From: an uncultured Gammaproteobacteria bacterium
GTDB taxonomy: Bacteria; Patescibacteriota; Patescibacteriia; VMEV01; CAZAJQ01
Assembly: GCA_964485795.1 (NCBI GenBank)
Contig: CAZAJQ010000007.1
Span: 3,880 to 67,879, forward strand
Reading direction: 5' to 3'
Length of the DNA: 64,000 nucleotides
Shown: positions 1 through 64,000 of the stretch, piece after piece
Layout of the letters: each line of letters opens with the position of its first letter
Position numbering within the stretch: the stretch's first letter is position 1
Position numbers and translations under genes: made by a program
Notes under the pieces: model-generated
The model's database searches: none
Told to the model about the DNA's origin: nothing
Seen by the model: only the letters and a program-made list of their open reading frames with translations

Positions 1-1083
1 CGTCGTCGGAGATGTTACGACTGACCATGAGAGACCATTCCATTGCAAAATCGTTCCTTCCTTGCCCACCGCAAAACCGGATACGCCTGAAATCATCGAT
101 ACAGCCAACATATCCTTGTCCGTCGGCGGAGTCAAAAGCGTCCACGAGGATCCGCTGAATCTGAGCAACGTCGCGTCATCTCCCACCGCGTACGCTTCAT
201 TTTGAGAAACTTGCGAGACATCCCGAAGATCCTTTGTGGTTGGTGAACTCCCCTGCACCCAATTGTTGGCGACCCATTGAAACACTCTCCCTCCAAGGCT
301 CACTGCAAAATCACTCGTTACCGCAGTCATGTCAACTCCGCCAAACGCAAAATCCCACAGATCCCACTGTCCGGCCTGACTCAGTGTCACGCCGGCCGCG
401 GTTCCGGTTCCTGCAATCTGCGTATTGCTCACCAACGTCCCGCCGCCGAAATCCGTATGCGTGGTGTCCGTAAAAGACGGACCGCCGCCCCATGACCAAT
501 TGGTCGTACCTCCGCTCCCCGATCCGGCCAAAAGCTGCACCGATCCTCCGGTGCCGCTGCCGATGCCCTGCGTACTGGCAAATGTCCCGCCCGAAAAATC
601 CGTATCGATGGTTTGCAGCCAATCAAAAACATTCCAATCCGTCAGGTAACTTTGCACCACCACCTGCCGACTCGGACCTTCAAAGGTCCAGCTCACGGTC
701 GCGGTGATCTTCTTCGTTCGCGAATCGATCGTGCCGCCGGAAAGGACTATGTCTCCGCTTCCGTTTCTCTGCACGTCTTCCACCAAAACAACGCGAGTAT
801 AAAGTCCATCTATGATTTGCGACGTCCCGCTGAATTGCCATTTGCCGATGCTGTCATCGAGCCCGTGATTGCCGCTCGTGAGATTTTGCCAATGCTCGTC
901 TCGAATGCTCTTCGTGGCGTCCATCGCCTGATACGCCAAATACGTCGCCCGACTTCGCACGCCTCCTTTTGACGACGAGGTGACCGCGTCAAACGCCAGC
1001 ATTGCCAATGCCGTCCCGATAATCGTGAAAATCCCTATGGAAAGGATGATTTCCACAAGGCTGAAAGCGCGAAATTTGAACAT
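1..1083 (-). CDS. Type IV pilin-like protein, partial. The N-terminus is in the window and the C-terminal part runs off the window start. It has a prepilin-type N-terminal signal/TM helix followed by long Gly/Thr/Trp-rich repeats.
   Basis: The reverse strand from 1083 translates MFKFRAFSLVEIILSIGIFTIIGTALAMLAF.., which matches the class III (prepilin) leader + hydrophobic helix with conserved Glu at +5. The frame stays open to position 1, and no complete ORF is listed in this frame in the ORF track, consistent with run-off. Downstream repeats are of the form ..WNGLSWSVVTSPTT, ..FSGSSWTLLTPPTD. Confidence 0.7.
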   Translation of the reverse strand, partial: MFKFRAFSLVEIILSIGIFTIIGTALAMLAFDAVTSSSKGGVRSRATYLAYQAMDATKSIRDEHWQNLTSGNHGLDDSIGKWQFSGTSQIIDGLYTRVVLVEDVQRNGSGDIVLSGGTIDSRTKKITATVSWTFEGPSRQVVVQSYLTDWNVFDWLQTIDTDFSGGTFASTQGIGSGTGGSVQLLAGSGSGGTTNWSWGGGPSFTDTTHTDFGGGTLVSNTQIAGTGTAAGVTLSQAGQWDLWDFAFGGVDMTAVTSDFAVSLGGRVFQWVANNWVQGSSPTTKDLRDVSQVSQNEAYAVGDDATLLRFSGSSWTLLTPPTDKDMLAVSMISGVSGFAVGKEGTILQWNGLSWSVVTSPTT

Positions 1084-1120
1084 GAAAAAATGTAATGGTT
1101 TTAAAACGTTTTCACTTGCT

Positions 1121-1330
1121 TATCGTTGAAACACCCCCGCCTCTGCCCCGCTTACCGTCGAAATTCACCCCTCTGCCCTTCGGGCATCTCCCCTTGTCCA
1201 AGGGGAGAATATGTATGGTATGGCCTCCCCTTGTGCAAGGGGAGGTGGCCGGAGGGGTGTGCTTCGTGAACATAGAGCTTACCGTGCCCGAGCCGGAGGG
1301 TTGTGTTCCGCCGGTAAGCGCCTGCACGAC
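1121..1330. repeat. Copy A of a GC-rich nested-hairpin repeat element; it may be a structured ncRNA or a REP/MITE-like element. It lies in the intergenic region between two pilin genes.
   Basis: It contains an 8-bp hairpin with a GTCC loop (CTCCCCTTGTCCAAGGGGAG) and a 9-bp hairpin with a GTGC loop (CCTCCCCTTGTGCAAGGGGAGG). Outer complementary pairs are CACCCCTC/GAGGGGTG and GCTTACCG/CGGTAAGC. The same core occurs reverse-complemented at 47860-48125. Confidence 0.6.
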
Positions 1331-1340
1331 GTAATCCCCC

Positions 1341-1796
1341 TTATTGATAATTCACCCTCCCCGCTGCATTGATAAAAATACTTTTCGTCGTACTGTCATT
1401 TGAATTCAAAACCGTGATCGTGCCATATTGCGTGGTAGTTCCCGATGCCTTGGAAAAAATCACGTCGCTTCCTCCGCCGTTGAGACTGATCACGGAAACG
1501 GACAAAAGATTTGCGAGAGGAAACGCGATATTCTCGGGATCCGAAAGATTGTAGCTCGATCCCTTAAACAAAACATATTGCGCCGACTCGAAATGCACAC
1601 CCCATGAATTGTTGCCAAGACCGTTCATGGCATGGGTCTGCGCCCTTCGCACCGCATCCACCATTTCCCAAACCGTCGTCCGATGATCCGTGGCCTTGAA
1701 CCGCGACACGAAAAAACTTCCCAGAAGCAATACCAAAATGCCCATGATGGCCATGGTCAAAAGAAGTTCAACCAAAGTGAATCCCTGACGACGCAT
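1341..1796 (-). CDS. Type IV pilin / pseudopilin (prepilin-type N-terminal cleavage/methylation domain protein)
   Basis: The N-terminus MRRQGFTLVELLLTMAIMGILVLL is the canonical G-F-T-L-x-E prepilin motif followed by a hydrophobic helix. The protein is 151 aa. Confidence 0.85.
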   Translation of the reverse strand: MRRQGFTLVELLLTMAIMGILVLLLGSFFVSRFKATDHRTTVWEMVDAVRRAQTHAMNGLGNNSWGVHFESAQYVLFKGSSYNLSDPENIAFPLANLLSVSVISLNGGGSDVIFSKASGTTTQYGTITVLNSNDSTTKSIFINAAGRVNYQ

Positions 1797-1911
1797 AAAA
1801 AAAATTTGACTTCATCATTATAGCATTAAGTGTATGTGGAATGGCACGCACATTGTTTTTCGCTCTCTCTTTTTGATATACTGATGTTCATTATCATTAT
1901 TTTTTCACCCT

Positions 1912-2451
1912 ATGAGCGAAAAAGAATCTTTCCATGATCACGAAGAACCCGAAATGCTTCCGGAAGTGACATCTGAAAATGAATTTTTAAGCATTTCAGA
2001 AATATTCTCAAGGTTCGAAAAAAACGCGAAGGGCTTTGATTCGCTTCAAGAATTTCTTACCAGCAATGGGGGGATCGATCTTGCGAATGACCTCATCCCT
2101 TTTCCGAAATCAGATAAGATAACGATCGGTGCGTACGAAATCATCGTTGATTTTTCATCGGAAACCATTCTCTTTCCCGAAGAAATCGATGATCAAGTTT
2201 CCGATGAATTAAGGAGCAAAGTATTTCAAAGTTTCAAAGATCTTCAATCGAGACATGTAGAACAATCTCGACAATTGTTGCTGAATGCCATCGCGCATTT
2301 AGCTCAAACCTATTCTGGAAAATCGGTTGGGATTATCAGTGATAAAACTTTGCTTTCGGAAAAATTTGAAAATCCTCTCATAGCCGCCAGAAAAGAATAT
2401 GAAAAAAATCTCGAAGAATTAAAAGCCGTCATCAAAACTTTGGAAGAATAG
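1912..2451 (+). CDS. Hypothetical acidic protein (179 aa)
   Basis: Complete ORF with Glu/Asp-rich sequence, divergent from the pilin gene, and a hairpin terminator immediately downstream. Confidence 0.5.
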   Translation: MSEKESFHDHEEPEMLPEVTSENEFLSISEIFSRFEKNAKGFDSLQEFLTSNGGIDLANDLIPFPKSDKITIGAYEIIVDFSSETILFPEEIDDQVSDELRSKVFQSFKDLQSRHVEQSRQLLLNAIAHLAQTYSGKSVGIISDKTLLSEKFENPLIAARKEYEKNLEELKAVIKTLEE

Positions 2452-2486
2452 CAGCGTTTGAAATACTCGGCCTACGAAAAAATAAA

Positions 2487-2524
2487 AATGACAGCGGGTT
2501 GCAAACCTCTGTCATTTTTTTGTT
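2487..2524. terminator. Intrinsic terminator hairpin between convergent genes
   Basis: AATGACAG - 14 nt loop - CTGTCATT, followed by TTTTTTTG. Confidence 0.5.
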
Positions 2525-2569
2525 ATGATGAATCATTTCGAGCTGAAGAAACGTCCAATACTCTTCTCA

Positions 2570-3301
2570 TCACTGCCCGTTCACCGACGTATCATTCGCA
2601 TTTTTGTACCACTGCATCATGCCTCCGCCATTCAACATATTGAATCGCCAATCGTATTTTTTACCGTCCCAATTTTGCATCATGCTCCAAGGACCCTGAT
2701 TCCAGAAAAATCCTTTTTGCATCATCCCTCTCCCCCATGGACCGAATCCGATCATGCTCAAACCCTGTATCATGGATCCGTACAAAGCGACGATCAGAGA
2801 AAACTGGATGATGACATGGGCGATCAAAACGGTGATGAAATCAACGTCATAGAGATATGCCGCGGTTTTCAGCATAATCACCTGCGCATAGATCAAGGAA
2901 AATACAAAAATGAAAAAATTCAGTATCTGGCCGAGAAACAACCCTCGCATTCCGGCAATCGAAAACACGAAGCTGATCAACGCCGCAAGAAGCATACCGC
3001 TGGCCATCACGAAACATCCGTAGGTCAGGGCCGTCAATCCGTCATAAAAAGTGGCCTTCCCCGAGAGAATCTTCATGGCCGCAAGCCACAAAAGCGCCAT
3101 AAACAGGATGAGAATGTATCCTCCGCCTATAAAGGCCAAAGAAAACACCACATTCCACATGTTTACGCCCTGCATGGTCAATATCCCGGACAAAGCGCAA
3201 AAAATCAAAGCAACCACAAGCATCATCATGGTATCGGACATGGATGGCTTTTTTTTCGCCTTTTCAATGACCTGCATAGGATGGAAAAATATTTGGAACA
3301 T
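2570..3301 (-). CDS. Multi-pass membrane protein, tentatively Yip1-domain-like, with a Met/Gly/Trp/Gln-rich C-terminal tail
   Basis: 243 aa with about 5 hydrophobic segments. The C-terminus reads GPWGRGMMQKGFFWNQGPWSMMQNWDG... The long + strand ORFs over this region (2525-3463, 3051-3737) lack membrane-protein logic and were rejected. Confidence 0.5.
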   Translation of the reverse strand: MFQIFFHPMQVIEKAKKKPSMSDTMMMLVVALIFCALSGILTMQGVNMWNVVFSLAFIGGGYILILFMALLWLAAMKILSGKATFYDGLTALTYGCFVMASGMLLAALISFVFSIAGMRGLFLGQILNFFIFVFSLIYAQVIMLKTAAYLYDVDFITVLIAHVIIQFSLIVALYGSMIQGLSMIGFGPWGRGMMQKGFFWNQGPWSMMQNWDGKKYDWRFNMLNGGGMMQWYKNANDTSVNGQ

Positions 3302-3341
3302 ATGCTTTTTATTTTACGGACAAAAAAAACTTGCAAAAAAA

Positions 3342-3791
3342 TCATTCCTTCGTGCCTTTGTCATCGTCTTTGCAGCCATCCTTCGCATCATGGCCGCAAC
3401 AAGCGGCTTTTCCCATGCAACCGCATTTGCAAAGCATGGCCGCATACATCAAACCGCCGATAATCGCCAAATTTTTCAAAAAATTCATGAGCTCCATCTG
3501 AACGGCAAAATTCCGATGCATGACAAAGTTCACGATGAGCAAAAAAACCGCCAAAATCCCGGCCGCGAGACATTGCTTGTATCCCGCAAGAAGCATGAGA
3601 CCGCCGCCGATTTCAATGATCACGACCAGCCAAAACAAAAGTCCGACGACCGGCAAACCCATCGCAGCCATATACCCCTGCACAGCAACAGGATCTTGCA
3701 ATTTCGCAAAACCGGCGACAATGAAAATGAGCGATAAAAAAATTCTTGCCAGTACAAACAGTCCTTTTTTCTTCTCATGCGTCATACACAT
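3342..3791 (-). CDS. DoxX-family membrane protein with a Cys-rich C-terminal tail
   Basis: FVLARIFLSLIFIVAGFAKL ... GGLMLLAGY matches the DoxX pattern. The C-terminus is CKCGCMGKAACCGHDAKDGCKDDDKGTKE. Confidence 0.6.
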   Translation of the reverse strand: MCMTHEKKKGLFVLARIFLSLIFIVAGFAKLQDPVAVQGYMAAMGLPVVGLLFWLVVIIEIGGGLMLLAGYKQCLAAGILAVFLLIVNFVMHRNFAVQMELMNFLKNLAIIGGLMYAAMLCKCGCMGKAACCGHDAKDGCKDDDKGTKE

Positions 3792-3876
3792 AAACGAAAA
3801 TTGTTAATGATGAAAGACATTTCTTATTCTCAAGATTACCTTATTTTACGTCAAATGAAAAGCGAAACGCGAACGT

Positions 3877-6261
3877 TTATCGGACAAACGAGAGATCAGC
3901 AACTTTTTTCCAAGTATTCTCGTCATAAACAAAAACCCGATCGTCTCCGAGAATATAGAGGAAATCATTGATAAACAAAGCTCTCAATGCATCGGTGTCG
4001 GCAGCGACGGCTTCAAGCGACAAATTGCCGCCTTCATAGCCAAACACATAGCCGTTCACGCCAGCGGGTATGAAAAAAGATTGAAACTTTTCATCACGCA
4101 AAAAAGCGTGATGATTGTAGAGAACTTCGCTCCACGATTCTTCCAGCGTATATTTGGACTTTTCGACCGGATTCGCTGGGTCGGATACGTCAAAAAGCGA
4201 AAGCTTCACGCGAAAATCTTCCTGCCCGACGCCAAGGATCAAGTGTTCGCCGACCGGTTCCAAAAGCGATGAATATCCTGGGATTTTCAACTCCCCCGAA
4301 ACTTTCGGCGACGCGGGGATCGACAGATCCAGTACGAAAAACGGATCAATCTGCCGAAAAGTCACCATATATCCCCTATCACCCATGAATCGAATAGAAT
4401 AGATTTGCTCACCGAGTCCGAGATCGGTAACGCTTCCGACCTTTTTCATGTTTTCATCAAACACATACACGTCGTTTTTCGACTCGCTTTGCGGCAGGAA
4501 AAAACTTCCGCTTCCGGTGATCGTCACAGCCACGCGCAAATTCCCCTGATACTCATCCATCGAAAACTGATTGAGCATGCGTCCGGGAGCTTCTCCCTTT
4601 GCTGCGATACTCAACGTTTTTCTGTCAATCTTCACGATATGCGATTTCTCGATTTCCCGAATATGCGTTTCCAAAAACACCGCCAAACGATTGTTGATAT
4701 CCTTTTGGAATTTCACTGCTTCATCGCGCGATTTTTCGGACAACAAACGTGACCACAGGTGCACCACCTCCGTATTTTTGGCGTCATCGCTGATATCGAG
4801 CCCCTTCACATACGCTATTTTTTTCACATACCATTCGGGATAGAGCGACGAGTTTTCCTCGATGAAACGTATATTCCAATACAGCTGATCTCCGGGATAA
4901 TAGTAAGAAATGTAAATATTGTTTTCCGACACGAATATCGGCGAGAAGTAACTGTCCTCCGCCAAAAACGAAAGTCTGTTTTCCACCGCACCGGTAGCCA
5001 TATCCATGGACAGCACCGTAAACGTTTGGCTGATTTGCGCCGGGAAGACGGGGTATAAAATTTCCGAGCAGGCGATCTCGACGCTTTCCATGATGCGTAT
5101 CGGGCAAGGATAATTTCGATCCAGCCATTGACTCAAAATAAGATATATTTTCCCGTCAAAAAGCCTTGCGGCCATAAAATTCGTTTGATCTCCGTACGTC
5201 TCTTCCCAGAGTTTTTTCGGGTTTTTCGGATCCGAAACGTCATAGCCGGCAATGCCGCGATAGGTGAGGCTCGCGAGAACGTTTTCATGGAGCAGGAGCT
5301 CACCGTTCCCGGGTATGGTGCCGAGCTGCTTGAGCGCTTCCGGCGGAAACGCTTCGATGATTTGGGTTTTGGGGGAGTAATACTCGGGGGGCGCAATGCT
5401 TTCTTGCGTGACCTCGACGTCTTGTTGAACAGAAGAAGAAACGCTGGGCAGCTCAGGAGTCATACTCCGCTGCGACGGATAGTAATAATAGGGAGACGAA
5501 AAATAGATGTTGTGACCGTCGGTTTTCACGATATCGGGCTCATCGATGCCCTTGATCTGCACATTGGTGTCCGAAACGCGTTCGGGCGCCAATGATTTTG
5601 CCGTATCTTCCGCCCCTCCCAAACCTTCTCGTAGCAAAGGAGTCATGAAATTGAAATTTGACGACGGCAAACTTTGCAGATAGATCTTCATGTCTTTTTC
5701 ATCGGAAAATTTCTGAAAACCGGAAGTCTTGCTTTGCTCTCCGGGAGGCAAGGCCGAATCTTCTCCGATCTCGATGGCCGCCAAATCGAGGTTTGAAATC
5801 CCGAGTCCCAGCTTTCTCATCACTTCGAGCGCTTCGGCGGGAAGTCCCAAGGAATACATTTTCAAATCCTTGGGGTACACGTAGTACGCGCGACCCTTGT
5901 CTTCCACTTTGAGAAGAATTTTCCCCGACAATCTTTTCGGCGCTTTTCCGTAAAACGAATCAAAATCACGATTGGAAATACCGAGGCCGAATCTTCGCAT
6001 CGCTTCAAGGGCGTTTTCCGGCTTTCCGAGATAATAGCGATTCAAATCATCGGGATTCACATACCATGCCTCACCATGGGACTCAACGGCCAAAAGTATA
6101 TAGCCCGATACCCTCTCAGCAATGCTCTGCGCATGTGCCGGCACGACGGAGAAGGGCATGAAAACTTGAGAGAGAAAAAGCACCATGAAAAAAAACTTTT
6201 TCATAAAAAATGAAGATAATGTAAAACACAGGCCAACCGAGCTTGCCAGCAACCTCATCAT
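3877..6261 (-). CDS. Large secreted beta-propeller-domain protein (PF09826-like), 794 aa, with an N-terminal signal peptide and two roughly 40-aa N-terminal repeats
   Basis: Signal peptide LLASSVGLCFTLSSFF..VPAHAQS. Repeats AWYVNPDDLNRYYLGKPENALEAMRRFGLGISN and AYYVYPKDLKMYSLGLPAEALEVMRKLGLGISN. KGIDEPDIVKTDGHNIYF is typical of the beta-propeller family as I remember it. Confidence 0.65.
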   Translation of the reverse strand: MMRLLASSVGLCFTLSSFFMKKFFFMVLFLSQVFMPFSVVPAHAQSIAERVSGYILLAVESHGEAWYVNPDDLNRYYLGKPENALEAMRRFGLGISNRDFDSFYGKAPKRLSGKILLKVEDKGRAYYVYPKDLKMYSLGLPAEALEVMRKLGLGISNLDLAAIEIGEDSALPPGEQSKTSGFQKFSDEKDMKIYLQSLPSSNFNFMTPLLREGLGGAEDTAKSLAPERVSDTNVQIKGIDEPDIVKTDGHNIYFSSPYYYYPSQRSMTPELPSVSSSVQQDVEVTQESIAPPEYYSPKTQIIEAFPPEALKQLGTIPGNGELLLHENVLASLTYRGIAGYDVSDPKNPKKLWEETYGDQTNFMAARLFDGKIYLILSQWLDRNYPCPIRIMESVEIACSEILYPVFPAQISQTFTVLSMDMATGAVENRLSFLAEDSYFSPIFVSENNIYISYYYPGDQLYWNIRFIEENSSLYPEWYVKKIAYVKGLDISDDAKNTEVVHLWSRLLSEKSRDEAVKFQKDINNRLAVFLETHIREIEKSHIVKIDRKTLSIAAKGEAPGRMLNQFSMDEYQGNLRVAVTITGSGSFFLPQSESKNDVYVFDENMKKVGSVTDLGLGEQIYSIRFMGDRGYMVTFRQIDPFFVLDLSIPASPKVSGELKIPGYSSLLEPVGEHLILGVGQEDFRVKLSLFDVSDPANPVEKSKYTLEESWSEVLYNHHAFLRDEKFQSFFIPAGVNGYVFGYEGGNLSLEAVAADTDALRALFINDFLYILGDDRVFVYDENTWKKVADLSFVR

Positions 6262-6328
6262 AAAATGAATCCATTGACTTTACAAGTCATTTTTGCTATT
6301 CTATGCTCATAATCTTTAAAGAAAACTT

Positions 6329-6418
6329 ATGAAATTTCACAATGGCAATTGCGATTGCAGTGAAGACGAAAAGAAGGGCGGTTGCGACTGCGGTAACGAA
6401 GATTGCGGCTGCTCATAA
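6329..6418 (+). CDS. Small Cys-rich peptide (29 aa), absent from the ORF track because of its size; putative metal-binding peptide
   Basis: ATG at 6329 translates MKFHNGNCDCSEDEKKGGCDCGNEDCGCS then stops. It has 6 Cys in CxC/CGC spacing and is followed by GC-stem hairpins and a T-run. Confidence 0.35.
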   Translation: MKFHNGNCDCSEDEKKGGCDCGNEDCGCS

Positions 6419-6446
6419 CCCGGTTTTCTCTTCAAACAACTAAAAA

Positions 6447-6477
6447 TCCCCAACCAAACGTAGGCTGGGGGTTTTTT
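6447..6477 (+). terminator. Weak intrinsic terminator after the small Cys-rich ORF
   Basis: CCCCC - 15 nt - GGGGG, followed by TTTTTTG. A second perfect hairpin GTTGGGGG-N14-CCCCCAAC follows. Confidence 0.35.
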
Positions 6478-6707
6478 GTTGTTGGGGGAAACCTATGTGT
6501 TTCCCCCAACTGCCGCGTTTTCCCCCAATAGCTATGTATCTACTCCAACTCCCCCATGGTTACCTTTTCTATGATGTATCGCATACGCCCTCGGTTATAT
6601 TTGAGATGATTCAATTCGGAGACTTGACTTTTTTTTCTCCTATGCAATGATGCGTCATCTTGAGTAATGTGTCGTTTTTTATAAAAAAAATTCTTAAAGG
6701 AGAACCT

Positions 6708-7154
6708 ATGGACGAAAAGTATATCGAGAAAAAATTTCTCTTTTTCAAAAAGCTGTCGGCAGAAAACAAAACCAGTCTTTTTGAAGTGCTCAGCAGCGCC
6801 GGAAGCCTTCGGTCGGTGCTGGATGACATTCTTCCGGCGAACCCTGTCGTTGAAATCCAAATCGGACAAGTGAAGTTTGAGCTGGATCGCGAAATGACAC
6901 TGATTCACTTGGGCGATCAAGTCATTAGCGGTGAAATCGCTTCAGAAGTGATCCAAGCGTATGAACATTTCGAAAATTGTTTATTGAGACACAGGGCGCT
7001 CCTATTCCTCCAGCAGATCAAGGATTATGCCGAAACACAGGGATATCTCATGCCTAAAATTTCAGATGAGAACCTCGTATACCTCAATTTCACCATGCCA
7101 CTGATTGGTTCCGAATTGTCCATGAGAAAAGCAGTTCAGAAACTGCTTGATTGA
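6708..7154 (+). CDS. Hypothetical protein (148 aa from the preferred start)
   Basis: An RBS-like AAAGGAGA lies 5-12 nt upstream of ATG 6708 (MDEKYIEKKF..). The listed ORF starts earlier at 6660, but that start lacks an RBS. A terminator follows. Confidence 0.55.
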   Translation: MDEKYIEKKFLFFKKLSAENKTSLFEVLSSAGSLRSVLDDILPANPVVEIQIGQVKFELDREMTLIHLGDQVISGEIASEVIQAYEHFENCLLRHRALLFLQQIKDYAETQGYLMPKISDENLVYLNFTMPLIGSELSMRKAVQKLLD

Positions 7155-7175
7155 ATACACATTTCTTTTCTCTTT

Positions 7176-7207
7176 CCCACGCCTGAAAACCGTGGGATTT
7201 TTTTATT
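7176..7207 (+). terminator. Intrinsic terminator
   Basis: CCCACG - CCTGAAAAC - CGTGGG, followed by ATTTTTTTATT. Confidence 0.6.
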
Positions 7208-7273
7208 CCAAAAAATACATGAGACCCTACAAACAGCACAATAAAAACTCGAATGGCTCTTCGTAGCGCACTT

Positions 7274-7987
7274 TTATAAACATATCAGCGACGCAGCCGC
7301 GATAGCCGCGGTTTCGCTGCGCAGCGTCAGATTTCCCAAAGACAAGCATGAAGCGCCGTACTTTTTCGCGCAAAGAACCTCTTTATCCGTAAATCCGCCT
7401 TCGGGACCGATGAACACGGCAATCGATGATGGCGATTTTTTGAACGATTCGCGAGATGCGAAAACTTGCGTATGAAACATATATTTCGCTTCCGACTCGT
7501 CTTCCTCAACCGCGTCGGAAAACCGAACCGCTTCGTCGATGATCGGCAGCGTTACACGCCCGCTTTGTTCACTCGCCTCGATCGCGATTTTTTTTAACCG
7601 CTCGAGATTGACGTCTTTTCTGATACTCCGTTCGCAAAGAACGGGCGTCACACGATGCACTCCGATCTCGGTGACTTTTTGCACCGCCAGCTCAAACAAA
7701 TCTTTTTTTATGACGGCTTGATACAGACGCAGTTTCATCTTTGGTTCACGATCGGGAATGGTGACTTTCACTATTTCCCCGCAAATACCGTCTCGATTTT
7801 TTTCAAACAATTTCACCTCAAACTCATTTCCGCTGCCGTCAAAAATCACGATGATCTCATCTTCTATCCGTTTCACGACATGATTGATCTGATGAATAAA
7901 TTTTTCATCGAGTATCTTTACCTCTTGCGAATTATTATGCTCAAAATGTGGCAAATAAAAACGATGCATAAAAAAATCAAAATTCAT
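7274..7987 (-). CDS. rsmE: 16S rRNA (uracil1498-N3)-methyltransferase RsmE
   Basis: 237 aa with RsmE-like architecture: an N-terminal PUA-like region and a C-terminal SPOUT segment with the ..VFIGPEGGFTDKEV.. motif. Confidence 0.8.
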   Translation of the reverse strand: MNFDFFMHRFYLPHFEHNNSQEVKILDEKFIHQINHVVKRIEDEIIVIFDGSGNEFEVKLFEKNRDGICGEIVKVTIPDREPKMKLRLYQAVIKKDLFELAVQKVTEIGVHRVTPVLCERSIRKDVNLERLKKIAIEASEQSGRVTLPIIDEAVRFSDAVEEDESEAKYMFHTQVFASRESFKKSPSSIAVFIGPEGGFTDKEVLCAKKYGASCLSLGNLTLRSETAAIAAASLICL

Positions 7988-8025
7988 TTTTCCGCTTTTA
8001 AAAACTCATTTCGCGCAAGAAACCG

Positions 8026-9795
8026 TCACGGCTTCTTTAAAATTTTCTTTCGAAGGCGCACAAAATGAGGAGTGATCTCGAGCAATTCATCTTCATTCAT
8101 GATCTCAAGCCCTTTTTCGATGTCGAGTTTCATGGGAGGCGTGAGCTGAATGGCGTCTTCTCCGACCGATCGAACGTTCGTCAAATGTTTTCCTTTTACG
8201 GAATTCACCCACATATCCATGCCCTTGCTGACATTGCCGATCACCATGCCTTCATACACCTCTTCATTGGCTCCCACATAGAGTGTCCCGCGATTCTGAA
8301 GGTTGTCGAGCGAGTAGGCGGCCGCTTTTCCGGTGGCCATGGATACCATCGCGCCGAGTCTATGGCGCTCAATCTCGCCGACATGCGGACGGAAATCCAT
8401 AAACCGTGAAGCCATGATCCCCTCTCCGCTCGTATCCACCATAAACTCATTGCGCAAGCCCAAAAGCCCTCGAGTCGGGATTTCAAACACCAGTCGGGTC
8501 TGTCCGTCGGTGTTTTTCATCTGCGTCATGATCCCTTTTCTACGCGAAATTTTTTCGATGATGCCGCCCACCAAAGCCTCGGGTACGAAAATCGTCAATT
8601 CCTCAAAAGGCTCGAGTTTTTTTCCCGCTTCTTCCTTGATGATGACTTCGGGAAACGTCACCTGCACTTCATAGCCTTCGCGACGCATGTTTTCAAGCAG
8701 CACGGATACATGAAGCTCGCCTCTCGCGAACACTTTGTAATACTCGGGATTGGAAAAATCGATTTTCATTCCCACATTCACTTCCAGCTCTTTCATGAGT
8801 CGCTCCCGAAGCTTCGAGTTTGTCACATATTTGCCGTCTTTCCCGGAAAACGGAGAATTGTTCACGAGCAAGCCGAGAGAAATGGTGGGTTCGTCTATCT
8901 TGATATGCGGCAAACTTTCGGCATTTTCGTCTTCGCATATGGTCTCTCCTATGGAAAGATCAGGGATACCGGCCACCATCACGATGTCTCCGGCATAGGC
9001 TTCCTTCAATGCTTCGCGCTGAAATCCTCGAAACGTGAAAATATTCGTTATCTCGCCGCTTTTGGTTTTTCCATCCGCGGTTTTTATGAACACTTTTTGC
9101 TTTTCTTTCACCGTGCCTTCGTAAATGCGAGCGATGCCGAGGCGACCGAGGAAATTATCGTATCCGAGATTGAAAGGCTGCATGCGAAGTTTCTCGCTCG
9201 CATCGCTTGGCGCGGCCGGAATATTTTCGAGAATGGCATCAAGAAGCGGACTCATGTCGTGAGATTCATCTTCCAAGTTTTTTTTGGCGATGCCTTGCTT
9301 GCCGATGGCGTATATCACTTTGAAATCAAGCTGCCGATCATTGGCTCCCAAATCGATGAAAAGTTCCAATATTTCATCAAGCGCTTCCTTGGGACGGGCG
9401 GAAGGTTTGTCGATCTTGTTCATGACCACGAGCGGATTCAGACCCAGCTCCATGGCCTTTTTGAGGACAAAACGCGTTTGCGGCATGGGTCCTTCGGCGG
9501 CGTCAACCACGAGAATCACCGAATCGATGGAACGCAAAACGCGCTCCACTTCCGAGCTGAAATCGGCATGACCGGGCGTATCGACGATATTGATCTTGGT
9601 ATCCTTATAAAATATGGAAGCGTTTTTGGCATAAATTGTGATGCCGCGTTCACGCTCCAGCGCATTGCTGTCCATGGAAACATTGTCGTCGGATATCATA
9701 CCGGTTTGACGCAGTAAAGCGTCGGTGATGGTGGTTTTACCGTGATCCACATGGGCGATAATGGCAATATTGCGTATTTCCATAAAAAAATGCAT
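8026..9795 (-). CDS. typA: Translational GTPase TypA/BipA
   Basis: IRNIAIIAHVDHGKTTITDALL, DSNALERERGITI, DTPGHADF and NKIDKP motifs; 589 aa. Confidence 0.9.
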   Translation of the reverse strand: MHFFMEIRNIAIIAHVDHGKTTITDALLRQTGMISDDNVSMDSNALERERGITIYAKNASIFYKDTKINIVDTPGHADFSSEVERVLRSIDSVILVVDAAEGPMPQTRFVLKKAMELGLNPLVVMNKIDKPSARPKEALDEILELFIDLGANDRQLDFKVIYAIGKQGIAKKNLEDESHDMSPLLDAILENIPAAPSDASEKLRMQPFNLGYDNFLGRLGIARIYEGTVKEKQKVFIKTADGKTKSGEITNIFTFRGFQREALKEAYAGDIVMVAGIPDLSIGETICEDENAESLPHIKIDEPTISLGLLVNNSPFSGKDGKYVTNSKLRERLMKELEVNVGMKIDFSNPEYYKVFARGELHVSVLLENMRREGYEVQVTFPEVIIKEEAGKKLEPFEELTIFVPEALVGGIIEKISRRKGIMTQMKNTDGQTRLVFEIPTRGLLGLRNEFMVDTSGEGIMASRFMDFRPHVGEIERHRLGAMVSMATGKAAAYSLDNLQNRGTLYVGANEEVYEGMVIGNVSKGMDMWVNSVKGKHLTNVRSVGEDAIQLTPPMKLDIEKGLEIMNEDELLEITPHFVRLRKKILKKP

Positions 9796-10020
9796 GTTTC
9801 TCTCTCACATGCGATTTAACCTCACGCTTGATGGTGAGAAAACAAAAACAAACATGCTTTTATGCATGATGTGGGATCATATCATGGTATGGCGTCGGGT
9901 TGCAACCCAGCCGTCATTCATAACTATATATTCATAAATTTGACTTATTTATATTTTTTTGATTTAATTTACTATCATTCCGAATATATTTTGTTCATTT
10001 TTTCTTGAAAGGTTCAAACA

Positions 10021-10749
10021 ATGAAAAAAATCGTCGCCGTTCTGTTTATCGTCGCACTTTCCATCACCTTCCTCTTGCTCCAGAGAAAACCGATTTCTTC
10101 TCCGGGAAAAGAAGAAAAAACTGATGAGATCACAAATTCCAGTTTAAAAAAAATTCAGCAGAAAGACTGGAGCAAGCATCCGGAGTATATCTGGTTTCAA
10201 AACGAAATACTGGGACCGGCATTGAAATCCTACACCGGACGTTACACTTGTCACTTTCTGCAAGAGGAAGTTCGCATCTTTCACGATCGCTATGCTCGAG
10301 GCATGATCCTGACCGTCCTTGCGACTCCAAAACTCACCGGAGCGTTGGCGATGGCCAACGCCATGAAAAAGGATGACGGCAATATCCAAAAAATCATGCA
10401 GCTGCAGATGGCAGATATGCTCGATGCGTACAAAAAACGACGCGACGAATTTGTCGACATATTGTTCGTCGCGATATCGCACGAAGTGCGACATTTCGAT
10501 AATGGAGATTACAATATCATCGGCGAGCCTCTTCGCGAAAGAGCCTATTACGTCGAAGCCGAAAGCAATGCATGGCTTCATAGCATGAAAGTCCTTGAAG
10601 CCATGTTTTCCGAAAATCGATTGCAGGGAATCAAGAAATTCCCCCTTCACAGCTTTATGAGATACTGGAATGTGTATCGTACATTCGGCGGAGATTCGAA
10701 AGAATGGAAAGCGGCCATCGAACAGAGCGTAAATAAAAATGTAAAATAA
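10021..10749 (+). CDS. Hypothetical membrane-anchored/secreted protein (242 aa)
   Basis: N-terminal MKKIVAVLFIVALSITFLLL signal/TM; AAAGG lies upstream; a hairpin terminator lies downstream. The opposing 246-aa ORF 10144-10884 was rejected. Confidence 0.5.
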   Translation: MKKIVAVLFIVALSITFLLLQRKPISSPGKEEKTDEITNSSLKKIQQKDWSKHPEYIWFQNEILGPALKSYTGRYTCHFLQEEVRIFHDRYARGMILTVLATPKLTGALAMANAMKKDDGNIQKIMQLQMADMLDAYKKRRDEFVDILFVAISHEVRHFDNGDYNIIGEPLRERAYYVEAESNAWLHSMKVLEAMFSENRLQGIKKFPLHSFMRYWNVYRTFGGDSKEWKAAIEQSVNKNVK

Positions 10750-10768
10750 TCTTTTTTCATCAAAAAAA

Positions 10769-10800
10769 CACGGACTTGCTTCTATCCGTGTTTTTTCTTT
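10769..10800 (+). terminator. Intrinsic terminator
   Basis: CACGGA - CTTGCTTCTA - TCCGTG, followed by TTTTTTCTTTTTTTC. Confidence 0.55.
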
Positions 10801-10893
10801 TTTTCCCAAGTTCGAATGACTGACCCGTAAGTTTACACCAAGACGATCGGATTCAGCATTGCTCCATTTTTTCATGACATCCATTCAAGAGAA

Positions 10894-11616
10894 TCATTTC
10901 GCGTCTTTTTCAAAAACCAAATTCAGCGTGAAGGGAACCAGATCGCGTATGGCCTTGTCGCCGATTTGCTGAAAGATGGTGCCGGAATCATAGGTTATCC
11001 CCCACTTGGTGCGATCGATGGAAAAGCTGGCCGTTGATTTCAAACCCGTCGCGGTTTTTTCCATTGCGGCGGGAAACGTTATCTCATGAGTCTGCCCCTT
11101 GATCGTCAGATCGGCTGTGATGTCAAAATCCCTTTCGCTCTTTTTCAAGATATTTTTCATCTTCAAGCGCGACGTGGGAAACTGCTGCACATCAAAAAAA
11201 TCAGCCGACTTGATGTGTCCGAGAAATTGCTGATTATCCTTTGATTCCGAAATTGTGCTCATGTCAATGACAAATTCTCCGTCCACAAAAACTTCATCTT
11301 TGGAAAAAAGTTTTCCGGCCGCTATGCTGACCGTGCCGGTATGGGAGTTTCCCACGATTCTTTCCGCCTTCCATTGCATGGCGGATTGCGACGCTTTGAG
11401 CGAATAGCTGGCATCAAAAGGAAGATTGGATGCGATAGTTGATACGGATGTATTCATACGAGTGTGAATGTTAAATTCCTTGCTGACAGTATCTCTTGTT
11501 TTTTCTTTTGTGACAATATTGACGGCATCCGATGTCAAGTCACTCTTTGACGCAAAATATGATACTCCAAAAACCAACAATACAACGCCTGTTGAAATGA
11601 GAAAAATCTGTGCCAT
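10894..11616 (-). CDS. YceI-family periplasmic protein
   Basis: N-terminal TM/signal MAQIFLISTGVVLLVFGVSYFA. The YceI-like core GHIKSADFFDVQQFP.., ..ITADLTIKGQTHEITF is present. Confidence 0.75.
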   Translation of the reverse strand: MAQIFLISTGVVLLVFGVSYFASKSDLTSDAVNIVTKEKTRDTVSKEFNIHTRMNTSVSTIASNLPFDASYSLKASQSAMQWKAERIVGNSHTGTVSIAAGKLFSKDEVFVDGEFVIDMSTISESKDNQQFLGHIKSADFFDVQQFPTSRLKMKNILKKSERDFDITADLTIKGQTHEITFPAAMEKTATGLKSTASFSIDRTKWGITYDSGTIFQQIGDKAIRDLVPFTLNLVFEKDAK

Positions 11617-11671
11617 AGAATACAGCTCAAATCGATTATCTCCGAACGATTTTTTTTAAGAATCGGAAAGG

Positions 11672-13576
11672 TCAAGAAGGAAAATCGACTTTGATGGGAA
11701 GGCGGACAATGACGGTCGTTCCTTCGGATTCTTTGGAAATCACTTCAAGTGACCCTTTGTGCAAATCAATGAAGGATTTCGCGATGAAAAGTCCCAACCC
11801 GATACCGTCCGTATATTTCAAAACCGCTCGTCTGCCTCGGAAAAAAGGTTCAAAAAGATGTTTTTTGTCTTCTTTGGTCATCCCTATCCCCGTATCCCGA
11901 ACGCTGAGAAGGAGAAAATCTTTTTCTTTTGAAAAGTTTATCGTTACGGTTCCTTGTTTTCGATTGTAAAAAATCGCATTGGCGAGCAAGATTTCAAAAA
12001 CTCTCTGAAGTTTTTCTTGATCTCCGGCGATGACGACATCTTCATGCCTTTCAAGAAGCAACGAAACGTCTCCCTTTCTCGCAAGCTCGCGAAGCTTCAT
12101 CATCGCATTTTCGACCAAGGCAAGAACATTGATTTTTTTGTAATTCGAACGATTCGTTTTTTCATTGATCTCAAAAGCGGTAAAAAGATTTTCAAAACCC
12201 AAAATCAAACGTTGGGTGCTCTCATACATGTCCAGAAGAACCGTTTTTTGATCGGTGCGATATTCGTCAATATTCTCCAAAATCGACGATAAATTCCATT
12301 GCAAAACATTGAGAGGCGTTCGGAAAGCGTGCGTGGTGACGGAAAGGAATTTGGTCTTCATATCCACGTTTTCCTGCTGACGGGAAAAAGACTCACGTAT
12401 TTTCAACATAAGCTTATTAAACAACTCCGTAAGTTCCGATACTTCACGGGTTTTGACGATCTGCAAAATTTCGATTTTCTCGTCAAAATTATTGGTACCC
12501 ACCCTATCAATGGCCTGATCCGTCAGATTCGCCAACGGTCGAAGAAACATCCGCGACAAAATCAAAAAAACGATGAAAATGCCAAATAAAAAACCGCCGC
12601 TCAAAACCGCGGTGGAAAAAAACACTTGTTTTCTGGCCGCGGCAAATTGCGCCGTATCCTGCGCAATCCACACTCCCCAGCCAAGCTCCGGAATCGCCGC
12701 ATAAGCGGCGCTTCTTTCGACTCCGTCAGTGTCGATAAAAGCGTCCAAAAAACCCTCTTTCCCGGCTAACGCAAGCTCTGCGGGTTCAAAACCGGACAAG
12801 AGCTTTTGGTCCTTCACAAAATCAACATTGGAATGAACGATAACGCTCCCTTTTTTATCGATCACCACGGGTATCGCAAATTCGCTGCCCAAAGCGGCCT
12901 CAGCCAAGTGATTCAGCGCATCAAGTGATAACCCTCCGACGGCAAAACCGGCGAATTCTTTCCGTTCGTCAAAGATCGGAACCGCTATGGCCACGGTGGG
13001 TATGAATGGCTCGACTCTGGAGTAAATGGTGTCCGAAAAAACGATTTTCTTGGTGGCCAATAATTCGCAATAATAATCGCGGTCGGAAATATTGATACCG
13101 CGAATTTCATGCTCTTTTTCATCGGTTCCAAGCTTGTTGTATCCGGCGACGATGATGCCGTCGCGATCTGCGATGCTCATCGCGAAAAACGCATTGCTGT
13201 TCACCACCGCATTTCTCACGACCGGATAAAGATCATCAAATGTGAATTCTCTACGGGACGCCGATCCGGCGAGTCTTGCGACCGCATCGGAATTATTTTG
13301 CACATAGATCGCAATGCTTCTCGCCAAGGTATGGCTGAAAAGCTTATCCCTTTCTTCAATAAGCTTTTTCTTTTCAAAAAAAAGTTGATTGCCGCGAATA
13401 TACGAGTAAATGACAGCCATGCATACGGTCATCAGAAATGCAGCAATCAAAAAATATGTGGAAAGACGAAAATTTTTATTTTTTTTGGAGGAAATCATGA
13501 CAAACAACAAAGAAATTACACTCCTGACATTATAACGCCCGATTTTCGGAGTTGCAAATCGCAAAAAGCGCTTCAA
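11672..13576 (-). CDS. Sensor histidine kinase with an extracellular sensor domain; no adjacent response regulator
   Basis: Two TM segments flank a roughly 280-aa periplasmic domain. The H-box is SVTTHAFRTPLNVLQWN. The HATPase_c region has DTGIGMTKEDKKHLFEPFFRG and GIGLGLFIAKSFIDLHKGSLEV. The true start may be an internal Met (MISSKKNK..). Confidence 0.8.
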   Translation of the reverse strand: MKRFLRFATPKIGRYNVRSVISLLFVMISSKKNKNFRLSTYFLIAAFLMTVCMAVIYSYIRGNQLFFEKKKLIEERDKLFSHTLARSIAIYVQNNSDAVARLAGSASRREFTFDDLYPVVRNAVVNSNAFFAMSIADRDGIIVAGYNKLGTDEKEHEIRGINISDRDYYCELLATKKIVFSDTIYSRVEPFIPTVAIAVPIFDERKEFAGFAVGGLSLDALNHLAEAALGSEFAIPVVIDKKGSVIVHSNVDFVKDQKLLSGFEPAELALAGKEGFLDAFIDTDGVERSAAYAAIPELGWGVWIAQDTAQFAAARKQVFFSTAVLSGGFLFGIFIVFLILSRMFLRPLANLTDQAIDRVGTNNFDEKIEILQIVKTREVSELTELFNKLMLKIRESFSRQQENVDMKTKFLSVTTHAFRTPLNVLQWNLSSILENIDEYRTDQKTVLLDMYESTQRLILGFENLFTAFEINEKTNRSNYKKINVLALVENAMMKLRELARKGDVSLLLERHEDVVIAGDQEKLQRVFEILLANAIFYNRKQGTVTINFSKEKDFLLLSVRDTGIGMTKEDKKHLFEPFFRGRRAVLKYTDGIGLGLFIAKSFIDLHKGSLEVISKESEGTTVIVRLPIKVDFPS

Positions 13577-13801
13577 TGATAACTTTTCGGAACGGAATAT
13601 CCCTTAAAATCAAAAATACATGTGAATCCGACTCGTGAAGTTTCATTTCGTGTTCCAAAATGAGGTTTACGGCGTTTTTCTTCAAAAACCAAATTAAGCG
13701 CATGCGACTTCTGCGACGATCATGAAAAATTCAAACTCTTCATACACGATCGCATTCCATACACCTTGAATACATGATACTATTGCATCAAGACTTCCTC
13801 T

Positions 13802-15409
13802 ATGAAAATAAAATTTCGTTTCGTACTGGTAACCGTGACGGCTTGCGCGACGTTTTTTTTGATGACCGCAACCAAAGCCGCCAATCATGAAATCACTGAG
13901 ATCCTCACTCCGGCAAGCCGGCCTTTTTTTTATAACTTGAAAATTTTCGGCGAAGACATGACGCAAATGTTTTTCGGCGTATTTTCCGGAAACACCGAAA
14001 GAGACTATCTGAAAGAACGCATCGCAGAGAGACAGGCCGAGATGGATATCATCAGAAAAAAAGAAAATTGGGGCGAAGAATACCTCCGTGTCGCAAATAT
14101 TCGAAGACGTTTGGAAAAAACACTCGATGAAAAACTCATAGACGCCGGGGAACCGATCCATCTTCCGATCGATTTTTGGGAAGAAGGCAATCTCTATTCC
14201 GACGCGACAAAAAACGCCAGATTGAATACGGTGCGAAAAAGATTGGCCGAACTCGATGGGGTCGATGAAAATCTCACCGGAGAAGAAATATTCCTTCGCA
14301 ATGAGCTTGCGGAATTGGAATCGGAAAAAAAGATGAGCGACGAATTTGACATGCTTTTCACTTTGTCGCGATTGTCGGACAAGGAGTATGTCGAAAAACT
14401 TTTGAAAGAAAAAGAAAAACTTTCGTTTGCTATTGAAACCGCTCTGGAAGCCGCCGAAAATAATCAATCGCTTTACTCGGGAGAATTCCGAGAAAATGCG
14501 GACGTTTTGGACGCAAACAAAAAGCTGGAAGCATCCATACGTCAAGCGCAAATGATTTTTTTGGACAAAAACTACGCTCTCATTGACGATGCCGTACGCC
14601 GAATGCAAAACGACCTTTTGGAAATCGCAAAAGTTTTGGAAAAGCAAAGTTATCAAAGCAGCGTGAGCAACAAAACGGTTGCAAAAACGGATGATCGGAA
14701 AACGCCAATCCCTCAGCCCATTGTCGTTGACACAAAACCGGCTGAAAAACCGATTCAAAAACCGAAAACTCCTCTTACACCCTTACCGACGGAAACCGAG
14801 GGATCACCTTTGACTTTGCTCGGATATTACGCCGGATTATCGGGTCAGGTGAACGTGTATTTCAGCGTAAATTTCGGCGGTCAGGGCGGCAATCCGCCGT
14901 ATCATTTTCAGCTGGGCAGCGGAGTCGGCTTTCCTCCGCAGGGAATCGTCTTGGACGCAAACGGAAAACTTTCCGGGACTCCGAAAATCGCCGGCACGTC
15001 GACGTTCAGCGTTTGCGTCCTGGATCTCAGCGCAACGAGCGACTGCGGGACGTTTACCATGATCGTCACGGAGGCCGAAAAACCAGAAACAACCCCAAAA
15101 ACGGAAGTGACTCTTTCTCTTATTTCGCGATCATGCGTCGGCGATAAAGTACAAGTGATCGGCCGAGCCAGCGGCCCGGTGGGAACGACTTTTAATTCGC
15201 ATTACAGCGACGGGCCCGACTGCGGAAGCTGGACGATAACCCCGAGCAGTGGCTGCCGCCGCGAAGAAGGCGACCCGGAATCCACACAATGGGTGTACAC
15301 CTTCACGAAGTTTCGCGTCAGCGATGATCCGCAAGTCATCGAAATTTTTTTTAACGATCCGCAAGGAATCGATGTCGAAAAAAGCATCCGATACGATAAA
15401 AATTGCTAG
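13802..15409 (+). CDS. Secreted protein with a coiled-coil region, Pro/Thr-rich linker and C-terminal Ig-like (putative-Ig / cadherin-like) domain
   Basis: Signal peptide MKIKFRFVLVTVTACATFFLMTATKAAN. Charged coiled-coil segment. Linker KPAEKPIQKPKTPLTPLPTETE. PPYHFQLGSGVGFPPQGIVLDANGKLSGTP is typical of the putative-Ig domain. The opposing 354-aa ORF 13694-14758 has poly-Phe composition and was rejected. Confidence 0.6.
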   Translation: MKIKFRFVLVTVTACATFFLMTATKAANHEITEILTPASRPFFYNLKIFGEDMTQMFFGVFSGNTERDYLKERIAERQAEMDIIRKKENWGEEYLRVANIRRRLEKTLDEKLIDAGEPIHLPIDFWEEGNLYSDATKNARLNTVRKRLAELDGVDENLTGEEIFLRNELAELESEKKMSDEFDMLFTLSRLSDKEYVEKLLKEKEKLSFAIETALEAAENNQSLYSGEFRENADVLDANKKLEASIRQAQMIFLDKNYALIDDAVRRMQNDLLEIAKVLEKQSYQSSVSNKTVAKTDDRKTPIPQPIVVDTKPAEKPIQKPKTPLTPLPTETEGSPLTLLGYYAGLSGQVNVYFSVNFGGQGGNPPYHFQLGSGVGFPPQGIVLDANGKLSGTPKIAGTSTFSVCVLDLSATSDCGTFTMIVTEAEKPETTPKTEVTLSLISRSCVGDKVQVIGRASGPVGTTFNSHYSDGPDCGSWTITPSSGCRREEGDPESTQWVYTFTKFRVSDDPQVIEIFFNDPQGIDVEKSIRYDKNC

Positions 15410-15448
15410 CATCTCCATTCATTCCAATATCAAATATTTTTCAATCCT

Positions 15449-17083
15449 GTGAAAGAAAAAATAAAAAAGTCATATAAAAGAACGGTCATACCGGCTGCAT
15501 TGATCGTATTGATCGCTCTCCTTGTCTTGAGCCCCAATCTATACTGGCTAACACAATCAAGCCTCTGGTACGGACAACGCGCAATATGCGGAAACGTAAC
15601 GAACAAGAATAATGCGCAAAGAATCAATCTTTCTGATATTTATTTTCAAGCCGATACCTTGAATTTTCGCGCTGTTTCCATGACAGGCGAGCTTCGCTAC
15701 TCCAAAAGCGGCGAGGCATGGTATCTCAAGGACGGCATTTACATCCTTCCTCTCGATACCGCCGATTGTCAAAACATGAACGGGTTCAAAAACGATCAGC
15801 ATATCGTCGCCATACAAGGGACGGTTCAAACGCGAAACGGAACGCCTTTTCTCCTCGTTTCCGACTTGCAAGAAACGGTTCCGACCTCGGTGCAAATTTT
15901 TTACAGTGGCGGAATATGGGGCTTGATCGCGCTCGTTGTGTTTTTTCTTTCAAACCTGCCGAAATTTTTACGGTTCTTTTTCATTCGCCTGCAAGGAAAA
16001 AATGAACACCGGACTTCGCTTCCGGAAAATCATCCGGAAAAACAAGCAAAAAAATCATTGATATTTGGCATTGTCGCTTTTCCCGCATGGATGGTCAACC
16101 CGATTTTGGGGGCCGGATTACAGATCTATTCGCTCATCGCCCATCATGACGGGATTCGATCACGGCGACGCATAAAGGCGTTTTCGGGAATGATTCTCTG
16201 CTCTTTGGGACTCATCATCATGCCGATAGAAAGCATCGGTTTCGAAAGATTTGAAAAACCGATCGCGAATTTTTACGCTTCTTCATTCGGACCTTTGAAA
16301 AAAGAAGTGCCCGTCAAACCCCGGCTCGAAATCCTTCCCCGCGTAAACGACGGATTTCATGTCAGCGTTCACCCGCCCTTGGGGTGGACATCCGTCGACA
16401 TGACCGGAAAAACAGATACCGCATTTATCTTCCGAGGTTCGGAATACGGCCGATTACATAACGAACCTTTTTATCCGGAAATGAATGTCTCGACCGTTCC
16501 ATGCGAATCATGTTCCGAAAAAAATGATTGGGAGATTTTTGAAAATTACAAAAAAAATTTATTTTTCGACAAAAACATCGACGTCACTTCCGAAAAAACT
16601 CGAAAGCTCTCCCAAGGCGCTTACCATACTCTCGAATTGCAAACGTCGGAAACACGTGAAAACTCAACCTTTCATGGTTTGGTATTTCTCTTGGCAGAAA
16701 ACCATCTTCTCTACATCGTTAAAACCGAAGTTCCCGAAGAAATGTGGAACCGCGAATACGAAACCTTGATTCAAAATTCGATCGAAACGCTGAAAATATG
16801 GAAAGCCTCGTTCGCATCATGTTTGCGAAGCAAAGGCGTCACAATGTACGGAACACTTTACTGCGAACCATGCCAAATCCAGAAGAATCTTTTCACCGAC
16901 GGAGACGAAGATCTCCGTTTCATCGAATGCAACGCCATTGAAGGGACAAAGCAGCTTCGCCTCTGCTCCGACAAATCAATCACCGGATACCCCACCTGGG
17001 AATTTTCCGACGGATCAATGCTCGTGGGAGCGCAGACGCTCGATGTGCTCGCAGAAAAAACCGGATGCGCACTCGGTGGCTAG
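15449..17083 (+). CDS. Membrane protein with a C-terminal thioredoxin-like domain of the type fused to bacterial VKOR proteins; no VKOR core is present
   Basis: N-terminal TM and further internal TM segments. The C-terminus reads YGTLYCEPCQIQKNLF...FIECN...LRLCS...ITGYPTWEF.DGS...G...L..LAEKTGC, the CxxC Trx-like pattern known from VKOR-associated Trx domains. Confidence 0.55.
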   Translation: MKEKIKKSYKRTVIPAALIVLIALLVLSPNLYWLTQSSLWYGQRAICGNVTNKNNAQRINLSDIYFQADTLNFRAVSMTGELRYSKSGEAWYLKDGIYILPLDTADCQNMNGFKNDQHIVAIQGTVQTRNGTPFLLVSDLQETVPTSVQIFYSGGIWGLIALVVFFLSNLPKFLRFFFIRLQGKNEHRTSLPENHPEKQAKKSLIFGIVAFPAWMVNPILGAGLQIYSLIAHHDGIRSRRRIKAFSGMILCSLGLIIMPIESIGFERFEKPIANFYASSFGPLKKEVPVKPRLEILPRVNDGFHVSVHPPLGWTSVDMTGKTDTAFIFRGSEYGRLHNEPFYPEMNVSTVPCESCSEKNDWEIFENYKKNLFFDKNIDVTSEKTRKLSQGAYHTLELQTSETRENSTFHGLVFLLAENHLLYIVKTEVPEEMWNREYETLIQNSIETLKIWKASFASCLRSKGVTMYGTLYCEPCQIQKNLFTDGDEDLRFIECNAIEGTKQLRLCSDKSITGYPTWEFSDGSMLVGAQTLDVLAEKTGCALGG

Positions 17084-17110
17084 ACGATGAGCATTCACGG
17101 CGAAACGAAA

Positions 17111-17134
17111 AAACCGCGTCAATGCGGTTTTTTT
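17111..17134. terminator. Bidirectional intrinsic terminator between convergent genes
   Basis: AAACCGC - GTCAAT - GCGGTTT, followed by TTTTT and with an A-run upstream. Confidence 0.5.
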
Positions 17135-17165
17135 ACTCTCGCTCTATTGTTTCTACGGCGTTTTA

Positions 17166-17615
17166 TCAATTCCTTTTCTTTCGATTGAGTTTCACTGGCG
17201 GCCATAGCAGCCAATACAAGGCCAATGGCGCTCCCCAATTGGCCCAACGTTCGACAAAATCCCAAATCGACAAACCAACAATCGGTCTTAAGAGTGCAGT
17301 AAAAAATCCCCAGAAAATCATCCACAACACCGCAGGACGCCATGGTTTTATCAAAAGCAAAACAGCAAAAACGACGTCGCTGAGTCCGATGATAAATAAA
17401 AATTGGGTTGCAACTCTTGCATCCGAAATCCCAAAGGTATAAAACCATTCAATCCATTCCTTTTTGCCTTGCATGGCAAAAACACCATGACCGAAGAATT
17501 CTCCGGCGACAGCAACCCTCAAAATCCAATTCATGAGCGTTGGATTCAAAATACTGTTTCCATTAATTTTCCACCTTTGGCGCACGTACCTTGAAAGGTA
17601 GTATATCACTTTCAC
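17166..17615 (-). CDS. Hypothetical small membrane protein (149 aa, Trp-rich, about 4 TM)
   Basis: Hydrophobic segments VAVAGEFFGHGVFAM, FLFIIGLSDVVFAVLLLI, VLWMIFWGFFTALL, PLALYWLLWP. The overlapping ORF 17119-17448 was rejected. Confidence 0.5.
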   Translation of the reverse strand: MKVIYYLSRYVRQRWKINGNSILNPTLMNWILRVAVAGEFFGHGVFAMQGKKEWIEWFYTFGISDARVATQFLFIIGLSDVVFAVLLLIKPWRPAVLWMIFWGFFTALLRPIVGLSIWDFVERWANWGAPLALYWLLWPPVKLNRKKRN

Positions 17616-17809
17616 GGAAGCGCGAAGAAGAGGATGTCATGATCGTAACGGTAAATTTACTTTATCTTTTTTTGCTTCAACATTATGTCGTCAAATTATT
17701 TGTTGTTTGGAGGTAAAAAGAAAAACGAAGCTCTTCAAAACTTCGTTCATCTCTACTCGAATGAAGGAGAACATGCCGACTTCGCATGACTCAGACGAAC
17801 ACCCTCCAT

Positions 17810-17852
17810 GGAGTGAAGTGTGTTCGCCCGCTGGCGAACTCTACTTCACTCC
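17810..17852. other. Perfect nested hairpin at the left edge of the integrated element (possible att/recombination or regulatory site)
   Basis: GGAGTGAAGT-G-T-GTTCGCC-CGCT-GGCGAAC-TCT-ACTTCACTCC gives a 10-bp outer stem and a 7-bp inner stem with no U-run on either side. Confidence 0.4.
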
Positions 17853-17970
17853 GAATCGTGGACAACGTCAGAACCATCTTCCAGCAACAAACTGAATACG
17901 TTTATATCCCAGATTTAAGCGCTTTCGCCACGAAATAAGGATTTACCCTACCCCGTGACTCACTATTGTT

Positions 17971-18711
17971 TCAACTTAAGCCTTCATCAACGATTTTCAC
18001 CAAAGACTCCTCCCAACCGAAACAAGTCTCTTTACCGCATAGTTTTTCAAACACCCTAACACACTTGTTATCGAGTTTTGCGTATTCCTGAAGCATTAAA
18101 ACAACCTCCTCGATGAATCCGCCGACTGTGCCATTAGAATCATCGACGCCTCCCGTACACAACTTTTTATCCAAACGTAACAGCAAATCAACGAGTAATT
18201 CAGCAGTTTGAACGCTTACAGGCAAGTCAGAGACCAATTTTGCCAATCGAGCGCACCCTTCATCAAGCGAATTTTGATAAGAAAACCAAAGACGAGACGG
18301 TACATTGTAAGGTTTGATGTGGCTCATGGCCGAGGTAATGGCTTTTTTGATTTCCGAGATTCCCTCTTTGCTCAATTCTCCACGTTTACCGCTACAGATA
18401 GGACTACTGACTCGATTCTTGTCTTCCTTGGCCAACTTTTTGCCGTTCATTACAGCATGAATAGATAAAGCAACCATGTGTTTGCAGAGTGTGTCTTGTT
18501 GGCCAAGATAACATTCGCAATTTCCCAAACCGAAACGCCGTGCCTCGATTGAAACACGGTAAGGACGGGTTCCGAGGACTACGGCCGAATATGCCCCGAT
18601 TCCCTCCTCAAACCGCGTGACTTTGCCAGATTCATACAAAACAACAGCTTTCTCATAAGTCGGCTGATCCGTGGCGAATTTGATTTTGTCTAAGCCAAAT
18701 GATGGTTTCAT
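17971..18711 (-). CDS. SWIM zinc-finger domain protein (246 aa), the last gene of the RM-linked operon
   Basis: GNCECYLGQQDTLCKHMVALSIHAV matches the CxCx(n)CxH SWIM signature. Its start overlaps the stop of the upstream 1023-aa gene by 4 nt (ATGA). Confidence 0.7.
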   Translation of the reverse strand: MKPSFGLDKIKFATDQPTYEKAVVLYESGKVTRFEEGIGAYSAVVLGTRPYRVSIEARRFGLGNCECYLGQQDTLCKHMVALSIHAVMNGKKLAKEDKNRVSSPICSGKRGELSKEGISEIKKAITSAMSHIKPYNVPSRLWFSYQNSLDEGCARLAKLVSDLPVSVQTAELLVDLLLRLDKKLCTGGVDDSNGTVGGFIEEVVLMLQEYAKLDNKCVRVFEKLCGKETCFGWEESLVKIVDEGLS

Positions 18712-21700
18712 GTTGATTTGTTGTTTTCACCAATAACGCTTTTGAACTTCCAGAACGTACTGCCCCCCTCACGGATAAGAGAATCAATCAGAGTGTATGT
18801 GGCATTTTTTGTATCTTGATTTGAGTACAGAATCGTCAAGGCTTCGACCCACTCATCATCGTACATAAACGGCAAGCGCATCTTTCCGCCTCGAATACCG
18901 CCTTCCAGCAAGTGTAAGCGGACAATGTCAAAGGTGTCCTTGGGATTGACCTTGGCCAATTCGGCGATGCTTTTTACAAGAGCATAATCCCATTCCAAAA
19001 ATCCCGTGGTCTTTTCAAGAGTTTTTTTGGCCATTTTAGCCAGCCATGAAGAATCAAAAACTTTTTTATCCATATTCATCCAAAAACCGAAATCCGCGAA
19101 TATTTTGCCATCATCATGATTTGTAACCGCCCATTCCCAAAAATCAATCAATCTCTGCTTGCATTGAGCGTTTTTGGCCAGCAACTCCTTGGCTTGTACA
19201 TTATCGCCAGAAACAAACATGCGTCCTATAAAGCTGACAAATTCAGCCTGTCTTTCAACATCTTTACCTTTTTCCCAAAACTTTTTGAATAAAGGATCGT
19301 CAAAACCAAACTTTGGACAATAGAACATGAAGGCCAAGGCAAAGTGAATAGCAAGTCCCTCGTCAGGTTCCTTAAAATGTCTTCGTGTTTTATCTTCATC
19401 TCCAACCAAAGACAGCCCTCGTTCATACAGAGCTTGTATTTTGGGGTCAAAGAAAAGCTCTTCGTACAAATTGTTTGCAAGATAGCCCTCCCAAGAAGCA
19501 AGATACAAATAACGTTTTTCAGATTCTTCTGGGAAGATTAGAGGCAATAAGCCACTGATCCAATCTCGGTCGCGGAAATAAAATGTTGGCAGGTAATGGC
19601 CAAACATAAACATCAAAGCGCGCGTTTCTTCGGCCTTCAAGACGTTCTCGTATAAGAGTTTTACTTGAGCGTCAATTTTGATTTTATCGGTATTTAAGAA
19701 TTTTTTACCGTCCTGATAAACAAAAAGAACAAAGGATTGAAAAGCCCTTCCACGCACCGAGTTAATAGCCATCGTGAACGGATCCGTGACCAAATATTCC
19801 TCTTTTTGCCCAGCTAAACGCGTTTTGGACTTTGCAGTCTCAAGCTCTTCATCCTTCAATTCGGGATCGGGATACGAAAGCAAGAATTCATGTATCAGGT
19901 ACAACTTCTCCCGATATTTTGGGAAATCCAAAATAGTTTCGCCAAGATTATCATTCAGCAATTCCTGCAAAACATCGGTTATTGAGGATAGTGCGCCTGT
20001 CCAATTGGCAAGCCACGCATCATACATTTCACGATCACGTTTTTGTGCGTCAAAAGATTTTGTTTTACCTGATTCGGAAACCTCAAGCATGCTGTCAATC
20101 AATTCGTCCCAGTCAATCGCTTTTAAGTTTGTTTTATCGGCTTTAATCGCTTCTTGAACGCCTCGAAAGAAGCTGTATGTATAATGCTCATCGATAATCT
20201 CTCTTTGGAAAAACAGTTTTGCTTTTGCAAGATAATCACCAAATCTTTTGGCTATATCCGTGCGTAATTGTGACCCCACACCTTCCGCATTTAATGGATT
20301 TAGAAAATCCTCATGCGAGTTTTGTTTTGCCAGTGTCGCTGGTTGCCACTCATTCTTCAATTTTTCGACTATAACGGATATTTCAAGTTTACCGAATTCT
20401 TCTTGTGAGATGGCGCCTTTGGAAACAACGGCTCCTCCGCGCATATGACCGATTGATGTCTCGGGTTCAAACTTATCGTCACATCTTTTCCCGAATACCG
20501 TCTCGCATTTTTCTTTTTCATCCTCAGTCAAATATTTGCATACGCTGGACAATATTTGCCAACCATCGCGCTTGTACCAACTTTCCACTTTTTTGTCTTC
20601 GTTTGGTTTTCCGAAATACTCAAAAACATTTACTACATATTGGCGTTGATAATCTCCCCTCAGTGAGCCGAAAGTCTTTTTTAAAGCTTTTTTATACTCT
20701 GTTCCTGATTTGATTTCATGATAGTGCTTGCCAGATTTCATTACATCAAACAACCTCGAAAACATTTCTTCCAATTTTTCTCGAAAAGCCATTGGACAAA
20801 GACTGAGGATAAACAGCTTCAGCTTCCAGATCGATTGACTTTCGGGAATCTGAACAATGATTTTTTCAAATTGTTCATTAACATGGTCGGCTTTGTCGCA
20901 ATTTACGCCGAAAGCTCTTTCACCAAGTGTTTTTACGCAAGCGATTAAATCCTTAGCGTTTTCACGATCGGAAAGATGTCTCTGCTGATTCAGGTTCAAT
21001 GTGAATAAATCCGTATCATAAAGATGGAAAATGTCTTCGTATTCAAAAATCCCATCGTCATCGGCTTCCGCCAGCTTAACCGTTTCCGCAAGCTTTCCGC
21101 AGACCAATTTTAGTGTTTCTGCAACATCCTTTTCCTCAATATCAGCCAGATGTTCGAAAACTTTTGTGTAAGACAAATCCTTAAAGTAAAAAGGATTATC
21201 AAAAAGGTAGCCGTTGGAATTTTTCTTGTAATCATCTTTATTTTTGACTGCCAGCACTGCGTCGGCCAGCATTAGCAAACTCTTGCCGTCATTGTTTGTT
21301 TTCAAGGATTCAAACATTTTTTCATATTCGAAGCCCCATTCATTGAAGACGCTCATCGATTGTACCCAATTATCCGTCTTGATTTTCTCAACCATTCTCG
21401 CCAGTTCGTTTGCAGGCAATGAACCGCAAATCCGTAAAAACTGGTCTATCACCTCGGGATTGAAATTATCTTTTGATGTATCCACGGAAAGCATGATATC
21501 AACAATTTCTTTCGGCATTGTTTCAGCCATTCGAACAAGATAATTCAATTCAGGCGTACGATAGCCGTATCGTGTCGGGTTGCTCGATTTTTCCTTTATT
21601 ACATCAAGGAATCCGTTATCCCAAAGCCAAATCAACCATTTACCATCGGACTTAGTAAAAAAATATTGTTTTGCGTCAGTGTTTGTAGAAATAATTTTGG

Positions 21701-21779
21701 CAACCAAAGACACATCTTCGGATTTCGCCTCCCGAATAAGTAATTCATCGATCGATTTGTGTAATTCTATTTGGTTCAT
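18708..21779 (-). CDS. Large uncharacterised alpha-helical protein (1023 aa) with no recognisable catalytic motif, encoded immediately upstream of and translationally coupled to the SWIM protein
   Basis: Complete ORF that is Trp/Phe/Lys/Glu-rich (WLIWLWDNGF, WLANWTGAL). I could find no Walker A, HExxH, DEAD or obvious nuclease motif by eye. Both ends make 4-nt ATGA overlaps with the neighbouring genes. Confidence 0.7.
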   Translation of the reverse strand: MNQIELHKSIDELLIREAKSEDVSLVAKIISTNTDAKQYFFTKSDGKWLIWLWDNGFLDVIKEKSSNPTRYGYRTPELNYLVRMAETMPKEIVDIMLSVDTSKDNFNPEVIDQFLRICGSLPANELARMVEKIKTDNWVQSMSVFNEWGFEYEKMFESLKTNNDGKSLLMLADAVLAVKNKDDYKKNSNGYLFDNPFYFKDLSYTKVFEHLADIEEKDVAETLKLVCGKLAETVKLAEADDDGIFEYEDIFHLYDTDLFTLNLNQQRHLSDRENAKDLIACVKTLGERAFGVNCDKADHVNEQFEKIIVQIPESQSIWKLKLFILSLCPMAFREKLEEMFSRLFDVMKSGKHYHEIKSGTEYKKALKKTFGSLRGDYQRQYVVNVFEYFGKPNEDKKVESWYKRDGWQILSSVCKYLTEDEKEKCETVFGKRCDDKFEPETSIGHMRGGAVVSKGAISQEEFGKLEISVIVEKLKNEWQPATLAKQNSHEDFLNPLNAEGVGSQLRTDIAKRFGDYLAKAKLFFQREIIDEHYTYSFFRGVQEAIKADKTNLKAIDWDELIDSMLEVSESGKTKSFDAQKRDREMYDAWLANWTGALSSITDVLQELLNDNLGETILDFPKYREKLYLIHEFLLSYPDPELKDEELETAKSKTRLAGQKEEYLVTDPFTMAINSVRGRAFQSFVLFVYQDGKKFLNTDKIKIDAQVKLLYENVLKAEETRALMFMFGHYLPTFYFRDRDWISGLLPLIFPEESEKRYLYLASWEGYLANNLYEELFFDPKIQALYERGLSLVGDEDKTRRHFKEPDEGLAIHFALAFMFYCPKFGFDDPLFKKFWEKGKDVERQAEFVSFIGRMFVSGDNVQAKELLAKNAQCKQRLIDFWEWAVTNHDDGKIFADFGFWMNMDKKVFDSSWLAKMAKKTLEKTTGFLEWDYALVKSIAELAKVNPKDTFDIVRLHLLEGGIRGGKMRLPFMYDDEWVEALTILYSNQDTKNATYTLIDSLIREGGSTFWKFKSVIGENNKST

Positions 21780-22372
21780 AATGAGTTAGTTTTTTTTACA
21801 GCAAAATTCTGAATTTCAGACAATTTCGAAAAAAATGTTTTTACCCTCTCTATGAAAATGTCATCTTTATAACAATCTTCCAATTTCAAAGCATTATTTT
21901 TTAACAAAGCTATTAATGAGCCTTGAATAGTGGACGCATTATGATGATCTATTCCTGTAAAATATTGATAGTGTTGCCGAAATTCTTTAAAAACTTCGGA
22001 TTCATTTGAGGCTAATTTTTCACCTTCATTTTTATAAAACTTAACAAAATCCGATTCAAGTTGCCCTTCACTCCATTCATGAAATATTTCGCGCAATGAC
22101 GAGGCGCAATGTTCTTTCCATTCTGGATTATGTTGTTTGTTCGTTCCTATAGCAAAAATTGCACCTTGAAGCATTGTTACAGCATTGCGTGTGACTTGCT
22201 TCTTTCGGGTATCTCTTATTTTCTGATACAAATCATTAACGAATGTACCAAAATTTTCAACTTGTTCCTTGCTTATTCCAATCAAATATAAACCATCGGT
22301 GAAAGGGTCGGATATTGTTCCGTCCACCGATGTCCCTTTGCCTATTAATTCTTTATCAATAATTAGATCCAT
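21776..22372 (-). CDS. Hypothetical protein (198 aa), the first of three unknown genes downstream of the RM cassette
   Basis: Complete ORF. It starts 3 nt after the methyltransferase stop and overlaps the next gene by 4 nt. No recognisable domain. Confidence 0.6.
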   Translation of the reverse strand: MDLIIDKELIGKGTSVDGTISDPFTDGLYLIGISKEQVENFGTFVNDLYQKIRDTRKKQVTRNAVTMLQGAIFAIGTNKQHNPEWKEHCASSLREIFHEWSEGQLESDFVKFYKNEGEKLASNESEVFKEFRQHYQYFTGIDHHNASTIQGSLIALLKNNALKLEDCYKDDIFIERVKTFFSKLSEIQNFAVKKTNSL

Positions 22373-22375
22373 GTA

Positions 22376-23122
22376 TTAAACTTTTTGAAAAACGAAAATA
22401 TGCTCATGCATTATTAAAAGGAAATTCGACTCTCTCGATTTATTAACCCAAAAACCAGTTGCCTTACAATTAAACTGACGTTTGATTATATCCTCCTTCA
22501 AAGTAAAACCTGCCCCTAAAAACTTTTCCATAACTCGATATGCCAAAGGTTGATACATTTTATTCCTTCGCGTATCTCCCATTAGGATTGAGCAATAATT
22601 GCCTTTTTTCAGCACTCTGAATAACTCTTTTGCGACTTTATCCATTTCAGTAACAAACGACTCAATACTATGAATATTCGATAGATCCTCGTCGATTTTT
22701 CCTTCGCTGTACTTGATAATATCCGCATAAGGCGGATGAGTCAGAATAAAATCGATTGAATTATCCTGAAGGACTTTCAAATCTCGAGCATCGGCTTTTA
22801 AAACCTTCTGCCAAGACTGATTGTCGACATTAAAATTCAGACACTTTTTCGTCCGCTCAATAGCCAGATCGTTTATGTCTGAACAATAAAGATTGCGATT
22901 TAATAGCTTACATTCGATAGCGGTAGTTCCTCCGCCAATCATAGGATCAAGTAAAATATCGCCCTCCTTCGAGTATCGCAAAATTAAATTACGAACTACT
23001 TCTGGCGCCCAATTTCCCCTCCAATCAGATGTGTGAGTAGCCCAGTTGCCACGGCGAGGAAACGCCCATACCGATGTGCATTCAAGCTCAAAGTTATCTG
23101 GATTAAAATTGCTTGCTCCCAT
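22376..23122 (-). CDS. DNA methyltransferase (N6-adenine/N4-cytosine family), the second MTase of the GATC-type cassette. Its motif order I then IV is circularly permuted relative to DpnA.
   Basis: The AdoMet motif EGDILLDPMIGGGTTAIEC closely resembles the DpnA C-terminal EGDYILDPFVGSGTTG, but here it lies about 50 aa from the N-terminus. Motif IV LTHPPYADI follows about 70 aa later. Confidence 0.8.
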   Translation of the reverse strand: MGASNFNPDNFELECTSVWAFPRRGNWATHTSDWRGNWAPEVVRNLILRYSKEGDILLDPMIGGGTTAIECKLLNRNLYCSDINDLAIERTKKCLNFNVDNQSWQKVLKADARDLKVLQDNSIDFILTHPPYADIIKYSEGKIDEDLSNIHSIESFVTEMDKVAKELFRVLKKGNYCSILMGDTRRNKMYQPLAYRVMEKFLGAGFTLKEDIIKRQFNCKATGFWVNKSRESNFLLIMHEHIFVFQKV

Positions 23123-23124
23123 AG

Positions 23125-23979
23125 TTACCAGCTTAATTTATCAAGTACGCCGTCTTCTAGCATTTGAAGATTAAAAACATACTCATTATGGTTGTATGTT
23201 TCTTCAAGAGGACGCTTGGTTGTGTGCCATCCGAGACCATCAGTGACCCAAATAAAATCAATATTCTGCGCCTTCAATTCATCAAAAAGACTCTTGAATT
23301 CACCGCAAACAGCTTTAAGTTTTGATCCGCCTCCATTGTAAAAATTAGCTTCAAACAGTTTTATCTTCTTGTTTTTTGGATTGAATATTGCGAAGTCGAA
23401 ACTACGTTCAGATTTATCCACCCGAACCATTACTCCCCATTTATTTGAAATCGCCGTGGATCGAGCTTGTGCCAGATACTCAAGCCCATGCTTTGCACAA
23501 AATTCTTTAATAAATTGCTCAACAATTTCCTCCATCATGGTACCTCCGCGATTCTTTCTGCCATTGCTATCAAGTCCAACCTCAACGCCCATCACATAAT
23601 CAACGAGGTTTTTAACGCCGTCTTTTTTGAACAACTTCGCAAGGCCTGATTTTTCCAAAAACTCATAATACTTATCTGGAGTACTGTTACCTGAAGTAAA
23701 GTCGAACAGCTCAGTGGTTCTTTCTTGTTTATCAAATATTTCTAGCTTGCTTTCGCGAACTGCCAATAGCACTGGGAAGGCTTTCACGATGTCAGGATTT
23801 GAGGCAAATAACTTGTTAAATTCGGATTCCAGATTTTCCTTCCCGAGCAAGTAATTGAGTTTATTTAAAGTAATTTCCAGCTCTGATTTATTTTCAAAAA
23901 CCTTTTTCCAGTTTACGAAATAATCCCAAGTTTTAATTGAGCTCTTAAAAGTGCCGACTAACTGTTCGAAATTTTTCAT
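23125..23979 (-). CDS. Type II restriction endonuclease of the DpnII/MboI family (predicted GATC specificity)
   Basis: VDYVMGVEVGLDSNGRKNRGG, FEANFYNGGGSKL and IWVTDGLGW match remembered DpnII (VDYVTGVEVGMDTNGRKNRTG, VNFYSGSGSKL, MWITDGQGW). 284 aa. Confidence 0.8.
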   Translation of the reverse strand: MKNFEQLVGTFKSSIKTWDYFVNWKKVFENKSELEITLNKLNYLLGKENLESEFNKLFASNPDIVKAFPVLLAVRESKLEIFDKQERTTELFDFTSGNSTPDKYYEFLEKSGLAKLFKKDGVKNLVDYVMGVEVGLDSNGRKNRGGTMMEEIVEQFIKEFCAKHGLEYLAQARSTAISNKWGVMVRVDKSERSFDFAIFNPKNKKIKLFEANFYNGGGSKLKAVCGEFKSLFDELKAQNIDFIWVTDGLGWHTTKRPLEETYNHNEYVFNLQMLEDGVLDKLSW

Positions 23980-23984
23980 AAGTT

Positions 23985-24941
23985 TTAATAATTAGTAATA
24001 ACAACCTCCGAAATCTTTCCTCTCTTGCTCGCGTCAGAGTTTATCGCCCTTCCAGCTGAGACTTTGGAAAGTCTAATCCCGTCAAGGTTTGAATAAAGTT
24101 CGTTGATGAATGGAGTATCAGAATTGGACAGCATTACATAGCAACCTCTTGAAGCCAATTTAACGAACGTATCTCTAAGTTCTGTCTGCTCCTTTTCCAA
24201 AAATGATTCACTTGTGTAGGCAGTAAATGATGCGGTTCTGCTAACTGGGTAATAAGGCGGATCAAAATAAACAAAATCGCCTTTTTGAGCGTGCTTCAAT
24301 ACCTCCTTGTAGTCTTGCTTTTTAATTTCAACGGACTGTAAAGCATCAGATACTTTTCTTAAATTTTGCTCATCGCAAATAAGCGGATTATTGTATCGTC
24401 CAAAGGGAACGTTAAAACCACCCTTACTGTTTACTCGATACATACCATTGAAACATGTCCTGTTAAGGAAAATGAATCTTGATGCAATTTCAACATCAGT
24501 TAGTTGCGATACATCATAAGCGCGAACGCTCAAGAAATAATCCTTATCGATTTGATGTTTTTTCAGAGATAAAATTAAAGATTCAACGTCATTTTTTATG
24601 ACGTTATAAGTCGTCACCAATTCATGATTCATGTCTGATAAAACCGCATTGTCGGGTAGTAAATCGAAAAAGACTGCGCCACCACCAACGAACGGCTCAA
24701 AATATGTTGACTCTTGAGGATTGAAGCCGAAAGGTGGATATAATCCGAGTAGTCTGAATTGACTTAGTAATTGTCTTTTTCCACCGACCCACTTAACAAA
24801 AGGCTTTGGCTTAGACTGTATAATTTTTGAAACGTCCTCGATCAAATTATCTTTATTTGATAACAAGAAAACCTTGTATGCGTATATCGCATTTATATCA
24901 AAGGTTTTTGTCAGCTCTATAATGGCTTGTTCTTGTGTCAT
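23985..24941 (-). CDS. Dam-family (D12 class, alpha) N6-adenine DNA methyltransferase, DpnM-like
   Basis: KWVGGKRQLL, FEPFVGGGAVFF and FVYFDPPYYP motifs; 318 aa. Confidence 0.85.
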   Translation of the reverse strand: MTQEQAIIELTKTFDINAIYAYKVFLLSNKDNLIEDVSKIIQSKPKPFVKWVGGKRQLLSQFRLLGLYPPFGFNPQESTYFEPFVGGGAVFFDLLPDNAVLSDMNHELVTTYNVIKNDVESLILSLKKHQIDKDYFLSVRAYDVSQLTDVEIASRFIFLNRTCFNGMYRVNSKGGFNVPFGRYNNPLICDEQNLRKVSDALQSVEIKKQDYKEVLKHAQKGDFVYFDPPYYPVSRTASFTAYTSESFLEKEQTELRDTFVKLASRGCYVMLSNSDTPFINELYSNLDGIRLSKVSAGRAINSDASKRGKISEVVITNY

Positions 24942-24963
24942 GTTATTTGATCAAAATTTATTA

Positions 24964-25182
24964 TTAGACAGACTTTTTTATCAGTTTCAAAATATCTTCC
25001 TTGCGATAGCGTCTGTCTTGGCGCTCCCCGAAACGCACGGCTTTCAAGATTCCTTTTCTGTCCCACTGCCTCAAGGTGTTGGGGTGGCATTTTAAAATTT
25101 CCGACGCCTCTTTGAGGCTCAGAAGTTCGGGCAGTTCTTGGTCGTTTTGGTCTGAAGTATGCATTGATTTATCACTTAACAT
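24964..25182 (-). CDS. Excisionase/MerR-like helix-turn-helix DNA-binding protein (Xis-like)
   Basis: LSLKEASEILKCHPNTLRQWDRKGILKAVRFGERQDRRYRKEDI is the HTH_17/excisionase pattern. It is divergent from the phage-like + strand block. Confidence 0.65.
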   Translation of the reverse strand: MLSDKSMHTSDQNDQELPELLSLKEASEILKCHPNTLRQWDRKGILKAVRFGERQDRRYRKEDILKLIKKSV

Positions 25183-25245
25183 TTGATAACATTATTGTAC
25201 AGCAGAAAAAAAGAATCTGCAAACGAAAAATTACACGATATTAAC

Positions 25246-25854
25246 ATGACTATGACAACTGGAAATAAGGTTTTGGCTGTTATGCAAGCCATTGCCGAAA
25301 CCCTTGAAATTTCACCCAAGGGACAGCCAATGCAGATCGATCCGACGAAACTTGAGGAATCCCTTTCCAAGGTCGAAATAAAACAAATCTTTCAAAAACT
25401 TGCCGACGAGCAAGGTGTTGTTGAGTTACTCAGAACACCGTACTCCTTCGATGTTGTAATCGGCGAAGACCAAGACGTGTACAAATTCAACTTGACTGAT
25501 ATCGGCAAATTTCAAAAATATCTGGATGAGCTTAAACGCAAATCGTCCGACAAACAGGCAGACACGCGCACGCCCATGTTTCGCTTCAATCAGGGGGTTC
25601 TGTTCAGGGATTTTTGCGATACCATCCTCAAGATTGGCGGAGAAAACACATTCGAATACAGACTGATTCAAACTGCGCTGAGAACACCCGTTGGTGAGAA
25701 AATCGACACCCTAACTGATGAATTGGAAATGGACTGGCGCCAGCTTTATGATACTGCCAAGAGGCTTAACGATAAGATTAAATCGACTTTCAAGATAGCT
25801 GACTTTTTCATGATCGATTACCAAAACAAAAACATCAAAAAGACAATCGAATAG
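25246..25854 (+). CDS. Hypothetical phage/plasmid-like protein
   Basis: An ORF starting at 25183 is listed. The internal Met at 25246 leaves room for a divergent promoter. No domain recognised. Confidence 0.45.
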   Translation: MTMTTGNKVLAVMQAIAETLEISPKGQPMQIDPTKLEESLSKVEIKQIFQKLADEQGVVELLRTPYSFDVVIGEDQDVYKFNLTDIGKFQKYLDELKRKSSDKQADTRTPMFRFNQGVLFRDFCDTILKIGGENTFEYRLIQTALRTPVGEKIDTLTDELEMDWRQLYDTAKRLNDKIKSTFKIADFFMIDYQNKNIKKTIE

Positions 25855-25960
25855 TTGAGCGGAAACCGTTCAACGTTGAGTCAACGCCCAAAGAGTAGCC
25901 TGAAATCAAAGGCTATTTTTTTATGGCGCAAAAACGCCGTTTAACCATTAACAAAATTAT

Positions 25961-26251
25961 ATGACTCAACACACATTCGATCCGTCTTCCGAACCCGTTT
26001 ACGTTCCGCTGGACGACGCGGAAAATTATTTTTACAGCCACGACATCGGTTTGGTGGCTTATTTGCTTTGCCAAGATTTTGAACTGGTCGGCTTGGACAA
26101 AGCGATGCGAAACAAGGTGCTGTTCATTTTGAAAAAAGATGAAGCCATTGAAACCGAGATCAAGAAGTATTGGGACTTCAAATCGGCCGTGGACGCGCAG
26201 AGCTATTTCAACCAGATCAAACGGCTCAAAAACCAAATTTTCAGCTCTTAA
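25961..26251 (+). CDS. Hypothetical small protein (96 aa)
   Basis: Complete ORF, co-directional and tightly spaced with downstream genes. Confidence 0.4.
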   Translation: MTQHTFDPSSEPVYVPLDDAENYFYSHDIGLVAYLLCQDFELVGLDKAMRNKVLFILKKDEAIETEIKKYWDFKSAVDAQSYFNQIKRLKNQIFSS

Positions 26252-26260
26252 TCGAAAGCC

Positions 26261-26443
26261 ATGTTGTCGGACGAGCAAATCAAAAAATTTCAGACCCTCT
26301 ACAAAAACCGCTTTGGCAAAGAAATCTGCCGAGAGGATGCTTTGGATCAGGGCGTGAAACTCATCCGACTCATGGAATTGATTTATAAGCCGATGACCGA
26401 AAAGGACTTGGAGCTTTTACGGGCAAGACGGCAAACGACTTAA
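26261..26443 (+). CDS. Hypothetical small protein (60 aa)
   Basis: Complete ORF 10 nt after the previous stop and 28 nt before the primase gene. Confidence 0.35.
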   Translation: MLSDEQIKKFQTLYKNRFGKEICREDALDQGVKLIRLMELIYKPMTEKDLELLRARRQTT

Positions 26444-26470
26444 CGCATACAAATTTTAACCAAACATTAT

Positions 26471-28693
26471 ATGAACCGAGAATTTGAAACCATCGCTCCG
26501 AAAGAATATCTGACCTCAAAAGGAATCGCTTACAGGGAAAGCGGAAAAGAGCTGATCGTCTGCTGTCTTTTTAACGACTGTGACAAGGACAGTAAGGGCA
26601 ATGAGGCGCATTTGTACCTCAACGCCGAAACGGGACAATACGAATGCAAGAAATGTGGAGAAAGAGGCAATCTGATCACACTTGCCAAACGCTTGGGCGA
26701 TGATTTGCAAGATATTGCCATTAACAACGAAACGTTCAACCGCGTTTCGCAACGTAAGCCGAAATTTGACGCCCGTTCGGTCGAGTCGGCCGTTATGGCA
26801 CTTCCAGACCACATCCGCCTGTATCTCAAAAACAGGGGCGTTTGTGACGAGGTTATCGACCATCACAAGATCGGCTGGGGAGAATTTTACGGCAAACACT
26901 GGATTACCATACCGATCAAGGACGTTAACGGGGCTTATCGCTACTTCAAACTCAGACAAGACCCAAGCGAAGGCGATGAAAAGATCACTTACCCGAAAGG
27001 CGCTGAAGCTCAGATTTACGACTGGGAGAGTTTGAACGATTCAAGCGATCGGCTTGTCATTTGCGAAGGTGAAATGGACAGGCTCGCTTTGCTTTCCAAA
27101 AACATCAACGCCGTTACTTCAACACACGGCGCCATGACCTTCAAACAGGAATGGTGCGAAAGAATCAGTGATAACAAGAAAATTTATATCTGCTACGACA
27201 ATGACGAGGCTGGGAGAAAAGGCGCGGAAAGGGTGGCAAAAATATTGCACAACGGCAAGCGCGAAATTCAAATCATCACTTTACCGCCCGAGGTCGGCGA
27301 CAGCGGAGACATGACAGATTTTTTGGTAAAGCTAAACGGCAACCCAGACGACCTGTTCGGCAAATACGCCAAACCGTATCCCGAAAAAATCGACGTGTCT
27401 CAATTCAAACCTTTAACAACGAAAAACCTGCTTGAGATTCTCGGACTCACCATCAAGCAAGACGAGGAAAACAAGATTGCCACGTTCTTGTGTCAGCTTT
27501 CAGCCTTCACCGAAAACGCGCAATTCAACATCAGCTACAATGCGCCATCGTCCACGGGCAAAAGCTATATACCAACCGAAATAGCACGACTATTCCCAGA
27601 GGATGATGTTATGGAACTCGCATATTGCAGTCCGACCGCTTTTTTCCATGACGTGGGCGAATATGACAAAGAGATGAAGGGCTATCTGGTGGATCTGTCG
27701 CGCAAAATCCTTATCTTTCTCGATCAACCGCACAACGAGCTTTTGGCCAGATTGAGGCCGTTATTATCGCACGATAAAAAGCAAATCATGCTCAAGATAA
27801 CGGACAAATCGCAAAAGTTCGGACTCAAAACAAAAAACGTTTTACTGAGAGGTTATCCGTCCGTGATTTTCTGCACGGCAGGTTTGCGTATCGATGAACA
27901 GGAAGCCACTCGCTTCTTGCTTTTGAGTCCCGAAATCAATCAAGAGAAAATCAGGCAAGGCATTTTGGAGAGCATTAAAAAAGAGGTCGACTCCCAAAAT
28001 TATAAAAGCTGGCTTGATGAAAATCCTGAACGAAAACTGCTCAAAGAACGCATACGAGCCATCAAACAGGAAAACATCAAAGAAATAAAGTTATCGGGAG
28101 AGCAAAAAATCATCGAACGGTTTTTTAATCAGACCAAACTTCTTAAACCAAGACATCAGCGCGATATCAAACGATTGATATCACTCATCAAATCATTCGC
28201 GTTAATCAATCTTTGGTGGCGTGACCGCAAAGGCACGACCATTACGGCCAATGATGCGGACATCGAACAGGCTTTTGCAGTTTGGAATGTTATTGCGGCC
28301 AGTCAGGAACTCAATTTGCCGCCATACATTTACAACCTCTATCAAGAGGTTATTTTGCAGGCTTGGACGGACAAAAACGCTGTATTGCCAAAGGCGGAAA
28401 AGGTTGGATTGTCGAGACAAGAGGTTTTGCAAAAACATTTCGAAGTTTATGGCAGAATGCTCGACACCAACCAATTGCGCCAGCAGATATTGCCCATGTT
28501 GGAGACGGCAGGATTGATTGTTCAAGAACCAGACCAGAATGACAAAAGAAAAATCCTGATTTATCCGTCTTTACGAACCGACAAGCGGAAAAACAATAGT
28601 GTAACCGAGGGTGGGGTAAAAACAACGGACGACCGAAACGGAACGGATGATTTTAATCTTGAGACGAAAATCTCTAATGATTTCGGCATGTAA
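26471..28693 (+). CDS. Phage/plasmid-type DNA primase-helicase: CHC2-like zinc finger + TOPRIM + P-loop NTPase domain
   Basis: N-terminal Cys cluster CCLFNDCDKD..HLYLNAETGQYECKKCGERGNL. TOPRIM: LVICEGEMDRLAL ... IYICYDNDEAGRKGAERV. Variant Walker A: YNAPSSTGKSY. 740 aa. Confidence 0.8.
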   Translation: MNREFETIAPKEYLTSKGIAYRESGKELIVCCLFNDCDKDSKGNEAHLYLNAETGQYECKKCGERGNLITLAKRLGDDLQDIAINNETFNRVSQRKPKFDARSVESAVMALPDHIRLYLKNRGVCDEVIDHHKIGWGEFYGKHWITIPIKDVNGAYRYFKLRQDPSEGDEKITYPKGAEAQIYDWESLNDSSDRLVICEGEMDRLALLSKNINAVTSTHGAMTFKQEWCERISDNKKIYICYDNDEAGRKGAERVAKILHNGKREIQIITLPPEVGDSGDMTDFLVKLNGNPDDLFGKYAKPYPEKIDVSQFKPLTTKNLLEILGLTIKQDEENKIATFLCQLSAFTENAQFNISYNAPSSTGKSYIPTEIARLFPEDDVMELAYCSPTAFFHDVGEYDKEMKGYLVDLSRKILIFLDQPHNELLARLRPLLSHDKKQIMLKITDKSQKFGLKTKNVLLRGYPSVIFCTAGLRIDEQEATRFLLLSPEINQEKIRQGILESIKKEVDSQNYKSWLDENPERKLLKERIRAIKQENIKEIKLSGEQKIIERFFNQTKLLKPRHQRDIKRLISLIKSFALINLWWRDRKGTTITANDADIEQAFAVWNVIAASQELNLPPYIYNLYQEVILQAWTDKNAVLPKAEKVGLSRQEVLQKHFEVYGRMLDTNQLRQQILPMLETAGLIVQEPDQNDKRKILIYPSLRTDKRKNNSVTEGGVKTTDDRNGTDDFNLETKISNDFGM

Positions 28694-28702
28694 CAACTCA
28701 AC

Positions 28703-29293
28703 ATGACCAGAAAAATCGCGGAAATATCAAACGGCTTGAGCGTCTTCTTTCTGAAAAAACACGGCTTTCTGCCACAGGGAGACTCTTGGCGCAACGGCGG
28801 AATCAAATGGACGTGGGATGATTGGCAAAGCAATATCGGTTTTTCCGTGCAAACGCAGACAGACGACAATTCAGGGTATATTGAACTGAACTACACGGTG
28901 ACGGACGGGCAATCGAACGAAAAGACCGAGATGAAATACAAAATCAAACTTGTGACGACTTCCTGCAATTACGGCGGAAAGCGCTACTGGTTCGAATGTC
29001 CATTAACGACTAACGGCGAATATTGCGGACGCAGAGTCGGCGTCATTTACAGCGTCGGTAAGCTGTTCGGCTGTCGGTATTGCGCCAATGTAGCCTATCG
29101 CGCCCAATTTGAGAGCGGAAAATATCGTGTCGGATCAAGCACAAAACTCAACATTCAGGATGCTTTGACGGAAGCTACAACCCGTTATTACAACGGCAAG
29201 CCGACAAGGAAATTCAGGCGCTATTTAAGGCTTCGGGAAAGGTTGGAAATCATGTGGGCGAAGATAGCCGAAAAACTGGATATTATTCAATAA
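28703..29293 (+). CDS. Hypothetical protein with Cys4 zinc-ribbon-like motif
   Basis: CNYGGKRYWFECP...YCGRR...CRYCANV; 196 aa; lies between the primase and integrase genes. Confidence 0.5.
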   Translation: MTRKIAEISNGLSVFFLKKHGFLPQGDSWRNGGIKWTWDDWQSNIGFSVQTQTDDNSGYIELNYTVTDGQSNEKTEMKYKIKLVTTSCNYGGKRYWFECPLTTNGEYCGRRVGVIYSVGKLFGCRYCANVAYRAQFESGKYRVGSSTKLNIQDALTEATTRYYNGKPTRKFRRYLRLRERLEIMWAKIAEKLDIIQ

Positions 29294-29345
29294 AACGTAT
29301 ATGTTTGAAGTGTCAACCAAAGGCATATTTAAGCCAAAAATTACA

Positions 29346-30992
29346 ATGACCAAAGACACCGCAAAAATCAAATACTTTCTGTATTCCAGAAAGTCATCGG
29401 AGAGCGAGGATCGTCAGGTGCAATCCATTGACGATCAAATCAATCGCTTGAAAAGAATCGCCGATGATTTGAATATTGAGGTCGTTAAAATTTACACCGA
29501 AGCCAAGTCAGCCAAAAAGCCGAACAACCGACCGATATTCGACGAAATGGTGGAACGAATCGAAAAAGGCGACGCCGGCGGAATATTGTGCTGGCAAATC
29601 AACCGCCTTTCCAGAAATCCCATAGACAGCGGAAAATTGAGCTGGCTTCTGCAAAGAGGGGTTTTAAAATCAATTCAGACCATAGACCGCCAATATCTCC
29701 CTGAGGATAATGTCCTGTTGTTCAGCGTGGAAAGCGGTGTGGCCAACCAATACATTCTGGATTTGAGCAAAAACACCAAGCGAGGACTGCAAAGCAAACT
29801 GGAAAAGGGCTGGCAAAACGGAATCGCGCCTCTGGGCTATTTGAACGACAAAGAAAACAAAACCATCATCACAGACCCCGAACGGTTCAATCTCGTTCGT
29901 AAAATGTGGGACTTGATGCTTACAGGAAACTACACTCCTCCCAAAATTCTGGAAAAAGTAAATGAAGAATGGGGCTTTCGCACAAGAAAATTTAAAAGAA
30001 TGGGCGGTAATCCACTGTCGCGAAGCGGAATTTATAAAATTCTGACGAATCAATTTTACGCTGGAATCATCGAAGTTAACGGCCAGCAATACGAGGGGCA
30101 ACACGAAAAGATGATCACTTTTGAGGAATACGACAGGGCGCAGATGTTACTTGGCCGTGAGGGCAGACCGCGCCCGAAGACCCGAGCGTTCGCATTTACG
30201 GGAGCCATAAGATGCGGAGTTTGCGGGTGTTTGTACACCGCCGAAGTGAAAAAGAAACTCATTAAAAGCACGGGGCGGATAAAAGAATACACCTACTATC
30301 ACTGCACAAGAAAAACGATGAAAATCAAATGCGATCAACGGAAAAGCATACCTGTTGAGGATTTGGAAGTGGCCATTGAGCAAGAAATCGAGAAATACAC
30401 GATATTGCCAGAGTTTTTGGATTGGGCGTTGGAAGGTTTGAACAAAAAGAACGATACGGAAATAGAAGACCGCACCAAGATTTACGAGATGCAACACGGC
30501 AATTTGGCCAAAACCCAAAAAGAGCTGGATGAACTCACCAAGATGAGATACCGCCAGCTTATCGACGACGAAACCTTTATCAAGGAGAAAAACGCATTAC
30601 AAATTAAAATCGGCCAATGCAAAGAAAACTTGCGCACCACCGAAACAAGAGCTGAAAAATGGCTTGAGCTGACTGAGAAGACATTCAACTTTGCCACTTA
30701 CGCACGTTCTGCATTTTTAAAAGCCAGTGAAATGGGCAAACAAGGGTTAGAACTGAAGAAAGAAATTTTGCTCGCCATTGGAAAAACTCCGATAATAAGG
30801 GACGGAAAGCTCACCATCGAACCGAATGACTGGCTTGCGGAGATCGAAAAAGCGTATCCATCGCTTGAGAAAGAATACCTTAGGTTAGAACCGACGAAAA
30901 ACCGCTTGAATAAACGTGAAAACCGAGCTTTAGGCTCGGTTCATACACGTTGGCTCCGGGGGTGGGACTCGAACCCACGACCAATTGGTTAA
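29346..30992 (+). CDS. Large serine recombinase (serine integrase)
   Basis: The resolvase catalytic region KYFLYSRKSSESEDRQVQSIDDQ has the Y-x-R-x-S motif. It has a recombinase domain, a zinc ribbon CGVCGC...YYHCTRK and a long C-terminal coiled-coil. The last roughly 14 codons read through the tRNA-Asn 3' end (..GWDSNPRPIG), so the true stop may be earlier. Confidence 0.85.
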   Translation: MTKDTAKIKYFLYSRKSSESEDRQVQSIDDQINRLKRIADDLNIEVVKIYTEAKSAKKPNNRPIFDEMVERIEKGDAGGILCWQINRLSRNPIDSGKLSWLLQRGVLKSIQTIDRQYLPEDNVLLFSVESGVANQYILDLSKNTKRGLQSKLEKGWQNGIAPLGYLNDKENKTIITDPERFNLVRKMWDLMLTGNYTPPKILEKVNEEWGFRTRKFKRMGGNPLSRSGIYKILTNQFYAGIIEVNGQQYEGQHEKMITFEEYDRAQMLLGREGRPRPKTRAFAFTGAIRCGVCGCLYTAEVKKKLIKSTGRIKEYTYYHCTRKTMKIKCDQRKSIPVEDLEVAIEQEIEKYTILPEFLDWALEGLNKKNDTEIEDRTKIYEMQHGNLAKTQKELDELTKMRYRQLIDDETFIKEKNALQIKIGQCKENLRTTETRAEKWLELTEKTFNFATYARSAFLKASEMGKQGLELKKEILLAIGKTPIIRDGKLTIEPNDWLAEIEKAYPSLEKEYLRLEPTKNRLNKRENRALGSVHTRWLRGWDSNPRPIG

Positions 30993-31026
30993 CAGCCAAC
31001 TGCTCTACCGACTGAGCTACCCCGGA
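30951..31026 (-). tRNA. tRNA-Asn (anticodon GTT)
   Basis: Reverse complement: TCCGGGGTAGCTCAGTCGGTAGAGCAGTTGGCTGTTAACCAATTGGTCGTGGGTTCGAGTCCCACCCCCGGAGCCA. The 7-bp acceptor, D arm GCTC/GAGC, anticodon loop CTGTTAA, T arm GTGGG-TTCGAGT-CCCAC and encoded CCA all fold as a cloverleaf. Confidence 0.85.
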
Positions 31027-31096
31027 ATATGTCATTATTTGAAACTCACAAAGAACATTTCACGAATGTATCATACCCATTTTCAAAAATCAAAAA

Positions 31097-32158
31097 TCAC
31101 TTTTTTACCGTCATCATCGTTCCGGATATATCATCGGGTTTGGCGCGAAAAGCCGACGGATTTCTCCATCCTGCTTCGCTGTTTTTCTGCGACATCGTAA
31201 GAATTTGCTTCAATGCTTCTTCGTCCGAACCGTTCTCTGTCAATACCTTCGCTATCTCTTTATCATTCATATTATCCGTCACCCCGTCCGTAAACGCCAT
31301 GATCCGATCACCTTCATTCAGGTCATACTCTTTCAAATGAAGCGTAAAATCTGTTCCCTGCCCGATTCCTGAGGTAAAAGATCTATTGTTCAGGAAATAT
31401 GCCATCAAATTTTTAAGAACCTCGCTTGCCGCTTTATTTTCACTTTTGACGATTTTCCTCATGACATCGGAATTTCTATATTCCGATGCATAAGAAATAG
31501 CCTCAGCCTGGTTGCTCGCGCGAGACCATGACCTTTGAATATGCCCGATGACATTTTCTTTTTCTTCATCGGTAAGCTTCCATGTATCCGCCTTTTCAGA
31601 AATCGCTTCAGTACAAGCATTATCATCAAGAGTAAGCGCCTCCAGCGTCCCCTCGCGAAAACGATAAGCCCGACTGTCTCCCACATGGGCTGTAATGGCG
31701 CGAAATCCACCTTCAAAGGGATACATCACCACAAGCGTCGCCGTCGTCATGCCGCGCTTGATGCTCAAATGCGCTTTTTCAAAGGCATTCTCCATGATTT
31801 TTCTCAATTTTTTCGGATCATCTGACAAACGGATTTTATTTTCAAGAGCCTTCTCAAATTCACTCGTTAATTCGTTTTGAATGACGGATTTTGTTGTCTC
31901 CGCGGCCTCATCCCCATGCTCTTCTCCTCCCATACCATCGAATACCGCGAAACACCGTATATCGCTTCCCGACATCGCCAAAACGCGATCTTCATTTTTC
32001 CACCCCAACATATCTTTTTTCAGGGAACCGGAGACGATCTCTCCTTCATTGTTCACAAATTCTTTTGAGCGCATGGATTCCATGATATGCTGAGACTTTT
32101 CATTTTCCATACAAAATATTTTTTTTAAAAAAAATGGTTTTTGATGTGTGACGCTCAA
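31097..32158 (-). CDS. PP2C-family Ser/Thr protein phosphatase
   Basis: VFDGMGGEEHGDEAAE, AHVGDSRAY and AFTDGVTD motifs. Confidence 0.8.
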   Translation of the reverse strand: MSVTHQKPFFLKKIFCMENEKSQHIMESMRSKEFVNNEGEIVSGSLKKDMLGWKNEDRVLAMSGSDIRCFAVFDGMGGEEHGDEAAETTKSVIQNELTSEFEKALENKIRLSDDPKKLRKIMENAFEKAHLSIKRGMTTATLVVMYPFEGGFRAITAHVGDSRAYRFREGTLEALTLDDNACTEAISEKADTWKLTDEEKENVIGHIQRSWSRASNQAEAISYASEYRNSDVMRKIVKSENKAASEVLKNLMAYFLNNRSFTSGIGQGTDFTLHLKEYDLNEGDRIMAFTDGVTDNMNDKEIAKVLTENGSDEEALKQILTMSQKNSEAGWRNPSAFRAKPDDISGTMMTVKK

Positions 32159-32172
32159 CCTCTTGCGCCCGT

Positions 32173-33474
32173 CTAATAATCTCTCAGCTTATCAATTCCC
32201 TTGCTTTGCGCTATCTTTTCGAGTGCTTTGGCTTCGATTTGGCGGATACGTTCGCGAGTGACGCCAAACTCCTGCCCCACTTCCTCGAGCGTATGCGTCA
32301 CTCCGTCCATAAGACCAAAACGCATTTCCAAAATCTTCTGCTCCCGCGGAGAGAGATCCTTGATAACGTCCGTCACATAATCTTTGAGCAGCTGCAAAGC
32401 GGCCGATCGGGAAGGCGTGGTGTTTTTCGTATCTTCGATGAATTCTTGCAGCTTTGAATCATCCTCATCTTCGCCCACTGGCGTCTCGAGAGAAATCGTG
32501 TCCTGCGAAATCTTCATGATATGTCGGATCTTTTCCACGTCTTCGCCCATCTCGGACGCGATTTCTTCGGGAAGCGGCTCGCGACCAAGCTCCTGAATCA
32601 ATCGTCTTTCCACCTGCTGGAACTTGTTGATGGTCTCAACCATATGAACCGGAATACGAATCGTTCGCGATTGATCGGCCAAGGCGCGCGTGATGGCCTG
32701 CCTGATCCACCATGTGGCATAGGTGGAAAATTTGTATCCCTTGCGATATTCAAACTTCTCCACGGCTCGAAAAAGCCCGATATTGCCCTCTTGAATCAGA
32801 TCCAAAAAAGAGAGACTTTTTCCCGTGAATTTTTTTGCTATGGATACCACCAGACGAAGATTTGCCTCTATCAGTCTTTGCTTGGCTTCGACTTCACCGC
32901 GTTCCTTGCGCTTAGCGAGCGCGATCTCTTCTTCGGAAGTCAACAAAGGCACCTTCCCGATTTCGCGCAAATACATCTGAATGGAGTCGGCGGAAATCTC
33001 CGAAAGGTCAAACTTTTTTCCTTCTTTTCCGATGGCGATATTAAACGGAGAGAGAATCTTTTCATGCTCTTCCTTGCTTGCCAAAATTCCGCCCTTGGGC
33101 TCCACGATGGAGACGCCATTATCCTCGAGCACCGCGAGAAAATCGCGAAACTGATCCACATACTCTTCGACCTCCGGGAAGGCGTAAAGCACTTCCGTTT
33201 CCGTGACAAACCCTCTTGATCTCCCTTCGCGCAGCAGCCTCTCGACGGCTTCGGGCGAAGGATACTGTATCCGATGCACTTCGGGAATCGCTTTTATCGC
33301 GGTCTTTTTCGGCTTTTTTGCGTCTTTTGATTTTTTCGATCCTTTCGGAAGGGCTTTTATTTTTTTTGGACTCTTTTTCTTTAAGGAAGAAAGCTTTAAA
33401 GGCATAAAAAAATCGTTATGACTCTTATTCGAAAGATTGAAAATATTGAACGACGGTCGGATGGGAATCGGCAT
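32173..33474 (-). CDS. rpoD: RNA polymerase sigma factor RpoD (sigma-70)
   Basis: [39 protein letters not shown] (region 2), IRIPVHMVE, and the region 4 [30 protein letters not shown]. Confidence 0.9.
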
Positions 33475-33521
33475 TACGGAATTTTCTCAATGCCGGAATG
33501 CGATGATAAGGATGAGAAACA

Positions 33522-35342
33522 TCACGAGAGCGACTTCATCTTGGACGCGATGTCCTCAAAATCTTTCATCAAATCCGCCATTTTGTCATGATGGGAAAGT
33601 GGCTGTTCCGACCGGTGAATGGCTTTTTTTATTTCCATCAGCCTGTGTTGATAATAACGTTTTTGAATCTGTGCGATTAATTTTTCCCATTCTTGTTTAA
33701 GCTCTGACGGCTGAAAATGAAAAAATTCCTTTTCAAAAAAAAGGATTATAATATGGTACCGAGAAACAAGCGATGGATCCTCGCTTTGTAAATAGGCTTC
33801 AAAATCCCTACGCTCTGGCTCATTATAAAATTTCTTTATCGCCCTGTAAAGCTTTTTTGAAGATTCATCAAAAAACATCTCTTCCGTCAAGACATTGTCC
33901 TCTCCGGCTATCGCGGGATGTGTATAAAAGGCCAAAACCGTTTCTTCCAAGTTCAAAGCATGGTTTGTCTCTCCCAAAGACGCTTCAGATGTCTTACGCG
34001 ACGGAGCTTTTTTTACTTTCAAACTTTGCATTTCCTCATACAAAATATTTTCCGGAATATCCATGTGAAACGCAAAAAATCTCATATACTGATTTTGCAT
34101 CAGCCGGCTTTGAAAATGCTTCAGAAGTGAAAGAAATGTCCTGATAATGGTCTGCTTTTGCACCGGATTATCGCGCGGCTGCGAAAGAAGCCTTGCCATG
34201 AAAACTTCCATATAATCCTTTGAATCGGAAAGAATTTGCTTCCAGAGATCGGGATTTTTTTGGATGCATTCATCCGCGTCTTTGCCGCAGCCGTCGGGAA
34301 TATTGACCACCTTCACATGAAGGTCATGCTCCAATGCGAGCAAAAAAGCGCGATCAAGCGCCTCGATGCCCGCGCCGTCGGTGTCAAAACAGAACGCAAT
34401 GTTTTTTGCGTACCTTTTGAGCAAACTCAGCTGCTCGACCGTCAAAGCCGTGCCCGATGAAGCCACCACATGTTTGCAGCCGACTTTATGCGAAGCGATG
34501 ACGTCCATCTGCCCTTCGACGAGGACGACCGTATCGAGCTCGCGTATGGCTTTTTTGCCTTCGAAAAGTCCGTAGAGAATACGACTTTTGTGATAAACGG
34601 CCGTTTCCGGAGTATTGATGTACTTGCCCATCTTGTCTTTTTCCGGATCCAGGACTCGAGCCGTGAAACCGACCGTATTGCCTTGATGATCCTTGATGGG
34701 AAACATAAGGCGATTGCGAAAACGGTCATACGCTGCCCCTCCTTGCTTGCTTGGCACGACAAGTCCGGCCTTTTGCAAATTTTGGTCGCCGATACCTTTG
34801 CGATTGAAATACTTTCGCAGCACTTCCCACCCGTCCGGAGCGTATCCGACGCAAAAATCCCGTAGGGTCTTTTCATCCAAACCGCGACTTTGCGCATAGT
34901 TTCTCGCATGCTCGGCCTTGGGATGTTTCATGAGAAGCTCATGAAAAAAAAGCGCCGCCTTTTCATTGATCTCAAAAAGCGTATTTTTTTCCGAAGTATC
35001 TTCAAAAGACTTTTTTTGCAAAACCACACCCGCTTTGTCGGCGAGAAATTTCAATGCTTCGGGAAAATCGATGTTTTCATACAGCTGCAAAAAAGAAAAA
35101 ACGTCTCCACCTTTTCCGCAGCCGAAACAATGCCAGATCTGTCGAGACGGCGACACCATGAAAGACGGAGATTTTTCATGATGAAAAGGACACCGCGCCT
35201 TGTGATTGGCTCCGGCCGCTTTGAGTTCAAGGTACTCCGAGATAAAGCTGACAATATCGAGTTTTGATTTGATTTCTTCCACGGAATCCATAGAAGCGGT
35301 ATCAAAAATGACATATCCTACCACAGGGTAGGACATTTTCAT
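33522..35342 (-). CDS. dnaG: DNA primase DnaG
   Basis: The zinc finger CPFHHEKSPSFMVSPSRQIWHCFGCGKGGDV and the TOPRIM motifs VVLVEGQMDVIA .. AFCFDTDGAG. It lies directly upstream of rpoD, the classical MMS arrangement. Confidence 0.9.
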   Translation of the reverse strand: MKMSYPVVGYVIFDTASMDSVEEIKSKLDIVSFISEYLELKAAGANHKARCPFHHEKSPSFMVSPSRQIWHCFGCGKGGDVFSFLQLYENIDFPEALKFLADKAGVVLQKKSFEDTSEKNTLFEINEKAALFFHELLMKHPKAEHARNYAQSRGLDEKTLRDFCVGYAPDGWEVLRKYFNRKGIGDQNLQKAGLVVPSKQGGAAYDRFRNRLMFPIKDHQGNTVGFTARVLDPEKDKMGKYINTPETAVYHKSRILYGLFEGKKAIRELDTVVLVEGQMDVIASHKVGCKHVVASSGTALTVEQLSLLKRYAKNIAFCFDTDGAGIEALDRAFLLALEHDLHVKVVNIPDGCGKDADECIQKNPDLWKQILSDSKDYMEVFMARLLSQPRDNPVQKQTIIRTFLSLLKHFQSRLMQNQYMRFFAFHMDIPENILYEEMQSLKVKKAPSRKTSEASLGETNHALNLEETVLAFYTHPAIAGEDNVLTEEMFFDESSKKLYRAIKKFYNEPERRDFEAYLQSEDPSLVSRYHIIILFFEKEFFHFQPSELKQEWEKLIAQIQKRYYQHRLMEIKKAIHRSEQPLSHHDKMADLMKDFEDIASKMKSLS

Positions 35343-35379
35343 CAGAGATTCAAATACAACAAAAAAGTGAGGTGAAAAT

Positions 35380-37098
35380 TCATTTTTTCAATCGATTCTC
35401 AAAAAATTCTATCAGCGCCGTATTGGGACTTTGATTGCCGGAATCGTCAAAAAAAAGTTTTTCATAGGATGCGTAGCTGGCATGCAGTCCCCATGCGTCA
35501 AAAAGATCAAGAATGTCCGTCATGTATACGAGACCGCCGCGATCTTGCGAAAACGCGTCGCGGGTCGCTCCATACTCGCTCACCGACATGGGAACATTTT
35601 CCTTTTTCCCGAATTCTGCCAAGGAGCGAAGCTGGGTTTCGAGATACTCTCTGTCTCTTTTTTGCACCTTGGCATCGCCGGCGCTTTTCTCAAAGACCAG
35701 CACCATGCGACAACCGTTGAACGACTCGGTGATATTTGACCCACGCATGAAACCGCTGATTTGGTAAGCGTATCCGGTGCGAATCGGCACGCGCAAAAAA
35801 ACATTGTTCCACGCCCCGGGCAAGGAAATTTTCCCGATCGTCAGTGAAGCGCCGTCGTTGTTGCCAAAGCCGGAAAGTTCAAAAACTCCGCTTCGCTCGC
35901 TGACATGATTCCATCCTTCCGCGGAATCGATGTTCATGTTCACGATATCGCGGATGAAAACGCGATCCTTATCGTATTCTTTGATCACAAAGGCGTCGAA
36001 ATATGCGGTTCCCTTGGTATTTTCACATCGAAACTGAGGATAGGCCGAAATCACGGCCGAATCGGTGATGGTTTTGATTTCCCCGTCATAAAAGCGCCAA
36101 TCTTGAGTGAAACCTTTGAGCGTGGGATTTTTATCGGTAATCCCCACATATTCGAGATCCGCCGGGAATTCAAGTCCTCCGGGATAAACGCCTCCATTGT
36201 CTCGAGATCCTTTGATTTGAAAAGCGAATTCTTCAGGCTTGTAAAAATGGAAATCGTACATCACGTTTGGATCCGAGATGAGAAATTGCGTTATCGCCGG
36301 GTCGTTTGAAGCCACATGATCGCCAATCACAGCGGCCAGCTTTTGGACGATGATGAGATGATTGGGATCCACCTTGCGTATTTGTCTTGCGGTTTTATCG
36401 GCTAGAACTTTCCATGCGTCTCTGTGATCTTTTCCCACCGCCGGTTCATTGAGCAAATCATACGCCACGATTACCGGCTCACCCGCATATCGCTGCGCAA
36501 TGGCCTGCCACAAGGCTCGAAAACGCTTTTGCATTTCTTCGTCCGCAAAAAGCTCGGGCTCGTTTCCTTCGGCGTCGAGTCTCTTTCCTTGAGCCTCCCG
36601 CATATCCAAAATCAAATAAAGCTTGTTTTCTCGAGCGTATCCGATATGGCTGTCAAGCCAATCCCAAGCCGAATCTTTGTATTTGTACGGCGCAACATCG
36701 TCTTCAAAAAACTTGTAATGCATCGTGAGTCGCACGACATTCATGCCCATATCCGCGATTTTCTTGTAATCATCGGCATTGTACATGTTTTTGAGCGGGA
36801 AAATATCGTCCTCCAGCTCAAAAGACGTGTTCATGATGATGCCCCGCAAGGTTACCTTCTCATCGCTTTGACCTACCGCAAGTCCGTTTCCGTACCGATG
36901 CACGAAAATATCCGTATTCCCCGCCGGAGCGATGCTCTGGAAAATCAGCCCGGTCACCACTTTGATAACCACGAGAAATACAAAAAAAATCGCGATTCCC
37001 GTCCCGATGAGCTGAAAATTTTTATGAAACAATTTCGCAAAAATGCGATGATTGAGAAAAACAAAAAGCATACGAATATTCGCTTTGAAAAAAATCAA
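35380..37098 (-). CDS. Membrane-anchored glycoside hydrolase family 5 protein (cellulase-like)
   Basis: DMGMNVVRL, LILDMREAQGK and the IVAYDLLNEP acid/base NEP motif. An N-terminal TM anchor is present. Confidence 0.7.
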   Translation of the reverse strand: MIFFKANIRMLFVFLNHRIFAKLFHKNFQLIGTGIAIFFVFLVVIKVVTGLIFQSIAPAGNTDIFVHRYGNGLAVGQSDEKVTLRGIIMNTSFELEDDIFPLKNMYNADDYKKIADMGMNVVRLTMHYKFFEDDVAPYKYKDSAWDWLDSHIGYARENKLYLILDMREAQGKRLDAEGNEPELFADEEMQKRFRALWQAIAQRYAGEPVIVAYDLLNEPAVGKDHRDAWKVLADKTARQIRKVDPNHLIIVQKLAAVIGDHVASNDPAITQFLISDPNVMYDFHFYKPEEFAFQIKGSRDNGGVYPGGLEFPADLEYVGITDKNPTLKGFTQDWRFYDGEIKTITDSAVISAYPQFRCENTKGTAYFDAFVIKEYDKDRVFIRDIVNMNIDSAEGWNHVSERSGVFELSGFGNNDGASLTIGKISLPGAWNNVFLRVPIRTGYAYQISGFMRGSNITESFNGCRMVLVFEKSAGDAKVQKRDREYLETQLRSLAEFGKKENVPMSVSEYGATRDAFSQDRGGLVYMTDILDLFDAWGLHASYASYEKLFFDDSGNQSPNTALIEFFENRLKK

Positions 37099-37170
37099 CC
37101 AACCATAGCGAAAATTTCAAAAAAAGTCAATGTTTTCAATCATACTCGATATCTTTCACCCGGAAGTATA

Positions 37171-38631
37171 TCATGGTTTTGGTATCGCGGCCGCGATATC
37201 CAAAAACCATTCGATTTCACCGTCTTTCCTTTGCGCTACCTTGATCCCCCGCTTTCCAAGCTCTTCTCGAATGGCATCCGAGGCATCATATTTTTCATAT
37301 TTCCTCGCATCCGCCATTGCTTGAATTTTTGCTTTGATCTCATACTCGGTCAAGCGACTTTTACCCTGTATGAGCGCATAGGTGGCCAAAAGAGCGTCTA
37401 TCATGACCGCACCGTTCGCCTGAAAAATCCCAAGGACATTTCCGAGTTTTCTCAATGCGGCCAAGAGAGCCGCCGCCCCGACCTCATCGCGTACACACCA
37501 CTTTTTCTCAAAATCATCAATCCCTTTTTTGAGCGCTATCAATGCTCCCGGAGTATGGAAATCGTCATCCATGGCTTTTTGAAATCCGGACATCAAGGCA
37601 ACGATATCCGGATGCTCCATGTCTTCTTTCGTGACCGTGACATGCGGCAATGTTTCGATGCGTTCGAAAAGACGATAAAGCGCGAGAAGAAAATTGATGT
37701 TTTCCAAAAAAAGCGCATCCGAAAGCTCTATTGGCGACCGATAATGATATTTGAGTATCGTGAATTTCAAAAGCTCGGCTCCGTATTTTTTCACGGCGTC
37801 TTTGGCGAGGATCAAATTCCCGATCGACTTTGACATCTTCTCTCCACGAAAATTGAGCAATCCCGAATACAACCAAAAATTCACATAGGGTTTGTCATTG
37901 TGCGCCTCGCATTGCGCAAGCTCGTTTTCATGATGGGGGAACATGAGATCCAGCCCACCTCCGTGAATATCAATATGCGATCCGAGCAACGCGTTGCTCA
38001 TCACCGAGCATTCGATATGCCATCCCGGACGTCCCTTTCCCCACGGCGAATCCCAAGACGCTCCATGGTAATCGTCGGATTTCCATAAGGCGAAATCCAA
38101 AGGATGTTTTTTGTCCTTTTCGGTTTCCACCCTCGTGCCGGCATACAACTCATCAAGATTTTTGCGGGACAATTTTCCGTAATCGCTTTTTTTTGAAATG
38201 TCGAAATACACGTTTCCCGCTTCGGTGGAATACGCGAATCCCTTTGAAATCAATTCGGAGACATAGGCGACTATCTGAGGGATATACTCGCTGACCTTGG
38301 GTCGGAAATCGGGTTTCGGAATTTCAAGGGATTCAAGGATATGATCAAACTCCTGCGCATAAAATTCGGAAATTTCCGACGGGGATTTTCCCGTTGCTTT
38401 TGACTTCACGATGATCTTATCATCCACATCCGTAATGTTTTGAACATAGCTACCTTTCAACCCGCTGAATTCGAGATACTTGCGAATCACGGAAAATCGA
38501 AATGCGGTGATGAGGTTTCCAAGATGCGGCGAATCATACGGCGTAATGCCGCACACATACATACTGAAACGCCCTTTTTCCAAAGGCTGAAACGTTTCTT
38601 TTTTTCCCGAAAAAGTATTGTATATCTTCAT
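37171..38631 (-). CDS. cysS: Cysteine--tRNA ligase
   Basis: The HIGH region ITPYDSPHLGNLITA, the KMSKSIGN motif and the Zn-binding Cys MYVCG. Confidence 0.9.
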   Translation of the reverse strand: MKIYNTFSGKKETFQPLEKGRFSMYVCGITPYDSPHLGNLITAFRFSVIRKYLEFSGLKGSYVQNITDVDDKIIVKSKATGKSPSEISEFYAQEFDHILESLEIPKPDFRPKVSEYIPQIVAYVSELISKGFAYSTEAGNVYFDISKKSDYGKLSRKNLDELYAGTRVETEKDKKHPLDFALWKSDDYHGASWDSPWGKGRPGWHIECSVMSNALLGSHIDIHGGGLDLMFPHHENELAQCEAHNDKPYVNFWLYSGLLNFRGEKMSKSIGNLILAKDAVKKYGAELLKFTILKYHYRSPIELSDALFLENINFLLALYRLFERIETLPHVTVTKEDMEHPDIVALMSGFQKAMDDDFHTPGALIALKKGIDDFEKKWCVRDEVGAAALLAALRKLGNVLGIFQANGAVMIDALLATYALIQGKSRLTEYEIKAKIQAMADARKYEKYDASDAIREELGKRGIKVAQRKDGEIEWFLDIAAAIPKP

Positions 38632-38855
38632 AAAAAATTCTTTTTTTTACCGACGCCGATCGGCTTCCGCTTCTTTTTTGGCGCTGATAAATAATTCTCG
38701 CCATCTGATACTTTCTTACCGCTCTTTAATTCTAGTTTTTTACGCGCTTCTCCTGCAATATTACCGCCAGGAGAGATCATCTTCAACTGTCCGATATTTC
38801 CGGACACTTCAGAATAACCCTCTTTTATAAGTTTTTTCTTGAGGTCGCTCCACAC
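38628..38855 (-). CDS. Hypothetical small basic protein (75 aa)
   Basis: Its stop overlaps the cysS start by 4 nt. Lys-rich. An overlapping + strand ORF also exists, so the call is weak. Confidence 0.3.
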   Translation of the reverse strand: MWSDLKKKLIKEGYSEVSGNIGQLKMISPGGNIAGEARKKLELKSGKKVSDGENYLSAPKKKRKPIGVGKKKNFL

Positions 38856-38867
38856 TCACCCTGCCAA

Positions 38868-39257
38868 CTATCTTTCCCATGCTTTCACTTCGGGATGAAA
38901 ATCAACTTGATATTCTGGTATGCCCAGAGAAATACCGTATTTCTTCGCCTCATCGTATTGCTCTTTAATCCGCTTATCCACAAAGAAAATTTTTTCGCGA
39001 AAAATGATGTAATGGTGAGTATCATTTTTAAAATCAGCATACCAGTCGTGTTGGGAATCCAAAACCTTACTCAATCGCTCAGCGATATGCCTTGCTTGGT
39101 TTTCAGAAATTTCAGCGGTGTGGAGAGTCCATTGTTTTAACCACGGAGTTTGGTGCTTCTCGGTTACTTTTTCAATCTTTGTTTCTAAAATCTTGACATC
39201 TTTGAGAATGTCTTTATTTTCCAAACTTTCTTCAATAATCACTCCTTTATAATCCAT
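38868..39257 (-). CDS. Hypothetical protein (129 aa)
   Basis: Complete ORF co-directional with the cysS block. Confidence 0.45.
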   Translation of the reverse strand: MDYKGVIIEESLENKDILKDVKILETKIEKVTEKHQTPWLKQWTLHTAEISENQARHIAERLSKVLDSQHDWYADFKNDTHHYIIFREKIFFVDKRIKEQYDEAKKYGISLGIPEYQVDFHPEVKAWER

Positions 39258-39348
39258 ATTTTAAAAATAAAAAAATCAAATGTCGTTTGACCTTATCGCT
39301 CGTTGGAATCGACTTGATGCGGGCATGGGAATATTATTTTGAACCAAA

Positions 39349-40020
39349 CTACCTCCCTCTTTTTTCCAAAATTCCGTTCTTCAGATTATACACGGTGTCT
39401 CCAAGATTTTTTGCGTCGTCGGGATCATGGGTGATGATGATTGCGGGGAGTCGTAATTTTTTGATGAGCGCACGAAGCTCACGCCCGACGGTTTGTTTTG
39501 TCTCGACATCAATCGCGGAAAGCGGCTCATCAAATAGAAAAAGTCGCGGTTTTATCGCAAGCGCTCTCGCAAGCGCAACGCGCTGTTTTTCGCCGCCGGA
39601 CAGATCTTCGACATTTCGGTCGGCAATCTCCGATGGAAGCTCGACTGTTTTCAAAAGTTCGCCGACTTTTTCCCGTCGCGTTTCAGCATCCGCTTTTCGA
39701 ATCGTCAAACCGAAAGCGATATTATCTTTCACGTCCAGATGCGGAAAAAGGGCATAATCTTGCGGCATATACGCTATCTGCCTTTTTTCAATCGAAAGGG
39801 ACGTGATGTTTTTTCCGTCCAGCAATATCTCTCCGGCGTCCGGAATGATGAATCCGACGATGCAAAGAAGCAAAGTTGTTTTTCCGGAACCTGATTTTCC
39901 CATGATGGTGGCTATCTCATCCTCATGGACGACGATATGAAGACCGCTGAAAATCGGATTTTCCCCATCATATGATTTCGTAAGATTGCGGACGATCAGT
40001 TCGTGAATATTTTTTATAAT
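39349..40020 (-). CDS. ABC transporter ATP-binding protein (ModC/TupC/CysA-like single-domain ATPase); start codon unresolved
   Basis: Walker A GKSGSGKTT, signature LSGGEKQRVALARAL, Walker B LFLFDEPLSAID and an H-loop. The first in-frame ATG lies 201 nt inside the upstream permease gene. Directly after the permease stop the only in-frame candidates are ATT (40020) or ATA (40017). Confidence 0.7.
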   Translation of the reverse strand: MIKNIHELIVRNLTKSYDGENPIFSGLHIVVHEDEIATIMGKSGSGKTTLLLCIVGFIIPDAGEILLDGKNITSLSIEKRQIAYMPQDYALFPHLDVKDNIAFGLTIRKADAETRREKVGELLKTVELPSEIADRNVEDLSGGEKQRVALARALAIKPRLFLFDEPLSAIDVETKQTVGRELRALIKKLRLPAIIITHDPDDAKNLGDTVYNLKNGILEKRGR

Positions 40021-40790
40021 TTTCGATTTATAAGCGAACGCACGACAATAATCGTGAAAATGGCGAAGACCGTGAGAATGGTGGTGGCCGCCAGCGCGAG
40101 AAATGGGTCGGTACTGACAACACGGTTCGTATAGGTGGGTAATATTTCGGTTTTGTAAGCGATGACTCCGGCAAAAATAAGTGACCCGCCGAATTCTCCC
40201 ATGGCTCGCGCCCAAGAAAGCGTGAGTCCGGCGATAATGTCGCGGCGAGCCAGCGGAACCAAAATGCGGAATATGACATCGCCGGTTCCCGCACCCAGAG
40301 AACGCGCGACCAAATCCAGCTTTGAATCGCGGATATCCCGAAATTTTCTGAGAGTGTACCCGATGGTGAAAGGCGCCGAGACAAGCAGCTTGGCGATAAC
40401 CACCGCTGCAAATGTAAAGGCAATATTGATCGGCGCTTGAGGCCCCAACATGAAAAAATAAATGACGCCTATCGCCACCGGAGGAAACGTTTGCGGTATA
40501 TCAATCAAAAGCGGCTCAATGATATTCGCATAGCGAAGCTTATGATACGTCAAAAAATAAGCTACCGGAACGGAAAAAAAAGCGGTTAAGGCAACGACGA
40601 TTATGGCAGAAACGACACTGATAAAAAATGCGGCCCAAAATCGATTGTCAGCGAGAACCGCCGAGGCCGCATTGAAGTGAGTAAAAAAAGTGACGACAAG
40701 AAAAAAGTATGGAAGCGCAAACCAAAGAATCCAACTCCATGATGAAATCCGGATAAGACGATCGGCATTGCTTTTTATGTCGGTATCCAT
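40014..40790 (-). CDS. ABC transporter permease (binding-protein-dependent inner-membrane component, ModB/TupB/CysTW-like)
   Basis: Six hydrophobic segments and the EAA-like loop SLGAGTGDVIFRILVPLARRDIIAGLTLSWARAMGEFGGSLIFAG. Confidence 0.8.
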   Translation of the reverse strand: MDTDIKSNADRLIRISSWSWILWFALPYFFLVVTFFTHFNAASAVLADNRFWAAFFISVVSAIIVVALTAFFSVPVAYFLTYHKLRYANIIEPLLIDIPQTFPPVAIGVIYFFMLGPQAPINIAFTFAAVVIAKLLVSAPFTIGYTLRKFRDIRDSKLDLVARSLGAGTGDVIFRILVPLARRDIIAGLTLSWARAMGEFGGSLIFAGVIAYKTEILPTYTNRVVSTDPFLALAATTILTVFAIFTIIVVRSLINRKL

Positions 40791-40915
40791 ATCATTATTT
40801 CACTCACCACCTCTCCGGTGGAAACGCGCCATGACGAAACGTGTCCGCCTTTGCGTGTCTTCCGGCAGACACTGTCCGCCGAGGCAACATCTTTCAATTT
40901 CGCTGAAAGAAACAT

Positions 40916-41005
40916 TGGCGGAGAGTGAGGGATTCGAACCCTCGAGGGTTTTGACACCCTGCACGCTTTCCAAGCGTGTGCACTCGACCACTATGCGAAC
41001 TCTCC
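40916..41005 (-). tRNA. tRNA-Ser (anticodon GGA), class II with long variable arm
   Basis: Reverse complement: GGAGAGTTCGCATAGTGGTCGAGTGCACACGCTTGGAAAGCGTGCAGGGTGTCAAAACCCTCGAGGGTTCGAATCCCTCACTCTCCGCCA. The anticodon stem CACGC/GCGTG carries loop TTGGAAA, the variable-arm stem is AGGGT/ACCCT and the T arm is GAGGG-TTCGAAT-CCCTC. Confidence 0.8.
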
Positions 41006-41509
41006 ATGCTCAGTGCGACGAAACGATCGCTTCAACGAATCACGACCTATTTGACTCTTTCTCTGTCTTTCCCTGAATCGCGCATTGGTTTTATACGAAA
41101 CAAAAACTCTTCCTCTCCAAGTTCAAAAGCACTTTTTCCGTGCTTTGATCAAGTTACGTCAGTGAGAATAAAAAAACCCTCGATGCAAGTCAAAGGTTTC
41201 CATGAAAAAAACTCAACTAGCGATTGATCACGACATTTTCAGACATGATCTTTTGCTCATGGTATTTCATGAATTCGAAAGAAAACACCATGACGATCAG
41301 AAAACTCATCACAAGAATCCCAAAAAAAAGACCCACGTAAAATGAAAATCGCGGCGGCAAAAGAAAACATGCATTCGCTTTCAAAGAGTCGTTTTTCGCT
41401 TCTGTCTGCGAAACTTGAAACGCTGTAAAGGAGCGTTTTGAAGGCCTTTTTCTTTTGTTTTTGATATTCTCTTCCATATAGGCCCATTATACACGAAACA
41501 TCCCCGCCT

Positions 41510-42106
41510 TCAAGACGATGCCGAGTCCGAGGAAGCTGACGCGTCGTTTCCGGTATCGGCGTACATGGCGGCGGAAATGATCTCATCGCGCAGCACATCG
41601 GCCTTTGTCGAATGCGATTTTTCGGCTCTCAGTTTCAAATACCGGTCAATGGCGGGTGTGATGCGAAACGTGAATTTTATACTCGCTCGCTGATCTCCCA
41701 AAATATCCATGCCGTGATCTTTGAGAAATCTCTTGAGGACGTCCGACAAGGAAGCTTCATCGAATTTTTCCAGCCGCAAGTGCTTTTGAAGCTCTTTATG
41801 TCTGGAAGTGAAAAGGATATCCTGGGGGATGTTTTTATAATCTTTGATCAGCACCAAAACGTCTTTTTGCAAACTCAAAAACGTCGCAATCGAATATCTC
41901 ACCTGCTCGGTCACGGATTCGGCCGTCAAAACACCGCACGAAAAAAGTGAAATATTCGTGTCATGCATCTGCTCATGAAGATGGGTATGCGAAATTTTAC
42001 CGTTTTGAAAAATTTTTTTGATGGCGCCGGTTTGCGCTTCGGTTTTTCCAAAGGAAATCAGCAACACCGATGGTGACGATTTCATAGTGATTATTTTCAA
42101 TTTCAA
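41510..42106 (-). CDS. Hypothetical protein with C-terminal ribbon-helix-helix-like segment and Ser/Ala/Asp-rich tail
   Basis: ..SIKFTFRITPAIDRYLKLRAEKSHSTKADVLRDEIISAAMY resembles a CopG/RHH segment. It starts 13 nt after the asparaginase-family gene stop. Confidence 0.45.
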   Translation of the reverse strand: MKLKIITMKSSPSVLLISFGKTEAQTGAIKKIFQNGKISHTHLHEQMHDTNISLFSCGVLTAESVTEQVRYSIATFLSLQKDVLVLIKDYKNIPQDILFTSRHKELQKHLRLEKFDEASLSDVLKRFLKDHGMDILGDQRASIKFTFRITPAIDRYLKLRAEKSHSTKADVLRDEIISAAMYADTGNDASASSDSASS

Positions 42107-42118
42107 TCAAGGCGGTTG

Positions 42119-43054
42119 TCACGAATGATATTCTCCGCGAACGTTCGAAAGCATCATGTCGCGGATGCGCTTGGGGTCCCTAGTATCGCCAAGCACCCAT
42201 GAAAATTTCACGGCCGCCGACGGCTCTGAAACGCCTGACATCAATATCATCGAATCGTCGCTCTGCGCTTCCAAAGAATGCTCGGTATGCAAAGCGATCG
42301 GAAGCTTGGCGGCACGCAAACGTTCTTCGAAGTTTTTTGAAATCAATCCGTGAGGAGCGCCATTGATGAAAAACCCCGAAAAAAATCGCATCATCTCCTT
42401 TCCCAGAGGCGGTTCGGGATAGGGTCGAAGATAATAAACGGCGTCATCAAAATGCCAAGCGATTTCCGGATTTCCGGAAACGCGTTTTCGCAAAGAAGGC
42501 ATGTCCCGCTCGGAATGCAAATCTCCCAGAAGAGATCGCTCTTCCCGCATGCCGCGAGCCGCGTGATACACGCGTGAACCGAAAACCATGACCACCTCGC
42601 CGATGTCCAGCGTCCCGACATGCACGGCATTGATGATATTGGCTCGCAATCCAAGCTCTCCGAAATAATCGTCGGTCAAGGGATCGACATAGGCTCTTCT
42701 TTCTAGACCGGCCGCCGTGAAAACAATGGGTTTCCCGAGTTTTTCAAAAGCGTAAGAAAACGACGCCGCAAGATATTCGAGACTGTCCATGCCCGAGACG
42801 ATCACAAAACCGTCATACATGTCATAGACCGAAGCGATTTTTTGTGAAACCGTCTTCCCAATATCAAAAGCGAGCTGATTGCCATGACCTCCAAAACAAT
42901 ATTCAAAATGCACATCGGCGATGAGCGCGAGCTCATGAATATCGGAACACCAGTGCAATATTTCGGTTTTGTTTTCCAATGCGTGCAAAACATGCTTGCC
43001 GCGAAAAACGCCGCCGGCGATCAATACCAAAATTTTATTCGGCGCCACATACAT
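42119..43054 (-). CDS. Asparaginase/glutaminase-family protein (type I L-asparaginase or GatD-like)
   Basis: The ILVLIAGGVFRGKH N-terminus, VSGMDSLEYLAASFSYAF and PIVFTAA match the asparaginase family fold motifs. Confidence 0.65.
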   Translation of the reverse strand: MYVAPNKILVLIAGGVFRGKHVLHALENKTEILHWCSDIHELALIADVHFEYCFGGHGNQLAFDIGKTVSQKIASVYDMYDGFVIVSGMDSLEYLAASFSYAFEKLGKPIVFTAAGLERRAYVDPLTDDYFGELGLRANIINAVHVGTLDIGEVVMVFGSRVYHAARGMREERSLLGDLHSERDMPSLRKRVSGNPEIAWHFDDAVYYLRPYPEPPLGKEMMRFFSGFFINGAPHGLISKNFEERLRAAKLPIALHTEHSLEAQSDDSMILMSGVSEPSAAVKFSWVLGDTRDPKRIRDMMLSNVRGEYHS

Positions 43055-43082
43055 ATTTTTTTGGAATAACTCTTTTCAGCGC

Positions 43083-45569
43083 CTACGTTGTCTCTTCGGG
43101 GGAACTTTGCACAAAAGCCACGGAAGCCACGCGATCATCGGCGTTTTTGAATCGCATCAATTTCACACCCTGCGTTTGCCTGCCGAGAACGTTTACGGAG
43201 CGAAACGGAACGCGTATCACCTGTCCATGCTCGGAAATGATGATCATATCCCCGTCAAAACCGTCCAAAACCCTTCCCATGACGATTTTTCCGGTCTTTG
43301 CGGTCACTTGAGACGTTTTGATTCCCGAGCCGCCCCGCGACTGAACGCGATAATATTTGACGGGCGTGCGTTTTCCGTATCCTTTTTCCGAGATGATGAA
43401 CACCTGCGGCTTTGATTCCTTGTCATCGCTAGGAATCATACCCATGCCGACGACCTCATCTCCTTCTTTGAGTCGAATCGCTCGAACACCGGAAGCGACT
43501 CTTCCCATCGAACGCATATCGGTTTCATGACAACGTATGGACTGCCCCTTGGCCGTGATGATCATGATCTCGTCCTTGCCCGATGTGGGAGCGATCCATT
43601 CGAGACGATCGTTTTCACGCAGCTTCAAGGCGATCAAGCCGGATCTTCGGACATTTTTAAACGCTTCAATCTCGACGCGCTTGGAAACTCCATGCAACGT
43701 CACCATCATGAAAAATTTTTTCTTTTCAAGCTCGGATGCGCTGATCACGGCCGTTACTTTTTCAAGCGGAGCCAATTGCAAAAAATTCACGAGCGCCTGA
43801 CCCTTGGCCGTGCGACTGGACTGGGGAATCTCATGCGCCTGAAGTTGAAACACGCGTCCCATGCTCGTGAAAAAGAGCAAGTCGTCATGCGTCATGGTGG
43901 TGAAAATCGTATCCACGGTATCTTCTTCTTTGACGGTGAGTCCTATCACACCCTTGCCTCCGCGAGCTTGCGTCTTAAACGTCTCCGGCGGCATGCGCTT
44001 GATATAGCCGTCGCGCGTCACCAGCACAACCGTGGATTCGTTTGGAATCAAATCCTTGATGCCAAATTCATTGACCGCATGCGAAACGATTTTTGTGCGA
44101 CGTTCGTCTCCGAATTTTTCTTTGAGTTCTTTGAGTTCATTTTTGATTATTTTCAATATTTCTTTGGGATTTTTCAAAATAAATTCAAGCGACGCGATCA
44201 ATTTCCGAATCTCTTCAAGCTCTTTTTCCAGCTTCATCCGCTCGAGATTGGCGAGCTGCTGCAGCCTCATTTCCAAAATGGCGACCGCCTGCCTTTCGGT
44301 GAATGAAAACTTTTTCATCAAATTGATCTTTGCAACGTCTTTGTCGGCGGATTTTTTTATCAGCGCGATGATGGCGTCAATGTTTTCCAAAGCCTTCACC
44401 AATCCTTCAAGGATATGCCCGCGATCCTTGGCGCGGGTAAGATCAAACTCCGTACGTCTGCGAACGATATTTTGACGATGTTTGATGTATTCTTGCAAAA
44501 TTTCTTTGAGATTGAGCACCTTGGGCTGAATGCTGTCGACAAGCGCCAAAATATTGCAGTGAAAGGTTTCCTGAAGCTGAGTGTATTTGAAAAGCTGATT
44601 GAGGACTTTTTTCGGATAGCTGTCTTTTTTGAGCTCCACCACGATGCGCAGCCCGTCTTTGTCGGATTCATCCCGCAAATCGCGAATGCCCTCGATTTTC
44701 TTTTCGCGCACCAAAAAAGCGATTTTTTCAAGCAGGTTGGCTTTGTTCACCTGATACGGGATTTCCGTGACGACGATCTGGGATCCCGTTTTGCTTTCCG
44801 AAATCTCGGCTTTGGCGCGCGCCACGATGGAACCCTTTCCCGTGGCATAGGCGTTGGCGATTTCTTTTTTGTTGTAAATGATGCCTCCGGTGGGAAAATC
44901 CGGACCGGGGATGAATTTCATGAGCTCTTCGATGGAAATGTCTTCCGAATCAAGCAAAGCCATGATCCCGTCGCAAAGCTCTCCCAAGTTGTGCGGAGGG
45001 ATATTGGTAGCCATGCCTACGGCGATGCCCACGGCGCCATTGAGCAAAAGGTTTGGAAGTTTGGACGGCAATACCGAAGGCTCCGTCAAAGAACCGTCAT
45101 AGTTTGGAATAAAATCCACGGTTTCTTTTTCGATGTCAAAAAGCATTTCCTCGGCGATGGCCGAAAGCTTGGCCTCGGTATAACGATGCGCGGCCGGAGC
45201 GTCGCCGTCTATGGATCCGAAGTTTCCCTGTCCCTTCACGAGCGGATATCGCATGGCAAAATCCTGAGCCATGCGCACCATGGCCTCGTAACAGGCCAAA
45301 TCTCCATGGGGATGATATTTACCGAGCACTTCTCCCACCACGGTGGCGGACTTGCGAAACTTGGCTCCGGCTCGAAGCCCCATGCTCCACATGGCGAAAA
45401 GGATCTTGCGATGCACGGGTTTGAGTCCGTCGCGAACATCCGGCAAGGCGCGCGAAACGATAACGGACATGGCATAATCCAGATACGATTTTTGCATCTC
45501 GGAAACCAAATCAAGCGGAATGACGTTTCCGATGCTGTTGGTTTCAACGGGCTTGGATTTTTTTGTCAT
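43083..45569 (-). CDS. gyrA: DNA gyrase subunit A
   Basis: [49 protein letters not shown], and C-terminal beta-pinwheel repeats. Confidence 0.9.
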
Positions 45570-45612
45570 ACAAATACAGTAATACTAGGATCTAGACTCG
45601 AGTGATGGAACA

Positions 45613-46281
45613 TCACTGCTCCTCGATCCACGAAAAACTTTCCAATATGAATTTTTCATCATCGCTTTCTTTGCCCTCTTCGAGAGGGATTTGAAAATGG
45701 ATCACATGTCCTTTCAAGCTTTCCAAAAAATAATGGCGCAATACTTTCTCTTCCCTCTTTGAGACCATTTTCAAATAGGTGTTTTTCCCAAACGCGACGC
45801 TTTCTTTGTTTTCATCAAAAACATACTTTTCCTTTTGGCTGTCAATATACAACTGCAATCCTTGGTCGTAATTTTTTTCAAATCGAATCACAAAAGAATT
45901 TCCGACGGCTCTGTCATCGCTTTTCTTGAGATTCTCTTTGGGTGAAATCAAAATCTCTTTATCAAGCTCGAAAATCGCGAAATCTTGCTGATATTCAAAT
46001 CGAAACAGCTGATCTTTGGACACATAACTTTTTTTGGAAGCGAGTTTTTTTTGTTCTTCCGACAATGCTTCTCCGAAATCCTCCAATCCTTGCTGCAGCG
46101 TACCGATCATGTCGGAAAAATCATCCTTGGCGATGGTGCCGGAAACCGATTCGCGAATTTTGAGGTCTTCAATGCCTTTCCTCAAAATCGTCACCCATCC
46201 GAAATACATGACCGCCAAAAAAAGAACGATAAATACCCAAAGCATCCATTTTCTTTCCGAACGAAAGTCCGACATAAACAA
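45613..46281 (-). CDS. Hypothetical membrane-anchored protein (222 aa)
   Basis: N-terminal TM WMLWVFIVLFLAVMYFGWV; the rest is charged and soluble. Confidence 0.5.
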   Translation of the reverse strand: MFMSDFRSERKWMLWVFIVLFLAVMYFGWVTILRKGIEDLKIRESVSGTIAKDDFSDMIGTLQQGLEDFGEALSEEQKKLASKKSYVSKDQLFRFEYQQDFAIFELDKEILISPKENLKKSDDRAVGNSFVIRFEKNYDQGLQLYIDSQKEKYVFDENKESVAFGKNTYLKMVSKREEKVLRHYFLESLKGHVIHFQIPLEEGKESDDEKFILESFSWIEEQ

Positions 46282-46300
46282 TGGAAAAACGAATACTCCC

Positions 46301-46891
46301 TTAGGAGGGATTTACAATAACGATTTTGGTTTCGTCGTTTTGCAAATCCTTTTTGACTATTTTGTATTTTGAAATTCTCTCTTGTCCCGCGCAGCCCATT
46401 TCTTTGCAGAATTGTTCCAATCCGGAACCGAAATCCTTGCCATTGGCAACCGGCATGATGACTCTGGGTTCCAATTCCTTTATCAAGGAAAGAACGTCCT
46501 TGACGGGAAGCGCCCCTTCTCCGTCGATCGGAACCATGAGTATGTCGATATTCCCCAAAGCTTCGAGCTGAGCGGTATGCAAATCATGCGAAAGTCTCCC
46601 GAGATACAAGAGCACCAATTCTTCGGCGTCAATCTTGTACATGACATTCGTATCTTCAGGGTTTTCTTCATTGTCCGATGCGATCCCATAGACAAACACG
46701 TCCATGAGCTCGTATTCTCCCGGCTGATCGATGTAAAAAGCGTCATTTTGTTTTTTTTCGGCGTCAAAAAAACCTCTTTTTGACGCTATCAAAATATTTC
46801 CCGATGTCTTTGCGTCCGCGACTTCAAGACGCACAGCGGCGGTTTTGTACTGAATATGAATGCCCGAACCTTTTTCGGCTGTGATGATCAT
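46301..46891 (-). CDS. MBL-fold-like protein, possibly degenerate (no HxHxDH motif seen)
   Basis: The C-terminal half LGNIDILMVPIDGEGALPVKDVLSLIKELEPRVIMPVANGK resembles UPF0173/metal-dependent hydrolase C-terminal strands. The N-terminal half lacks the His cluster. Confidence 0.4.
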   Translation of the reverse strand: MIITAEKGSGIHIQYKTAAVRLEVADAKTSGNILIASKRGFFDAEKKQNDAFYIDQPGEYELMDVFVYGIASDNEENPEDTNVMYKIDAEELVLLYLGRLSHDLHTAQLEALGNIDILMVPIDGEGALPVKDVLSLIKELEPRVIMPVANGKDFGSGLEQFCKEMGCAGQERISKYKIVKKDLQNDETKIVIVNPS

Positions 46892-47131
46892 AACTTGGCA
46901 AAATCAAAAAAAATTTTCTCGATTGAGAAACATTGTTGGGATCGTATCACAAAATTTCCTTCCGGTAAACCCCAGAAAAACCGCGTGGAGAAGACGGTTG
47001 AATACCCGTGGCATGTAAAATATGGGGAGACATGCACATTGCAGACGCATGAATGGATGTTGGGACATACAGGTTCAGGAACGGACATGGACGCATCGCT
47101 GGAAAGACTGGGAAGGACACAGAGGCCTCCC

Positions 47132-47824
47132 CTACGGGGGTTCATAACCCTCCAAAACCTCATCCATTTCTTCCAATGTTAAATCTTTGGAAAGAACGCT
47201 GAAACTTTCTTTCCATTCCACAATCGTCTGCTTCGCTTCATCGGCAATGCGCGGTTTTTTCTCCGCAATCTTTTGCAACTTTTCGACTCGACTCAACATC
47301 CGCTCTTTCAATGCGCGAAAATCTTCCACATACGCTTCATGAATTTTTGAAAACTCTCCGCCAATGCCAGCGGCGGCCTCGTCCAAAAGCTTTTTTTTGC
47401 AAGAAAATTCGGCTTCCCGTATGGCGAGAGTTTCATCAGATTGCAATACGGGGTGAAAAGCGTCTCGATGCGTAGTGAACTCTTCATGCGCCAATCTCTG
47501 ACGGCTCAAGGTATCCTCCTGAAATTTCAGCCAATATTCATACTTGGCATGGTACCGGCTGTCCAAATTTTGCCTCACGCAGGATTTCATTTTTGAAATG
47601 AAATTATCTTCCCAAATCCTCTCAAAAGCCTTGCGATACGGCCAGCTTTGCAGTCCAAATCGAAAAATCATGTCCGTAATTTCTTGCTGCGAGATATGCG
47701 GATCGGCGGCGACTTTCTCATACTCGCGTTTCATCGCCTCCTTCTCCGTTTCCGGAAACGTGGGAGGCAGGCTTTCGATAAGAAGCTTGATCTGGTCGAG
47801 GGAGTATTTGAAGGAGTGAGGCAT
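47132..47824 (-). CDS. Hypothetical protein (230 aa)
   Basis: Complete ORF with charged helical sequence. Confidence 0.5.
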   Translation of the reverse strand: MPHSFKYSLDQIKLLIESLPPTFPETEKEAMKREYEKVAADPHISQQEITDMIFRFGLQSWPYRKAFERIWEDNFISKMKSCVRQNLDSRYHAKYEYWLKFQEDTLSRQRLAHEEFTTHRDAFHPVLQSDETLAIREAEFSCKKKLLDEAAAGIGGEFSKIHEAYVEDFRALKERMLSRVEKLQKIAEKKPRIADEAKQTIVEWKESFSVLSKDLTLEEMDEVLEGYEPP

Positions 47825-47859
47825 AGAAATTTCATTTTGTATCAGTATACCCAGCTGAC

Positions 47860-48125
47860 GCTTTGGGGTGCAAATGAAGAACGGGTGAGGGCGGGCTTGC
47901 AGTATTCGGTAGCTCCCATGTTCACGGAACTCACCCCTCCGTCATCCTCCGCTACGCTCCGGACGACACCTCCCCTTGTGCAAGGGGAGGAAATCAGTGC
48001 AATATGTATTCTCCCCTTGGACAAGGGGAGATGCCCGAAGGGCAGAGGGGTGAGCTTCGTGAACATGGGAGCTTACCATGTCCGGAGTGGCGAGATAGTG
48101 TTCCGACGGTAAGCAGGGGAACCCA
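47860..48125. repeat. Copy B (longer, reverse-complemented) of the GC-rich nested-hairpin repeat element
   Basis: Its reverse complement contains the same CACCCCTCTGCCCTTCGGGCATCTCCCCTTGTCCAAGGGGAGAATA and CCTCCCCTTGTGCAAGGGGAGG hairpins as 1121-1330. It has an extra long arm: GCTCCCATGTTCACGAAGCTCACCCCTC pairs with GAGGGGTGAGTTCCGTGAACATGGGAGC at about 26/28 bp. Confidence 0.6.
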
Positions 48126-48381
48126 TTTTTTAATACCTTGAGAAAAGATATGCTTTTGACGTCAAGTGCGGATTCTATTACACCCTGAAATTCCGAGACC
48201 TTTGTATCGGAATTTTATTTTTTTAGAATATATGCTTCAATAGCTCGCGTGGATTTCAAGGAGCCACCTCACGGTGAGGAGAAAAAACAAATACAGCAAC
48301 AATACGAAATTCTTTTCAAGCAATTATCCTCCATCAAACCAATAAAAACCGCGGGCTCACAATTTCCAAAAAATAAGACCT

Positions 48382-48621
48382 TTATAGAGCCGCATAGGTA
48401 TGATCATTCCGACGCTCGATAATCAATATTCGGATTTCCAGTATGGTTGTGAATACGATTCGCATCTTCCCCCTGCGAACTCTCAATACATGCGGATATC
48501 CCTTGAGCTTTTTTATGTCGAGTCCGGTAAAGTCTTGCTTGAAAATCCTTTCTATAATCAAAATGAGCGCTTCCCGCTCATCTTTATTGAACTTTTTCAG
48601 CATTTTCTCGAGCGATGACAT
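48382..48621 (-). CDS. Type II toxin of the RelE/ParE family
   Basis: 79 aa. The LKGYPHVLRVRRGKMRIVFT..IIERRND pattern matches RelE/ParE. It lies 3 nt downstream of the antitoxin gene. Confidence 0.55.
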   Translation of the reverse strand: MSSLEKMLKKFNKDEREALILIIERIFKQDFTGLDIKKLKGYPHVLRVRRGKMRIVFTTILEIRILIIERRNDHTYAAL

Positions 48622-48624
48622 ATC

Positions 48625-48867
48625 TTATCGGCTCATCTTTTTGAGAGCCTGCAGTATTTTTTTTGCCGATATTCCCTGCGGATAAATCTCCGTAAAATCC
48701 ACCACGGTTTCCCACGTTTCGGTCTCAGTGATCGGTACGACTCGAAACATGGGTTTGTTTTTTTTATAAACGCTGAAACTCAATGTTTGTTTTGAAACAT
48801 TCTCCGCGTACTTCGTCAAATTTGTTCGAAAATTTTTCAGAGAAACGATGGTGTCCATAAATGGCAT
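48625..48867 (-). CDS. Phd/YefM-type antitoxin
   Basis: 80 aa. The N-terminus MPFMDTIVSLKNFRTNLTKYAENV.. matches the antitoxin family pattern. It is the operon partner of the RelE-like gene. Confidence 0.5.
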   Translation of the reverse strand: MPFMDTIVSLKNFRTNLTKYAENVSKQTLSFSVYKKNKPMFRVVPITETETWETVVDFTEIYPQGISAKKILQALKKMSR

Positions 48868-49015
48868 TCATATTTTATCCAAAGGTTATCTTTAGGTTAA
48901 CTCACTATCATGGCTACGTCAATCAAACCAGTAGAACCGCGGGCTCATCATTTTCATGAAAAAAAGACCATTCTTTTCAGAATGGTCTTAAGTGCTTAGA
49001 AAATGGTAATTTTGT

Positions 49016-49933
49016 CTACTCTCCACTTTCCAACTTCTCCTCTGTCTTATCAGAAGAGGAGTTACTCTTGTCAAGGAGCTTGTACCTATACAGCTTTTCC
49101 TCTTTATGAGAGGAGCTACTCTTGTAGAGATACGCATCCTCTCCGGTTTCAGGCGTATTGAAATTCGACTCCTGAAACTTTTTGAGCTGCTCCGTGTAAC
49201 TTACAGAAAAAAAATTTTGACTCGTAAAAAAATTATATTCAAGGTCAGAAGTATATCTTTGAGAAATACTTTCCAATTTCTTTTCTAAATCTTCCTTCGA
49301 AATATTTTCGAAGAAATAGAGAATTTTCTTTTTACTTGTTGGGTGTATGAAGGCAATAAAAAAGAATTTAAATTCTTCCACCCAATATACCTTTTTAGCA
49401 AATTGGCCTTGCTTTGCCGTTTTCCCTTGAGTCTCAGAATCATTTTTCAACTCGAATATCTGCGAAGACACATCACTTCTTGAGAACCCTGTAAATGCAA
49501 CCAAAAGCTTTCGATAATGAAGTATCTGCTTCTGTGCTTCTTGTTGCTTCGCGGGATCTTTTGATAGTAACAGTATGCGCTGACTTTGGATCTGCAGCTT
49601 GAGATTTCTTACTATGCGCTCCACTGAGCGCATCAACGATTCATGACTTTCATAATTTCGCATTCCATCAATGATTTCGGCAATATTGCCTTTATTAACG
49701 GCATCCATTAAAATTATTGCCATCTTATGTTTGCGTTCATACATTTCTTTTACCAATGGATGCATCTCCCCTGCCATCTCATCATCTCTTTTTCCCGCAG
49801 ATTTTGCCTCTGTCACTGGCCCAACTAATGCTTTTGAAGCCTCCTCTTTTTTCTCTTGTCCAAAAGAGATGATAGAAAACCCGCACATGGCGACAATAAA
49901 AGCACCGAGAACGAGAACTTTTTTGTGGTTCAT
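49016..49933 (-). CDS. Hypothetical secreted protein (305 aa)
   Basis: Signal peptide MNHKKVLVLGAFIVAMCGFSIISFGQ. Confidence 0.5.
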   Translation of the reverse strand: MNHKKVLVLGAFIVAMCGFSIISFGQEKKEEASKALVGPVTEAKSAGKRDDEMAGEMHPLVKEMYERKHKMAIILMDAVNKGNIAEIIDGMRNYESHESLMRSVERIVRNLKLQIQSQRILLLSKDPAKQQEAQKQILHYRKLLVAFTGFSRSDVSSQIFELKNDSETQGKTAKQGQFAKKVYWVEEFKFFFIAFIHPTSKKKILYFFENISKEDLEKKLESISQRYTSDLEYNFFTSQNFFSVSYTEQLKKFQESNFNTPETGEDAYLYKSSSSHKEEKLYRYKLLDKSNSSSDKTEEKLESGE

Positions 49934-50035
49934 TTTTTTGAACCTCCTTTTAAAATAACAAGCACTTTTTCTTGAGAATCACCACGATTCTCGATAAGAG
50001 ATTATTTGTATCTTAATTATGGGATTTTGTCAATA

Positions 50036-50064
50036 TTGCCATCCCTTGACTTTTTCGCTATAGT
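50036..50064 (+). promoter_or_regulatory. Candidate sigma-70 promoter for rpsA (TTGCCA-N17-TATAGT)
   Basis: The -35 TTGCCA is at 50036-50041 and the -10 TATAGT is at 50059-50064, with a 17-nt spacer. It lies about 130 nt upstream of the rpsA ATG. Confidence 0.3.
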
Positions 50065-50193
50065 TCGAGCACATGCAGGATTTATATCCGTTTCCGCCTC
50101 CTGCCGGAAACACCCATACTCCACTGCGGGAAGGGATATAACCGTACATACACACAAAAAGACGGTTTTCACAATACCTCTTTTTTATTTTTT

Positions 50194-51384
50194 ATGAACG
50201 AAAACACTCAACCAAAAAATCAGCTGCAAATCATGGATGATCTCATCGCAAAAAAGATGATCATCACCGTCCCAAAAATCGGCGAAATCGTCCGCGGAAA
50301 AGTCATCAGCATTTCCAGTAAAGAAGTCTTGATCGACTTGGCCGGACTCTCCACGGGCATCGTCCGCGGTCGCGAACTCTATGACGCCAGCGGCGAATAC
50401 TCCGAGTTGAAAGTCGGCGACGACGTGCAGGCAACCGTCATCGACATCGAAAACGAACGCGGAGAATTGGAACTGTCTTTTGCCTTGGCCGGACATCAAA
50501 AAGCTTGGGATCACCTCGAAAACGTTTCCAAAGAAAACAAAATCGTGCAGGCCAAAATCGTCAGCGCCAACAAAGGAGGGCTGATGGCAAAAATCGGGCA
50601 TATCGTCGGATTTTTGCCGGTATCGCAGCTTTCACCGGAGAATTATCCCCGCGTCGAAGGCGGTGACAAGGTAAAAATCCTCGAAAAGCTCAATAAACTC
50701 GTCAATAAACATCTGGACGTGAAGGTGATCGACGTGGACGAAAAGGACGAAAAATTGATCGTGTCCGAAAAAGCCGCATGGGAAGAAAAACAGCAAAGCA
50801 CGATTTCCAAATACAAGGTGGGCAATGTCGTCGAGGGCAAGGTGACGGGCATCATTAATTTCGGCGTTTTCGTGGAATTCGGCGACGGGCTGGAAGGATT
50901 GGTGCATATCTCCGAACTCGCATGGCAACGCATCGAAGATCCCAGTCAGGTGGTGAAAGTCGGCGACCATGTGCAAGCCAAGATCATCAGCATCGACGGA
51001 TCGCGCATATCGCTTTCCATGAAAAAACTCCAACAAGATCCATGGCTGGAACTTGCAAAAAAATACAAGGTCGGAGACATGGTCGAAGGAAAGATCATCA
51101 AGGTAAACCCTTTCGGATTCTTCGTCGAGCTGGATGCCGATATTCATGGACTGGCTCATATTTCCGAGCTTTCGGACAAACCCATCACATCACCCGAACC
51201 TATCGCCAAAGAAAACGATACGCTGAAATTCCGAATCATATCGATCGAACCGCACAATCATCGTCTCGGACTTTCTCTCAAACTCAAATCCGAAAAAAAA
51301 TCGTCGGAAAAAGATGAAAAACCCGTCACTCCGTCCGCAGCTCCGGAAACAAAGGAGGAAGAAACTGCAAAAAGCAATGAATGA
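50194..51384 (+). CDS. rpsA: 30S ribosomal protein S1 (short form, four S1 domains)
   Basis: Repeated S1 motifs GEIVRGKV, VGDDVQATVIDIE, VGNVVEGKVTGIINFGVFVEFGDGLEGLVHISEL and VGDMVEGKIIKVNPFGFFVEL. Confidence 0.85.
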   Translation: MNENTQPKNQLQIMDDLIAKKMIITVPKIGEIVRGKVISISSKEVLIDLAGLSTGIVRGRELYDASGEYSELKVGDDVQATVIDIENERGELELSFALAGHQKAWDHLENVSKENKIVQAKIVSANKGGLMAKIGHIVGFLPVSQLSPENYPRVEGGDKVKILEKLNKLVNKHLDVKVIDVDEKDEKLIVSEKAAWEEKQQSTISKYKVGNVVEGKVTGIINFGVFVEFGDGLEGLVHISELAWQRIEDPSQVVKVGDHVQAKIISIDGSRISLSMKKLQQDPWLELAKKYKVGDMVEGKIIKVNPFGFFVELDADIHGLAHISELSDKPITSPEPIAKENDTLKFRIISIEPHNHRLGLSLKLKSEKKSSEKDEKPVTPSAAPETKEEETAKSNE

Positions 51385-51503
51385 CGTCGTGCGCCCGTCA
51401 ACGGGGCATGGTATACTTTTTTACAATGTCGAGACCGTGAAAAATCTCTTATTGCATCGTTTCTCAGCAATTTCATGTTGAGCGAACGAATGATAGTGTC
51501 GCT

Positions 51504-53357
51504 ATGAAAAAAAATTTGACGAAAAATTTTTTCACCTTTCTTCTCGTATTTTTCATCATCGCGGCTTTTTTCAGCCTCTACACGGATGAAAGCAAAAAAG
51601 AAGAAAGAATTTCCATCCAACAGCTCCTCCAAAGCATCGAAGATGAAAAGGTGGAGAGTATTCTCGTGGAAGGCAATACCATCCATGCGGTGACGGAAAA
51701 TGGCAGCAAGTACTTCACGCTCAAAGAACCTCTCGAAACTTTCTCGCAACTTGCGGATAATTACGGCGTGGACAAAACCAAGCTCAAAAATATTCGCATC
51801 GAAACCAAGGAAGAATCCGGATTCGGATTCTGGTTGCGATCTTTGGCGCCCATCCTGATTCCTTTTTTCCTCATCGCCGTGCTCGTCTGGTTCATGCTGC
51901 GGCAGATTCAAGGCGCCAATTCTCGCGCCATGATGTTTGGCCAAAGCTCGGCTCGGCAGGTCAATAAATCCAAAAACAAAATCACCTTCAAAGACGTGGC
52001 CGGAGCCAAAGAAGCCAAAGAAGAACTCCAAGAAATCGTCGAATTTCTTCTCAATCCCGAAAAATTCCGCAAGGTTGGCGCCACGATTCCACGCGGTGTT
52101 CTGCTCATGGGTCCTCCCGGAACCGGAAAAACTTTGCTTGCCAAGGCCGTAGCCGGCGAAGCGAATGTTCCGTTTTTCACGATTTCCGGATCCGAATTCG
52201 TGGAAATGTTCGTCGGAGTCGGAGCGTCGCGCGTGCGGGATCTGTTTAAAAAGGCGAAAAAAAATTCACCGTGCATCATTTTCATCGACGAAATCGACGC
52301 CGTGGGTAGACAAAGGGGCACGGGATTGGGAGGCTCGCACGATGAACGCGAACAAACGCTCAACCAAATCCTCGTGGAAATGGACGGCTTTGACACCAAG
52401 ACCAATGTCATCGTCATGGCCGCGACCAACCGCCCGGATGTGCTTGATCCTGCTTTGTTGCGTCCGGGTCGATTTGATCGCCGCGTGGTGCTTGAAAGGC
52501 CGGACATCAATGAACGTGAAATGATCCTCAAGGTGCACAGTCGCAAAAAGCCGCTGGATAAGGCCGTGAATTTGCGAAAAATAGCGGAGCTGACTCCCGG
52601 GTTTTCGGGTGCCGACCTTGCGAATCTCATCAATGAAGCCGCCATTCTTACGGCTCGGAAAAATCAGCAGCATATCACGCAGGACAACCTGTCCATCAGC
52701 ATTGAAAAAGTCATGCTCGGACCGGAACGAAAAAGCCATATTCTCTCGGAAAAAGAAAAACGCATCACCGCCTATCATGAAGCCGGGCACGCCCTTGTGG
52801 CGCATTCTCTGGAACACAGCGACACGGTGAGAAAAGTTTCCATCATCTCGCGCGGGAGAGCGGCGGGATACACGATCAAGCTTCCCCTCGAGGATAAAAA
52901 AATGCACAGCAAGGCGGAATTCATCGATGAACTCGCCGTGCTTTTGGGAGGACAAACCGCGGAAAAGGTTTTTTTCAAAGATTTTACCACCGGCGCATCC
53001 AATGATCTTCAAAAGGCCACGCAAATCGCCATGAGCTTGGTCACCAGATACGGCATGTCGGACGTATTGCCGCCTCGAACCTTTGGCGAGCATGAAGAGC
53101 TGATATTTTTGGGTAAGGAAATTCACGAACAGCGTGATTATTCCGAAAAGACCTCGCAACGCATCGACGAAGAGATCGAGCTTCTCATCAATACGGCCGC
53201 AAAAACGGCTCACCGCATCATCACCGAAAAAAGAGCCGTCATGGATCGCATCGTGGAAGTGCTCATGAAAAAAGAAACCATCGACGGAGATGAATTCAAT
53301 CAGATGATTGACGGCACATATCGGGTAATGGACAAACCAGCGAAAAAAAAAACATAA
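51504..53357 (+). CDS. ftsH: ATP-dependent zinc metalloprotease FtsH
   Basis: N-terminal TM; Walker [19 protein letters not shown]; [10 protein letters not shown]; SRH; [10 protein letters not shown] zinc site. Confidence 0.9.
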
Positions 53358-53401
53358 TTCCAACAGCTTTTTATTTTTTAATTAAAAAAAAAAACAAAAA
53401 C

Positions 53402-54280
53402 ATGACGATGAAAAATATTCTCAAAGAATCTTTTTTCTTCACATGGCATCATAAATGGCTTTGGATTTTGGGATTGTTTGCGACTTTGCTCAATTCCATA
53501 GACGGCATTTTCACTCCCGTCAAGCTCCTCTTCGCCATACCGGAATTTTCGGCCTTCTCTTGGCTTTTTTTTCTCAACCGTGAAAAAACCATTGTTTTTT
53601 TTCAAAATATTTTGCTTGATTCCGGCATGGAATTTAAATTTTTTTTCGTCGCAATCCTCTTTGGCCTCGTACTCTCGCAAACCATGATCCTGTTGCGTTT
53701 GAGAAACGCATTTTCCGAAACTTCAAAAAACGCATCGAGAGACTCTTGGCCGCAAGCCTTCGGCAAGACGCTGGGCATCAATGTCATTTTTTATAGCGTC
53801 TCGGCCTTAACCTTGCTTGCGGTAGCGATTCTCGTCGAATGGGCTTCAAGTCGCTACGCGCAAATACTCTTGCTTTTGGGGCTGATCTCATGGCTGGTGT
53901 TTTTCTCCTACATCATTTTATTCGCTTTCATTTTTTCCGTCGTAAAAAATTATCCGTTTATCGCTTCATGGAAGCTGGCGGCGATATTTTTTAAAAAGCA
54001 ATTCGCTCAAACGCTTTCTTTTTCCATTCTCTTGGCTTTTGTGAAAATTTTCCTCTTTGCGGCCATCACCGTTTCCACGGTCATCGTCATCTTGCCGCTT
54101 TCGGTGCTGTATTTCTTCGCCGCCGGCATCGAGCTCGTCTTTGTCACGAATCTGCTCACCAAACTCGGATTCCTCCTTGTGGTATGCGTGGGAGCCCTGT
54201 TTTTTGGCGCATGGACGGTATGGGAATACTGCGCATGGAATCTTTTTGTGAAGCACCATCTTCTCTCTGACAAACCTTAA
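53402..54280 (+). CDS. Hypothetical polytopic membrane protein (292 aa)
   Basis: About 7 hydrophobic segments. It lies directly upstream of the GspE/PilB gene. Confidence 0.5.
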   Translation: MTMKNILKESFFFTWHHKWLWILGLFATLLNSIDGIFTPVKLLFAIPEFSAFSWLFFLNREKTIVFFQNILLDSGMEFKFFFVAILFGLVLSQTMILLRLRNAFSETSKNASRDSWPQAFGKTLGINVIFYSVSALTLLAVAILVEWASSRYAQILLLLGLISWLVFFSYIILFAFIFSVVKNYPFIASWKLAAIFFKKQFAQTLSFSILLAFVKIFLFAAITVSTVIVILPLSVLYFFAAGIELVFVTNLLTKLGFLLVVCVGALFFGAWTVWEYCAWNLFVKHHLLSDKP

Positions 54281-54296
54281 TATTGTTTTCATATCA

Positions 54297-56024
54297 ATGC
54301 CCATCTCCTCCATCGAAAATCTTTTCGCCAAAAAAAAAGGAACTTCGGACACAACCGGTTCGGCTGAAGAAAAACTTTCAGAAAAAATGAAACTCATGAA
54401 AATCAAAGATTTTGAGCGTGTCGTCGCGTCAAAAGCCTCTTCCATGAACCTTCCATACCTCTTTTTACAAGGCTTTCCCATCGGTCCGGACACCATCGCC
54501 ATCATCCCGCAGGATCAAGCGCTTTCACTCAAAATCGTCGCCTTTTTTCGATCCACCGAAGAAATCCGAATCGGCGTCGTGGATCCTTCGGTGCAGGGAC
54601 TCTCGGAAATGGTCGAGTATCTCAAAGAGAGATATCATATAGAGCGTCTCATCATCTATCTCATCAGCGAACACAGTTTTTTTGAAGCCATCAAGCTTTA
54701 CAAGGCCGTACCAAAAATCAAAAAAATCCTCAAAGGCGTGGAAATATCGGCAAAAGAAATCGAGAAGTACAAAAAAGAAATCCACGTTCTCTCCGACCTG
54801 CAAAAGATCATCAAAAACGTCAGCATCACGGACATCGTCACCGCTCTCATTTCGCTTGCCATGCAAGTACGCGCATCCGACGTGCATGTGGAGGCCGAGG
54901 CCGAGGATGTCAAGATTCGTTACCGCATCGACGGCATTCTCAATGACGCGGCCGTGCTCCCCCAAGAGCTCTGGGCTCGCATCACTTCGCGCATTAAGCT
55001 TCTCTCCGGACTGAAACTCAATGTCACGACCAAGCCGCAAGACGGACGTTTCACCATTTTCCTCTCCGAAGACAAAATCGACGTCCGAGTTTCCGTGATC
55101 CCCACCACGCACGGTGAAAGCATCGTGCTGCGACTTTTGCGATCTTCGGCAGCCGGTCTCGATTTTCATGACCTCGGCATCACCGGACGCGCCTTCACCG
55201 ACATTTCCGAGGAACTGAGCAAACCAAACGGCATGATCATCACGACCGGCCCCACGGGATCGGGAAAAACGACCACGCTGTACTCCATGCTCACCAATCT
55301 CAATACGCCGGAGACGAAAATCATCACGCTGGAGGATCCGGTGGAGTATAAACTCGAAGGCATCAATCAAAGTCAAATCGATTACAGCAAAGATTATGAT
55401 TTTGCAAACGGATTGCGATCGATTTTGCGTCAGGATCCGGATGTCATCATGGTCGGTGAAATCCGCGACTTGGAAACCGCGGACGTGGCGATCAACGCGG
55501 CCTTGACCGGGCATCTCGTGCTTTCCACCTTGCATACGAACAGCGCGGCCGGAGCCATCCCACGCTTTCTCTCCATGGGTGTGAAGCCCTACCTGCTCTC
55601 ACCGGCGCTCAACGCCATCATCGGACAGCGTCTTGTCAGAAAGGTTTGCCCCCATTGCAAGGTCGAGGACGATCTCGACACGAAAACGCGCGCGGAAGTG
55701 ATAAAAAACCTCGAAAAACTCCCTCCGGAATCGGCCGCGCACATAGACATGAAAGAGTTGCTCACCGCAAAGTTTTATAAAGGCGCAGGATGCAAAGAAT
55801 GTCATGGTATCGGCTATCAGGGTCGTATCGGCATCTATGAAGTCATGATCATGAACAAAGAAATCGAAGCCGCGATTTTGAATCAACAAATATCCGAATA
55901 CAAATTCCAAGACATCTCAACCGCTCGCGGCATGATCACCATGATTCAGGACGGACTCCTGAAAGCTCTCGAAGGCATCACCACCGTGGATGAAGTCTTC
56001 CGCGTGGCGAAAGTGATTGGGTGA
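54297..56024 (+). CDS. Type II secretion / type IV pilus assembly ATPase (GspE/PilB family)
   Basis: Walker A ITTGPTGSGKTTT, Walker B VIMVGEIRDLETA, His box, and the C-terminal tetracysteine CPHCK...CKEC motif. Confidence 0.85.
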   Translation: MPISSIENLFAKKKGTSDTTGSAEEKLSEKMKLMKIKDFERVVASKASSMNLPYLFLQGFPIGPDTIAIIPQDQALSLKIVAFFRSTEEIRIGVVDPSVQGLSEMVEYLKERYHIERLIIYLISEHSFFEAIKLYKAVPKIKKILKGVEISAKEIEKYKKEIHVLSDLQKIIKNVSITDIVTALISLAMQVRASDVHVEAEAEDVKIRYRIDGILNDAAVLPQELWARITSRIKLLSGLKLNVTTKPQDGRFTIFLSEDKIDVRVSVIPTTHGESIVLRLLRSSAAGLDFHDLGITGRAFTDISEELSKPNGMIITTGPTGSGKTTTLYSMLTNLNTPETKIITLEDPVEYKLEGINQSQIDYSKDYDFANGLRSILRQDPDVIMVGEIRDLETADVAINAALTGHLVLSTLHTNSAAGAIPRFLSMGVKPYLLSPALNAIIGQRLVRKVCPHCKVEDDLDTKTRAEVIKNLEKLPPESAAHIDMKELLTAKFYKGAGCKECHGIGYQGRIGIYEVMIMNKEIEAAILNQQISEYKFQDISTARGMITMIQDGLLKALEGITTVDEVFRVAKVIG

Positions 56025-56039
56025 CAACATCCACGTCGA

Positions 56040-56130
56040 ATGGTGCGGATGGCACGGATGAACCTCTGTGTTCATCCGTGCCATCCGCACCCCGCCATTC
56101 CGCGGGGAACACACAGAGGTTCGCCCCAAA
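56040..56130 (+). promoter_or_regulatory. Perfect 22-bp stem hairpin followed by a segment complementary to the hairpin loop, in the leader of the dehydrogenase gene (candidate attenuator/regulatory RNA structure)
   Basis: GGTGCGGATGGCACGGATGAAC-CTCTGTG-TTCATCCGTGCCATCCGCACC. Then GAACACACAGAGGTTC follows, where CACAGAGG is complementary to the loop CCTCTGTG. Confidence 0.4.
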
Positions 56131-56149
56131 GCGCGGTTACACACGATAC

Positions 56150-56974
56150 ATGTCTCCCACCACACTCGGAATCATCGGTTATGGATTTGTCGGAAAAGCT
56201 GTCGAACATGGATTTCGCGATGAAAATCATGAAATCCTGATCCACGACAAATTCAAACCATCTCAAGGTCTCGAAAAAGTCGCTGCCGAAAGTGATTTTC
56301 TTTTTGTTTGCGTACCGACGCCGTACAAAAACGACGCCATCGATCTCACCATCATGGACGAAGTTTTGAAACATCTGACGCAATATACCGATGGCACAAA
56401 AAAAATCGTCATCATCAAATCCACGGTTATCCCCGGGACGACGGAACATTACATCAAAAAGTACCCTTCTTCGAATTTTTGTTTCAACCCGGAATTTCTC
56501 ACGGAAAAAAATCATCTCGACGATTTCATCCATGCCGATCGCATCGTCATCGGCGCGGAACATGAGATGATCCTCGATAGGGTTGAAAATCTGTATACAC
56601 GGAAATTCCCCGACACTCCCCTCTTTCGCGCAAAAACCAAGGAAGCCGAAATGTGCAAATACATGGCGAATTGTTTGCTCATGACCAAAGTGATATTCGC
56701 AAACGAGATCTATGACCTGTGCGAATCCTTTGAGATTGATTATAACGCCGTCAAAGACATGGTGGCGGCGGACAAACGCATCGGCTCGTCGCATCTTACG
56801 GTAACAAAGGAACGGGGTTTCGGCGGAAAATGCTTTCCAAAAGACTTGATCGCGATACTCGCCTCGTTTCGGGAACGAGGCGTGGATGCAAGCGTACTCG
56901 AAACGATTTTTGAGAAGAATCTGCGCATCCGAAGGAAAAGAGACTGGGAGGAGATTCCCTTTGTGAAGGGATGA
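56150..56974 (+). CDS. UDP-glucose/GDP-mannose dehydrogenase-family protein, short (275 aa); appears to lack the C-terminal UDP-sugar-binding domain
   Basis: Rossmann motif LGIIGYGFVGKAV and catalytic-Cys motif GFGGKCFPKDL, with only about 45 aa after the Cys. The ORF is listed from 56021, but the Met at 56150 precedes the Rossmann motif. Confidence 0.6.
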   Translation: MSPTTLGIIGYGFVGKAVEHGFRDENHEILIHDKFKPSQGLEKVAAESDFLFVCVPTPYKNDAIDLTIMDEVLKHLTQYTDGTKKIVIIKSTVIPGTTEHYIKKYPSSNFCFNPEFLTEKNHLDDFIHADRIVIGAEHEMILDRVENLYTRKFPDTPLFRAKTKEAEMCKYMANCLLMTKVIFANEIYDLCESFEIDYNAVKDMVAADKRIGSSHLTVTKERGFGGKCFPKDLIAILASFRERGVDASVLETIFEKNLRIRRKRDWEEIPFVKG

Positions 56975-57170
56975 GAAAATACGACTGCGAAAGAAGCTCC
57001 TTTTAAAAAAAAATCAAGGGCAATCAACAATGATCGCCCTTTTTTGTTATAGAAAAAATGCAAGGGGAACTCATTAAACCATAGGAAAATAGGAAAATGG
57101 CTTTCATGAGCAAAAAAAGCATATATGCGGGGAGCCAGAGGAAGCGAGTGGCTCGCGAGCCGCCCGTATC

Positions 57171-57208
57171 GAAAAAAAATGAAGAGATGCTTTTTAAGGG
57201 CATCTCTT
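57171..57208 (-). terminator. Intrinsic terminator (minus strand), module copy 1
   Basis: AAGAGATGC-TTTTTAAGG-GCATCTCTT with AAAAAAAA upstream on the + strand, giving a U-run on the minus strand. It is preceded by the conserved GAGCCGCCCGTA flank. Confidence 0.55.
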
Positions 57209-57222
57209 TGAGAAAGATTTTT

Positions 57223-58335
57223 TTATTTTAAAATTATTGACCACCTCTCCGCCGGAACAGTTCGCTCAGTCCCCGCGGAAATGATTTTGCCGCCGATATC
57301 AAAAACCGAATAAGTGTTTCCCGCGGGAAATGAGAGCTTCACGTCAAAAACATTATTGTTGTACACGACAATGCTCTTCGTTCTTTCGGTGAAAAAGACG
57401 TTTTGAGCGGTACCGCCGGCGTCGGTCACCTTGATGCCGGCATACACATTGGTGCTGAGCGGCTCGCCAAGGGCATTGCCATAATCCCTGCCGACTATGG
57501 CAGGAGTCGTAACATCACTGCGATCCGTGGATATCTTGGTTAAAGAAAACCAAAGATTTTTATAACCTTTCGCATCGTAGTGCAAAACCAACCCCACGAG
57601 ATCCACTTCATGTCTCAGTTTTTCGGCATCCGTACTGACCGTACTCTGATCCGCTTCAATCATATAACGGACATCTTTGTTTGCCGGGATAAACTGTACA
57701 TAATCCTTGGCGCGAAGGGACTCATCACCGCAAATAATGGTGGTATTATTGCGATAGGAATGAGTTTTTCTCAAATTCCACTGAAAACTCCCATTTATGC
57801 CTCCGCAGCTCATCAACATCACATATCCTTTGGCTTTAATCTCATCGATGATCGTTGATATTCCTGCGGTGTCCTTATCAACCGAGTCAAGAAATACGCC
57901 AAAGGTCGCATCATTGGTGTTGGTCGGCTTCACAGAGTTGATATAGCTCCAAAACTTGATGCGAACCGTATCAAGCTCAAACTTGACACGGTATCTGCCG
58001 TCAAATTCGTCCGCGATATCAGAACCGGTGAGATTTCCCCATTTTCCAAGCAAATTGCTCGGCTCGGATCGTGTGGGATAATACAATGCGACAATCGTCT
58101 TTGGCTGTAAAAATCTCAGATCAGTGCTCGCATTCGTGGAATTGGTCCATCCTTTCACCGGACCGATGATCGTCAATTTTTGCAGCTGATCCACGGCGAT
58201 GAGAAGGCCAAATTGGGGGATCTGATATTCGGGAGGCTGGGGAGCCGGATCCGGCTTTGGCTTCGGACACCCCAAAAAGCATTGGAACAATAAGAACACG
58301 AGCACCATGAAAAGACATCTCATGAGCTTTTTCAT
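57223..58335 (-). CDS. Hypothetical lipoprotein
   Basis: MKKLMRCLFMVLVFLLFQCFLGC gives a lipobox-like FLGC followed by a Pro-rich linker PKPKPDPAPQPPEY. Confidence 0.5.
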   Translation of the reverse strand: MKKLMRCLFMVLVFLLFQCFLGCPKPKPDPAPQPPEYQIPQFGLLIAVDQLQKLTIIGPVKGWTNSTNASTDLRFLQPKTIVALYYPTRSEPSNLLGKWGNLTGSDIADEFDGRYRVKFELDTVRIKFWSYINSVKPTNTNDATFGVFLDSVDKDTAGISTIIDEIKAKGYVMLMSCGGINGSFQWNLRKTHSYRNNTTIICGDESLRAKDYVQFIPANKDVRYMIEADQSTVSTDAEKLRHEVDLVGLVLHYDAKGYKNLWFSLTKISTDRSDVTTPAIVGRDYGNALGEPLSTNVYAGIKVTDAGGTAQNVFFTERTKSIVVYNNNVFDVKLSFPAGNTYSVFDIGGKIISAGTERTVPAERWSIILK

Positions 58336-58533
58336 GTCATGACTCCTAAAAAAAGGAAAGACCTCTTCAGAGGCCAAAAAATTTCAAACGACATTCAAGA
58401 AATCATCGAAAGATAGCATGAAGAAAAATGAAATGCAATGGCAAAAATGAAAGAGAGGGCGAACGGCTCGCCAATCCTTCGCCTACCGACTCAGCAGGCT
58501 ATTGATGACACACGAGCCGCCCGTACAAATTTT

Positions 58534-58569
58534 CTCAAAAGAAAAAGAGATGCCCCCATTGCATCTCTT
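58534..58569 (-). terminator. Intrinsic terminator (minus strand), module copy 2
   Basis: AAGAGATGC-CCCCATT-GCATCTCTT with an A-rich run upstream on the + strand. It has the same flanks (ACGAGCCGCCCGTACAAA ... TTTTAAAATT) as the copy at 57171-57208. Confidence 0.55.
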
Positions 58570-58581
58570 TTAAAATTTTTT

Positions 58582-59301
58582 CTAATATTTTCTTTCCCTC
58601 ACATCTCTTCCGTTGAGTGTGATATCTCCCATGAAGGATTTATGTGCAATTTCTATGCAATGAAAATTGCCTTTAAGGCGGATATCACCGCTGCCATAAG
58701 TGCTGGCAAAAACATTTTTCGCGCATCCGGTGATTTTTACGTCGCCCATTCCTTTATTCAGGATTGAAAGAGTAGAAAACTCCAGTCCATCCGCATTGAA
58801 ATCCGAAATATTATCATGATGAATTTGCAAATGGGCATCGATTTTCCCCATGCCTCGCATCTTCCGACAATCATTGATCCGAACTTCCGTCCTGCATGGG
58901 ACATAGATGGTCACGGATTTTGCAAAAATGCTGTCTTTGCCGTCAATGATGACCGTGTCTCCTACTTTTTCGACCGTCGTTCTGACAAAGGAATCGTCAT
59001 CCATCACGATTCTAATTTTTCTCCCATCCGCGGGACGAAACGTGATACACTCGCGGTAATTTTTAATCAACAAATTTTTTGCTGAGGGCTGATTTGAAGA
59101 GTGGTGAACATGTCGAGGTTCAGAAACATCAGACTTCCCGACTTTGTAAGTCGTGTTTCGAAACTCATGGGATTCGTATCTTTCGCTCCCCGAGTCCCCT
59201 GAGTAATAGGAGTAGCTCGCAAATCGAGATCCCGTAAGCCATGCATCACATCCGGAAACCATAGTGAGAACCAGAAAAAAAAGAGCATAATGTGTATTCA
59301 T
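58582..59301 (-). CDS. Lipoprotein with GIN/DUF2807-like beta-helical repeats
   Basis: Lipobox LTMVSGC and the repeats GDVKITGCAKNV, GSGDIRLKGNF, GDITLNG. Confidence 0.45.
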   Translation of the reverse strand: MNTHYALFFLVLTMVSGCDAWLTGSRFASYSYYSGDSGSERYESHEFRNTTYKVGKSDVSEPRHVHHSSNQPSAKNLLIKNYRECITFRPADGRKIRIVMDDDSFVRTTVEKVGDTVIIDGKDSIFAKSVTIYVPCRTEVRINDCRKMRGMGKIDAHLQIHHDNISDFNADGLEFSTLSILNKGMGDVKITGCAKNVFASTYGSGDIRLKGNFHCIEIAHKSFMGDITLNGRDVRERKY

Positions 59302-59630
59302 TTTTCGAACTTTTCAAAAAATAGTGAAATATACCCGTCAAAACACTTTAACGGAGTGGTATTTATAACATATTTATCCATAAATAGCAATATTTTTCAC
59401 AATTTTTGTTTTAAAAATGACAATTAATTAAGAGCGATGGAATCAATCATCCCTGATGAAAAAAAATAATCGTCCATACTCTACTGCTGAGCAAATATTC
59501 TCTTATAGCCATTTTTGTGCTAAGATATAGTAAAAAATTACTAACCGAATCAGTCTCACAAAATACTAAATTTGACAAAAATAATACTTTGTGATTAAAT
59601 GTATAGTTCTTTCAATCATAAACTTCCCCA

Positions 59631-59743
59631 AAAAACGCTCGGTGATGCAAGGATTTGATGAATGAGATGTTCATGAAAGCCTTGTTTTACCGAAAATGTT
59701 TTTCGATAAACGTTCTATTTATTTTTTAAAAAAGGAGTTCGAC
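59631..59743 (+). promoter_or_regulatory. Conserved 5' region (promoter/leader), copy 1 of 2
   Basis: AAAAAACGCTCGGTGATGCAAGGATTTGATGAATGAGATGTTCATGAAAGCCTTGTTTTACCGAAAATGTTTTTCG..AAGGAGTTCGAC is almost identical to 60393-60508. Confidence 0.55.
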
Positions 59744-60349
59744 ATGGAAAAGATCTTATTCGTGCTTGTGCTCTGCCTATTCAGTCTGGTTTCCTGTGTG
59801 TCTAGTACAGTCATAGATGAACCAGAAAATTCACTAAAAATGGTATTGGGATATAATGTTCAAACCACATCCGAAAATACCAGACACGTGATAAAATTAA
59901 CCGTGAAAAACTATGACAATGCAGAAATGCAAACGATAAAAATCGTTTGTGAAGAAATCGAACAAGGAACCCAGCTGGAAGCAAAATATGTTCCAGAAGG
60001 GAACAACAATATAAACTTTCAGGAAAAGTTTATAAATGGGTACGTAAAAGCGAGAAAACTTCTTTTGTATAATGACACAGGGATGGCGATTCGGTTTGGT
60101 GAATTCATACTTAAAACAAACCATGCTTTCCCATGCTACATCTTAGACGGAAGAATTTTTTCTGTGGAACCAGATAAACATCTAGAAAGATGGTCAAACA
60201 AAATTCCCCCTTTGACATTCTTTGCAAAGAAACGAAAAAACCTAGTTCAGGTTCATGCCCAATCACAACGCGATGTGATTCCAAACACCTACTCAGGTTC
60301 CAGCCCTCCAATGGTCGGATTCGGATATAGCGGTGGCGGGCCAAAATAA
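59744..60349 (+). CDS. Hypothetical lipoprotein
   Basis: ATG at 59744 lies after the AAGGAG RBS. MEKILFVLVLCLFSLVSC gives a lipobox. The ORF-track start 59696 lies inside the duplicated leader. Confidence 0.6.
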   Translation: MEKILFVLVLCLFSLVSCVSSTVIDEPENSLKMVLGYNVQTTSENTRHVIKLTVKNYDNAEMQTIKIVCEEIEQGTQLEAKYVPEGNNNINFQEKFINGYVKARKLLLYNDTGMAIRFGEFILKTNHAFPCYILDGRIFSVEPDKHLERWSNKIPPLTFFAKKRKNLVQVHAQSQRDVIPNTYSGSSPPMVGFGYSGGGPK

Positions 60350-60351
60350 TA

Positions 60352-60389
60352 ATGAGAGACTGATATGAATATTCATATCAGTCTCTCAT
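60352..60389. terminator. Perfect 17-bp palindromic hairpin (terminator-like) between the two lipoprotein genes
   Basis: ATGAGAGACTGATATGAAT|ATTCATATCAGTCTCTCAT. Confidence 0.45.
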
Positions 60390-60392
60390 TAA

Positions 60393-60508
60393 AAAACGCT
60401 CGGTGATGCAAGGATTTGATGAATGAGATGTTCATGAAAGCCTTGTTTTACCGAAAATGTTTTTCGGTAAACGTTCTATTTATTTTTTTTAAAAAAAGGA
60501 GTTCTGAC
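60393..60508 (+). promoter_or_regulatory. Conserved 5' region (promoter/leader), copy 2 of 2
   Basis: Same sequence as 59631-59743, with small indels in the T-run and one substitution. Confidence 0.55.
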
Positions 60509-61093
60509 ATGGAAAAACAGTTACTCGCGATTTTTTTGCTTACTTTATTCTGTGTCGGTTGTACGACACCGGAAATCCATGAAAATCCTAATCTCAAAGA
60601 AATGAACATAGAGCTTCCTCATCGTTCGCTCCACGGATACTCAATTTATGACAGTTTCATGGTTGGCGGCGTCATGTTTAAAGACGACACTTTGGAACGT
60701 TTAGCAGCCGTCGAAAATGGCGAAAAACTGATACTCGAAATGTATTACCTAGAAAACGTTCATGGAAATGCTTGTTTTGTACAGTTAATTACAAGCGGAA
60801 AAGATTCTAGTTTTGTCACTGAAGCCTGCCTCAATAAAATCGATAAAAATAGCGATCGAAAAATCGATTTAAAAGAAATCATCCATTCCTATGAAGACCT
60901 CATAAACAATATTATCCTGAAATACAAAAAAAGTTTTCCAGAATTGGAAAAATTCCCATTGGGGAAATACCCGAATGCGTTAACCATTATTTGTGTCATG
61001 GGAAAGTCGTTTCAGGAAGAAAAAAATGTAAAACACATATACCTCTTTTCTTTGCAAAAAAGAGGTGAAAAAATTTTCCTTGAAAAAAAATAA
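60509..61093 (+). CDS. Hypothetical lipoprotein
   Basis: ATG at 60509 lies after AAGGAG. MEKQLLAIFLLTLFCVGC gives a lipobox. The mature protein is unrelated to the neighbouring lipoprotein. Confidence 0.6.
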   Translation: MEKQLLAIFLLTLFCVGCTTPEIHENPNLKEMNIELPHRSLHGYSIYDSFMVGGVMFKDDTLERLAAVENGEKLILEMYYLENVHGNACFVQLITSGKDSSFVTEACLNKIDKNSDRKIDLKEIIHSYEDLINNIILKYKKSFPELEKFPLGKYPNALTIICVMGKSFQEEKNVKHIYLFSLQKRGEKIFLEKK

Positions 61094-61109
61094 TACATTA
61101 CGTAATATT

Positions 61110-61154
61110 CCCCCGAGATGCGAGCATCTTCGGGGGATATTTTTTTAAAAATTT
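61110..61154 (+). terminator. Intrinsic terminator
   Basis: CCCCCGAGATGC-GA-GCATCTTCGGGGG, followed by ATATTTTTTT. Confidence 0.6.
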
Positions 61155-61180
61155 GCAGGGGTCGGTCGCGACCGCCCCCT
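61137..61180 (-). terminator. Intrinsic terminator for the convergent transporter gene
   Basis: GGGGTCGGTCG|CGACCGCCCC is a near-palindrome, with a T-run on the minus strand (AAATTTTTAAAAAAA on the + strand). Confidence 0.5.
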
Positions 61181-61186
61181 ACAAAT

Positions 61187-62536
61187 TCATATCAACAAAC
61201 TCTGCGCATACCACACGCCAATCGCCACCAAATACCCTACCAATGCGGGAAAACTCGCAAGCCGCAAATACGATTTCATCGTCAAATCTTTCAGCATGCC
61301 CATGGCCACGACACCGGCGGCGGATCCTATGACAAGCAGTGACCCTCCAGTGCCGACCGTCAAAGCGAGCAGGGACCAAATCTTGGGATCCGTCGATTTC
61401 AATGACTCGATCGCTATGGCCGTCAAAGGGACATTGTCCAAAATCGCGGAAATGAATCCGAGTGCCGTATTTCCCGCAAGAAATGTCATCAATGTCGGGT
61501 TCTCTCCATAAACGAAATGCGTCAATGAATCCAAAATTCCCAAAGCCTTGAGTCCGGCAACGGCGAGCAAAATGCCGATGAAAAATTTCAGCGACGTAAT
61601 GTCGGTCTTTTTTATGAATTTATCGATATCCGCATCCAAATGAGTGTTGCATTGCACGTCGAATTTTTTAAAAGTCTCAATCACCACCCAGACGCATCCG
61701 AAACCAAGAAGAATCCCCATATACGGCGGAAGCCCCAAGGCGTTCATGACAAGGGACAGGAAAAAACTCACAAAAACCGAACCGATGACGAATTTTTCGC
61801 TTGCGGTCATCACGCAGGCCGTTTCAAGGGGCTCATCGTCTTTATTGACGACGCTCTTTGGCCGCAAGAGAAACATGGTCGTAAAAAGTATCGAGAGAGC
61901 CGGTAAAAATGCGTAATGCATGATCTCGGTGGCCGAAAACTTGTGCGCGAGCCAGAGCATGATCGTCGTCACATCGCCGATCGGGGAAAAAGCCCCTCCG
62001 GCGTTTGCCGCGATCACGATGGCCGCACCGGCTCGAAGCAAATCTTCGCCCTTGAAAAATCGTCGCGCGATCTGGATCATGACGATGGTCGTAGTGAGAT
62101 TATCCAGCACCGCGGAAGTGAAAAACGTGATGGTCGTAATGAGAAAAAATTGTCCCTGCTGAGAAAGCCCGAAGGAATACATCTTCATCCTGATAAGATC
62201 GAAAAAACGATAATGCACCAAAATCTCCACCAAGGACATGGCTGAGAGAAGAAATATGACCAAACCGAAAATTTCTCCGGAAAATTCATGCAAATAGGCG
62301 GCATAGTCATGAGGCGCGACAAGAGCCACGGTAATCCACATCACGGCTCCCAGCACCAAAGCGATTGCGGCCTTATTGACATGGAATTTATGCTCGAGAG
62401 CTATAAACGCGTAACCAAGCAAAAAAAGCGAAGAAGCGAAGATTTGTACACCCGTCATATGACGCAAGATTTTCCAATCTTCCTCTCTGAAACGCATTGC
62501 TGATAAAACCTGCAACGACTTCAAAATTTCCGACAT
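61187..62536 (-). CDS. ArsB/NhaD-superfamily ion transporter (NhaD-like Na+/H+ antiporter or anion permease)
   Basis: 449 aa with about 11 TM segments and the two-repeat architecture of the ArsB/NhaD permease superfamily. Confidence 0.6.
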   Translation of the reverse strand: MSEILKSLQVLSAMRFREEDWKILRHMTGVQIFASSLFLLGYAFIALEHKFHVNKAAIALVLGAVMWITVALVAPHDYAAYLHEFSGEIFGLVIFLLSAMSLVEILVHYRFFDLIRMKMYSFGLSQQGQFFLITTITFFTSAVLDNLTTTIVMIQIARRFFKGEDLLRAGAAIVIAANAGGAFSPIGDVTTIMLWLAHKFSATEIMHYAFLPALSILFTTMFLLRPKSVVNKDDEPLETACVMTASEKFVIGSVFVSFFLSLVMNALGLPPYMGILLGFGCVWVVIETFKKFDVQCNTHLDADIDKFIKKTDITSLKFFIGILLAVAGLKALGILDSLTHFVYGENPTLMTFLAGNTALGFISAILDNVPLTAIAIESLKSTDPKIWSLLALTVGTGGSLLVIGSAAGVVAMGMLKDLTMKSYLRLASFPALVGYLVAIGVWYAQSLLI

Positions 62537-62884
62537 TGCATGCCATTTTTCAGCCGTTTCGGATCAATCAGCGACCAGCGAATTTCAAAGCCAAATATTG
62601 GAAAATCAATTATGTTACGATGTTTAACGATGACCTGAGAACTTAAAACTCAGTACTCAGTTCTCAGTACTTCAGCAAAAAAAATAAAAAAAGTGCGTAC
62701 ACATCTCCCGATCTTTTATCTTTTTTTTAAAAAAAATAATCTGGGAGAATACCCGCACATATGTTCACGTCGTTTCCAAAAATTAAATTCTCATCCCCAA
62801 AAAAGTAATTCCGCAACAAGGTATTTGGTATTTTTGTGCGGGAATAAATCAATTTGGTCCATGATACTCCGGTTTTTGAGAATG

Positions 62885-63625
62885 TCAATGAATCGGATTT
62901 CGGTAAAAAAAATCCTTTTTTGAAAAAACCTTTGACGCGATAATCGGAGTCGATACTATCCGGCATTGAGGCAGCAATACGCATCCCGGTCCGATGGTCA
63001 CGTTGACTCCCAGCTGAACTTCATCGCCGATGATGGCGCCGAGTTTTTTCATTCCCGTATCCGTGCCGTCGACAACAATATTTTTTTCATCAAAACGGAG
63101 ATTGGCCACCTTCGCGCCGGCTCCGAAATGAACGCGAGCGCCCAAGATCGAATCGCCGACATAATTGAAATGATCGAGTCTTACCCCGTTCATGAGTATC
63201 GAGCGAATCGCTTCCGTGCCATGCCCGATCACGCAATCGTCTCCGGTAACGACATTTCCGCGTATGTAGGCGCCGCTGCGTATCTCGCAATTTTTTCCGA
63301 TAATCGCCGGCCCCTTGATCACGACGCCCGGCTCAATCGCCGTCCCCTCCCCGATGCTCACAAATCCGTCAAAAAAAACATTTGAACCAAAATCGTGCTT
63401 TTGACTCGCCGCATTTTTCCCGCAATACGCGTCCAACCTGCGAATGGGATCCCAAAGATTTTCGCTTCTCAAAAAAAGTTCTTGAAACTCCTCGGGAATA
63501 TTTTGAAAAAAATCCGAAAAAATATATCGGACATCCGGATTTGGCATAGGATAATATAAATCGCAAAAAAAATTATTCGAAGGTAAATAATTCATCCAAC
63601 AAAAATCTCCCGCGTTCCTTTTCAT
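62885..63625 (-). CDS. Left-handed beta-helix (hexapeptide-repeat) protein, GlmU C-terminal-like
   Basis: Hexapeptide repeats GEGTAIEPGVVIKGPAIIGKNCEIRSGAYIRGNVVTGDDCVIGHGTEA ... GARVHFGAGAKVANL. The start may be an internal Met. Confidence 0.6.
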   Translation of the reverse strand: MKRNAGDFCWMNYLPSNNFFCDLYYPMPNPDVRYIFSDFFQNIPEEFQELFLRSENLWDPIRRLDAYCGKNAASQKHDFGSNVFFDGFVSIGEGTAIEPGVVIKGPAIIGKNCEIRSGAYIRGNVVTGDDCVIGHGTEAIRSILMNGVRLDHFNYVGDSILGARVHFGAGAKVANLRFDEKNIVVDGTDTGMKKLGAIIGDEVQLGVNVTIGPGCVLLPQCRIVSTPIIASKVFSKKDFFYRNPIH

Positions 63626-64000
63626 GAAACTTCAAAGGATCAAAATCCACGATCTTGGCGTGCGAAATTTTCTCCCGATCGTCAAGCAATTCTCCCCATA
63701 GGGCGTGATCCTCGCACTGATGCACTCTCTTAAAGAAAATAATATCCAAAGACTTGGGAAGATATTTTTCAAGCGCCGACGCCGTTTCCGAAAACGTTTG
63801 CGGTCCGAATTCTTTTTTCAGCCCGTATTCGTCCGAGATAATGGCGCATAATGTCGCGGATGATGCCGCAATCGCCTCTTTGATGCCAGTGGGCAGAAGA
63901 GAAGCGATCACGCTCGTGTAGAGACTACCGGGACCAAAAATCAAAACATCGGCATTATTGATAACCTCCAAAACTTCCGGCCTGGCGGAAACGCGTGGAA
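63573..64000 (-). CDS. CofD/YvcK (UPF0052) family protein, partial; the N-terminal part lies beyond the window end
   Basis: ADVLIFGPGSLYTSVIASLLPTGIKEAI is the conserved C-terminal motif of the 2-phospho-L-lactate transferase / YvcK gluconeogenesis-factor family. The listed Met at 63971 is probably internal. Confidence 0.55.
   Translation of the reverse strand, partial: PRVSARPEVLEVINNADVLIFGPGSLYTSVIASLLPTGIKEAIAASSATLCAIISDEYGLKKEFGPQTFSETASALEKYLPKSLDIIFFKRVHQCEDHALWGELLDDREKISHAKIVDFDPLKFHEKERGRFLLDELFTFE

Follow-up and report, generated by a model that had tools for sequence, protein, structure and literature searches.

The two GC-rich hairpin elements in the 64,000-nt stretch of DNA analyzed here (the window), which comes from a Parcubacteria-group (CPR) MAG, are real, non-coding, inserted DNA repeats. 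By its sequence layout, the unit from which they are built belongs to the broad BoxC/PIT/TM class, i.e. class II purine-motif intrastrand triplex motifs, and is a variant with a mini-hairpin turn. We propose that two such intrastrand triplex units, head to head, form the palindromic doublet of each element, which is set within longer inverted-repeat arms. It is probable that a BoxC/PIT/TM-like doublet of this kind acts as DNA and came to its present site by insertion, and that it is neither a gene, nor a structured RNA, nor a terminator. These results extend the class to a Parcubacteria-group genome, with nearly the same arm sequence in many other phyla, and indicate that in a sizeable share of units the second loop is a mini-hairpin.

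The hairpins that the initial annotation had described were all located at their positions when the sequence of both copies was read: CTCCCCTT-GTCC-AAGGGGAG at 1188–1207, CCTCCCCTT-GTGC-AAGGGGAGG at 1224–1245, CACCCCTC (1166–1173) opposite GAGGGGTG (1252–1259), and GCTTACCG (1150–1157 and again 1277–1284) opposite CGGTAAGC (1312–1319). The minus strand of copy A aligned to the plus strand of copy B with 73% mean column identity in a pairwise alignment, and a repeat search identified a 58-nt inverted match of 93% identity between 1159–1216 and 48002–48059, confirming that the core recurs as its reverse complement. This alignment, together with the flanking genes and homologous operons, gave a full homologous extent of ~1105–1322 for copy A, reaching lower than initially annotated, and the alignment with copy A gave ~47905–48135 for copy B; neither extent has a strand. 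The pattern CTCCCCTTGNNCAAGGGGAG occurs four times in the window (1188, 1225, 47970 and 48011) compared to a shuffle expectation of 0.04, and a count of 4 was reached in none of 100 shuffles.

Both copies are intergenic with minus-strand genes on each side, and their orientations are opposite. Copy A occupies most of a 257-nt spacer (1084–1340) between two pilin-like genes, both of which encode prepilin N-terminal motifs. Copy B lies in a 557-nt spacer between genes at 47132–47824(−) and 48382–48621(−); on one side is a 230-aa gene without known function, on the other a small pair of toxin and Phd-YefM-like antitoxin. In assembly GCA_016204025.1 the same DNA is split over at least two contigs, with the end of contig 4 near window position 39255 and the start of contig 7 near 61081; the distance of 47 kb between the copies and their orientation to each other therefore apply to the window as given and depend on the assembly. 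Independent short-read assemblies break within both elements. Additional contig DNA (4 kb from L111 and 8.5 kb from L235) contained no further units, leaving two elements in ~76 kb of genome (the window plus ~12 kb of extra contig).

Open reading frames called across copy A had been dismissed as artefacts of the palindromes, and our results agree. The ORF at 1095–1334, which NCBI lists as a hypothetical protein, had no homologue among 5.8 billion proteins and no Pfam match. A protein search for more full-length copies by way of the called ORFs returned the query alone. We rejected a coding reading on three grounds: unit length varies (28, 29, 30 and 32 nt), some variants contain stops, and the ORF is a singleton. 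In practical terms, gene callers place false ORFs across such elements and short-read assemblers break contigs in them, both of which were seen here.

Each element consists of a head-to-head pair of ~35–58-nt units on opposite strands. Read 5' to 3' on its own strand, a unit comprises a pyrimidine arm (N)CTCCCCTT, a 4-nt loop, a purine arm AAGGGGAG(N), a second loop (loop 2), and a final block, (N)GAGGGGT(T), in which the purine arm is repeated in mirror order. A triplex-rule scan of the 64-kb window identified exactly four units, two per element and on opposite strands, while none were found in 30 shuffles. The class II layout, i.e. pyrimidine arm, purine arm and antiparallel third block over at least 6–7 positions, was present in all four. 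The window units have 7–9 perfect triples each, and relatives have up to 13.

Unit b of copy A was placed by the triplex-rule scan at 1167–1208 on the minus strand, where it reads T-CTCCCCTT / GGAC / AAGGGGAG-A / TG-CCCGAAGGG-C / third strand AGAGGGGT. In plus coordinates the putative third strand is at 1167–1174, loop 2 at 1175–1186 with its mini-hairpin at 1176–1184, and the arm hairpin (H1) at 1187–1208. As a 44-nt oligonucleotide its sequence is TTCTCCCCTTGGACAAGGGGAGATGCCCGAAGGGCAGAGGGGTG, and as single-stranded DNA it is predicted to fold into H1 and a stacked mini-hairpin with the tail GAGGGGTG free. The computed folds represent Watson-Crick pairing only, and we infer triplex formation by this variant from its sequence. 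An AT-rich spacer, delimited by sequence and alignment, separates the opposed units at 1209–1223. Unit a of copy A, also from the triplex-rule scan, lies on the plus strand at 1224–1258, with its pyrimidine arm CCTCCCCTT at 1224–1232, loop GTGC at 1233–1236, purine arm AAGGGGAGG at 1237–1245, a short loop 2 (TGGCC, 1246–1250) and third strand GGAGGGGT at 1251–1258. This loop 2 looks like a metagenome variant, TGGCC-GAAGGCC-GGAGGGGT, that has lost 7 nt. The unit pair is bordered by a right palindromic arm (TGCTTCGTGAACATAGAGCTTACCG...CGGTAAGC, 1259–1322, defined by sequence, repeats and alignment) and by a left palindromic arm (1105–1166) that is its shortened counterpart.

In copy B, unit a occupies 47933–47990 on the minus strand (triplex-rule scan and DNA fold), with H1 at 47969–47990, a 28-nt loop 2 at 47941–47968 that is itself a hairpin with GC-GTA-GC, and third strand GGAGGGGT as the complement of 47933–47940. 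The spacer between the opposed units, again from sequence and alignment, is at 47991–48009. Unit b, on the plus strand at 48010–48051 (repeats, triplex-rule scan and DNA fold), is identical to unit b of copy A; its pyrimidine arm is at 48010–48018, loop GGAC at 48019–48022, purine arm at 48023–48031, loop 2 at 48032–48043 with mini-hairpin CCCGAAGGG at 48034–48042, and third strand AGAGGGGT at 48044–48051. The left palindromic arm of copy B (AGCTCCCATGTTCACGGAACTC, 47911–47932), identified as an inverted repeat and by fold and alignment, pairs with 48052–48073, and the right side runs on to ~48135 (TACC...GTGTTCCGACGGTAAGC). Overall, second-loop lengths are 12–14 nt in unit b, 28–30 nt in unit a of copy B and 5–7 nt in unit a of copy A, and the two copies differ by reciprocal arm and loop deletions. 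From this anatomy we conclude that CACCCCTC and GAGGGGTG, previously considered to be an outer helix, are the third-strand blocks of two opposed triplex units and not primarily a helix.

A scan for CTCCCCTTGNNCAAGGGGAG hairpins across 185,579 species genomes yielded at least 116 unique hairpins. Among the matches listed, 45 of 116 hairpins had a mirror block G[AT]GGGG[AT][AT] in the 50 nt 3' of the hairpin, compared to 5 for a direct-repeat control of equal composition, and 64 of 115 had at least eight consecutive valid triples, compared to 5 of 115 with a shuffled flank. At stem-extension positions that lay outside the searched patterns, the third-strand base opposite A was A or T in 38/38 cases, the base opposite G was G in 60/63 (72/73 at further positions), and the base opposite C was T in 24/25. 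On the 3' side of the third block, conservation ends after two T residues opposite the two A residues of the arm. These statistics count sequences rather than independent events and are inflated because subfamilies share ancestry; the C-to-T rule in particular may reflect a single gut Firmicutes-like lineage. Altogether, over 230 related loci in many phyla follow the triplex code at unconstrained positions, and the 43-nt unit b is present in more than 120 metagenome stretches. That the unpatterned positions obey the code, and that conservation stops exactly at the predicted end of the triplex, argues on evolutionary grounds for maintenance of the triple helix as such. An alternative in which the tail pairs with the pyrimidine arm by Watson-Crick rules was rejected, as it accounts for six pairs (CCCCTT/GAGGGG) and leaves the stem-extension correspondence unexplained. 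A G-quadruplex was also rejected; the unit b strand has only three G-runs, so an intramolecular three-tetrad quadruplex is unavailable to it.

The second loop, 12–30 nt in the window unit, takes the form of a C-GNA-G mini-hairpin whose pairing covaries. One pair is CG in 27 sequences, UA in 24 and GC in 9, and is never unpaired. The covariation score of 0.379 was reached by 0 of 500 shuffles, which gave 0.14, and sliding the partners gave at most 0.138. In a genome scan with no constraint on loop 2, the second loop exceeded 6 nt in ~30% of triplex-compatible units among the matches listed, and most of these loops exceeded 10 nt; the long loops listed were mostly hairpins with a G-N-A triloop and C-G closure. 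A G-N-A triloop closed by C-G is reported to be a very stable DNA mini-hairpin motif (PMC13037366, PMC3201870). Triloops of this G-N-A type with a closing C-G pair, as in the d(GCGNAGC) mini-hairpins, make up loop 2 in unit b (CCC-GAA-GGG), loop 2 in copy B's unit a (GC-GTA-GC) and the long loops seen in relatives, with the difference that here the motif is a module within a larger repeat rather than free-standing. Within the unit, this module apparently makes the turn that leads from purine arm to third strand.

The class to which we assign the unit, which occurs in E. coli and other Proteobacteria, was named BoxC, then PIT elements, and then TM or, in E. coli, TMECO (PMC4666352, Holder et al. 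2015; the earlier PIT work of Hoyne et al. 2000 is cited as represented there). The E. coli study defined a TMECO consensus and a G*G-C/A*A-T/T*A-T scheme, and described intergenic sites, inverted doublets and deletions that preserve the hairpin (PMC4666352). The window elements share with TMECO the three blocks of class II (C-rich arm, G-rich arm and mirror G-rich block), the invariably intergenic location without an orientation rule, the frequent inverted doublets on opposite strands, the loss of small stretches from palindromic doublets with hairpin potential retained, and the lack of a link to transposons, phages or plasmids. Both elements thus have the intergenic sites, absence of a strand rule and inverted doublets that define TMECO/BoxC placement in the strict sense. 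We found 5 matches in 2.9 million viral contigs and 1 in 72,556 plasmids, which does not support carriage on mobile elements. The sequences differ: the blocks are CTCCCCTT/AAGGGGAG/GAGGGGT here and CCCTCNCCC/GGGNGAGGG/GGGNGAGGG in TMECO, whose consensus CCCTCNCCC-N3-6-GGGNGAGGG-N3-GGGNGAGGG had 0 matches in the window. The second loop is 5–30 nt here and usually a C-GNA-G mini-hairpin, whereas TMECO has a fixed 3-nt TTA or CCG. Further differences are the Parcubacteria-group host and the head-to-head doublet within ~60-nt extra palindromic arms.

Loop length also determines which units a search can find. The published limits are 1–6 nt for ITxF (PMC4666352) and, as quoted for Hoyne et al., 0–10 nt. 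Units with a long loop 2 are therefore invisible to the published finders, being beyond the ITxF limit and mostly also beyond that of Hoyne et al. In the window, unit a of copy A alone falls within these limits, which are a search setting and not a structural requirement. H-DNA, an intramolecular triplex that arises from homopurine-homopyrimidine tracts of duplex DNA, shares with the present units a purine mirror repeat and reverse-Hoogsteen G*G-C/A*A-T pairing. However, its third strand comes from the unwound half of a duplex mirror repeat, whereas here a hairpin and a fold-back tail lie on one strand. Finders of duplex mirror repeats miss most such units because all three blocks are on one strand; a search of that type recovered only 2 of 23 TMECOs (PMC4666352).

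As for experimental behavior, the TMECO triplex forms in vitro, as determined by CD and NMR, and a quadruplex was excluded by NMR; in vivo DMS footprinting did not reveal a stable triplex, and effects on promoters, terminators or conjugation were not found (PMC4666352). With the in vivo footprint and the effect tests negative, a cellular role is unproven for the class as a whole.

Homologous operons indicate how copy A came to its site. In the two closest homologous pilus operons, a 151/157-aa pilin gene is joined to a large pilin-like gene by a junction of 4 nt or 9 nt, and no units were present in the 13.6 kb of homologous pilus operons examined. The large protein of these operons is 43–44% identical to the one here, and the pilin 34%. 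Since only 4–9 nt are found at that junction, copy A is an insertion.

A cis-acting structured RNA would offer a different explanation, in which a very stable fold within the transcript of the pilus operon would shield the mRNA of the upstream pilin against 3' exonucleases, or would uncouple expression of the two genes. REPs of E. coli act on mRNA in this way in some operons. Copy A is probably contained in an mRNA, because the pilin genes are co-directional and no terminator or promoter was matched in the spacer. As RNA, the copies have folding energies of −101 to −147 kcal/mol, and z-scores on the two strands were −5.6 and −3.9 for copy A and −8.8 and −7.7 for copy B. Among mini-hairpin mismatches, G-T wobbles are commoner than A-C, and single units between tandem genes were in sense orientation 26 times versus 7, a crude ORF-based count that makes the bias tentative because about half of the units lie in long, probably spurious ORFs of GC-rich loci; both would favor RNA. 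However, the copies are oppositely oriented relative to their co-directional genes, and the absence of the element from homologous operons argues that it is not a conserved regulator of pilus operons. Rfam returned two tRNAs only for the whole window at the gathering threshold and, for both copies at E values up to 10, microRNA-hairpin matches far below threshold, so the elements match no Rfam family. Base pairing in RNA does not account for the mirror-repeat nature of the block that is conserved between phyla; RNA reportedly does not form purine-motif triple helices (PMC4666352), and the C-GNA-G triloop is a stability motif of DNA. A T-rich tract follows just 21 of 144 units. The structured RNA suggested by the initial annotation is thus the weaker reading and we consider it unlikely; any effect on mRNA would be a side effect of insertion. 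We also rejected an intrinsic terminator or promoter, given the same count of T-rich tracts and the finding that no consensus site in either spacer exceeded shuffle expectation.

Several features recall REP/PU elements, BIMEs and REPINs, i.e. palindrome doublets that a REP-associated tyrosine transposase (RAYT), with its gene at another place in the genome, recognizes and mobilizes in folded single-stranded form. REPs number tens to hundreds of copies per genome; the ~76 kb covered here have two elements. Like these, the present elements are short GC-rich extragenic palindromes that are repeated within the genome, form inverted doublets, occur in both orientations and preserve their hairpins by covariation; the insertion behavior of copy A and the assembly breaks within the elements are also as expected of such repeats. 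The foot of a REP palindrome has a conserved tetranucleotide, GT(A/G)G, but a GTAG/GTGG head is missing beside all four hairpins. Searches with phmmer found no Y1/IS200-like ORF in the window and ~12 kb of extra contig and just 2–3 weak Y1 matches in 1.65 Mb around related units, a soft negative given the three Y1 transposase seeds used. The sole RAYT-like gene near units (locus L022) has at its flank a palindrome of its own, GAGACGCAATGCATTGCGTCTC, that is unrelated to the units, and association with RAYT/IS200 was rejected. REP families are usually species-specific, whereas the present unit is nearly identical across phyla. Finally, the third block has no REP counterpart, and the RAYT model does not predict a mirror-repeat code. 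The REP/BIME-like assignment made initially therefore stands in the broad sense of non-coding, repeated, palindromic DNA but not in the strict sense, and a RAYT-driven REP proper seems improbable.

The outer arms, AGCTC..ATGTTCACG / CGTGAACAT..GAGCT and GCTTACCG / CGGTAAGC, might instead be the terminal inverted repeats of a MITE mobilized by a DDE transposase, with the triplex units as passengers. A 29-nt inverted repeat within copy B (47911–47939 with 48045–48073) is 93% complementary, the size of ~220–230 nt is suitable, the element is inserted relative to homologous operons, and the arms are specific to this genome, as a blastn search of all fetched loci matched them in this organism only. 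Against these points, the inverted repeats are not terminal, as homology between the copies runs past them to ragged ends; no target-site duplication or duplicated flank was present; arm truncation differs between the copies; the internal unit alone is conserved outside this genome; and no transposase gene was seen. The earlier suggestion of a MITE-like element could not be sustained, as neither a terminal inverted repeat nor a target-site duplication could be defined, and we regard it as very unlikely.

Returning to the BoxC/PIT/TM-like doublet, we propose that it works in three steps. Once the unit strand is single-stranded, whether as lagging-strand template, by displacement in a transcription bubble or through supercoil-driven extrusion, the two arms would pair as a hairpin. 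The second loop would then reverse the chain, with the loop of unit b closed by the C-GAA-G mini-hairpin. Finally, the third block would enter the major groove and run along the purine arm in the antiparallel direction, with triples of the types G*G-C, A*A-T and T*A-T. By analogy with the reported behavior of E. coli TMs, the folded unit is likely to impede DNA polymerase and to be a site at which small deletions and rearrangements are frequent; stalling of replication by the present element is inferred from the same analogy. The reciprocal arm and loop deletions noted above fit the picture of a deletion hot spot. As to how the element is copied, we found no transposase and no target-site duplication.

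BoxC/PIT/TM repeats have been recognized for about 30 years; to our knowledge, no function and no way of spreading has gained acceptance. It is conceivable, if doubtful, that the hairpin, GNA mini-hairpin and fold-back tail together form a single-stranded DNA knot that is directly selected across phyla. Such a knot might be a recognition or priming structure for a copying system based on neither RAYT nor DDE enzymes, or a signal that the host uses to punctuate replication or transcription. If so, the cross-phylum triplex code would provide the first comparative evidence, of the covariation type, that DNA triplexes of the purine motif arise and are of consequence in living bacteria, among them CPR bacteria with their minimal genomes. 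Separately, the preference of single units for the sense orientation is not predicted for a purely orientation-blind DNA element; if real, this bias would connect the structure with the strand that transcription or lagging-strand synthesis exposes.

Two GC-rich intergenic hairpin elements, copies A and B, were examined in the window. The hairpins and facing blocks of copy A named in the initial annotation were all found in the sequence: CTCCCCTTGTCCAAGGGGAG (1188-1207), CCTCCCCTTGTGCAAGGGGAGG (1224-1245), CACCCCTC at 1166-1173 facing GAGGGGTG at 1252-1259, and GCTTACCG at 1150-1157 and 1277-1284 facing CGGTAAGC at 1312-1319. A repeat search of the window detected a 58-nt inverted match (93%) between the copies and a 29-nt internal inverted repeat (93%) within copy B. 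Alignment of the minus strand of copy A with the plus strand of copy B gave 73% column identity over ~220 nt; by this alignment the elements extend over ~1105-1322 (A) and ~47905-48135 (B). The short direct match between the copies arises solely because each element is itself nearly palindromic. The degenerate pattern CTCCCCTTGNNCAAGGGGAG occurred four times in the window, twice per copy, versus 0.04 expected, and both strands of both copies folded far better than shuffled sequences.

Copy A occupies most of the 257-nt spacer between a minus-strand pilin gene (151 aa, 1341-1796; Pfam N_methyl, 1.4e-7) and a 1256-aa pilin-like gene starting at 1083, in a MAG of the Parcubacteria group. A search of 5.8 billion proteins gave no relative for the ORF across it, deposited at NCBI as hypothetical protein HY453_01120, nor did it match Pfam; it is therefore an artefact, as had been suspected. 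The 557-nt spacer that contains copy B has a 230-aa gene of unknown function on one side and a small toxin/Phd-YefM-like antitoxin pair on the other. This pair, a two-gene cassette upstream of copy B (48382-48867), encodes a Phd/YefM-like antitoxin of 80 aa (Pfam E = 2.4e-4, which misses the curated cut-off) and a 79-aa partner that matched nothing in Pfam. GC content was 50-61% in the pilin-like genes plus element (window 1-1800) and 34-46% in the adjacent genes (1800-3000), a sharp step that coincides with the end of the pilus gene block.

Each element contains two units, a and b, consisting of a pyrimidine arm, loop 1, a purine arm, loop 2 and a G-rich third-strand block. The purine arm AAGGGGAG(N) and the 3' block (N)GAGGGGT(T) are mirror images, and judged from sequence this layout is that of a purine-motif intrastrand triplex, in which the third strand would run antiparallel to the purine arm, making G·G-C, A·A-T and T·A-T triples. 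Applied to the window with a stem of 7, 3-8 nt in loop 1, 1-32 nt in loop 2 and zero mismatches, these rules returned exactly four units; each element had two of them, one on either strand, whereas 30 shuffles yielded none. In each element, unit b, with a long loop 2, and unit a stand head to head on opposite strands, separated by an AT-rich spacer of 15-19 nt and enclosed by palindromic arms. What had been described as an outer helix of CACCCCTC and GAGGGGTG is the pair of third-strand blocks of the two opposed units.

Related units were sought in one genome per species by specifying the hairpin alone, which yielded at least 110 loci. Among the matches listed, hosts included Verrucomicrobia, Alpha-, Gamma- and Deltaproteobacteria, Flavobacteriia, Prevotellaceae, Clostridia, Rhodothermales, Binataceae and cyanobacteria, as well as the CPR groups Uhrbacteria and Moraniibacteriota. 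In the flanks of these matches a G-rich block regularly lay 3' of the hairpin, either directly or past a small hairpin (e.g. GGTTAGGGTGGGGTT, AGGATTGAGGTGAGGGGTT and GTG-CCCGGAGGG-CG-GAGGGGTT). A metagenome scan with the window composite (CAAGGGGAG, 2-5 nt, CCGRAGG, 2-5 nt, GAGGGGT) yielded at least 120 stretches. Only the ~43-nt unit is common to other organisms; the long arms that enclose it in the window were not found among the related loci listed.

The triplex code was then compared with controls among the genome matches listed. A perfect mirror block was present within 50 nt 3' of 45 of 116 unique hairpins, versus 5 for a direct-repeat control of equal composition. Runs of at least eight consecutive valid triples occurred in 64/115 hairpins versus 5/115 with shuffled flanks, and the distribution of runs over the 115 hairpins was bimodal. 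At stem extensions, which lie outside the searched pattern, A was opposite A or T in 38/38 cases and G opposite G in 60/63, with 72/73 agreeing at further extension positions, and C (an inverted pair) was opposite T in 24/25. These counts are inflated by ancestry because sequences rather than independent events were counted, and the C-to-T rule may come from a single lineage. Arm and third-block combinations differed between lineages, for example AAGGGGAGAGG with GGTGAGGGGTT in Verrucomicrobia and AAGGGGAGGGG with GGGGTGGGGTT in Prevotellaceae. The two positions 3' of the block that face the arm's two A residues were T in 128/143 and 74/143 units, beyond which composition was at background. 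Watson-Crick pairing between tail and pyrimidine arm was considered and rejected, as it would give just six pairs and does not predict the stem-extension code.

Loop 2 of unit b reads TG-CCCGAAGGG-C. Folded as single-stranded DNA, unit b formed the main hairpin with a mini-hairpin stacked on top, leaving GAGGGGTG free. Across 60 distinct fixed-length variants one mini-hairpin pair was CG in 27, UA in 24 and GC in 9, with none unpaired, and a second was GC in 50, CG in 5 and AU in 1. The covariation score was 0.379, compared with 0.14 in shuffles (0/500 reached 0.379) and at most 0.138 with slid partners. With loop 2 unconstrained, the genome matches listed contained 70 units with at least seven triples. 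Loop 2 was 1-7 nt in 48 of these (45 of 1-5 nt, three of 7 nt) and 9-42 nt in ~20, where it formed hairpins, mostly C-G-closed G-N-A triloops such as CC-GGA-GG, GTCGCC-GAA-GGCGAC, GGCC-GCA-GGCC and GGCGCGC-GGA-GCGCGCC. Flavobacteriia had another hairpin type of 27 nt. C-GNA-G is described in PMC13037366 and PMC3201870 as a very stable DNA mini-hairpin motif. As the published finder ITxF allows loops of 1-6 nt (PMC4666352), a limit that covers the 45 units with loops of 1-5 nt, and Hoyne et al., by the account in PMC4666352, 0-10 nt, the sub-class with a long loop 2 would have escaped those searches.

The class itself is known. According to PMC4666352, it was described as BoxC in E. coli in the 1990s, and in 2000 Hoyne et al. 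called its members PIT elements; the name TM or TMECO dates from Holder et al. in 2015 (PMC4666352). The TMECO consensus is CCCTCNCCC-N3-6-GGGNGAGGG-N3-GGGNGAGGG, and triplex formation was observed in vitro by CD and NMR; in vivo footprinting did not show a stable triplex, and no promoter or terminator activity was found (PMC4666352). TMECO motifs are always intergenic and follow no strand rule, and E. coli K-12 has five inverted doublets (PMC4666352). The identity of elements A and B is largely resolved: by sequence they appear to be palindromic doublets of intrastrand triplex units of the BoxC/PIT type, carried by a CPR genome and having a mini-hairpin as the second loop. They are real and belong to a known kind of repeat, being neither a new class nor an RNA gene nor an artefact; what is new is the mini-hairpin second loop, a variant of this kind of DNA repeat.

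The initial annotation had offered a REP/BIME- or MITE-like element or a structured RNA, of which repeated palindromic DNA stands. Movement of REP-type palindromes by a RAYT is improbable: the GTAG head is absent, a search of the window plus 12 kb gave no Y1 transposase, and 1.65 Mb around related units gave just two or three weak Y1 matches, both searches using approximate query seeds. The one RAYT-like gene close to related units has its own, different palindrome. A MITE is also improbable; the A/B alignment revealed neither terminal repeats nor target duplication. Mobile-element carriage came to five viral matches and one plasmid match. A structured RNA is possible as a side effect of copy A sitting in an operon. 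As the reason for conservation it is opposed by the triplex-code tests in related units and by the Rfam results, in which only two tRNAs in the window reached gathering thresholds and, at E up to 10, both copies matched only microRNA-precursor hairpins far under threshold. Neither spacer contained a promoter or terminator consensus above chance. The comparison with homologous pilus operons also argues against the RNA reading. The 1256-aa protein has no close relatives (best matches 43-44% identical), and both best-match operons carry an N_methyl pilin gene (151/157 aa) directly before the large gene. This junction is 4 nt in the homologous locus L234, whose pilin is 34% identical to the window pilin over its full length, and 9 nt in a JGI contig. 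No triplex unit was found in the 13.6 kb of L234. From this comparison as a whole, the 257-nt window spacer is best read as an insertion rather than a conserved regulatory region.

Single units between tandem genes in the related genome and metagenome loci had the G-rich strand sense in 26 cases versus antisense in 7 (9 versus 1 at GC of 50% or less), both by crude ORF calls. This bias could reflect transcription, or replication via gene-fork co-orientation. For E. coli, Holder et al. observed no bias between strands (PMC4666352). About half of the units in these loci fall in long, possibly spurious ORFs.

Copies A and B differ through indels. In unit a, loop 2 is TGGCC for copy A versus a 28-nt hairpin for copy B. 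The right arm of copy B has 14 nt that are missing from copy A, and alignment fails in the outer left flank of copy B, that portion of the arm having no clear counterpart in copy A. The TGGCC loop equals the metagenome variant TGGCC-GAAGGCC-GG less 7 nt, a loss that would be expected from slippage across the hairpin. In E. coli, TM motifs are associated with local genomic instability; for instance, palindromic doublets undergo small deletions that leave their hairpin potential intact (PMC4666352), and the indels between A and B resemble these.

Independent short-read assemblies of two runs (Logan, SRR12113383/4) broke within both elements. Contigs of the flanking genes (L112, L113, L236 and L237) end or begin within copy A (spacer or unit b) and within copy B (loop 2 of unit a), which is the signature expected of repeats. 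The protein adjoining copy B was found on short Logan contigs only. The window pilin protein is also present on JACQLO010000004.1 of GCA_016204025.1, in which the window DNA is divided among two or more contigs: the end of JACQLO010000004.1 falls near window 39255, exactly at a start codon, and JACQLO010000007.1 begins near 61081. Therefore the 47-kb spacing of A and B is assembly-dependent, and the window comes from a longer assembly or was joined from pieces. Beside this possible junction, at 61110-61187, lie two GC-rich palindromes, CCCCCGAGATGCGAGCATCTTCGGGGG, which precedes a T-run, and AATTTGCAGGGGTCGGTCGCGACCGCCCCCTACAAATT; the genes around them converge, and both are probably terminators. 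The window also has a direct repeat of 104 nt, with 97% identical copies at 59630-59733 and 60391-60494, 761 nt apart.

Several related loci had further features. In L022 (Maribacter sp.; 1855-2535 and 4263-5070), a RAYT-like ORF with the HUH motif NHFHAII lies in a type I restriction-modification locus, flanked by its own palindrome GAGACGCAATGCATTGCGTCTC; ~2 kb away a GC-rich repeat of 340-400 nt occurs three times in tandem, and every copy has a triplex unit whose loop 2 is a 27-nt hairpin. Units also occur as tandem 73-nt or ~200-nt repeats or in low-complexity, apparently coding sequence (L164 10739-10852; L158 1519-1744; L026 2018-2064 and 3944-3982). This raises the possibility of in-frame insertion into genes, a behaviour known from certain other palindromic repeats of bacteria. 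A gut/rumen subfamily (loop 2 GGCCCGAAGGGCC, C/T type; e.g. L118, L125, L139 and L155) sits within a conserved array of several related hairpins, CTCCCCTT..AAGGGGAG, CTCCCCTTTCAGGGGAG and CTGTCAGCCGCAGGCTGAC, that recurs almost unchanged across many human-gut and rumen contigs.

Follow-up and report, generated by a model that had tools for sequence, protein, structure and literature searches.

In mycobacteriophages with integration-dependent immunity, attP lies within the repressor gene, and the repressor loses a degradation tag on integration. The genes of SSV-type archaeal integrases also contain attP and are split in two on integration, and SSV-type viruses target tRNA genes; both systems use tyrosine integrases. 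MboI-type GATC restriction-modification systems have the gene order M-R-M. Tycheposons are tRNA-targeting cargo elements of Prochlorococcus, of which 910 out of 937 use tyrosine recombinases, with partial-tRNA repeats of ~40 nt (Hackl et al., bioRxiv 10.1101/2020.12.28.424599). The main text of a large survey of large serine recombinases makes no mention of tRNA (PMC10083194).

We analyzed a window of 64,000 nucleotides (contig CAZAJQ010000007.1) from a Parcubacteria (CPR) bacterium. With a probability of about 0.85, positions 17849/17854–30958 represent a 13.1-kb integrative element (13,105 bp, core to core) that was put into the extreme 3′ end of tRNA-Asn by a large serine integrase (LSR). 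Like tycheposons, this element and its relatives are small, sit at tRNA 3′ ends, combine an integrase, an excisionase, and a primase/helicase with variable cargo in a modular fashion, and have integrase lineages that fit their target tRNA; tandem elements and decayed remnants pile up beside the tRNA (here in related loci L051, L105, and L110). A tRNA-specific integrase, a replication module, and cargo lie at the tRNA-proximal end of an island, a resemblance that is functional only. Unlike in most tycheposons, recombination here relies on a large serine recombinase and a common core of 5–9 bp; furthermore, attP lies within the integrase ORF, the elements reside in CPR bacteria, and their genes appear unrelated in sequence to those of tycheposons. 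The enzyme shares its domain set and short crossover core with characterised LSRs (A118/LI, TP901-1, phiC31, Bxb1, SPbeta, CcrAB), but its target is a tRNA acceptor end and not a protein-coding gene, its gene spans attP, and it has an extra C-terminal region of ~100 aa (residues 465–551 plus a tail; limited to 202 representative clusters). As in the mycobacteriophage and SSV systems, attP lies in a coding sequence of the element, so that integration alters the C-terminus (or splits the gene) of a protein that controls the element's lifestyle, and a tRNA gene is targeted as in SSV-type viruses. In contrast to both, what is exchanged here for tRNA-antisense residues is just the final 27 residues of the protein, a serine integrase.

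Boundaries and att sites at tRNA-Asn

The features that define the two ends are as follows.

17723–17748, minus strand: host intrinsic terminator (11-pair stem, then a T-run) just outside attL, given as context and not part of the element
17810–17852, no strand: host-side arm of attL (B arm), a 43-bp imperfect palindrome, unique in the window
17849–17853, no strand: attL core CTCCG, same as the attR core, with the crossover within it or at its edge
17854–17938, plus strand: P′ arm of attP with orphaned integrase-tail coding sequence (IVDNVRTIFQQQTEYVYIPDLSAFATK, then stop), by motif and HMM (E = 2.6e-20)
29301–30992, plus strand: large serine integrase, integrated-state isoform, 563 aa (Resolvase, Recombinase, and Zn_ribbon_recom domains)
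30919–30942, minus strand: hairpin and T-run, putative replacement tRNA terminator, antisense in integrase codons and also part of the P arm
30951–31026, minus strand: tRNA-Asn(GTT) (ARAGORN; Rfam 74.3 bits)
30954–30958, no strand: attR core CTCCG, i.e., the discriminator base and the first four bases of the acceptor 3′ strand

The boundaries of the element are the two 5-bp CTCCG cores. A previous sequence-only reading had placed the left end at 17620, which is wrong by ~230 bp: the element starts at ~17849–17854, and 17620–17848 is host DNA. Its proposal that an integrated element uses the 3′ end of a tRNA as attB was supported by the same integrase-tRNA junction in dozens of related loci, the orphaned integrase tail that marks attL, paired attL and attR sites in several relatives, cargo that changes within a fixed slot from element to element, and a sharp composition shift at both boundaries. 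All genes that it named are present, as are the tRNA overlap and the core genes right of the tRNA (PP2C, rpoD, dnaG).

On the host side of attL, the palindrome folds as a hairpin (z = −5.2 for 17700–17975) and in its right arm lie the final bases of the native tRNA, displaced by the insertion; this native end reads TCA, not TGG. The host terminator was probably the native tRNA-Asn terminator before insertion; in the empty site, the hairpin (17810–17852) and this terminator (17748–17723, minus strand) would come straight after the tRNA. Recombination occurs within tRNA positions 73–71, possibly 70 (the discriminator and first acceptor bases); the element thereby replaces the last few nucleotides of the tRNA and brings in an encoded CCA. 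Depending on the exact crossover, it supplies the last 5–7 nt of tRNA-Asn: the CCA and the discriminator, with as many as three acceptor bases.

The att direct repeats that were suggested earlier as a check did not appear: no tRNA fragment of at least 14 nt is repeated in the window and CTCCG alone is common, although a direct-repeat search is ill-suited to a serine integrase with a common core of just 5 bp. Comparison of attL with attR in seven elements (eight pairs) revealed just 5–9 bp in common; the overlap common to all eight pairs is positions 4–6, counting from the T of TGG, and the attP core covaries with tRNA type. A classical Islander-type tRNA island, in which the intact tRNA and a displaced tRNA fragment form a direct repeat of tens of nucleotides, was also considered and rejected, both for want of any tRNA repeat of at least 14 nt in the window and because the enzyme is a serine recombinase and not a tyrosine integrase.

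In serine integrases, the outer motif is shifted by 5 bp between attB and attP half-sites, as established for the Listeria (LI) integrase (PMC3783163). Here, at least 54 of the 56 B′ arms carry G21 A22 A23 C24, and all 16 P′ arms carry GAAC at positions 26–29; the tRNA T-loop TCGAACC lies exactly 5 bp nearer the core than its counterpart TxGAACC in the P′ arm of the element. Short att sites with a small core and the 5-bp outer-motif shift of LSRs are thus found on the P′/B′ side; the expected symmetry of the attP and attB left arms was not seen. The B′ half-site is probably the tRNA itself, with the universal T-loop TCGAACC as the motif for the zinc-ribbon domain of the integrase.

The integrase gene and its displaced tail

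The serine recombinase frame runs into tRNA-Asn as had been claimed, with a 42-nt overlap and a TAA stop (30990–30992) in the anticodon loop. All three LSR domains are present. The catalytic domain (PF00239, 7e-19, residues 26–170) carries the serine nucleophile in the motif YSRKSS, which aligns with YCRVST of 3g13, and is followed by the Recombinase domain and zinc beta-ribbon with a coiled-coil insert (PF07508, 3e-8; PF13408, 1.3e-10). Residues 225–464 align to the C-terminal domain of the A118 integrase (4kis, 1.5e-7), and matches of the integrase include A118, TP901-1, and a conjugative-transposon recombinase. Long helices were predicted at 354–462 in a low-confidence model of a relative; the AlphaFold2 model of the full-length attP-type integrase was poor, with a tail pLDDT <50. 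Homologues fall into >120 clusters at 75–100% identity; no LSR of a phage or plasmid exceeds 28% identity.

Residues 1–551 of the integrase are element-encoded and conserved, and the last 10–12, which start at 552–554 according to where the crossover fell, are read from the antisense strand of the tRNA. The conserved part ends at the Trp codon TGG, the antisense of the tRNA CCA, in 55 of 56 junctions (the window's own included). In un-split (attP-type) copies, the integrase ORF instead runs on into a conserved tail, VxNVRT...YIYIPDL; continuation of this kind after W-L-R was found in 8 loci and in 13 of the best 120 homologues. A tail HMM built on 7 independent attP-type tails had a sole match in the six-frame translation of the window, the orphan tail at 17855–17935, and the profile match begins exactly at 17849 with the same CTC CGx codons ahead of the tail. 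Tails at attL of integrated relatives are under purifying selection (pN/pS = 0.16).

In this arrangement, attP sits within the 3′ end of the element's own integrase gene, and integration carries the last 27 integrase codons 13 kb away, to attL. The integrase made by the integrated copy therefore has 563 aa and ends in tRNA-antisense residues; that of an un-split copy (circular or tandem) would have 580 aa and end in the conserved tail. The tail in un-split copies and the orphan tail at attL together show that integration swaps the integrase C-terminus. The conserved hairpin at 30919–30942 lies 9–11 nt downstream of the tRNA CCA and has 8 pairs, 4 of which show compensatory changes across 14 elements; this antisense T-run hairpin within integrase codons probably terminates tRNA transcription.

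Backbone, cargo slot, and base composition

The remaining genes of the element are listed below.

17971–18711, minus strand: 246-aa cargo protein, SWIM-like zinc finger (sub-threshold Pfam match to SWIM)
18708–21707, minus strand: 999-aa all-helical HEAT/ARM-like solenoid protein, cargo (AlphaFold2 pLDDT 85.6)
21776–22372, minus strand: 198-aa partner of the solenoid protein
22376–23122, minus strand: second DNA methyltransferase, N6_N4 class, DpnA/M.MboIC-like (PF01555, 2.5e-24; MTase_II, 9e-87)
23125–23979, minus strand: DpnII/MboI-family restriction endonuclease (PF04556, 5.2e-95, full length; PADLOC REase_II, 8.5e-98)
23985–24941, minus strand: Dam-like D12-class N6-adenine methyltransferase (PF02086, 5.2e-61; PADLOC, 5.7e-98)
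24964–25164, minus strand: HTH_17/MerR excisionase-like regulator, 66 aa, divergent (same position in 11 related loci)
25252–25854, plus strand: 200-aa protein, first gene of the rightward module (gene calls)
25961–26251, plus strand: DUF5659 protein, conserved core gene (6.3e-10; in 34 related loci)
26261–26443, plus strand: 60-aa conserved core protein (in 43 related loci, 43–83% identity)
26471–28693, plus strand: primase-helicase-like replication protein, 740 aa (zinc finger, Toprim, P-loop)
28703–29293, plus strand: 196-aa Cys-rich protein, encoded immediately ahead of the integrase (Cys clusters; in 31 related loci)

The mobility genes left of the integrase are those claimed previously: the 196-aa Cys-rich protein, the 740-aa primase-helicase, small ORFs, and the divergent HTH gene. 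The primase-helicase matches Toprim_2 (5e-15), a DNA primase/helicase PHROG, and the structures of T7 gp4 and DnaG primase, and has a Walker A motif (APSSTGKS) at residue 358. Neither the 200-aa nor the 196-aa protein matched any family in Pfam, PHROGs, or NCBIfam. The latter is a candidate accessory or directionality factor, and the 60-aa, DUF5659, and HTH proteins may be guessed at as directionality factors in the same way. The rightward module (DUF5659, 60-aa, primase-helicase, 196-aa, and integrase genes) would provide replication and recombination.

The leftward unit would start at the excisionase-like HTH gene and then run through a cargo slot, here probably occupied by an MboI/DpnII-type GATC restriction-modification system and a three-gene module around an alpha-solenoid protein. 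The 7-kb minus-strand operon reported earlier is present (17971–24941) and encodes the D12/Dam methyltransferase, DpnII endonuclease, N6_N4 methyltransferase, and three proteins without a family. As in MboI/DpnII systems, the three enzymes share one operon, with the DpnII-family endonuclease and Dam-class methyltransferase adjacent and co-oriented, and family membership predicts GATC specificity; unlike in those systems, they are cargo of an integrative element and three co-oriented further genes follow. The solenoid protein has >400 homologues, none bearing a Pfam domain; Foldseek returned only generic karyopherin/CAND1-like solenoids (TM ~0.2), and no sequence match was found in the PDB. In L105, L108, and L109, the gene immediately ahead of the solenoid gene is a small one (201–236 aa); the 198-aa partner is 66% identical to the L108 protein and weakly similar to that of L105. 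Judging from lengths only (~1180–1200 aa), partner and solenoid protein are probably fused in some homologues. The SWIM-like protein matches PADLOC candidate PDC-S62 in its N-terminal region (1.3e-14) and has a 73% identical copy in L070. Both the restriction-modification system and the three-gene module likely have anti-phage or addiction functions.

Restriction-site counts differ between the element and its surroundings and, together with GC content, favour a foreign origin. CCGG occurs once inside the element (31 expected) and 217 times outside (232 expected), with 0 sites in the cargo and 1 in the backbone; the CCGG-free gap is 12,072 bp (17503–29575) compared to a median gap of 137 bp. 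The GATC count proposed by the sequence-only reading came out at 3.05 per kb inside and 5.62 per kb outside, a depletion of approximately two-fold, and GATC is absent from many relatives without the restriction-modification cassette. GC content is 0.36–0.40 in the cargo, 0.44–0.46 in the backbone, and ~0.45 in the flanks.

The lower GC of the cargo raises the question of whether only the 6-kb integrase-replication backbone is the mobile unit, the 7-kb restriction-modification region being adjacent host DNA or a separate mobile unit. A Logan contig breaks at 24961, 3 nt past the HTH stop codon, and the same restriction-modification cassette occurs in lineages whose integrases differ (L095). We regard this division as very improbable, given that the orphan integrase tail and P′ arm (17854–17938) lie left of the cargo, which is therefore inside the att sites, that CCGG depletion spans cargo and backbone, and that the cargo slot and its orientation are the same in L028, L070, L095, and L110. 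The contents of this slot vary: L070 and L095 carry DpnII restriction-modification there, L028 a type I system, and L110 CBASS. The composite signals most likely reflect one cargo being exchanged for another in the slot, in keeping with a single integrative element.

The family and its mobility

In 55 of 80 related metagenome loci, the 3′ end of the integrase gene overlaps a convergent tRNA (Asn, Gln, Trp, His, Ser, or Glu), and three more adjoin tRNAs bearing group I introns. Elements across the family measure 7–13 kb, and core genes are kept in 31–43 related loci. L110 is a tandem arrangement.

For the copy in the window and its host, neither an empty attB nor an attP circle or excision junction turned up, and exact-protein look-ups returned the same arrangement only; a genome scan found no close relative of the host, and no contig had a terminal overlap. 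Circles and tandem arrays such as L110 can both give rise to attP-type junctions, which therefore do not demonstrate extrachromosomal forms. These negatives would fit a locus that was once mobile and is now a fixed, vertically inherited defence locus, its integrase inactive through loss of the native tail. Another Parcubacterium (L105) carries at the same tRNA-Asn an integrase-less island with DpnII, the solenoid pair, and degenerate P′ remnants, and fixation therefore does happen in this lineage. For the present copy we consider it improbable: all its core genes are intact, as are the two att arms and the orphan tail ORF, purifying selection still acts on the attL tails of integrated relatives, near-identical copies exist in several samples (L025, 98%; L099, 89%), and CCGG depletion has not decayed toward host composition.

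How an integrative element of this kind moves between cells bears on the labels 'mobilisable element' and 'satellite prophage' given to it earlier, neither of which could be established. The 13 proteins of the element include no transfer machinery, no match to a relaxase family, and no terS, capsid-size redirection, or helper-interference genes (Pfam, PHROGs, NCBIfam). A PICI-like phage satellite would use its own integrase and primase for excision and replication and helper phage capsids for movement between cells. The small size of the elements and an integrase, excisionase-like HTH, and primase-helicase without virion genes recall PICIs and PICI-like tycheposons; in addition, one relative (L110) has a weak GP3_package match, the HTH gene weakly matches a small-terminase PHROG, and strong restriction-site avoidance suggests entry as double-stranded DNA. 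However, the window has no recognisable genes for a capsid, terminase, packaging redirection, or helper interference, nothing related to the family was found in IMG/VR, and no helper phage is known, leaving a satellite rather unlikely.

Read as an LSR-borne integrative element, the locus belongs to a large and apparently undescribed family. The T-loop half-site geometry could account for its spread: few attP core bases need changing, and the family could therefore move among six tRNA species. Through the tail swap, the integrase probably 'knows' whether the element is integrated. Since excision must work without the tail, we conjecture that the tail promotes integration or controls stability.

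Gene content and boundaries of the element

The locus is an integrative element of CPR bacteria that uses a serine integrase, targets the end of a tRNA gene, carries defence genes and has an integrase gene spanning attP, the un-split element site. Positions 1-39255 of the window are identical to an NCBI MAG contig of 'Parcubacteria group bacterium', and the host is therefore a member of CPR/Patescibacteria. The sequence-only reading was right in substance, and every gene that it named in the locus is present. Its large serine recombinase (LSR) at a tRNA-Asn(GTT) gene carries all three LSR domains, enters the tRNA gene by 42 nt and ends at a stop codon within the anticodon loop. To the left of this integrase, the first two genes encode a 196-aa Cys-rich protein and a 740-aa protein that combines a zinc finger with a Toprim domain and a Walker A motif (the primase-helicase). 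Further left come a 60-aa ORF, the DUF5659 gene, an ORF of 200 aa and, in divergent orientation, an excisionase-like gene of the HTH_17/MerR type. In the minus-strand operon, a methyltransferase of the Dam class is accompanied by a DpnII endonuclease, a second methyltransferase (N6_N4) and three products without family assignment, and the right flank contains PP2C, rpoD and dnaG.

Features of the locus (window coordinates)
17620-17848, host DNA with a hairpin and an intrinsic terminator
17849-17853, attL core, CTCCG
17855-17935, plus strand, orphan tail of the integrase
29301-30992, plus strand, integrase ORF, 563 aa
30951-31026, minus strand, tRNA-Asn(GTT)
30954-30958, attR core, identical to the attL core
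40916-41005, minus strand, tRNA-Ser(GGA)

The boundaries, which enclose 13,105 bp, were derived from relatives and not from repeats in the window. A profile of seven independent tails (the native C-terminal 27 residues of the integrase, orphaned at attL in integrated copies) gave a single match in the six-frame translation of the window (17849-17929, E = 2.6e-20), which places the attL core; the tail codons begin right after CTC CGA (Leu-Arg). The right end lies at the tRNA, as had been proposed, but the proposed left start at 17620 has to be moved inward, because the stretch before attL is host DNA, whose hairpin and intrinsic terminator would come straight after the tRNA in an empty site (attB). 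A 43-bp palindrome at 17810-17852 was rejected as an att site or REP element, being unique in the window and on the host side, and is now taken to be the tRNA's native trailer hairpin. The sequence-only reading had proposed a search for short direct repeats as the att core, but no repeat of the tRNA of at least 14 nt exists in the window (exact k-mers of 10-15 nt and a repeat finder); such a repeat is an unsuitable test here, since a serine integrase needs only a tiny shared core. The only 13-mer tRNA repeat, a match of the palindromic CCAATTGG at 495-507, was judged to be due to chance. The second tRNA gene, tRNA-Ser(GGA), has neither an adjoining integrase nor an orphan tail, and this potential target is therefore unoccupied.

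Integrase family and the split C-terminus

Homologues of the integrase number in the thousands (roughly 3,800); identity is 75-100% in the best 120 clusters, whose named members are CPR lineages. Identity to any phage or plasmid LSR is at most 28% and the C-terminal region is family-specific; the enzyme is a genuine LSR. Of 80 metagenome loci (L-numbers) retrieved, 55 contain a tRNA gene, for Asn, Gln, Trp, His, Ser or Glu, that converges on the integrase gene and overlaps its 3' end, and in three further loci the integrase abuts a tRNA interrupted by a group I intron.

Group I introns inside abutting tRNAs (tRNAs not called by ARAGORN)
L026:3112-3372
L052:5541-5797
L070:11685-12009

The junctions of the relatives and that of the window gave 56 sequences, all but one of which (55/56) encode the conserved protein end ...SVRA(R/H)W, its Trp codon TGG being the antisense of the tRNA CCA. 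Past TGG, the integrated ORF reads tRNA antisense up to a chance stop codon; in the window this accounts for the final 10-12 residues, starting at 552-554 according to where exactly the crossover lies. A conserved tail, (I/V)V(N/D)xVRTI...YIYIPDL, takes the place of this antisense in eight tRNA-free loci and in 13 of the top 120 homologues, where the protein reads on through W-L-R; this form represents the un-split, attP-type integrase gene. An un-split copy of the window integrase would code for 580 aa with its native 27-residue tail.

Tail codons beyond the P' arm of the att site have a pN/pS of 0.16 in a set of nine elements, orphaned attL tails among them, which indicates that the peptide matters and that the elements are active now or were so recently. 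Excision must use the tail-less isoform, and the tail is therefore dispensable for catalysis. Docking of the tail onto the integrase was sought with AlphaFold2, using the full-length attP-type integrase, and yielded a low-confidence result with no confident tail structure. As a conjecture, our best guess is that the tail would bias the reaction toward integration or control stability. A gene split by integration would produce different isoforms in the free and integrated states, and these could set the direction of recombination without, or alongside, a classical directionality factor.

The integrase codons overlap a second signal. A hairpin with a T-run (30919-30942) lies 9-11 nt past the tRNA CCA, on the strand of the tRNA and within integrase codons, and compensatory changes among 14 elements are seen in four of its eight pairs. 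This hairpin probably stops transcription of the tRNA in place of the native terminator, which the insertion has displaced by 13 kb.

A literature search of partial coverage found no description of this CPR family, or of tRNA-end LSRs with attP inside the integrase gene; the family is apparently previously undescribed, and an earlier description may exist. At 30111-30992 of the window, the NCBI record reduces the integrase to a 293-aa entry, 'zinc beta ribbon domain-containing protein' (MBI4117692.1), and most family members in public data are fragments at contig ends, with assemblies usually breaking at the junction. Standard pipelines would thus easily miss the family.

Crossover position and target choice

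The attL and attR sites of seven related elements (eight attL/attR pairs) share only 5-9 bp. Counted from the T of TGG, the overlap common to all eight pairs is positions 4-6, corresponding to tRNA nucleotides 73-71, which are the discriminator and the two acceptor bases adjoining it, and position 7 is also allowed when the most distant pair is set aside; the central dinucleotide is confined to positions 4-6 (or 4-7), and no closer. In addition, the attP core covaries with the targeted tRNA.

attP core by targeted tRNA
TGGCTCCG, Asn and Gln
TGGCAGGG, Trp
TGGCGGA, Ser
TGGGGTG, His

The position of the shared core and this covariation together show that the last few tRNA nucleotides, including the encoded CCA, are supplied by the element. 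The displaced native tRNA end in the window reads TCA, and the original tRNA-Asn gene therefore probably had no encoded CCA.

The distance from the T-loop to the acceptor end is fixed in every tRNA. All 16 P' arms contain TxGAACC, with GAAC at positions 26-29, and the universal T-loop TCGAACC, with GAAC at positions 21-24, is present in no fewer than 54 of the 56 arms on the tRNA side, a shift of exactly 5 bp. In a Listeria-phage integrase, the zinc-ribbon-bound motif likewise lies 5 bp nearer the crossover in attB than in attP (PMC3783163). On this comparison, the T-loop TCGAACC would be the motif for the zinc-ribbon domain in the tRNA-side half-site. The fixed distance and the 5-bp geometry would account for the spread of one integrase family to six tRNA species through the rewriting of a few core bases. 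The address would thus be the shape of a tRNA gene, with the T-loop as a fixed outer motif and the acceptor end as the crossover, and a change in a handful of attP core bases would redirect the enzyme to another tRNA, making it a naturally 'programmable' LSR. The left (P) arm carries GTTCG at B-type spacing, and host-side arms have no common motif. Full dyad symmetry of attP was rejected, as the right arm fits the LSR rule but the left arm does not.

Cargo, restriction-site avoidance and mobility

A core module (DUF5659 protein, 60-aa protein, primase-helicase, 196-aa protein and integrase) is kept in 31-43 loci, with the HTH gene upstream on the opposite strand. The cargo slot is invariably bounded by the HTH gene and the P' arm, and cargo is co-oriented with the HTH gene.

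Cargo in related loci
L070, same DpnII cassette as the window, 86-89% identity
L095 (tRNA-His lineage), same DpnII cassette, 73-78% identity
L028, type I restriction-modification system
L110, CBASS

Three cargo proteins of the window (198-aa, 999-aa and 246-aa SWIM-like) remained without assignment, and their context suggests a role in defence. The 999-aa protein, which had no match by sequence in Pfam, PHROG, NCBIfam or PDB, is predicted with confidence to be an all-helical alpha-solenoid, a generic fold with no enzymatic domain. The solenoid gene has a small gene immediately before it, beside DpnII in a Parcubacterium (L105) and beside CBASS in an Omnitrophota MAG (L108); compared with the 198-aa protein, the Omnitrophota small protein is 66% identical and the Parcubacterium one weakly similar. 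Some solenoid homologues are about 1180-1200 aa long, and these lengths suggest that the 198-aa and 999-aa proteins are fused in some homologues. In an Omnitrophota MAG (L108:1911-9291, and L109), the pair of a 236-aa protein and a 1012-aa solenoid lies between CBASS (CD-NTase and Cap15) and a different serine recombinase, neighbours that place the cargo pair in a defence-island context.

The orphan LOOT RNA (Rfam RF03000) is a regular component of the element family, with hits in 19 loci. In L035, L040, L053, L055 and L080 it comes right after the HTH/MerR gene and shares its strand, and the hit in L043 is on the opposite strand. Neither the element of the window nor L070 has this RNA; there the HTH gene is followed by the DpnII cargo.

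LOOT RNA in related loci
L035:3338-3464, minus strand
L040:3206-3331, minus strand
L053:3993-4107, minus strand
L055:3671-3793, minus strand
L080:3318-3438, minus strand
L043:3276-3389, plus strand

The element contains one CCGG site against 31 expected, compared with 217 against 232 expected outside it, and a CCGG-free gap of 12,072 bp (17503-29575) compares with a median gap of 137 bp in the window. The count of GATC proposed by the sequence-only reading revealed a more modest depletion, the site being about two-fold rarer inside the element than outside. CCGG is also almost wholly avoided in seven relatives (L029, L040, L055, L080, L081, L084 and L101; 0 against 17-25 expected in several). 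Many family elements have no CCGG or GATC at all, with host flanks normal for both, and GATC is tolerated in elements bearing the DpnII cassette whereas it is wholly avoided in relatives without it. This avoidance is the signature of DNA repeatedly entering cells defended by CCGG- and GATC-specific restriction. Other CCGG-free stretches of the window lie at 59252-60569, 49143-50104 and 6834-8330; GC is 0.35-0.38 at 59-61 kb and 49-50 kb, and the two stretches lying there may be other foreign segments.

No empty site, circle or excision junction of this copy was found. A search of genome contigs with PP2C returned only matches of 22-36% identity, from Oscillospiraceae and similar taxa, so that collection contains no close host relative, and the flank-gene proteins, looked up by exact sequence, gave only the same NCBI contig or no record at all. 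None of 13 candidate contigs had a terminal overlap indicative of circularity. The L110 contig was rejected as a circle, since L110:1-9851 is a tandem of two elements that are related but distinct (90% identity over 212 nt), with a P-core-P' junction between them; attP-type junctions can thus be explained by tandem arrays as well as by circles. Two orphan tails lie 800 bp apart in L051 (671 and 1464), and this locus and the L110 tandem suggest repeated integration at the same tRNA. In the Parcubacterium locus L105:2062-11100, dnaG, rpoD and tRNA-Asn are followed by an integrase-less island (N6_N4 methyltransferase, DpnII, 201-aa protein, 1004-aa solenoid and Mrr_cat nuclease) with two degenerate P'-like remnants at about 2380 and 11045, which looks like a decayed element whose cargo was left behind.

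Ends of Logan contigs were rejected as att markers, the right breaks at 31002 and 30974 being best explained by a 31-mer common to other tRNA genes. Contigs of three Logan samples all start at 17793, 56 nt outside attL; this break matches neither the attB nor the attP branch, and the host left-flank proteins have no record in those samples. One Logan contig starts at 24961, 3 nt past the HTH stop codon, which fits cargo-swap variants in the population.

The placement of a mobile element at a tRNA 3' end by the sequence-only reading is borne out, whereas for its label of a mobilisable element or satellite prophage no capsid, packaging or conjugation genes were found in the element. A search of IMG/VR with the integrase gave no match. 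Transfer between cells may occur by helper phage, transformation or vesicles.

Integrative islands at tRNA genes are textbook biology and almost always depend on integrases of the tyrosine type. Those of the serine type are valued in genome engineering, and to our knowledge their choice of targets is poorly understood. CPR/Patescibacteria have tiny genomes, mostly without CRISPR, and we know of almost nothing reported on their mobile elements. The closest elements by function are tycheposons (10.1101/2020.12.28.424599), which target tRNAs, carry cargo and encode an integrase, an excisionase and a primase; these mostly use tyrosine recombinases and long tRNA repeats, whereas the element of the window has a serine integrase and a tiny core.

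Taken jointly, the results can be read as an undescribed and very widespread CPR family with a tRNA-shape address, state-dependent isoforms and LOOT RNA as an element component, a tentative reading to which we assign a probability of about 0.4. The family offers a simple and testable logic of target choice, in which a universal tRNA-gene structure keeps a constant spacing from the crossover and nature has rewritten a short core at least six times, together with an unusual built-in sensor of the integration state, the integrase's own C-terminus being swapped on integration. The family is a major vehicle for restriction-modification, CBASS and uncharacterised defence cargo in CPR/Patescibacteria, and its extreme avoidance of CCGG and GATC points to the restriction systems that police DNA entry in these communities.

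Follow-up and report, generated by a model that had tools for sequence, protein, structure and literature searches.

PrrC and RloC are encoded by genes that do not belong to restriction-modification (RM) but lie within RM operons and are co-transcribed with them, and PrrC probably comes into play once restriction has been blocked. Both proteins combine an ABC-type ATPase with a HEPN anticodon-nuclease domain and accompany Type I systems. In the YehI/YehQ neighbourhood of E. coli, a SWIM zinc-finger protein is encoded near a large helical protein. According to three cryo-EM papers, the effector of DSR2 is an N-terminal SIR2 domain, and its C-terminal alpha-solenoid binds the phage tail tube protein (PMC11087589, PMC11263360, PMC11850899). 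In the 64,000-nucleotide stretch of DNA analysed here (the window), a DpnII-type RM cassette is followed by two genes, SMALL and BIG, which together form a conserved module, so far uncharacterised, that is physically linked to RM operons on mobile islands, much as a preliminary description had proposed.

Six minus-strand ORFs, from the first methyltransferase to the SWIM gene, are all where that description had placed them (Table 1). Their tight packing is real: the SMALL/BIG and BIG/SWIM junctions, read from the sequence, are ATGA overlaps, and M2 is joined to SMALL by TAA, 3 nt and ATG. The DpnII-type cassette is likewise as described. The gene count was one short, with a small HTH_17 gene at the head of the operon making a seventh. 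It probably encodes a controller-type regulator, and a small HTH_17 gene also comes first in the homologous RM-SMALL-BIG operons of four other loci (L001, L004, L014 and L070). Promoter-like matches were no more frequent across the region than in shuffled sequence, so the one 5' of this gene stays only a candidate. The hairpin beyond the SWIM gene is a candidate end of the transcription unit, and the SWIM gene is probably co-transcribed with BIG in this window.

Table 1. Features of the operon and island in the window.
Feature	Position	Strand	Evidence or detail
Terminator-like hairpin and T-run, ~220 nt past SWIM stop	17723..17748	-	11-bp stem, then TTCTTTTT
SWIM zinc-finger protein, 246 aa	17971..18711	-	ATGA overlap with BIG stop
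BIG, 1023 aa, HEAT/ARM-like alpha-solenoid	18708..21779	-	AF2
SMALL, 198 aa, all-helical	21776..22372	-	
M2, second methyltransferase, N6_N4 class	22376..23122	-	Pfam N6_N4_Mtase 2.5e-24; PADLOC MTase_II 9e-87
R, DpnII-family Type II restriction endonuclease	23125..23979	-	full-length Pfam DpnII 5e-95; PADLOC REase_II 8.5e-98
M1, Dam-like D12-class N6-adenine DNA methyltransferase	23985..24941	-	Pfam MethyltransfD12 5e-61; PADLOC MTase_II 6e-98
HTH_17 / excisionase-MerR-like DNA-binding protein, 72 aa, first gene of operon	24964..25182	-	ORF; phrog_66, 4.8e-9
Candidate operon promoter, sigma-70-like, 5' of HTH_17 gene	25194..25223	-	9/12 consensus positions
Island backbone: primase-like protein (26471-28693), 196-aa ORF, large serine recombinase (29301-30992)	26471..30992	+	phrog_47 DNA primase 6e-25 (primase-like protein); phrog_95 integrase 3.5e-69 and XisF/Ccr-type NCBIfam matches (recombinase)
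tRNA-Asn(GTT), overlapped by 3' end of recombinase ORF	30951..31026	-	

The mobile-island context is also real, with a primase-like gene and a large serine recombinase abutting tRNA-Asn(GTT), which is likely one edge of the island. A search for an att direct repeat at the island found none. The RM-SMALL-BIG block has a GC content of 0.33-0.40, compared with a window mean of 0.446. Close gene spacing by itself is weak evidence of linkage where the genome is as compact as this CPR one; the arrangement stands above chance because it recurs in other genomes.

Judged by sequence comparison, SMALL is a detached N-terminal domain, and SMALL and BIG are the split form of one conserved protein with BIG as the conserved core of the module. 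This reading rests on Rosetta-stone fusions and adjacency. Among 64 non-redundant loci, the two are fused in 16 and adjacent on the same strand in 40. The fused form is a single protein of ~1150-1210 aa with SMALL aligning at its N-terminus; the window's SMALL aligns with residues 1-168 of a 1186-aa fused homologue (P0003, E 3e-9). Where split, the genes are -23 to +40 nt apart, with the -4 overlap seen here in ten loci. The three-gene unit of the preliminary description thus gives way to one split protein and an unrelated neighbour, the SWIM gene.

BIG was confidently modelled as an all-alpha, HEAT/ARM-like solenoid (AF2 pLDDT 89.4), and no catalytic domain was seen in the predicted structure. 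SMALL is a predicted helical bundle for which a fold search returned no structural match. Neither protein had a relative in Pfam, NCBIfam, PADLOC, PHROG or the PDB, and the profile searches assigned them to no housekeeping family. As first noted by eye, SMALL, BIG and the SWIM protein have no Walker A, DEAD, HExxH or convincing PD-(D/E)xK motif. Residues G70, N82, S92, R94, H143, H144 and F173 of SMALL are invariant across the family in both the split and fused alignments. BIG has a signature motif, D666-P-x3-A-I-N-S-V-R676, preserved down to relatives of 21-24% identity, and D666, N673, R676, E717, E764 and H812 are among its invariant polar residues. Mean column identity is 63%. BIG is conserved to a degree unusual for a mere scaffold and may instead be an all-alpha enzyme that has escaped recognition.

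What precedes BIG varies between loci. Out of 56 proteins in this slot, 44 have the SMALL core, four an FRG fusion (2e-16), eight an N-terminal hydrophobic segment and one a weak CHAT-like match. Those with the hydrophobic segment represent a membrane-anchored form. Besides FRG, the only recurring family is pP_pnuc_1 (Pfam PF18165), with matches in 14 of the 56 that all fall below Pfam's cut-off (best E 8e-5). The one alignment shown, from L036, is confined to positions 10-44 of the 133-position profile, and the window's own SMALL had no match to this family. Like SMALL, pP_pnuc_1, a predicted pPIWI-associating nuclease, is all-helical, but no Argonaute or PIWI gene is near the module. Our literature search found no paper describing the family.

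In comparison loci with genes called by a crude longest-ORF procedure and RM classes taken from cluster representatives, an RM-cluster gene lies on the same strand within three genes upstream of the module in 24 out of 57 but downstream in only one out of 58 (Fisher p = 3.7e-8). In 19 loci the gene directly upstream is itself an RM gene, and in 16 of these the distance to the module is -29 to +30 nt. No RM gene was recognised immediately upstream in 33 of 57 loci, which makes RM coupling frequent without being obligatory. Five different RM architectures, spread over several phyla but mostly in CPR bacteria, precede the module. The partners are an N6_N4 methyltransferase with DpnII, Type III Mod and Res, a methyltransferase with a ResIII-TnsA helicase, a PLD-SNF2 helicase with an Eco57I/MmeI-like methyltransferase, an Eco57I-like enzyme alone, and a C5 methyltransferase with a restriction endonuclease. 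One locus (L065) has the same RM system as the window (62-71% identity) and a BIG only 39% identical, while in another (L012) a BIG of 85% identity is behind a C5-methyltransferase system, a pattern of cassette shuffling.

It is possible, if doubtful, that SMALL-BIG is instead a self-sufficient defence or conflict gene, brought next to RM genes by shared islands and transcription with no functional dependence on them. The 33 loci just mentioned fit such a gene, as do the uncoupling of RM type from BIG lineage, its occurrence beside SMODS, DUF5655/NucS, DUF3644, TOTE-AEP and integrase genes, and the tight gene packing usual in CPR genomes. However, the 24-to-1 polarity and the near-zero or overlapping junctions exceed what co-residence on islands would lead one to expect, and the SWIM family shares such islands, yet its placement varies with respect to every neighbour.

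BIG has at least 399 homologues, mostly from the Patescibacteria (ultra-small, CPR), and a profile of the fused protein matched 2528 50%-cluster representatives. The spread is patchy, including Patescibacteria, Caldilineaceae, Nitrospirales, Gammaproteobacteria, Omnitrophota and Fibrobacterota. One of the RM-less examples is a Caldilineaceae chromosomal site beside oxidoreductase and phosphatase genes; neighbours at other RM-less loci have SMODS, DUF3644 or integrase domains. Serine recombinases are close by in many module loci. These recombinases, the deviant GC and the patchy spread mark the module as mobile and foreign. Distant homologues are found on Legionella conjugative plasmids and one Haloferax plasmid. 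Phages are essentially free of SMALL-BIG: a tblastn search of 50,697 phage records gave no match, Foldseek against BFVD gave nothing at E <= 1e-3, and the only three IMG/VR contigs with the module resemble recombinase islands.

We consider it unlikely that SMALL-BIG serves the island itself in anti-defence or establishment, say as an acidic decoy or scaffold that shields the element or modulates restriction in a new host. BIG is acidic (pI 5.27 in the window, family median 5.4) and the pair is found on serine-recombinase islands, with its distant relatives on plasmids, but it is transcribed behind RM genes, away from any leading or early region, is nearly absent from phages and occupies stable chromosomal sites in Caldilineaceae. 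A housekeeping or structural CPR solenoid, such as a cell-surface or symbiosis scaffold with incidental RM proximity, would suit the Patescibacteria as main source of homologues and the 63% column identity, but is most improbable given the cross-phylum patchiness, islands and plasmids, deviant GC, variable N-terminal modules, statistically strong RM linkage and lack of any housekeeping family matching BIG.

The SWIM protein has the CxC...CxH motif (residues 65-78), with a Pfam SWIM score of 18.3 bits, slightly short of the 19.6 cut-off. Its N-terminus resembles the PADLOC candidate PDC-S62 (1.3e-14, profile positions 9-104 of 566). It has 1695 homologues, the best 120 of which are 67-100% identical to it. 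The ATGA overlap with BIG, the PADLOC resemblance and one locus (L020) where BIG is followed, three genes on, by a SWIM homologue are what a dedicated SMALL, BIG and SWIM system, kin to the yehI/yehQ neighbourhoods, would have in its favour. Such a system is very improbable, being largely refuted by neighbourhood and profile evidence. Only in the window does SWIM directly follow BIG (0 of the other ~60 BIG loci), and neither BIG nor SMALL was found in 80 SWIM-homologue loci. SWIM neighbours elsewhere vary (HsdS, AAA_14/DUF4143, Fic, RhuM, NYN, AbiEi). The two genes also differ in GC history, SWIM being host-like at 0.444, matching the window mean, and the RM-SMALL-BIG block lower. The YehI/YehQ (DUF4132 and SWIM) lead failed as well: the BIG profile aligned to E. 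coli YehI with an hhalign probability of 0.09%, BIG had no DUF4132 match in Pfam, and SWIM and YehQ are alike only at the zinc-finger motif. The E. coli locus has a MoxR ATPase (YehL) and a VWA protein (YehP), whereas no MoxR or VWA gene is next to the module in the window, and the SWIM gene is no conserved neighbour of BIG. These comparisons place SWIM in a separate, highly conserved CPR family and not among the conserved members of the module. It would be an island gene abutting the cassette by chance in this lineage.

The context makes SMALL-BIG a probable, as yet unstudied accessory of anti-phage defence. Of the defence role first proposed, the RM coupling on islands stands, and the role itself is drawn from that context. 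More specifically, we tentatively favour an RM-coupled sensor-effector accessory with an architecture analogous to that of DSR2. SMALL (~180-aa helical) and BIG (~1000-aa solenoid) form a two-part protein, here made from two translationally coupled genes. The pair would be a mobile cassette that joins the 3' end of varied RM operons, is co-transcribed with them and adds a second layer of defence. The conserved solenoid may be a non-enzymatic sensor or scaffold that binds a protein from a phage or plasmid, or else a by-product left when restriction fails. The output or effector would then be the variable N-terminal module, whether a helical domain with an R/H motif that faintly resembles the predicted pPIWI-associated nuclease, a fusion to FRG, a membrane-anchored form or a CHAT-like protein. 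We infer both roles with the help of the DSR2 analogy; the logic would be that of DSR2 (effector and solenoid sensor) and the RM linkage that of PrrC.

SMALL-BIG resembles DSR2, as the cited papers describe it, in architecture: ~1000-1200 aa in all, with a putative output domain at the N-terminus and a large HEAT-like solenoid making up the C-terminal part. Unlike DSR2, it lacks SIR2, and its N-terminal domain is a predicted helical bundle. The BIG profile had no sequence match among PDB chains and, as the passages from the cryo-EM papers put DSR2 structures in the PDB, homology between BIG and DSR2 went undetected. What the two share is design and not family membership. DSR2 is not known as a passenger of RM operons. 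The upstream/downstream polarity (24 to 1) fits coupling of the PrrC/RloC kind, but BIG and SMALL lack a Walker A and a conserved HEPN Rx4-6H motif and their partners are Type II, IIG-like and III systems. M1, R and M2 match the DpnII/MboI-type cassette (two methylases and a GATC endonuclease) strongly and over their full length, with the specificity here predicted, in the methylase-endonuclease-methylase order of MboI. Unlike that cassette, the one described here is extended at both ends, with HTH_17 in front and SMALL-BIG, plus SWIM in this window, behind.

All six minus-strand ORFs of the operon lie where the preliminary description had placed them. Its observation is confirmed, and its interpretation, a three-gene defence operon on an RM cassette, is supported in part only: the attachment to RM stands and the three-gene unit does not. 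The operon consists of an HTH_17/excisionase-like gene, the cassette genes M1, R and M2 (two methyltransferases and an endonuclease), SMALL (a helical protein), BIG (a large helical protein) and SWIM (a zinc-finger protein) only. A promoter-like match precedes the HTH_17 gene, and some way past the SWIM gene, at about 220 nt, there is a terminator-like hairpin. Read from the sequence, the M2 stop codon (TAA) is followed after 3 nt by the SMALL ATG, and an ATGA overlap is present at both the SMALL/BIG and the BIG/SWIM junctions. For SMALL, BIG and SWIM alike, the database entries at 100% identity come from a Parcubacteria-group MAG and are annotated as hypothetical. To the left of the operon are two neighboring ORFs, neither with a match in an NCBIfam search, and a shorter ORF on the opposite strand.

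Features of the operon and of its left flank, in window numbering
Feature	Positions	Strand	Length (aa)	Profile match
HTH_17/excisionase-like gene, first of operon	24964-25182		72	
M1, D12/Dam methyltransferase	23985-24941	-		Pfam PF02086 5e-61; PADLOC MTase_II 6e-98
R, DpnII endonuclease	23125-23979	-		Pfam PF04556 5.2e-95
M2, N6_N4 methyltransferase	22376-23122	-		Pfam PF01555 2.5e-24; PADLOC MTase_II 9e-87
SMALL, helical protein	21776-22372	-	198	
BIG, predicted HEAT/ARM-like alpha-solenoid	18708-21779	-	1023	
SWIM, zinc-finger protein	17971-18711	-	246	
ORF left of operon	13802-15409	+	535	
ORF left of operon	15449-17083	+	544	
ORF left of operon	17166-17615	-	149	

Pfam and PADLOC matches confirm the predicted DpnII-type RM cassette, with a DpnII endonuclease (residues 3-280 cover profile positions 1-277 of 278 in PF04556), a D12 MTase and a second MTase of the N6_N4 class. 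GATC is mildly under-represented in the whole window, with 326 sites compared to 373 +/- 18 expected from dinucleotide-preserving shuffles, all 100 of which gave at least 326 matches. The deficit is compatible with a putative resident GATC-specific RM system. The surroundings of the operon (25183-31026) look like an integrative island. Divergently transcribed small ORFs are found within this stretch, and to the right of the operon are a primase-like gene (740 aa), a 196-aa ORF and a large serine recombinase (563 aa) whose ORF overlaps a tRNA-Asn(GTT). A search for att direct repeats of the island returned none that would set its left boundary. Near-identical DNA was not found on plasmids.

SMALL and BIG are the split form of one two-domain solenoid protein. 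BIG has hundreds of homologs, with lengths of either about 1000 aa or about 1150-1210 aa, and SMALL aligns with residues 1-168 of a 1186-aa BIG homolog (E 3e-9). We compared 64 non-redundant loci, drawn from 71 genome loci plus others, with genes called by a longest-ORF heuristic. The two parts are fused in 16 of them, 40 have a small same-strand ORF directly upstream of BIG and eight are truncated or unclear. Across the adjacent loci SMALL and BIG are -23 to +40 nt apart, ten loci having an identical -4 overlap. It is from the alignment to the fused homolog and these locus counts that the split follows. With a profile of the whole fused protein (1170 positions), which yields family size and not SMALL-only architectures, E <= 1e-3 is reached by 2528 50%-identity cluster representatives and E <= 1e-30 by 486. 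Many of the sources are MAGs, in which binning errors occur; L071 and L072, for example, are one contig assigned both to Azambacteria and to Flavobacteriaceae.

BIG is predicted to be a stacked helical-repeat solenoid of the HEAT/ARM class. It is acidic (family median pI 5.4) and its conservation is unusually high for a solenoid: D666-P-x3-A-I-N-S-V-R676, E717, E764 and H812 are kept in relatives only 21-24% identical to it. No known family for SMALL or BIG emerged from the profile libraries searched. Searches of BIG against Pfam, NCBIfam, PADLOC and PHROGs gave no match beyond two fragments, PglX (E 0.005) and phrog_6897 (E 0.005), both treated as spurious; PADLOC-DB v2.0.0 gave no match for SMALL and just the PglX fragment for BIG. 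A BIG profile of 88 homologs found nothing better than E 0.64 among all PDB chain sequences. A motif search agrees with the earlier reading that Walker A is missing from SMALL, BIG and SWIM. HEPN RNases, among them PrrC, RloC and many Abi proteins, have a conserved Rx4-6H motif where a helix of the bundle begins. A HEPN-like site in BIG, R526-x5-H532, was rejected as it is not conserved in divergent members: R526 is replaced in eight of 64 aligned sequences (by P in four, including L067) and gapped in two more, and distant homologs retain neither residue. SMALL has no Rx4-6H motif, and Pfam gave no HEPN match for any of these proteins.

The distant relatives of BIG come from a Legionella plasmid, a Haloferax plasmid and a Phycisphaeraceae MAG. 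On the Legionella pneumophila conjugative plasmid NZ_CP016871.1 (L166) the relative is a 789-aa hypothetical protein between IS3 and IS256 elements, and the one on Haloferax mediterranei pHM100 (L167), also hypothetical, has 1483 aa. Each shows about 22% identity to the C-terminal part of BIG and retains the AINSVR motif. They are the sole relatives from cultured organisms among those found and could be experimental entry points. The N-terminus of the Haloferax protein has a weak STAND-NTPase-like match (19.5 bits, below cut-off).

The slot before BIG is variable. An S-L-R-E core motif is present in 44 of 56 slot sequences. Sub-threshold matches to pP_pnuc_1 (PF18165, "predicted pPIWI-associating nuclease") were found in 14 of the 56 (E 8e-5 to 0.05), the window SMALL not among them; the match in L036 scores 19.3 bits against a 26.3-bit cut-off, and the best E-values imply that the others are below it too. 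One weak CHAT-like protein is also among the 56. All CHAT, STAND and pP_pnuc_1 matches fall under curated thresholds. In four Caldilineaceae loci (L036, L041, L044, L053) the slot protein has 363-374 aa and an N-terminal FRG domain (2e-16). An N-terminal hydrophobic segment is present in eight of the 56; seven of the eight are non-homologous, a small protein of another kind. L045 has an ordinary SMALL of 182 aa and, just upstream of it, an extra gene for a 608-aa FRG+TPR protein. No description of an RM-associated HEAT protein or of pP_pnuc_1 was found in the literature searched.

The SWIM gene is a bystander with a history of its own. The motif CECYLGQQDTLCKH (CxCxnCxH) is present in its product, which scores 18.3 bits with Pfam PF04434 against a cut-off of 19.6, and several 70%-identical homologs have a precomputed PF04434 annotation. 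The N-terminus matches the PADLOC candidate PDC-S62 (profile positions 9-104 of 566). SWIM has 1695 homologs, nearly all of about 245 aa; the best 120 listed share 67-100% identity with the query, and Patescibacteria predominate among those with a named source. It belongs to a very large CPR family, strikingly conserved in sequence and hypervariable in neighborhood. The neighbors are of the island type (HsdS, AAA_14/DUF4143, Fic, RhuM, NYN, AbiEi and PIF1, including loci L006-L011 and L086-L165), with a short SWIM-like ORF just upstream in some loci. Neither BIG nor SMALL was present in any of 80 metagenome loci that encode SWIM homologs, and a SWIM gene accompanies BIG only in the window and, three genes away, in L020. 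The GC content of SWIM is 0.444, compared to 0.33 for SMALL, 0.40 for BIG and 0.37-0.38 for M1, R and M2; the window mean is 0.446 and the primase and recombinase of the island backbone have 0.446-0.453. On neighborhood counts and GC content SWIM was rejected as a third subunit, and the three unknown genes, at first taken as one unit, reduce to a split protein and a separate gene. Parting SWIM from the module averts a misleading three-gene annotation.

SMALL-BIG behaves as a mobile cassette with a preference for the 3' end of RM operons. In 24 of 57 loci an RM gene is found among the three genes upstream of the module, on its strand, compared to one of 58 loci downstream (Fisher p = 3.7e-8), a count that takes in only BLAST clusters with a Pfam-annotated representative, from which the RM classes are taken. 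Of 19 loci with an RM gene directly upstream, 16 have a gap of -29 to +30 nt between this gene and the module. At least five architectures are represented directly upstream on the strand of the module: an N6_N4 MTase with DpnII (L001, L065 and the window); Type III Mod and Res (L004 and L047, with Res directly upstream and MTases downstream on the opposite strand in L032); an MTase and a ResIII helicase with a TnsA-like nuclease (L030, L068); a PLD-SNF2 helicase with an Eco57I/MmeI-like MTase (L020, L051, L060, L062, L070, L071, L079); an Eco57I-like enzyme alone (L018, L019, L022, L025, L029); and a C5 MTase with HaeII, HpaII or NgoFVII-type REases or Vsr (L012, L042, L048). An HTH_17 gene is often first in these operons. 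RM type and BIG lineage are uncoupled. The RM genes of L065 are 62-71% identical to those of the window, yet its BIG is just 39% identical and fused; in L012 a BIG 85% identical stands behind a C5-MTase system.

The recurrent PLD-SNF2 pair, a protein of about 1100 aa followed by an Eco57I/MmeI-like MTase of about 1000-1240 aa the latter having a TaqI_C specificity domain, would be an arrangement either of a helicase-assisted Type IIG/ISP-like or of a DISARM/BREX-like kind. A recurring element backbone flanks the RM/SMALL-BIG cargo in L083-L085, L032 and L070 and is present twice in L083. It comprises one or two N6_N4-type MTases (about 250-430 aa), ORFs of about 140-160 aa and about 480-510 aa, and a serine recombinase of about 440 aa, and may be a CPR integrative-element family scored as viral in IMG/VR.

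Genes downstream of BIG are heterogeneous overall, and a conserved third gene there was rejected; a few loci have Mrr_cat+Zn-ribbon, NYN, PD-(D/E)XK or DUF2779 nucleases. In L055 a TOTE-system AEP primase and helicase fusion (13000-15189) is directly downstream of a fused BIG, and in the Omnitrophota locus L021 a weak SMODS-like nucleotidyltransferase (1911-2792) is two genes upstream of the module.

The functional roles of SMALL-BIG are read here from genes and their context. Sensor-effector conflict proteins have as their signature a large, conserved repeat scaffold combined with an exchangeable N-terminal module. Given this signature, the design likeness to DSR2 and the PrrC-like embedding in RM operons, we tentatively favor SMALL-BIG being an RM-coupled second-layer defence accessory. 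That it is instead an island gene of its own, functionally unconnected to RM, is less likely, and is the strongest of the alternatives. Serine recombinases are frequent neighbors of the module, other loci place it with SMODS, DUF5655/NucS, DUF3644, integrase or TOTE-AEP genes, and in Caldilineaceae it is at a conserved chromosomal site by His_Phos_1, DUF3090 and sugar-nucleotide genes, not RM. This has to be weighed with a link to RM tails that is sharp statistically, polar, independent of RM type and spans several phyla. An anti-defence or establishment factor of mobile elements is improbable; the cassette is mobile, and a phage origin was rejected as the module is essentially absent from phages, with nothing found by tblastn against phage genomes, nothing significant by Foldseek against BFVD, and three IMG/VR matches that are recombinase/RM islands. 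The three-gene system resembling E. coli yehI/yehQ (DUF4132 + SWIM), as first suggested, is very improbable, failing on Pfam, hhalign, BLASTP and neighbor genes: BIG has no DUF4132 match at E <= 0.1 and hhalign of the BIG profile with YehI gave a probability of 0.09% over one aligned column, BLASTP of SWIM with YehQ covers 35 residues around CxC...CxH (E 0.016), and the yeh locus has a MoxR AAA+ (YehL) and a VWA protein (YehP), neither of which is in the window operon. A housekeeping scaffold is very improbable for a cassette so often found behind RM genes.

A bolder proposal, which we consider rather unlikely, is that SMALL-BIG is an undescribed immune module mechanistically wired to RM. The HEAT-like solenoid would watch either for a shared outcome of RM being evaded or failing, or for a counter-measure that is common among phages, and in response would set free an N-terminal helical effector with a novel fold. 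If true, it would be a generic back-up for any RM type in CPR bacteria. CPR/Patescibacteria depend heavily on RM for defence and, to our knowledge, largely lack CRISPR; an accessory attached to RM could explain how these bacteria withstand anti-restriction by phages. If the module is a sensor-effector, the known effector folds would grow by one and layered immunity would gain a further example, and the split, fused and swapped N-terminal variants are a ready experimental handle.

The SMALL-BIG family has no name as yet, and its linkage to RM, of which we know no earlier instance, is strong. Among the kinds of system already known, it most resembles a sensor-effector accessory of defence. In DSR2, according to PMC11087589, PMC11263360 and PMC11850899, an N-terminal SIR2 effector is joined to a C-terminal alpha-solenoid that senses the phage tail tube protein. 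Unlike DSR2, SMALL-BIG has no N-terminal SIR2 NADase domain, and sequence homology of the BIG solenoid to DSR2 was not found (profile against PDB chains, best E 0.64); we infer that DSR2 would be its closest analog in design. PrrC-type guards are embedded in RM operons and are activated on inhibition of restriction; SMALL-BIG shares with them both this embedding and co-orientation with the RM operon (24/57 upstream vs 1/58 downstream).
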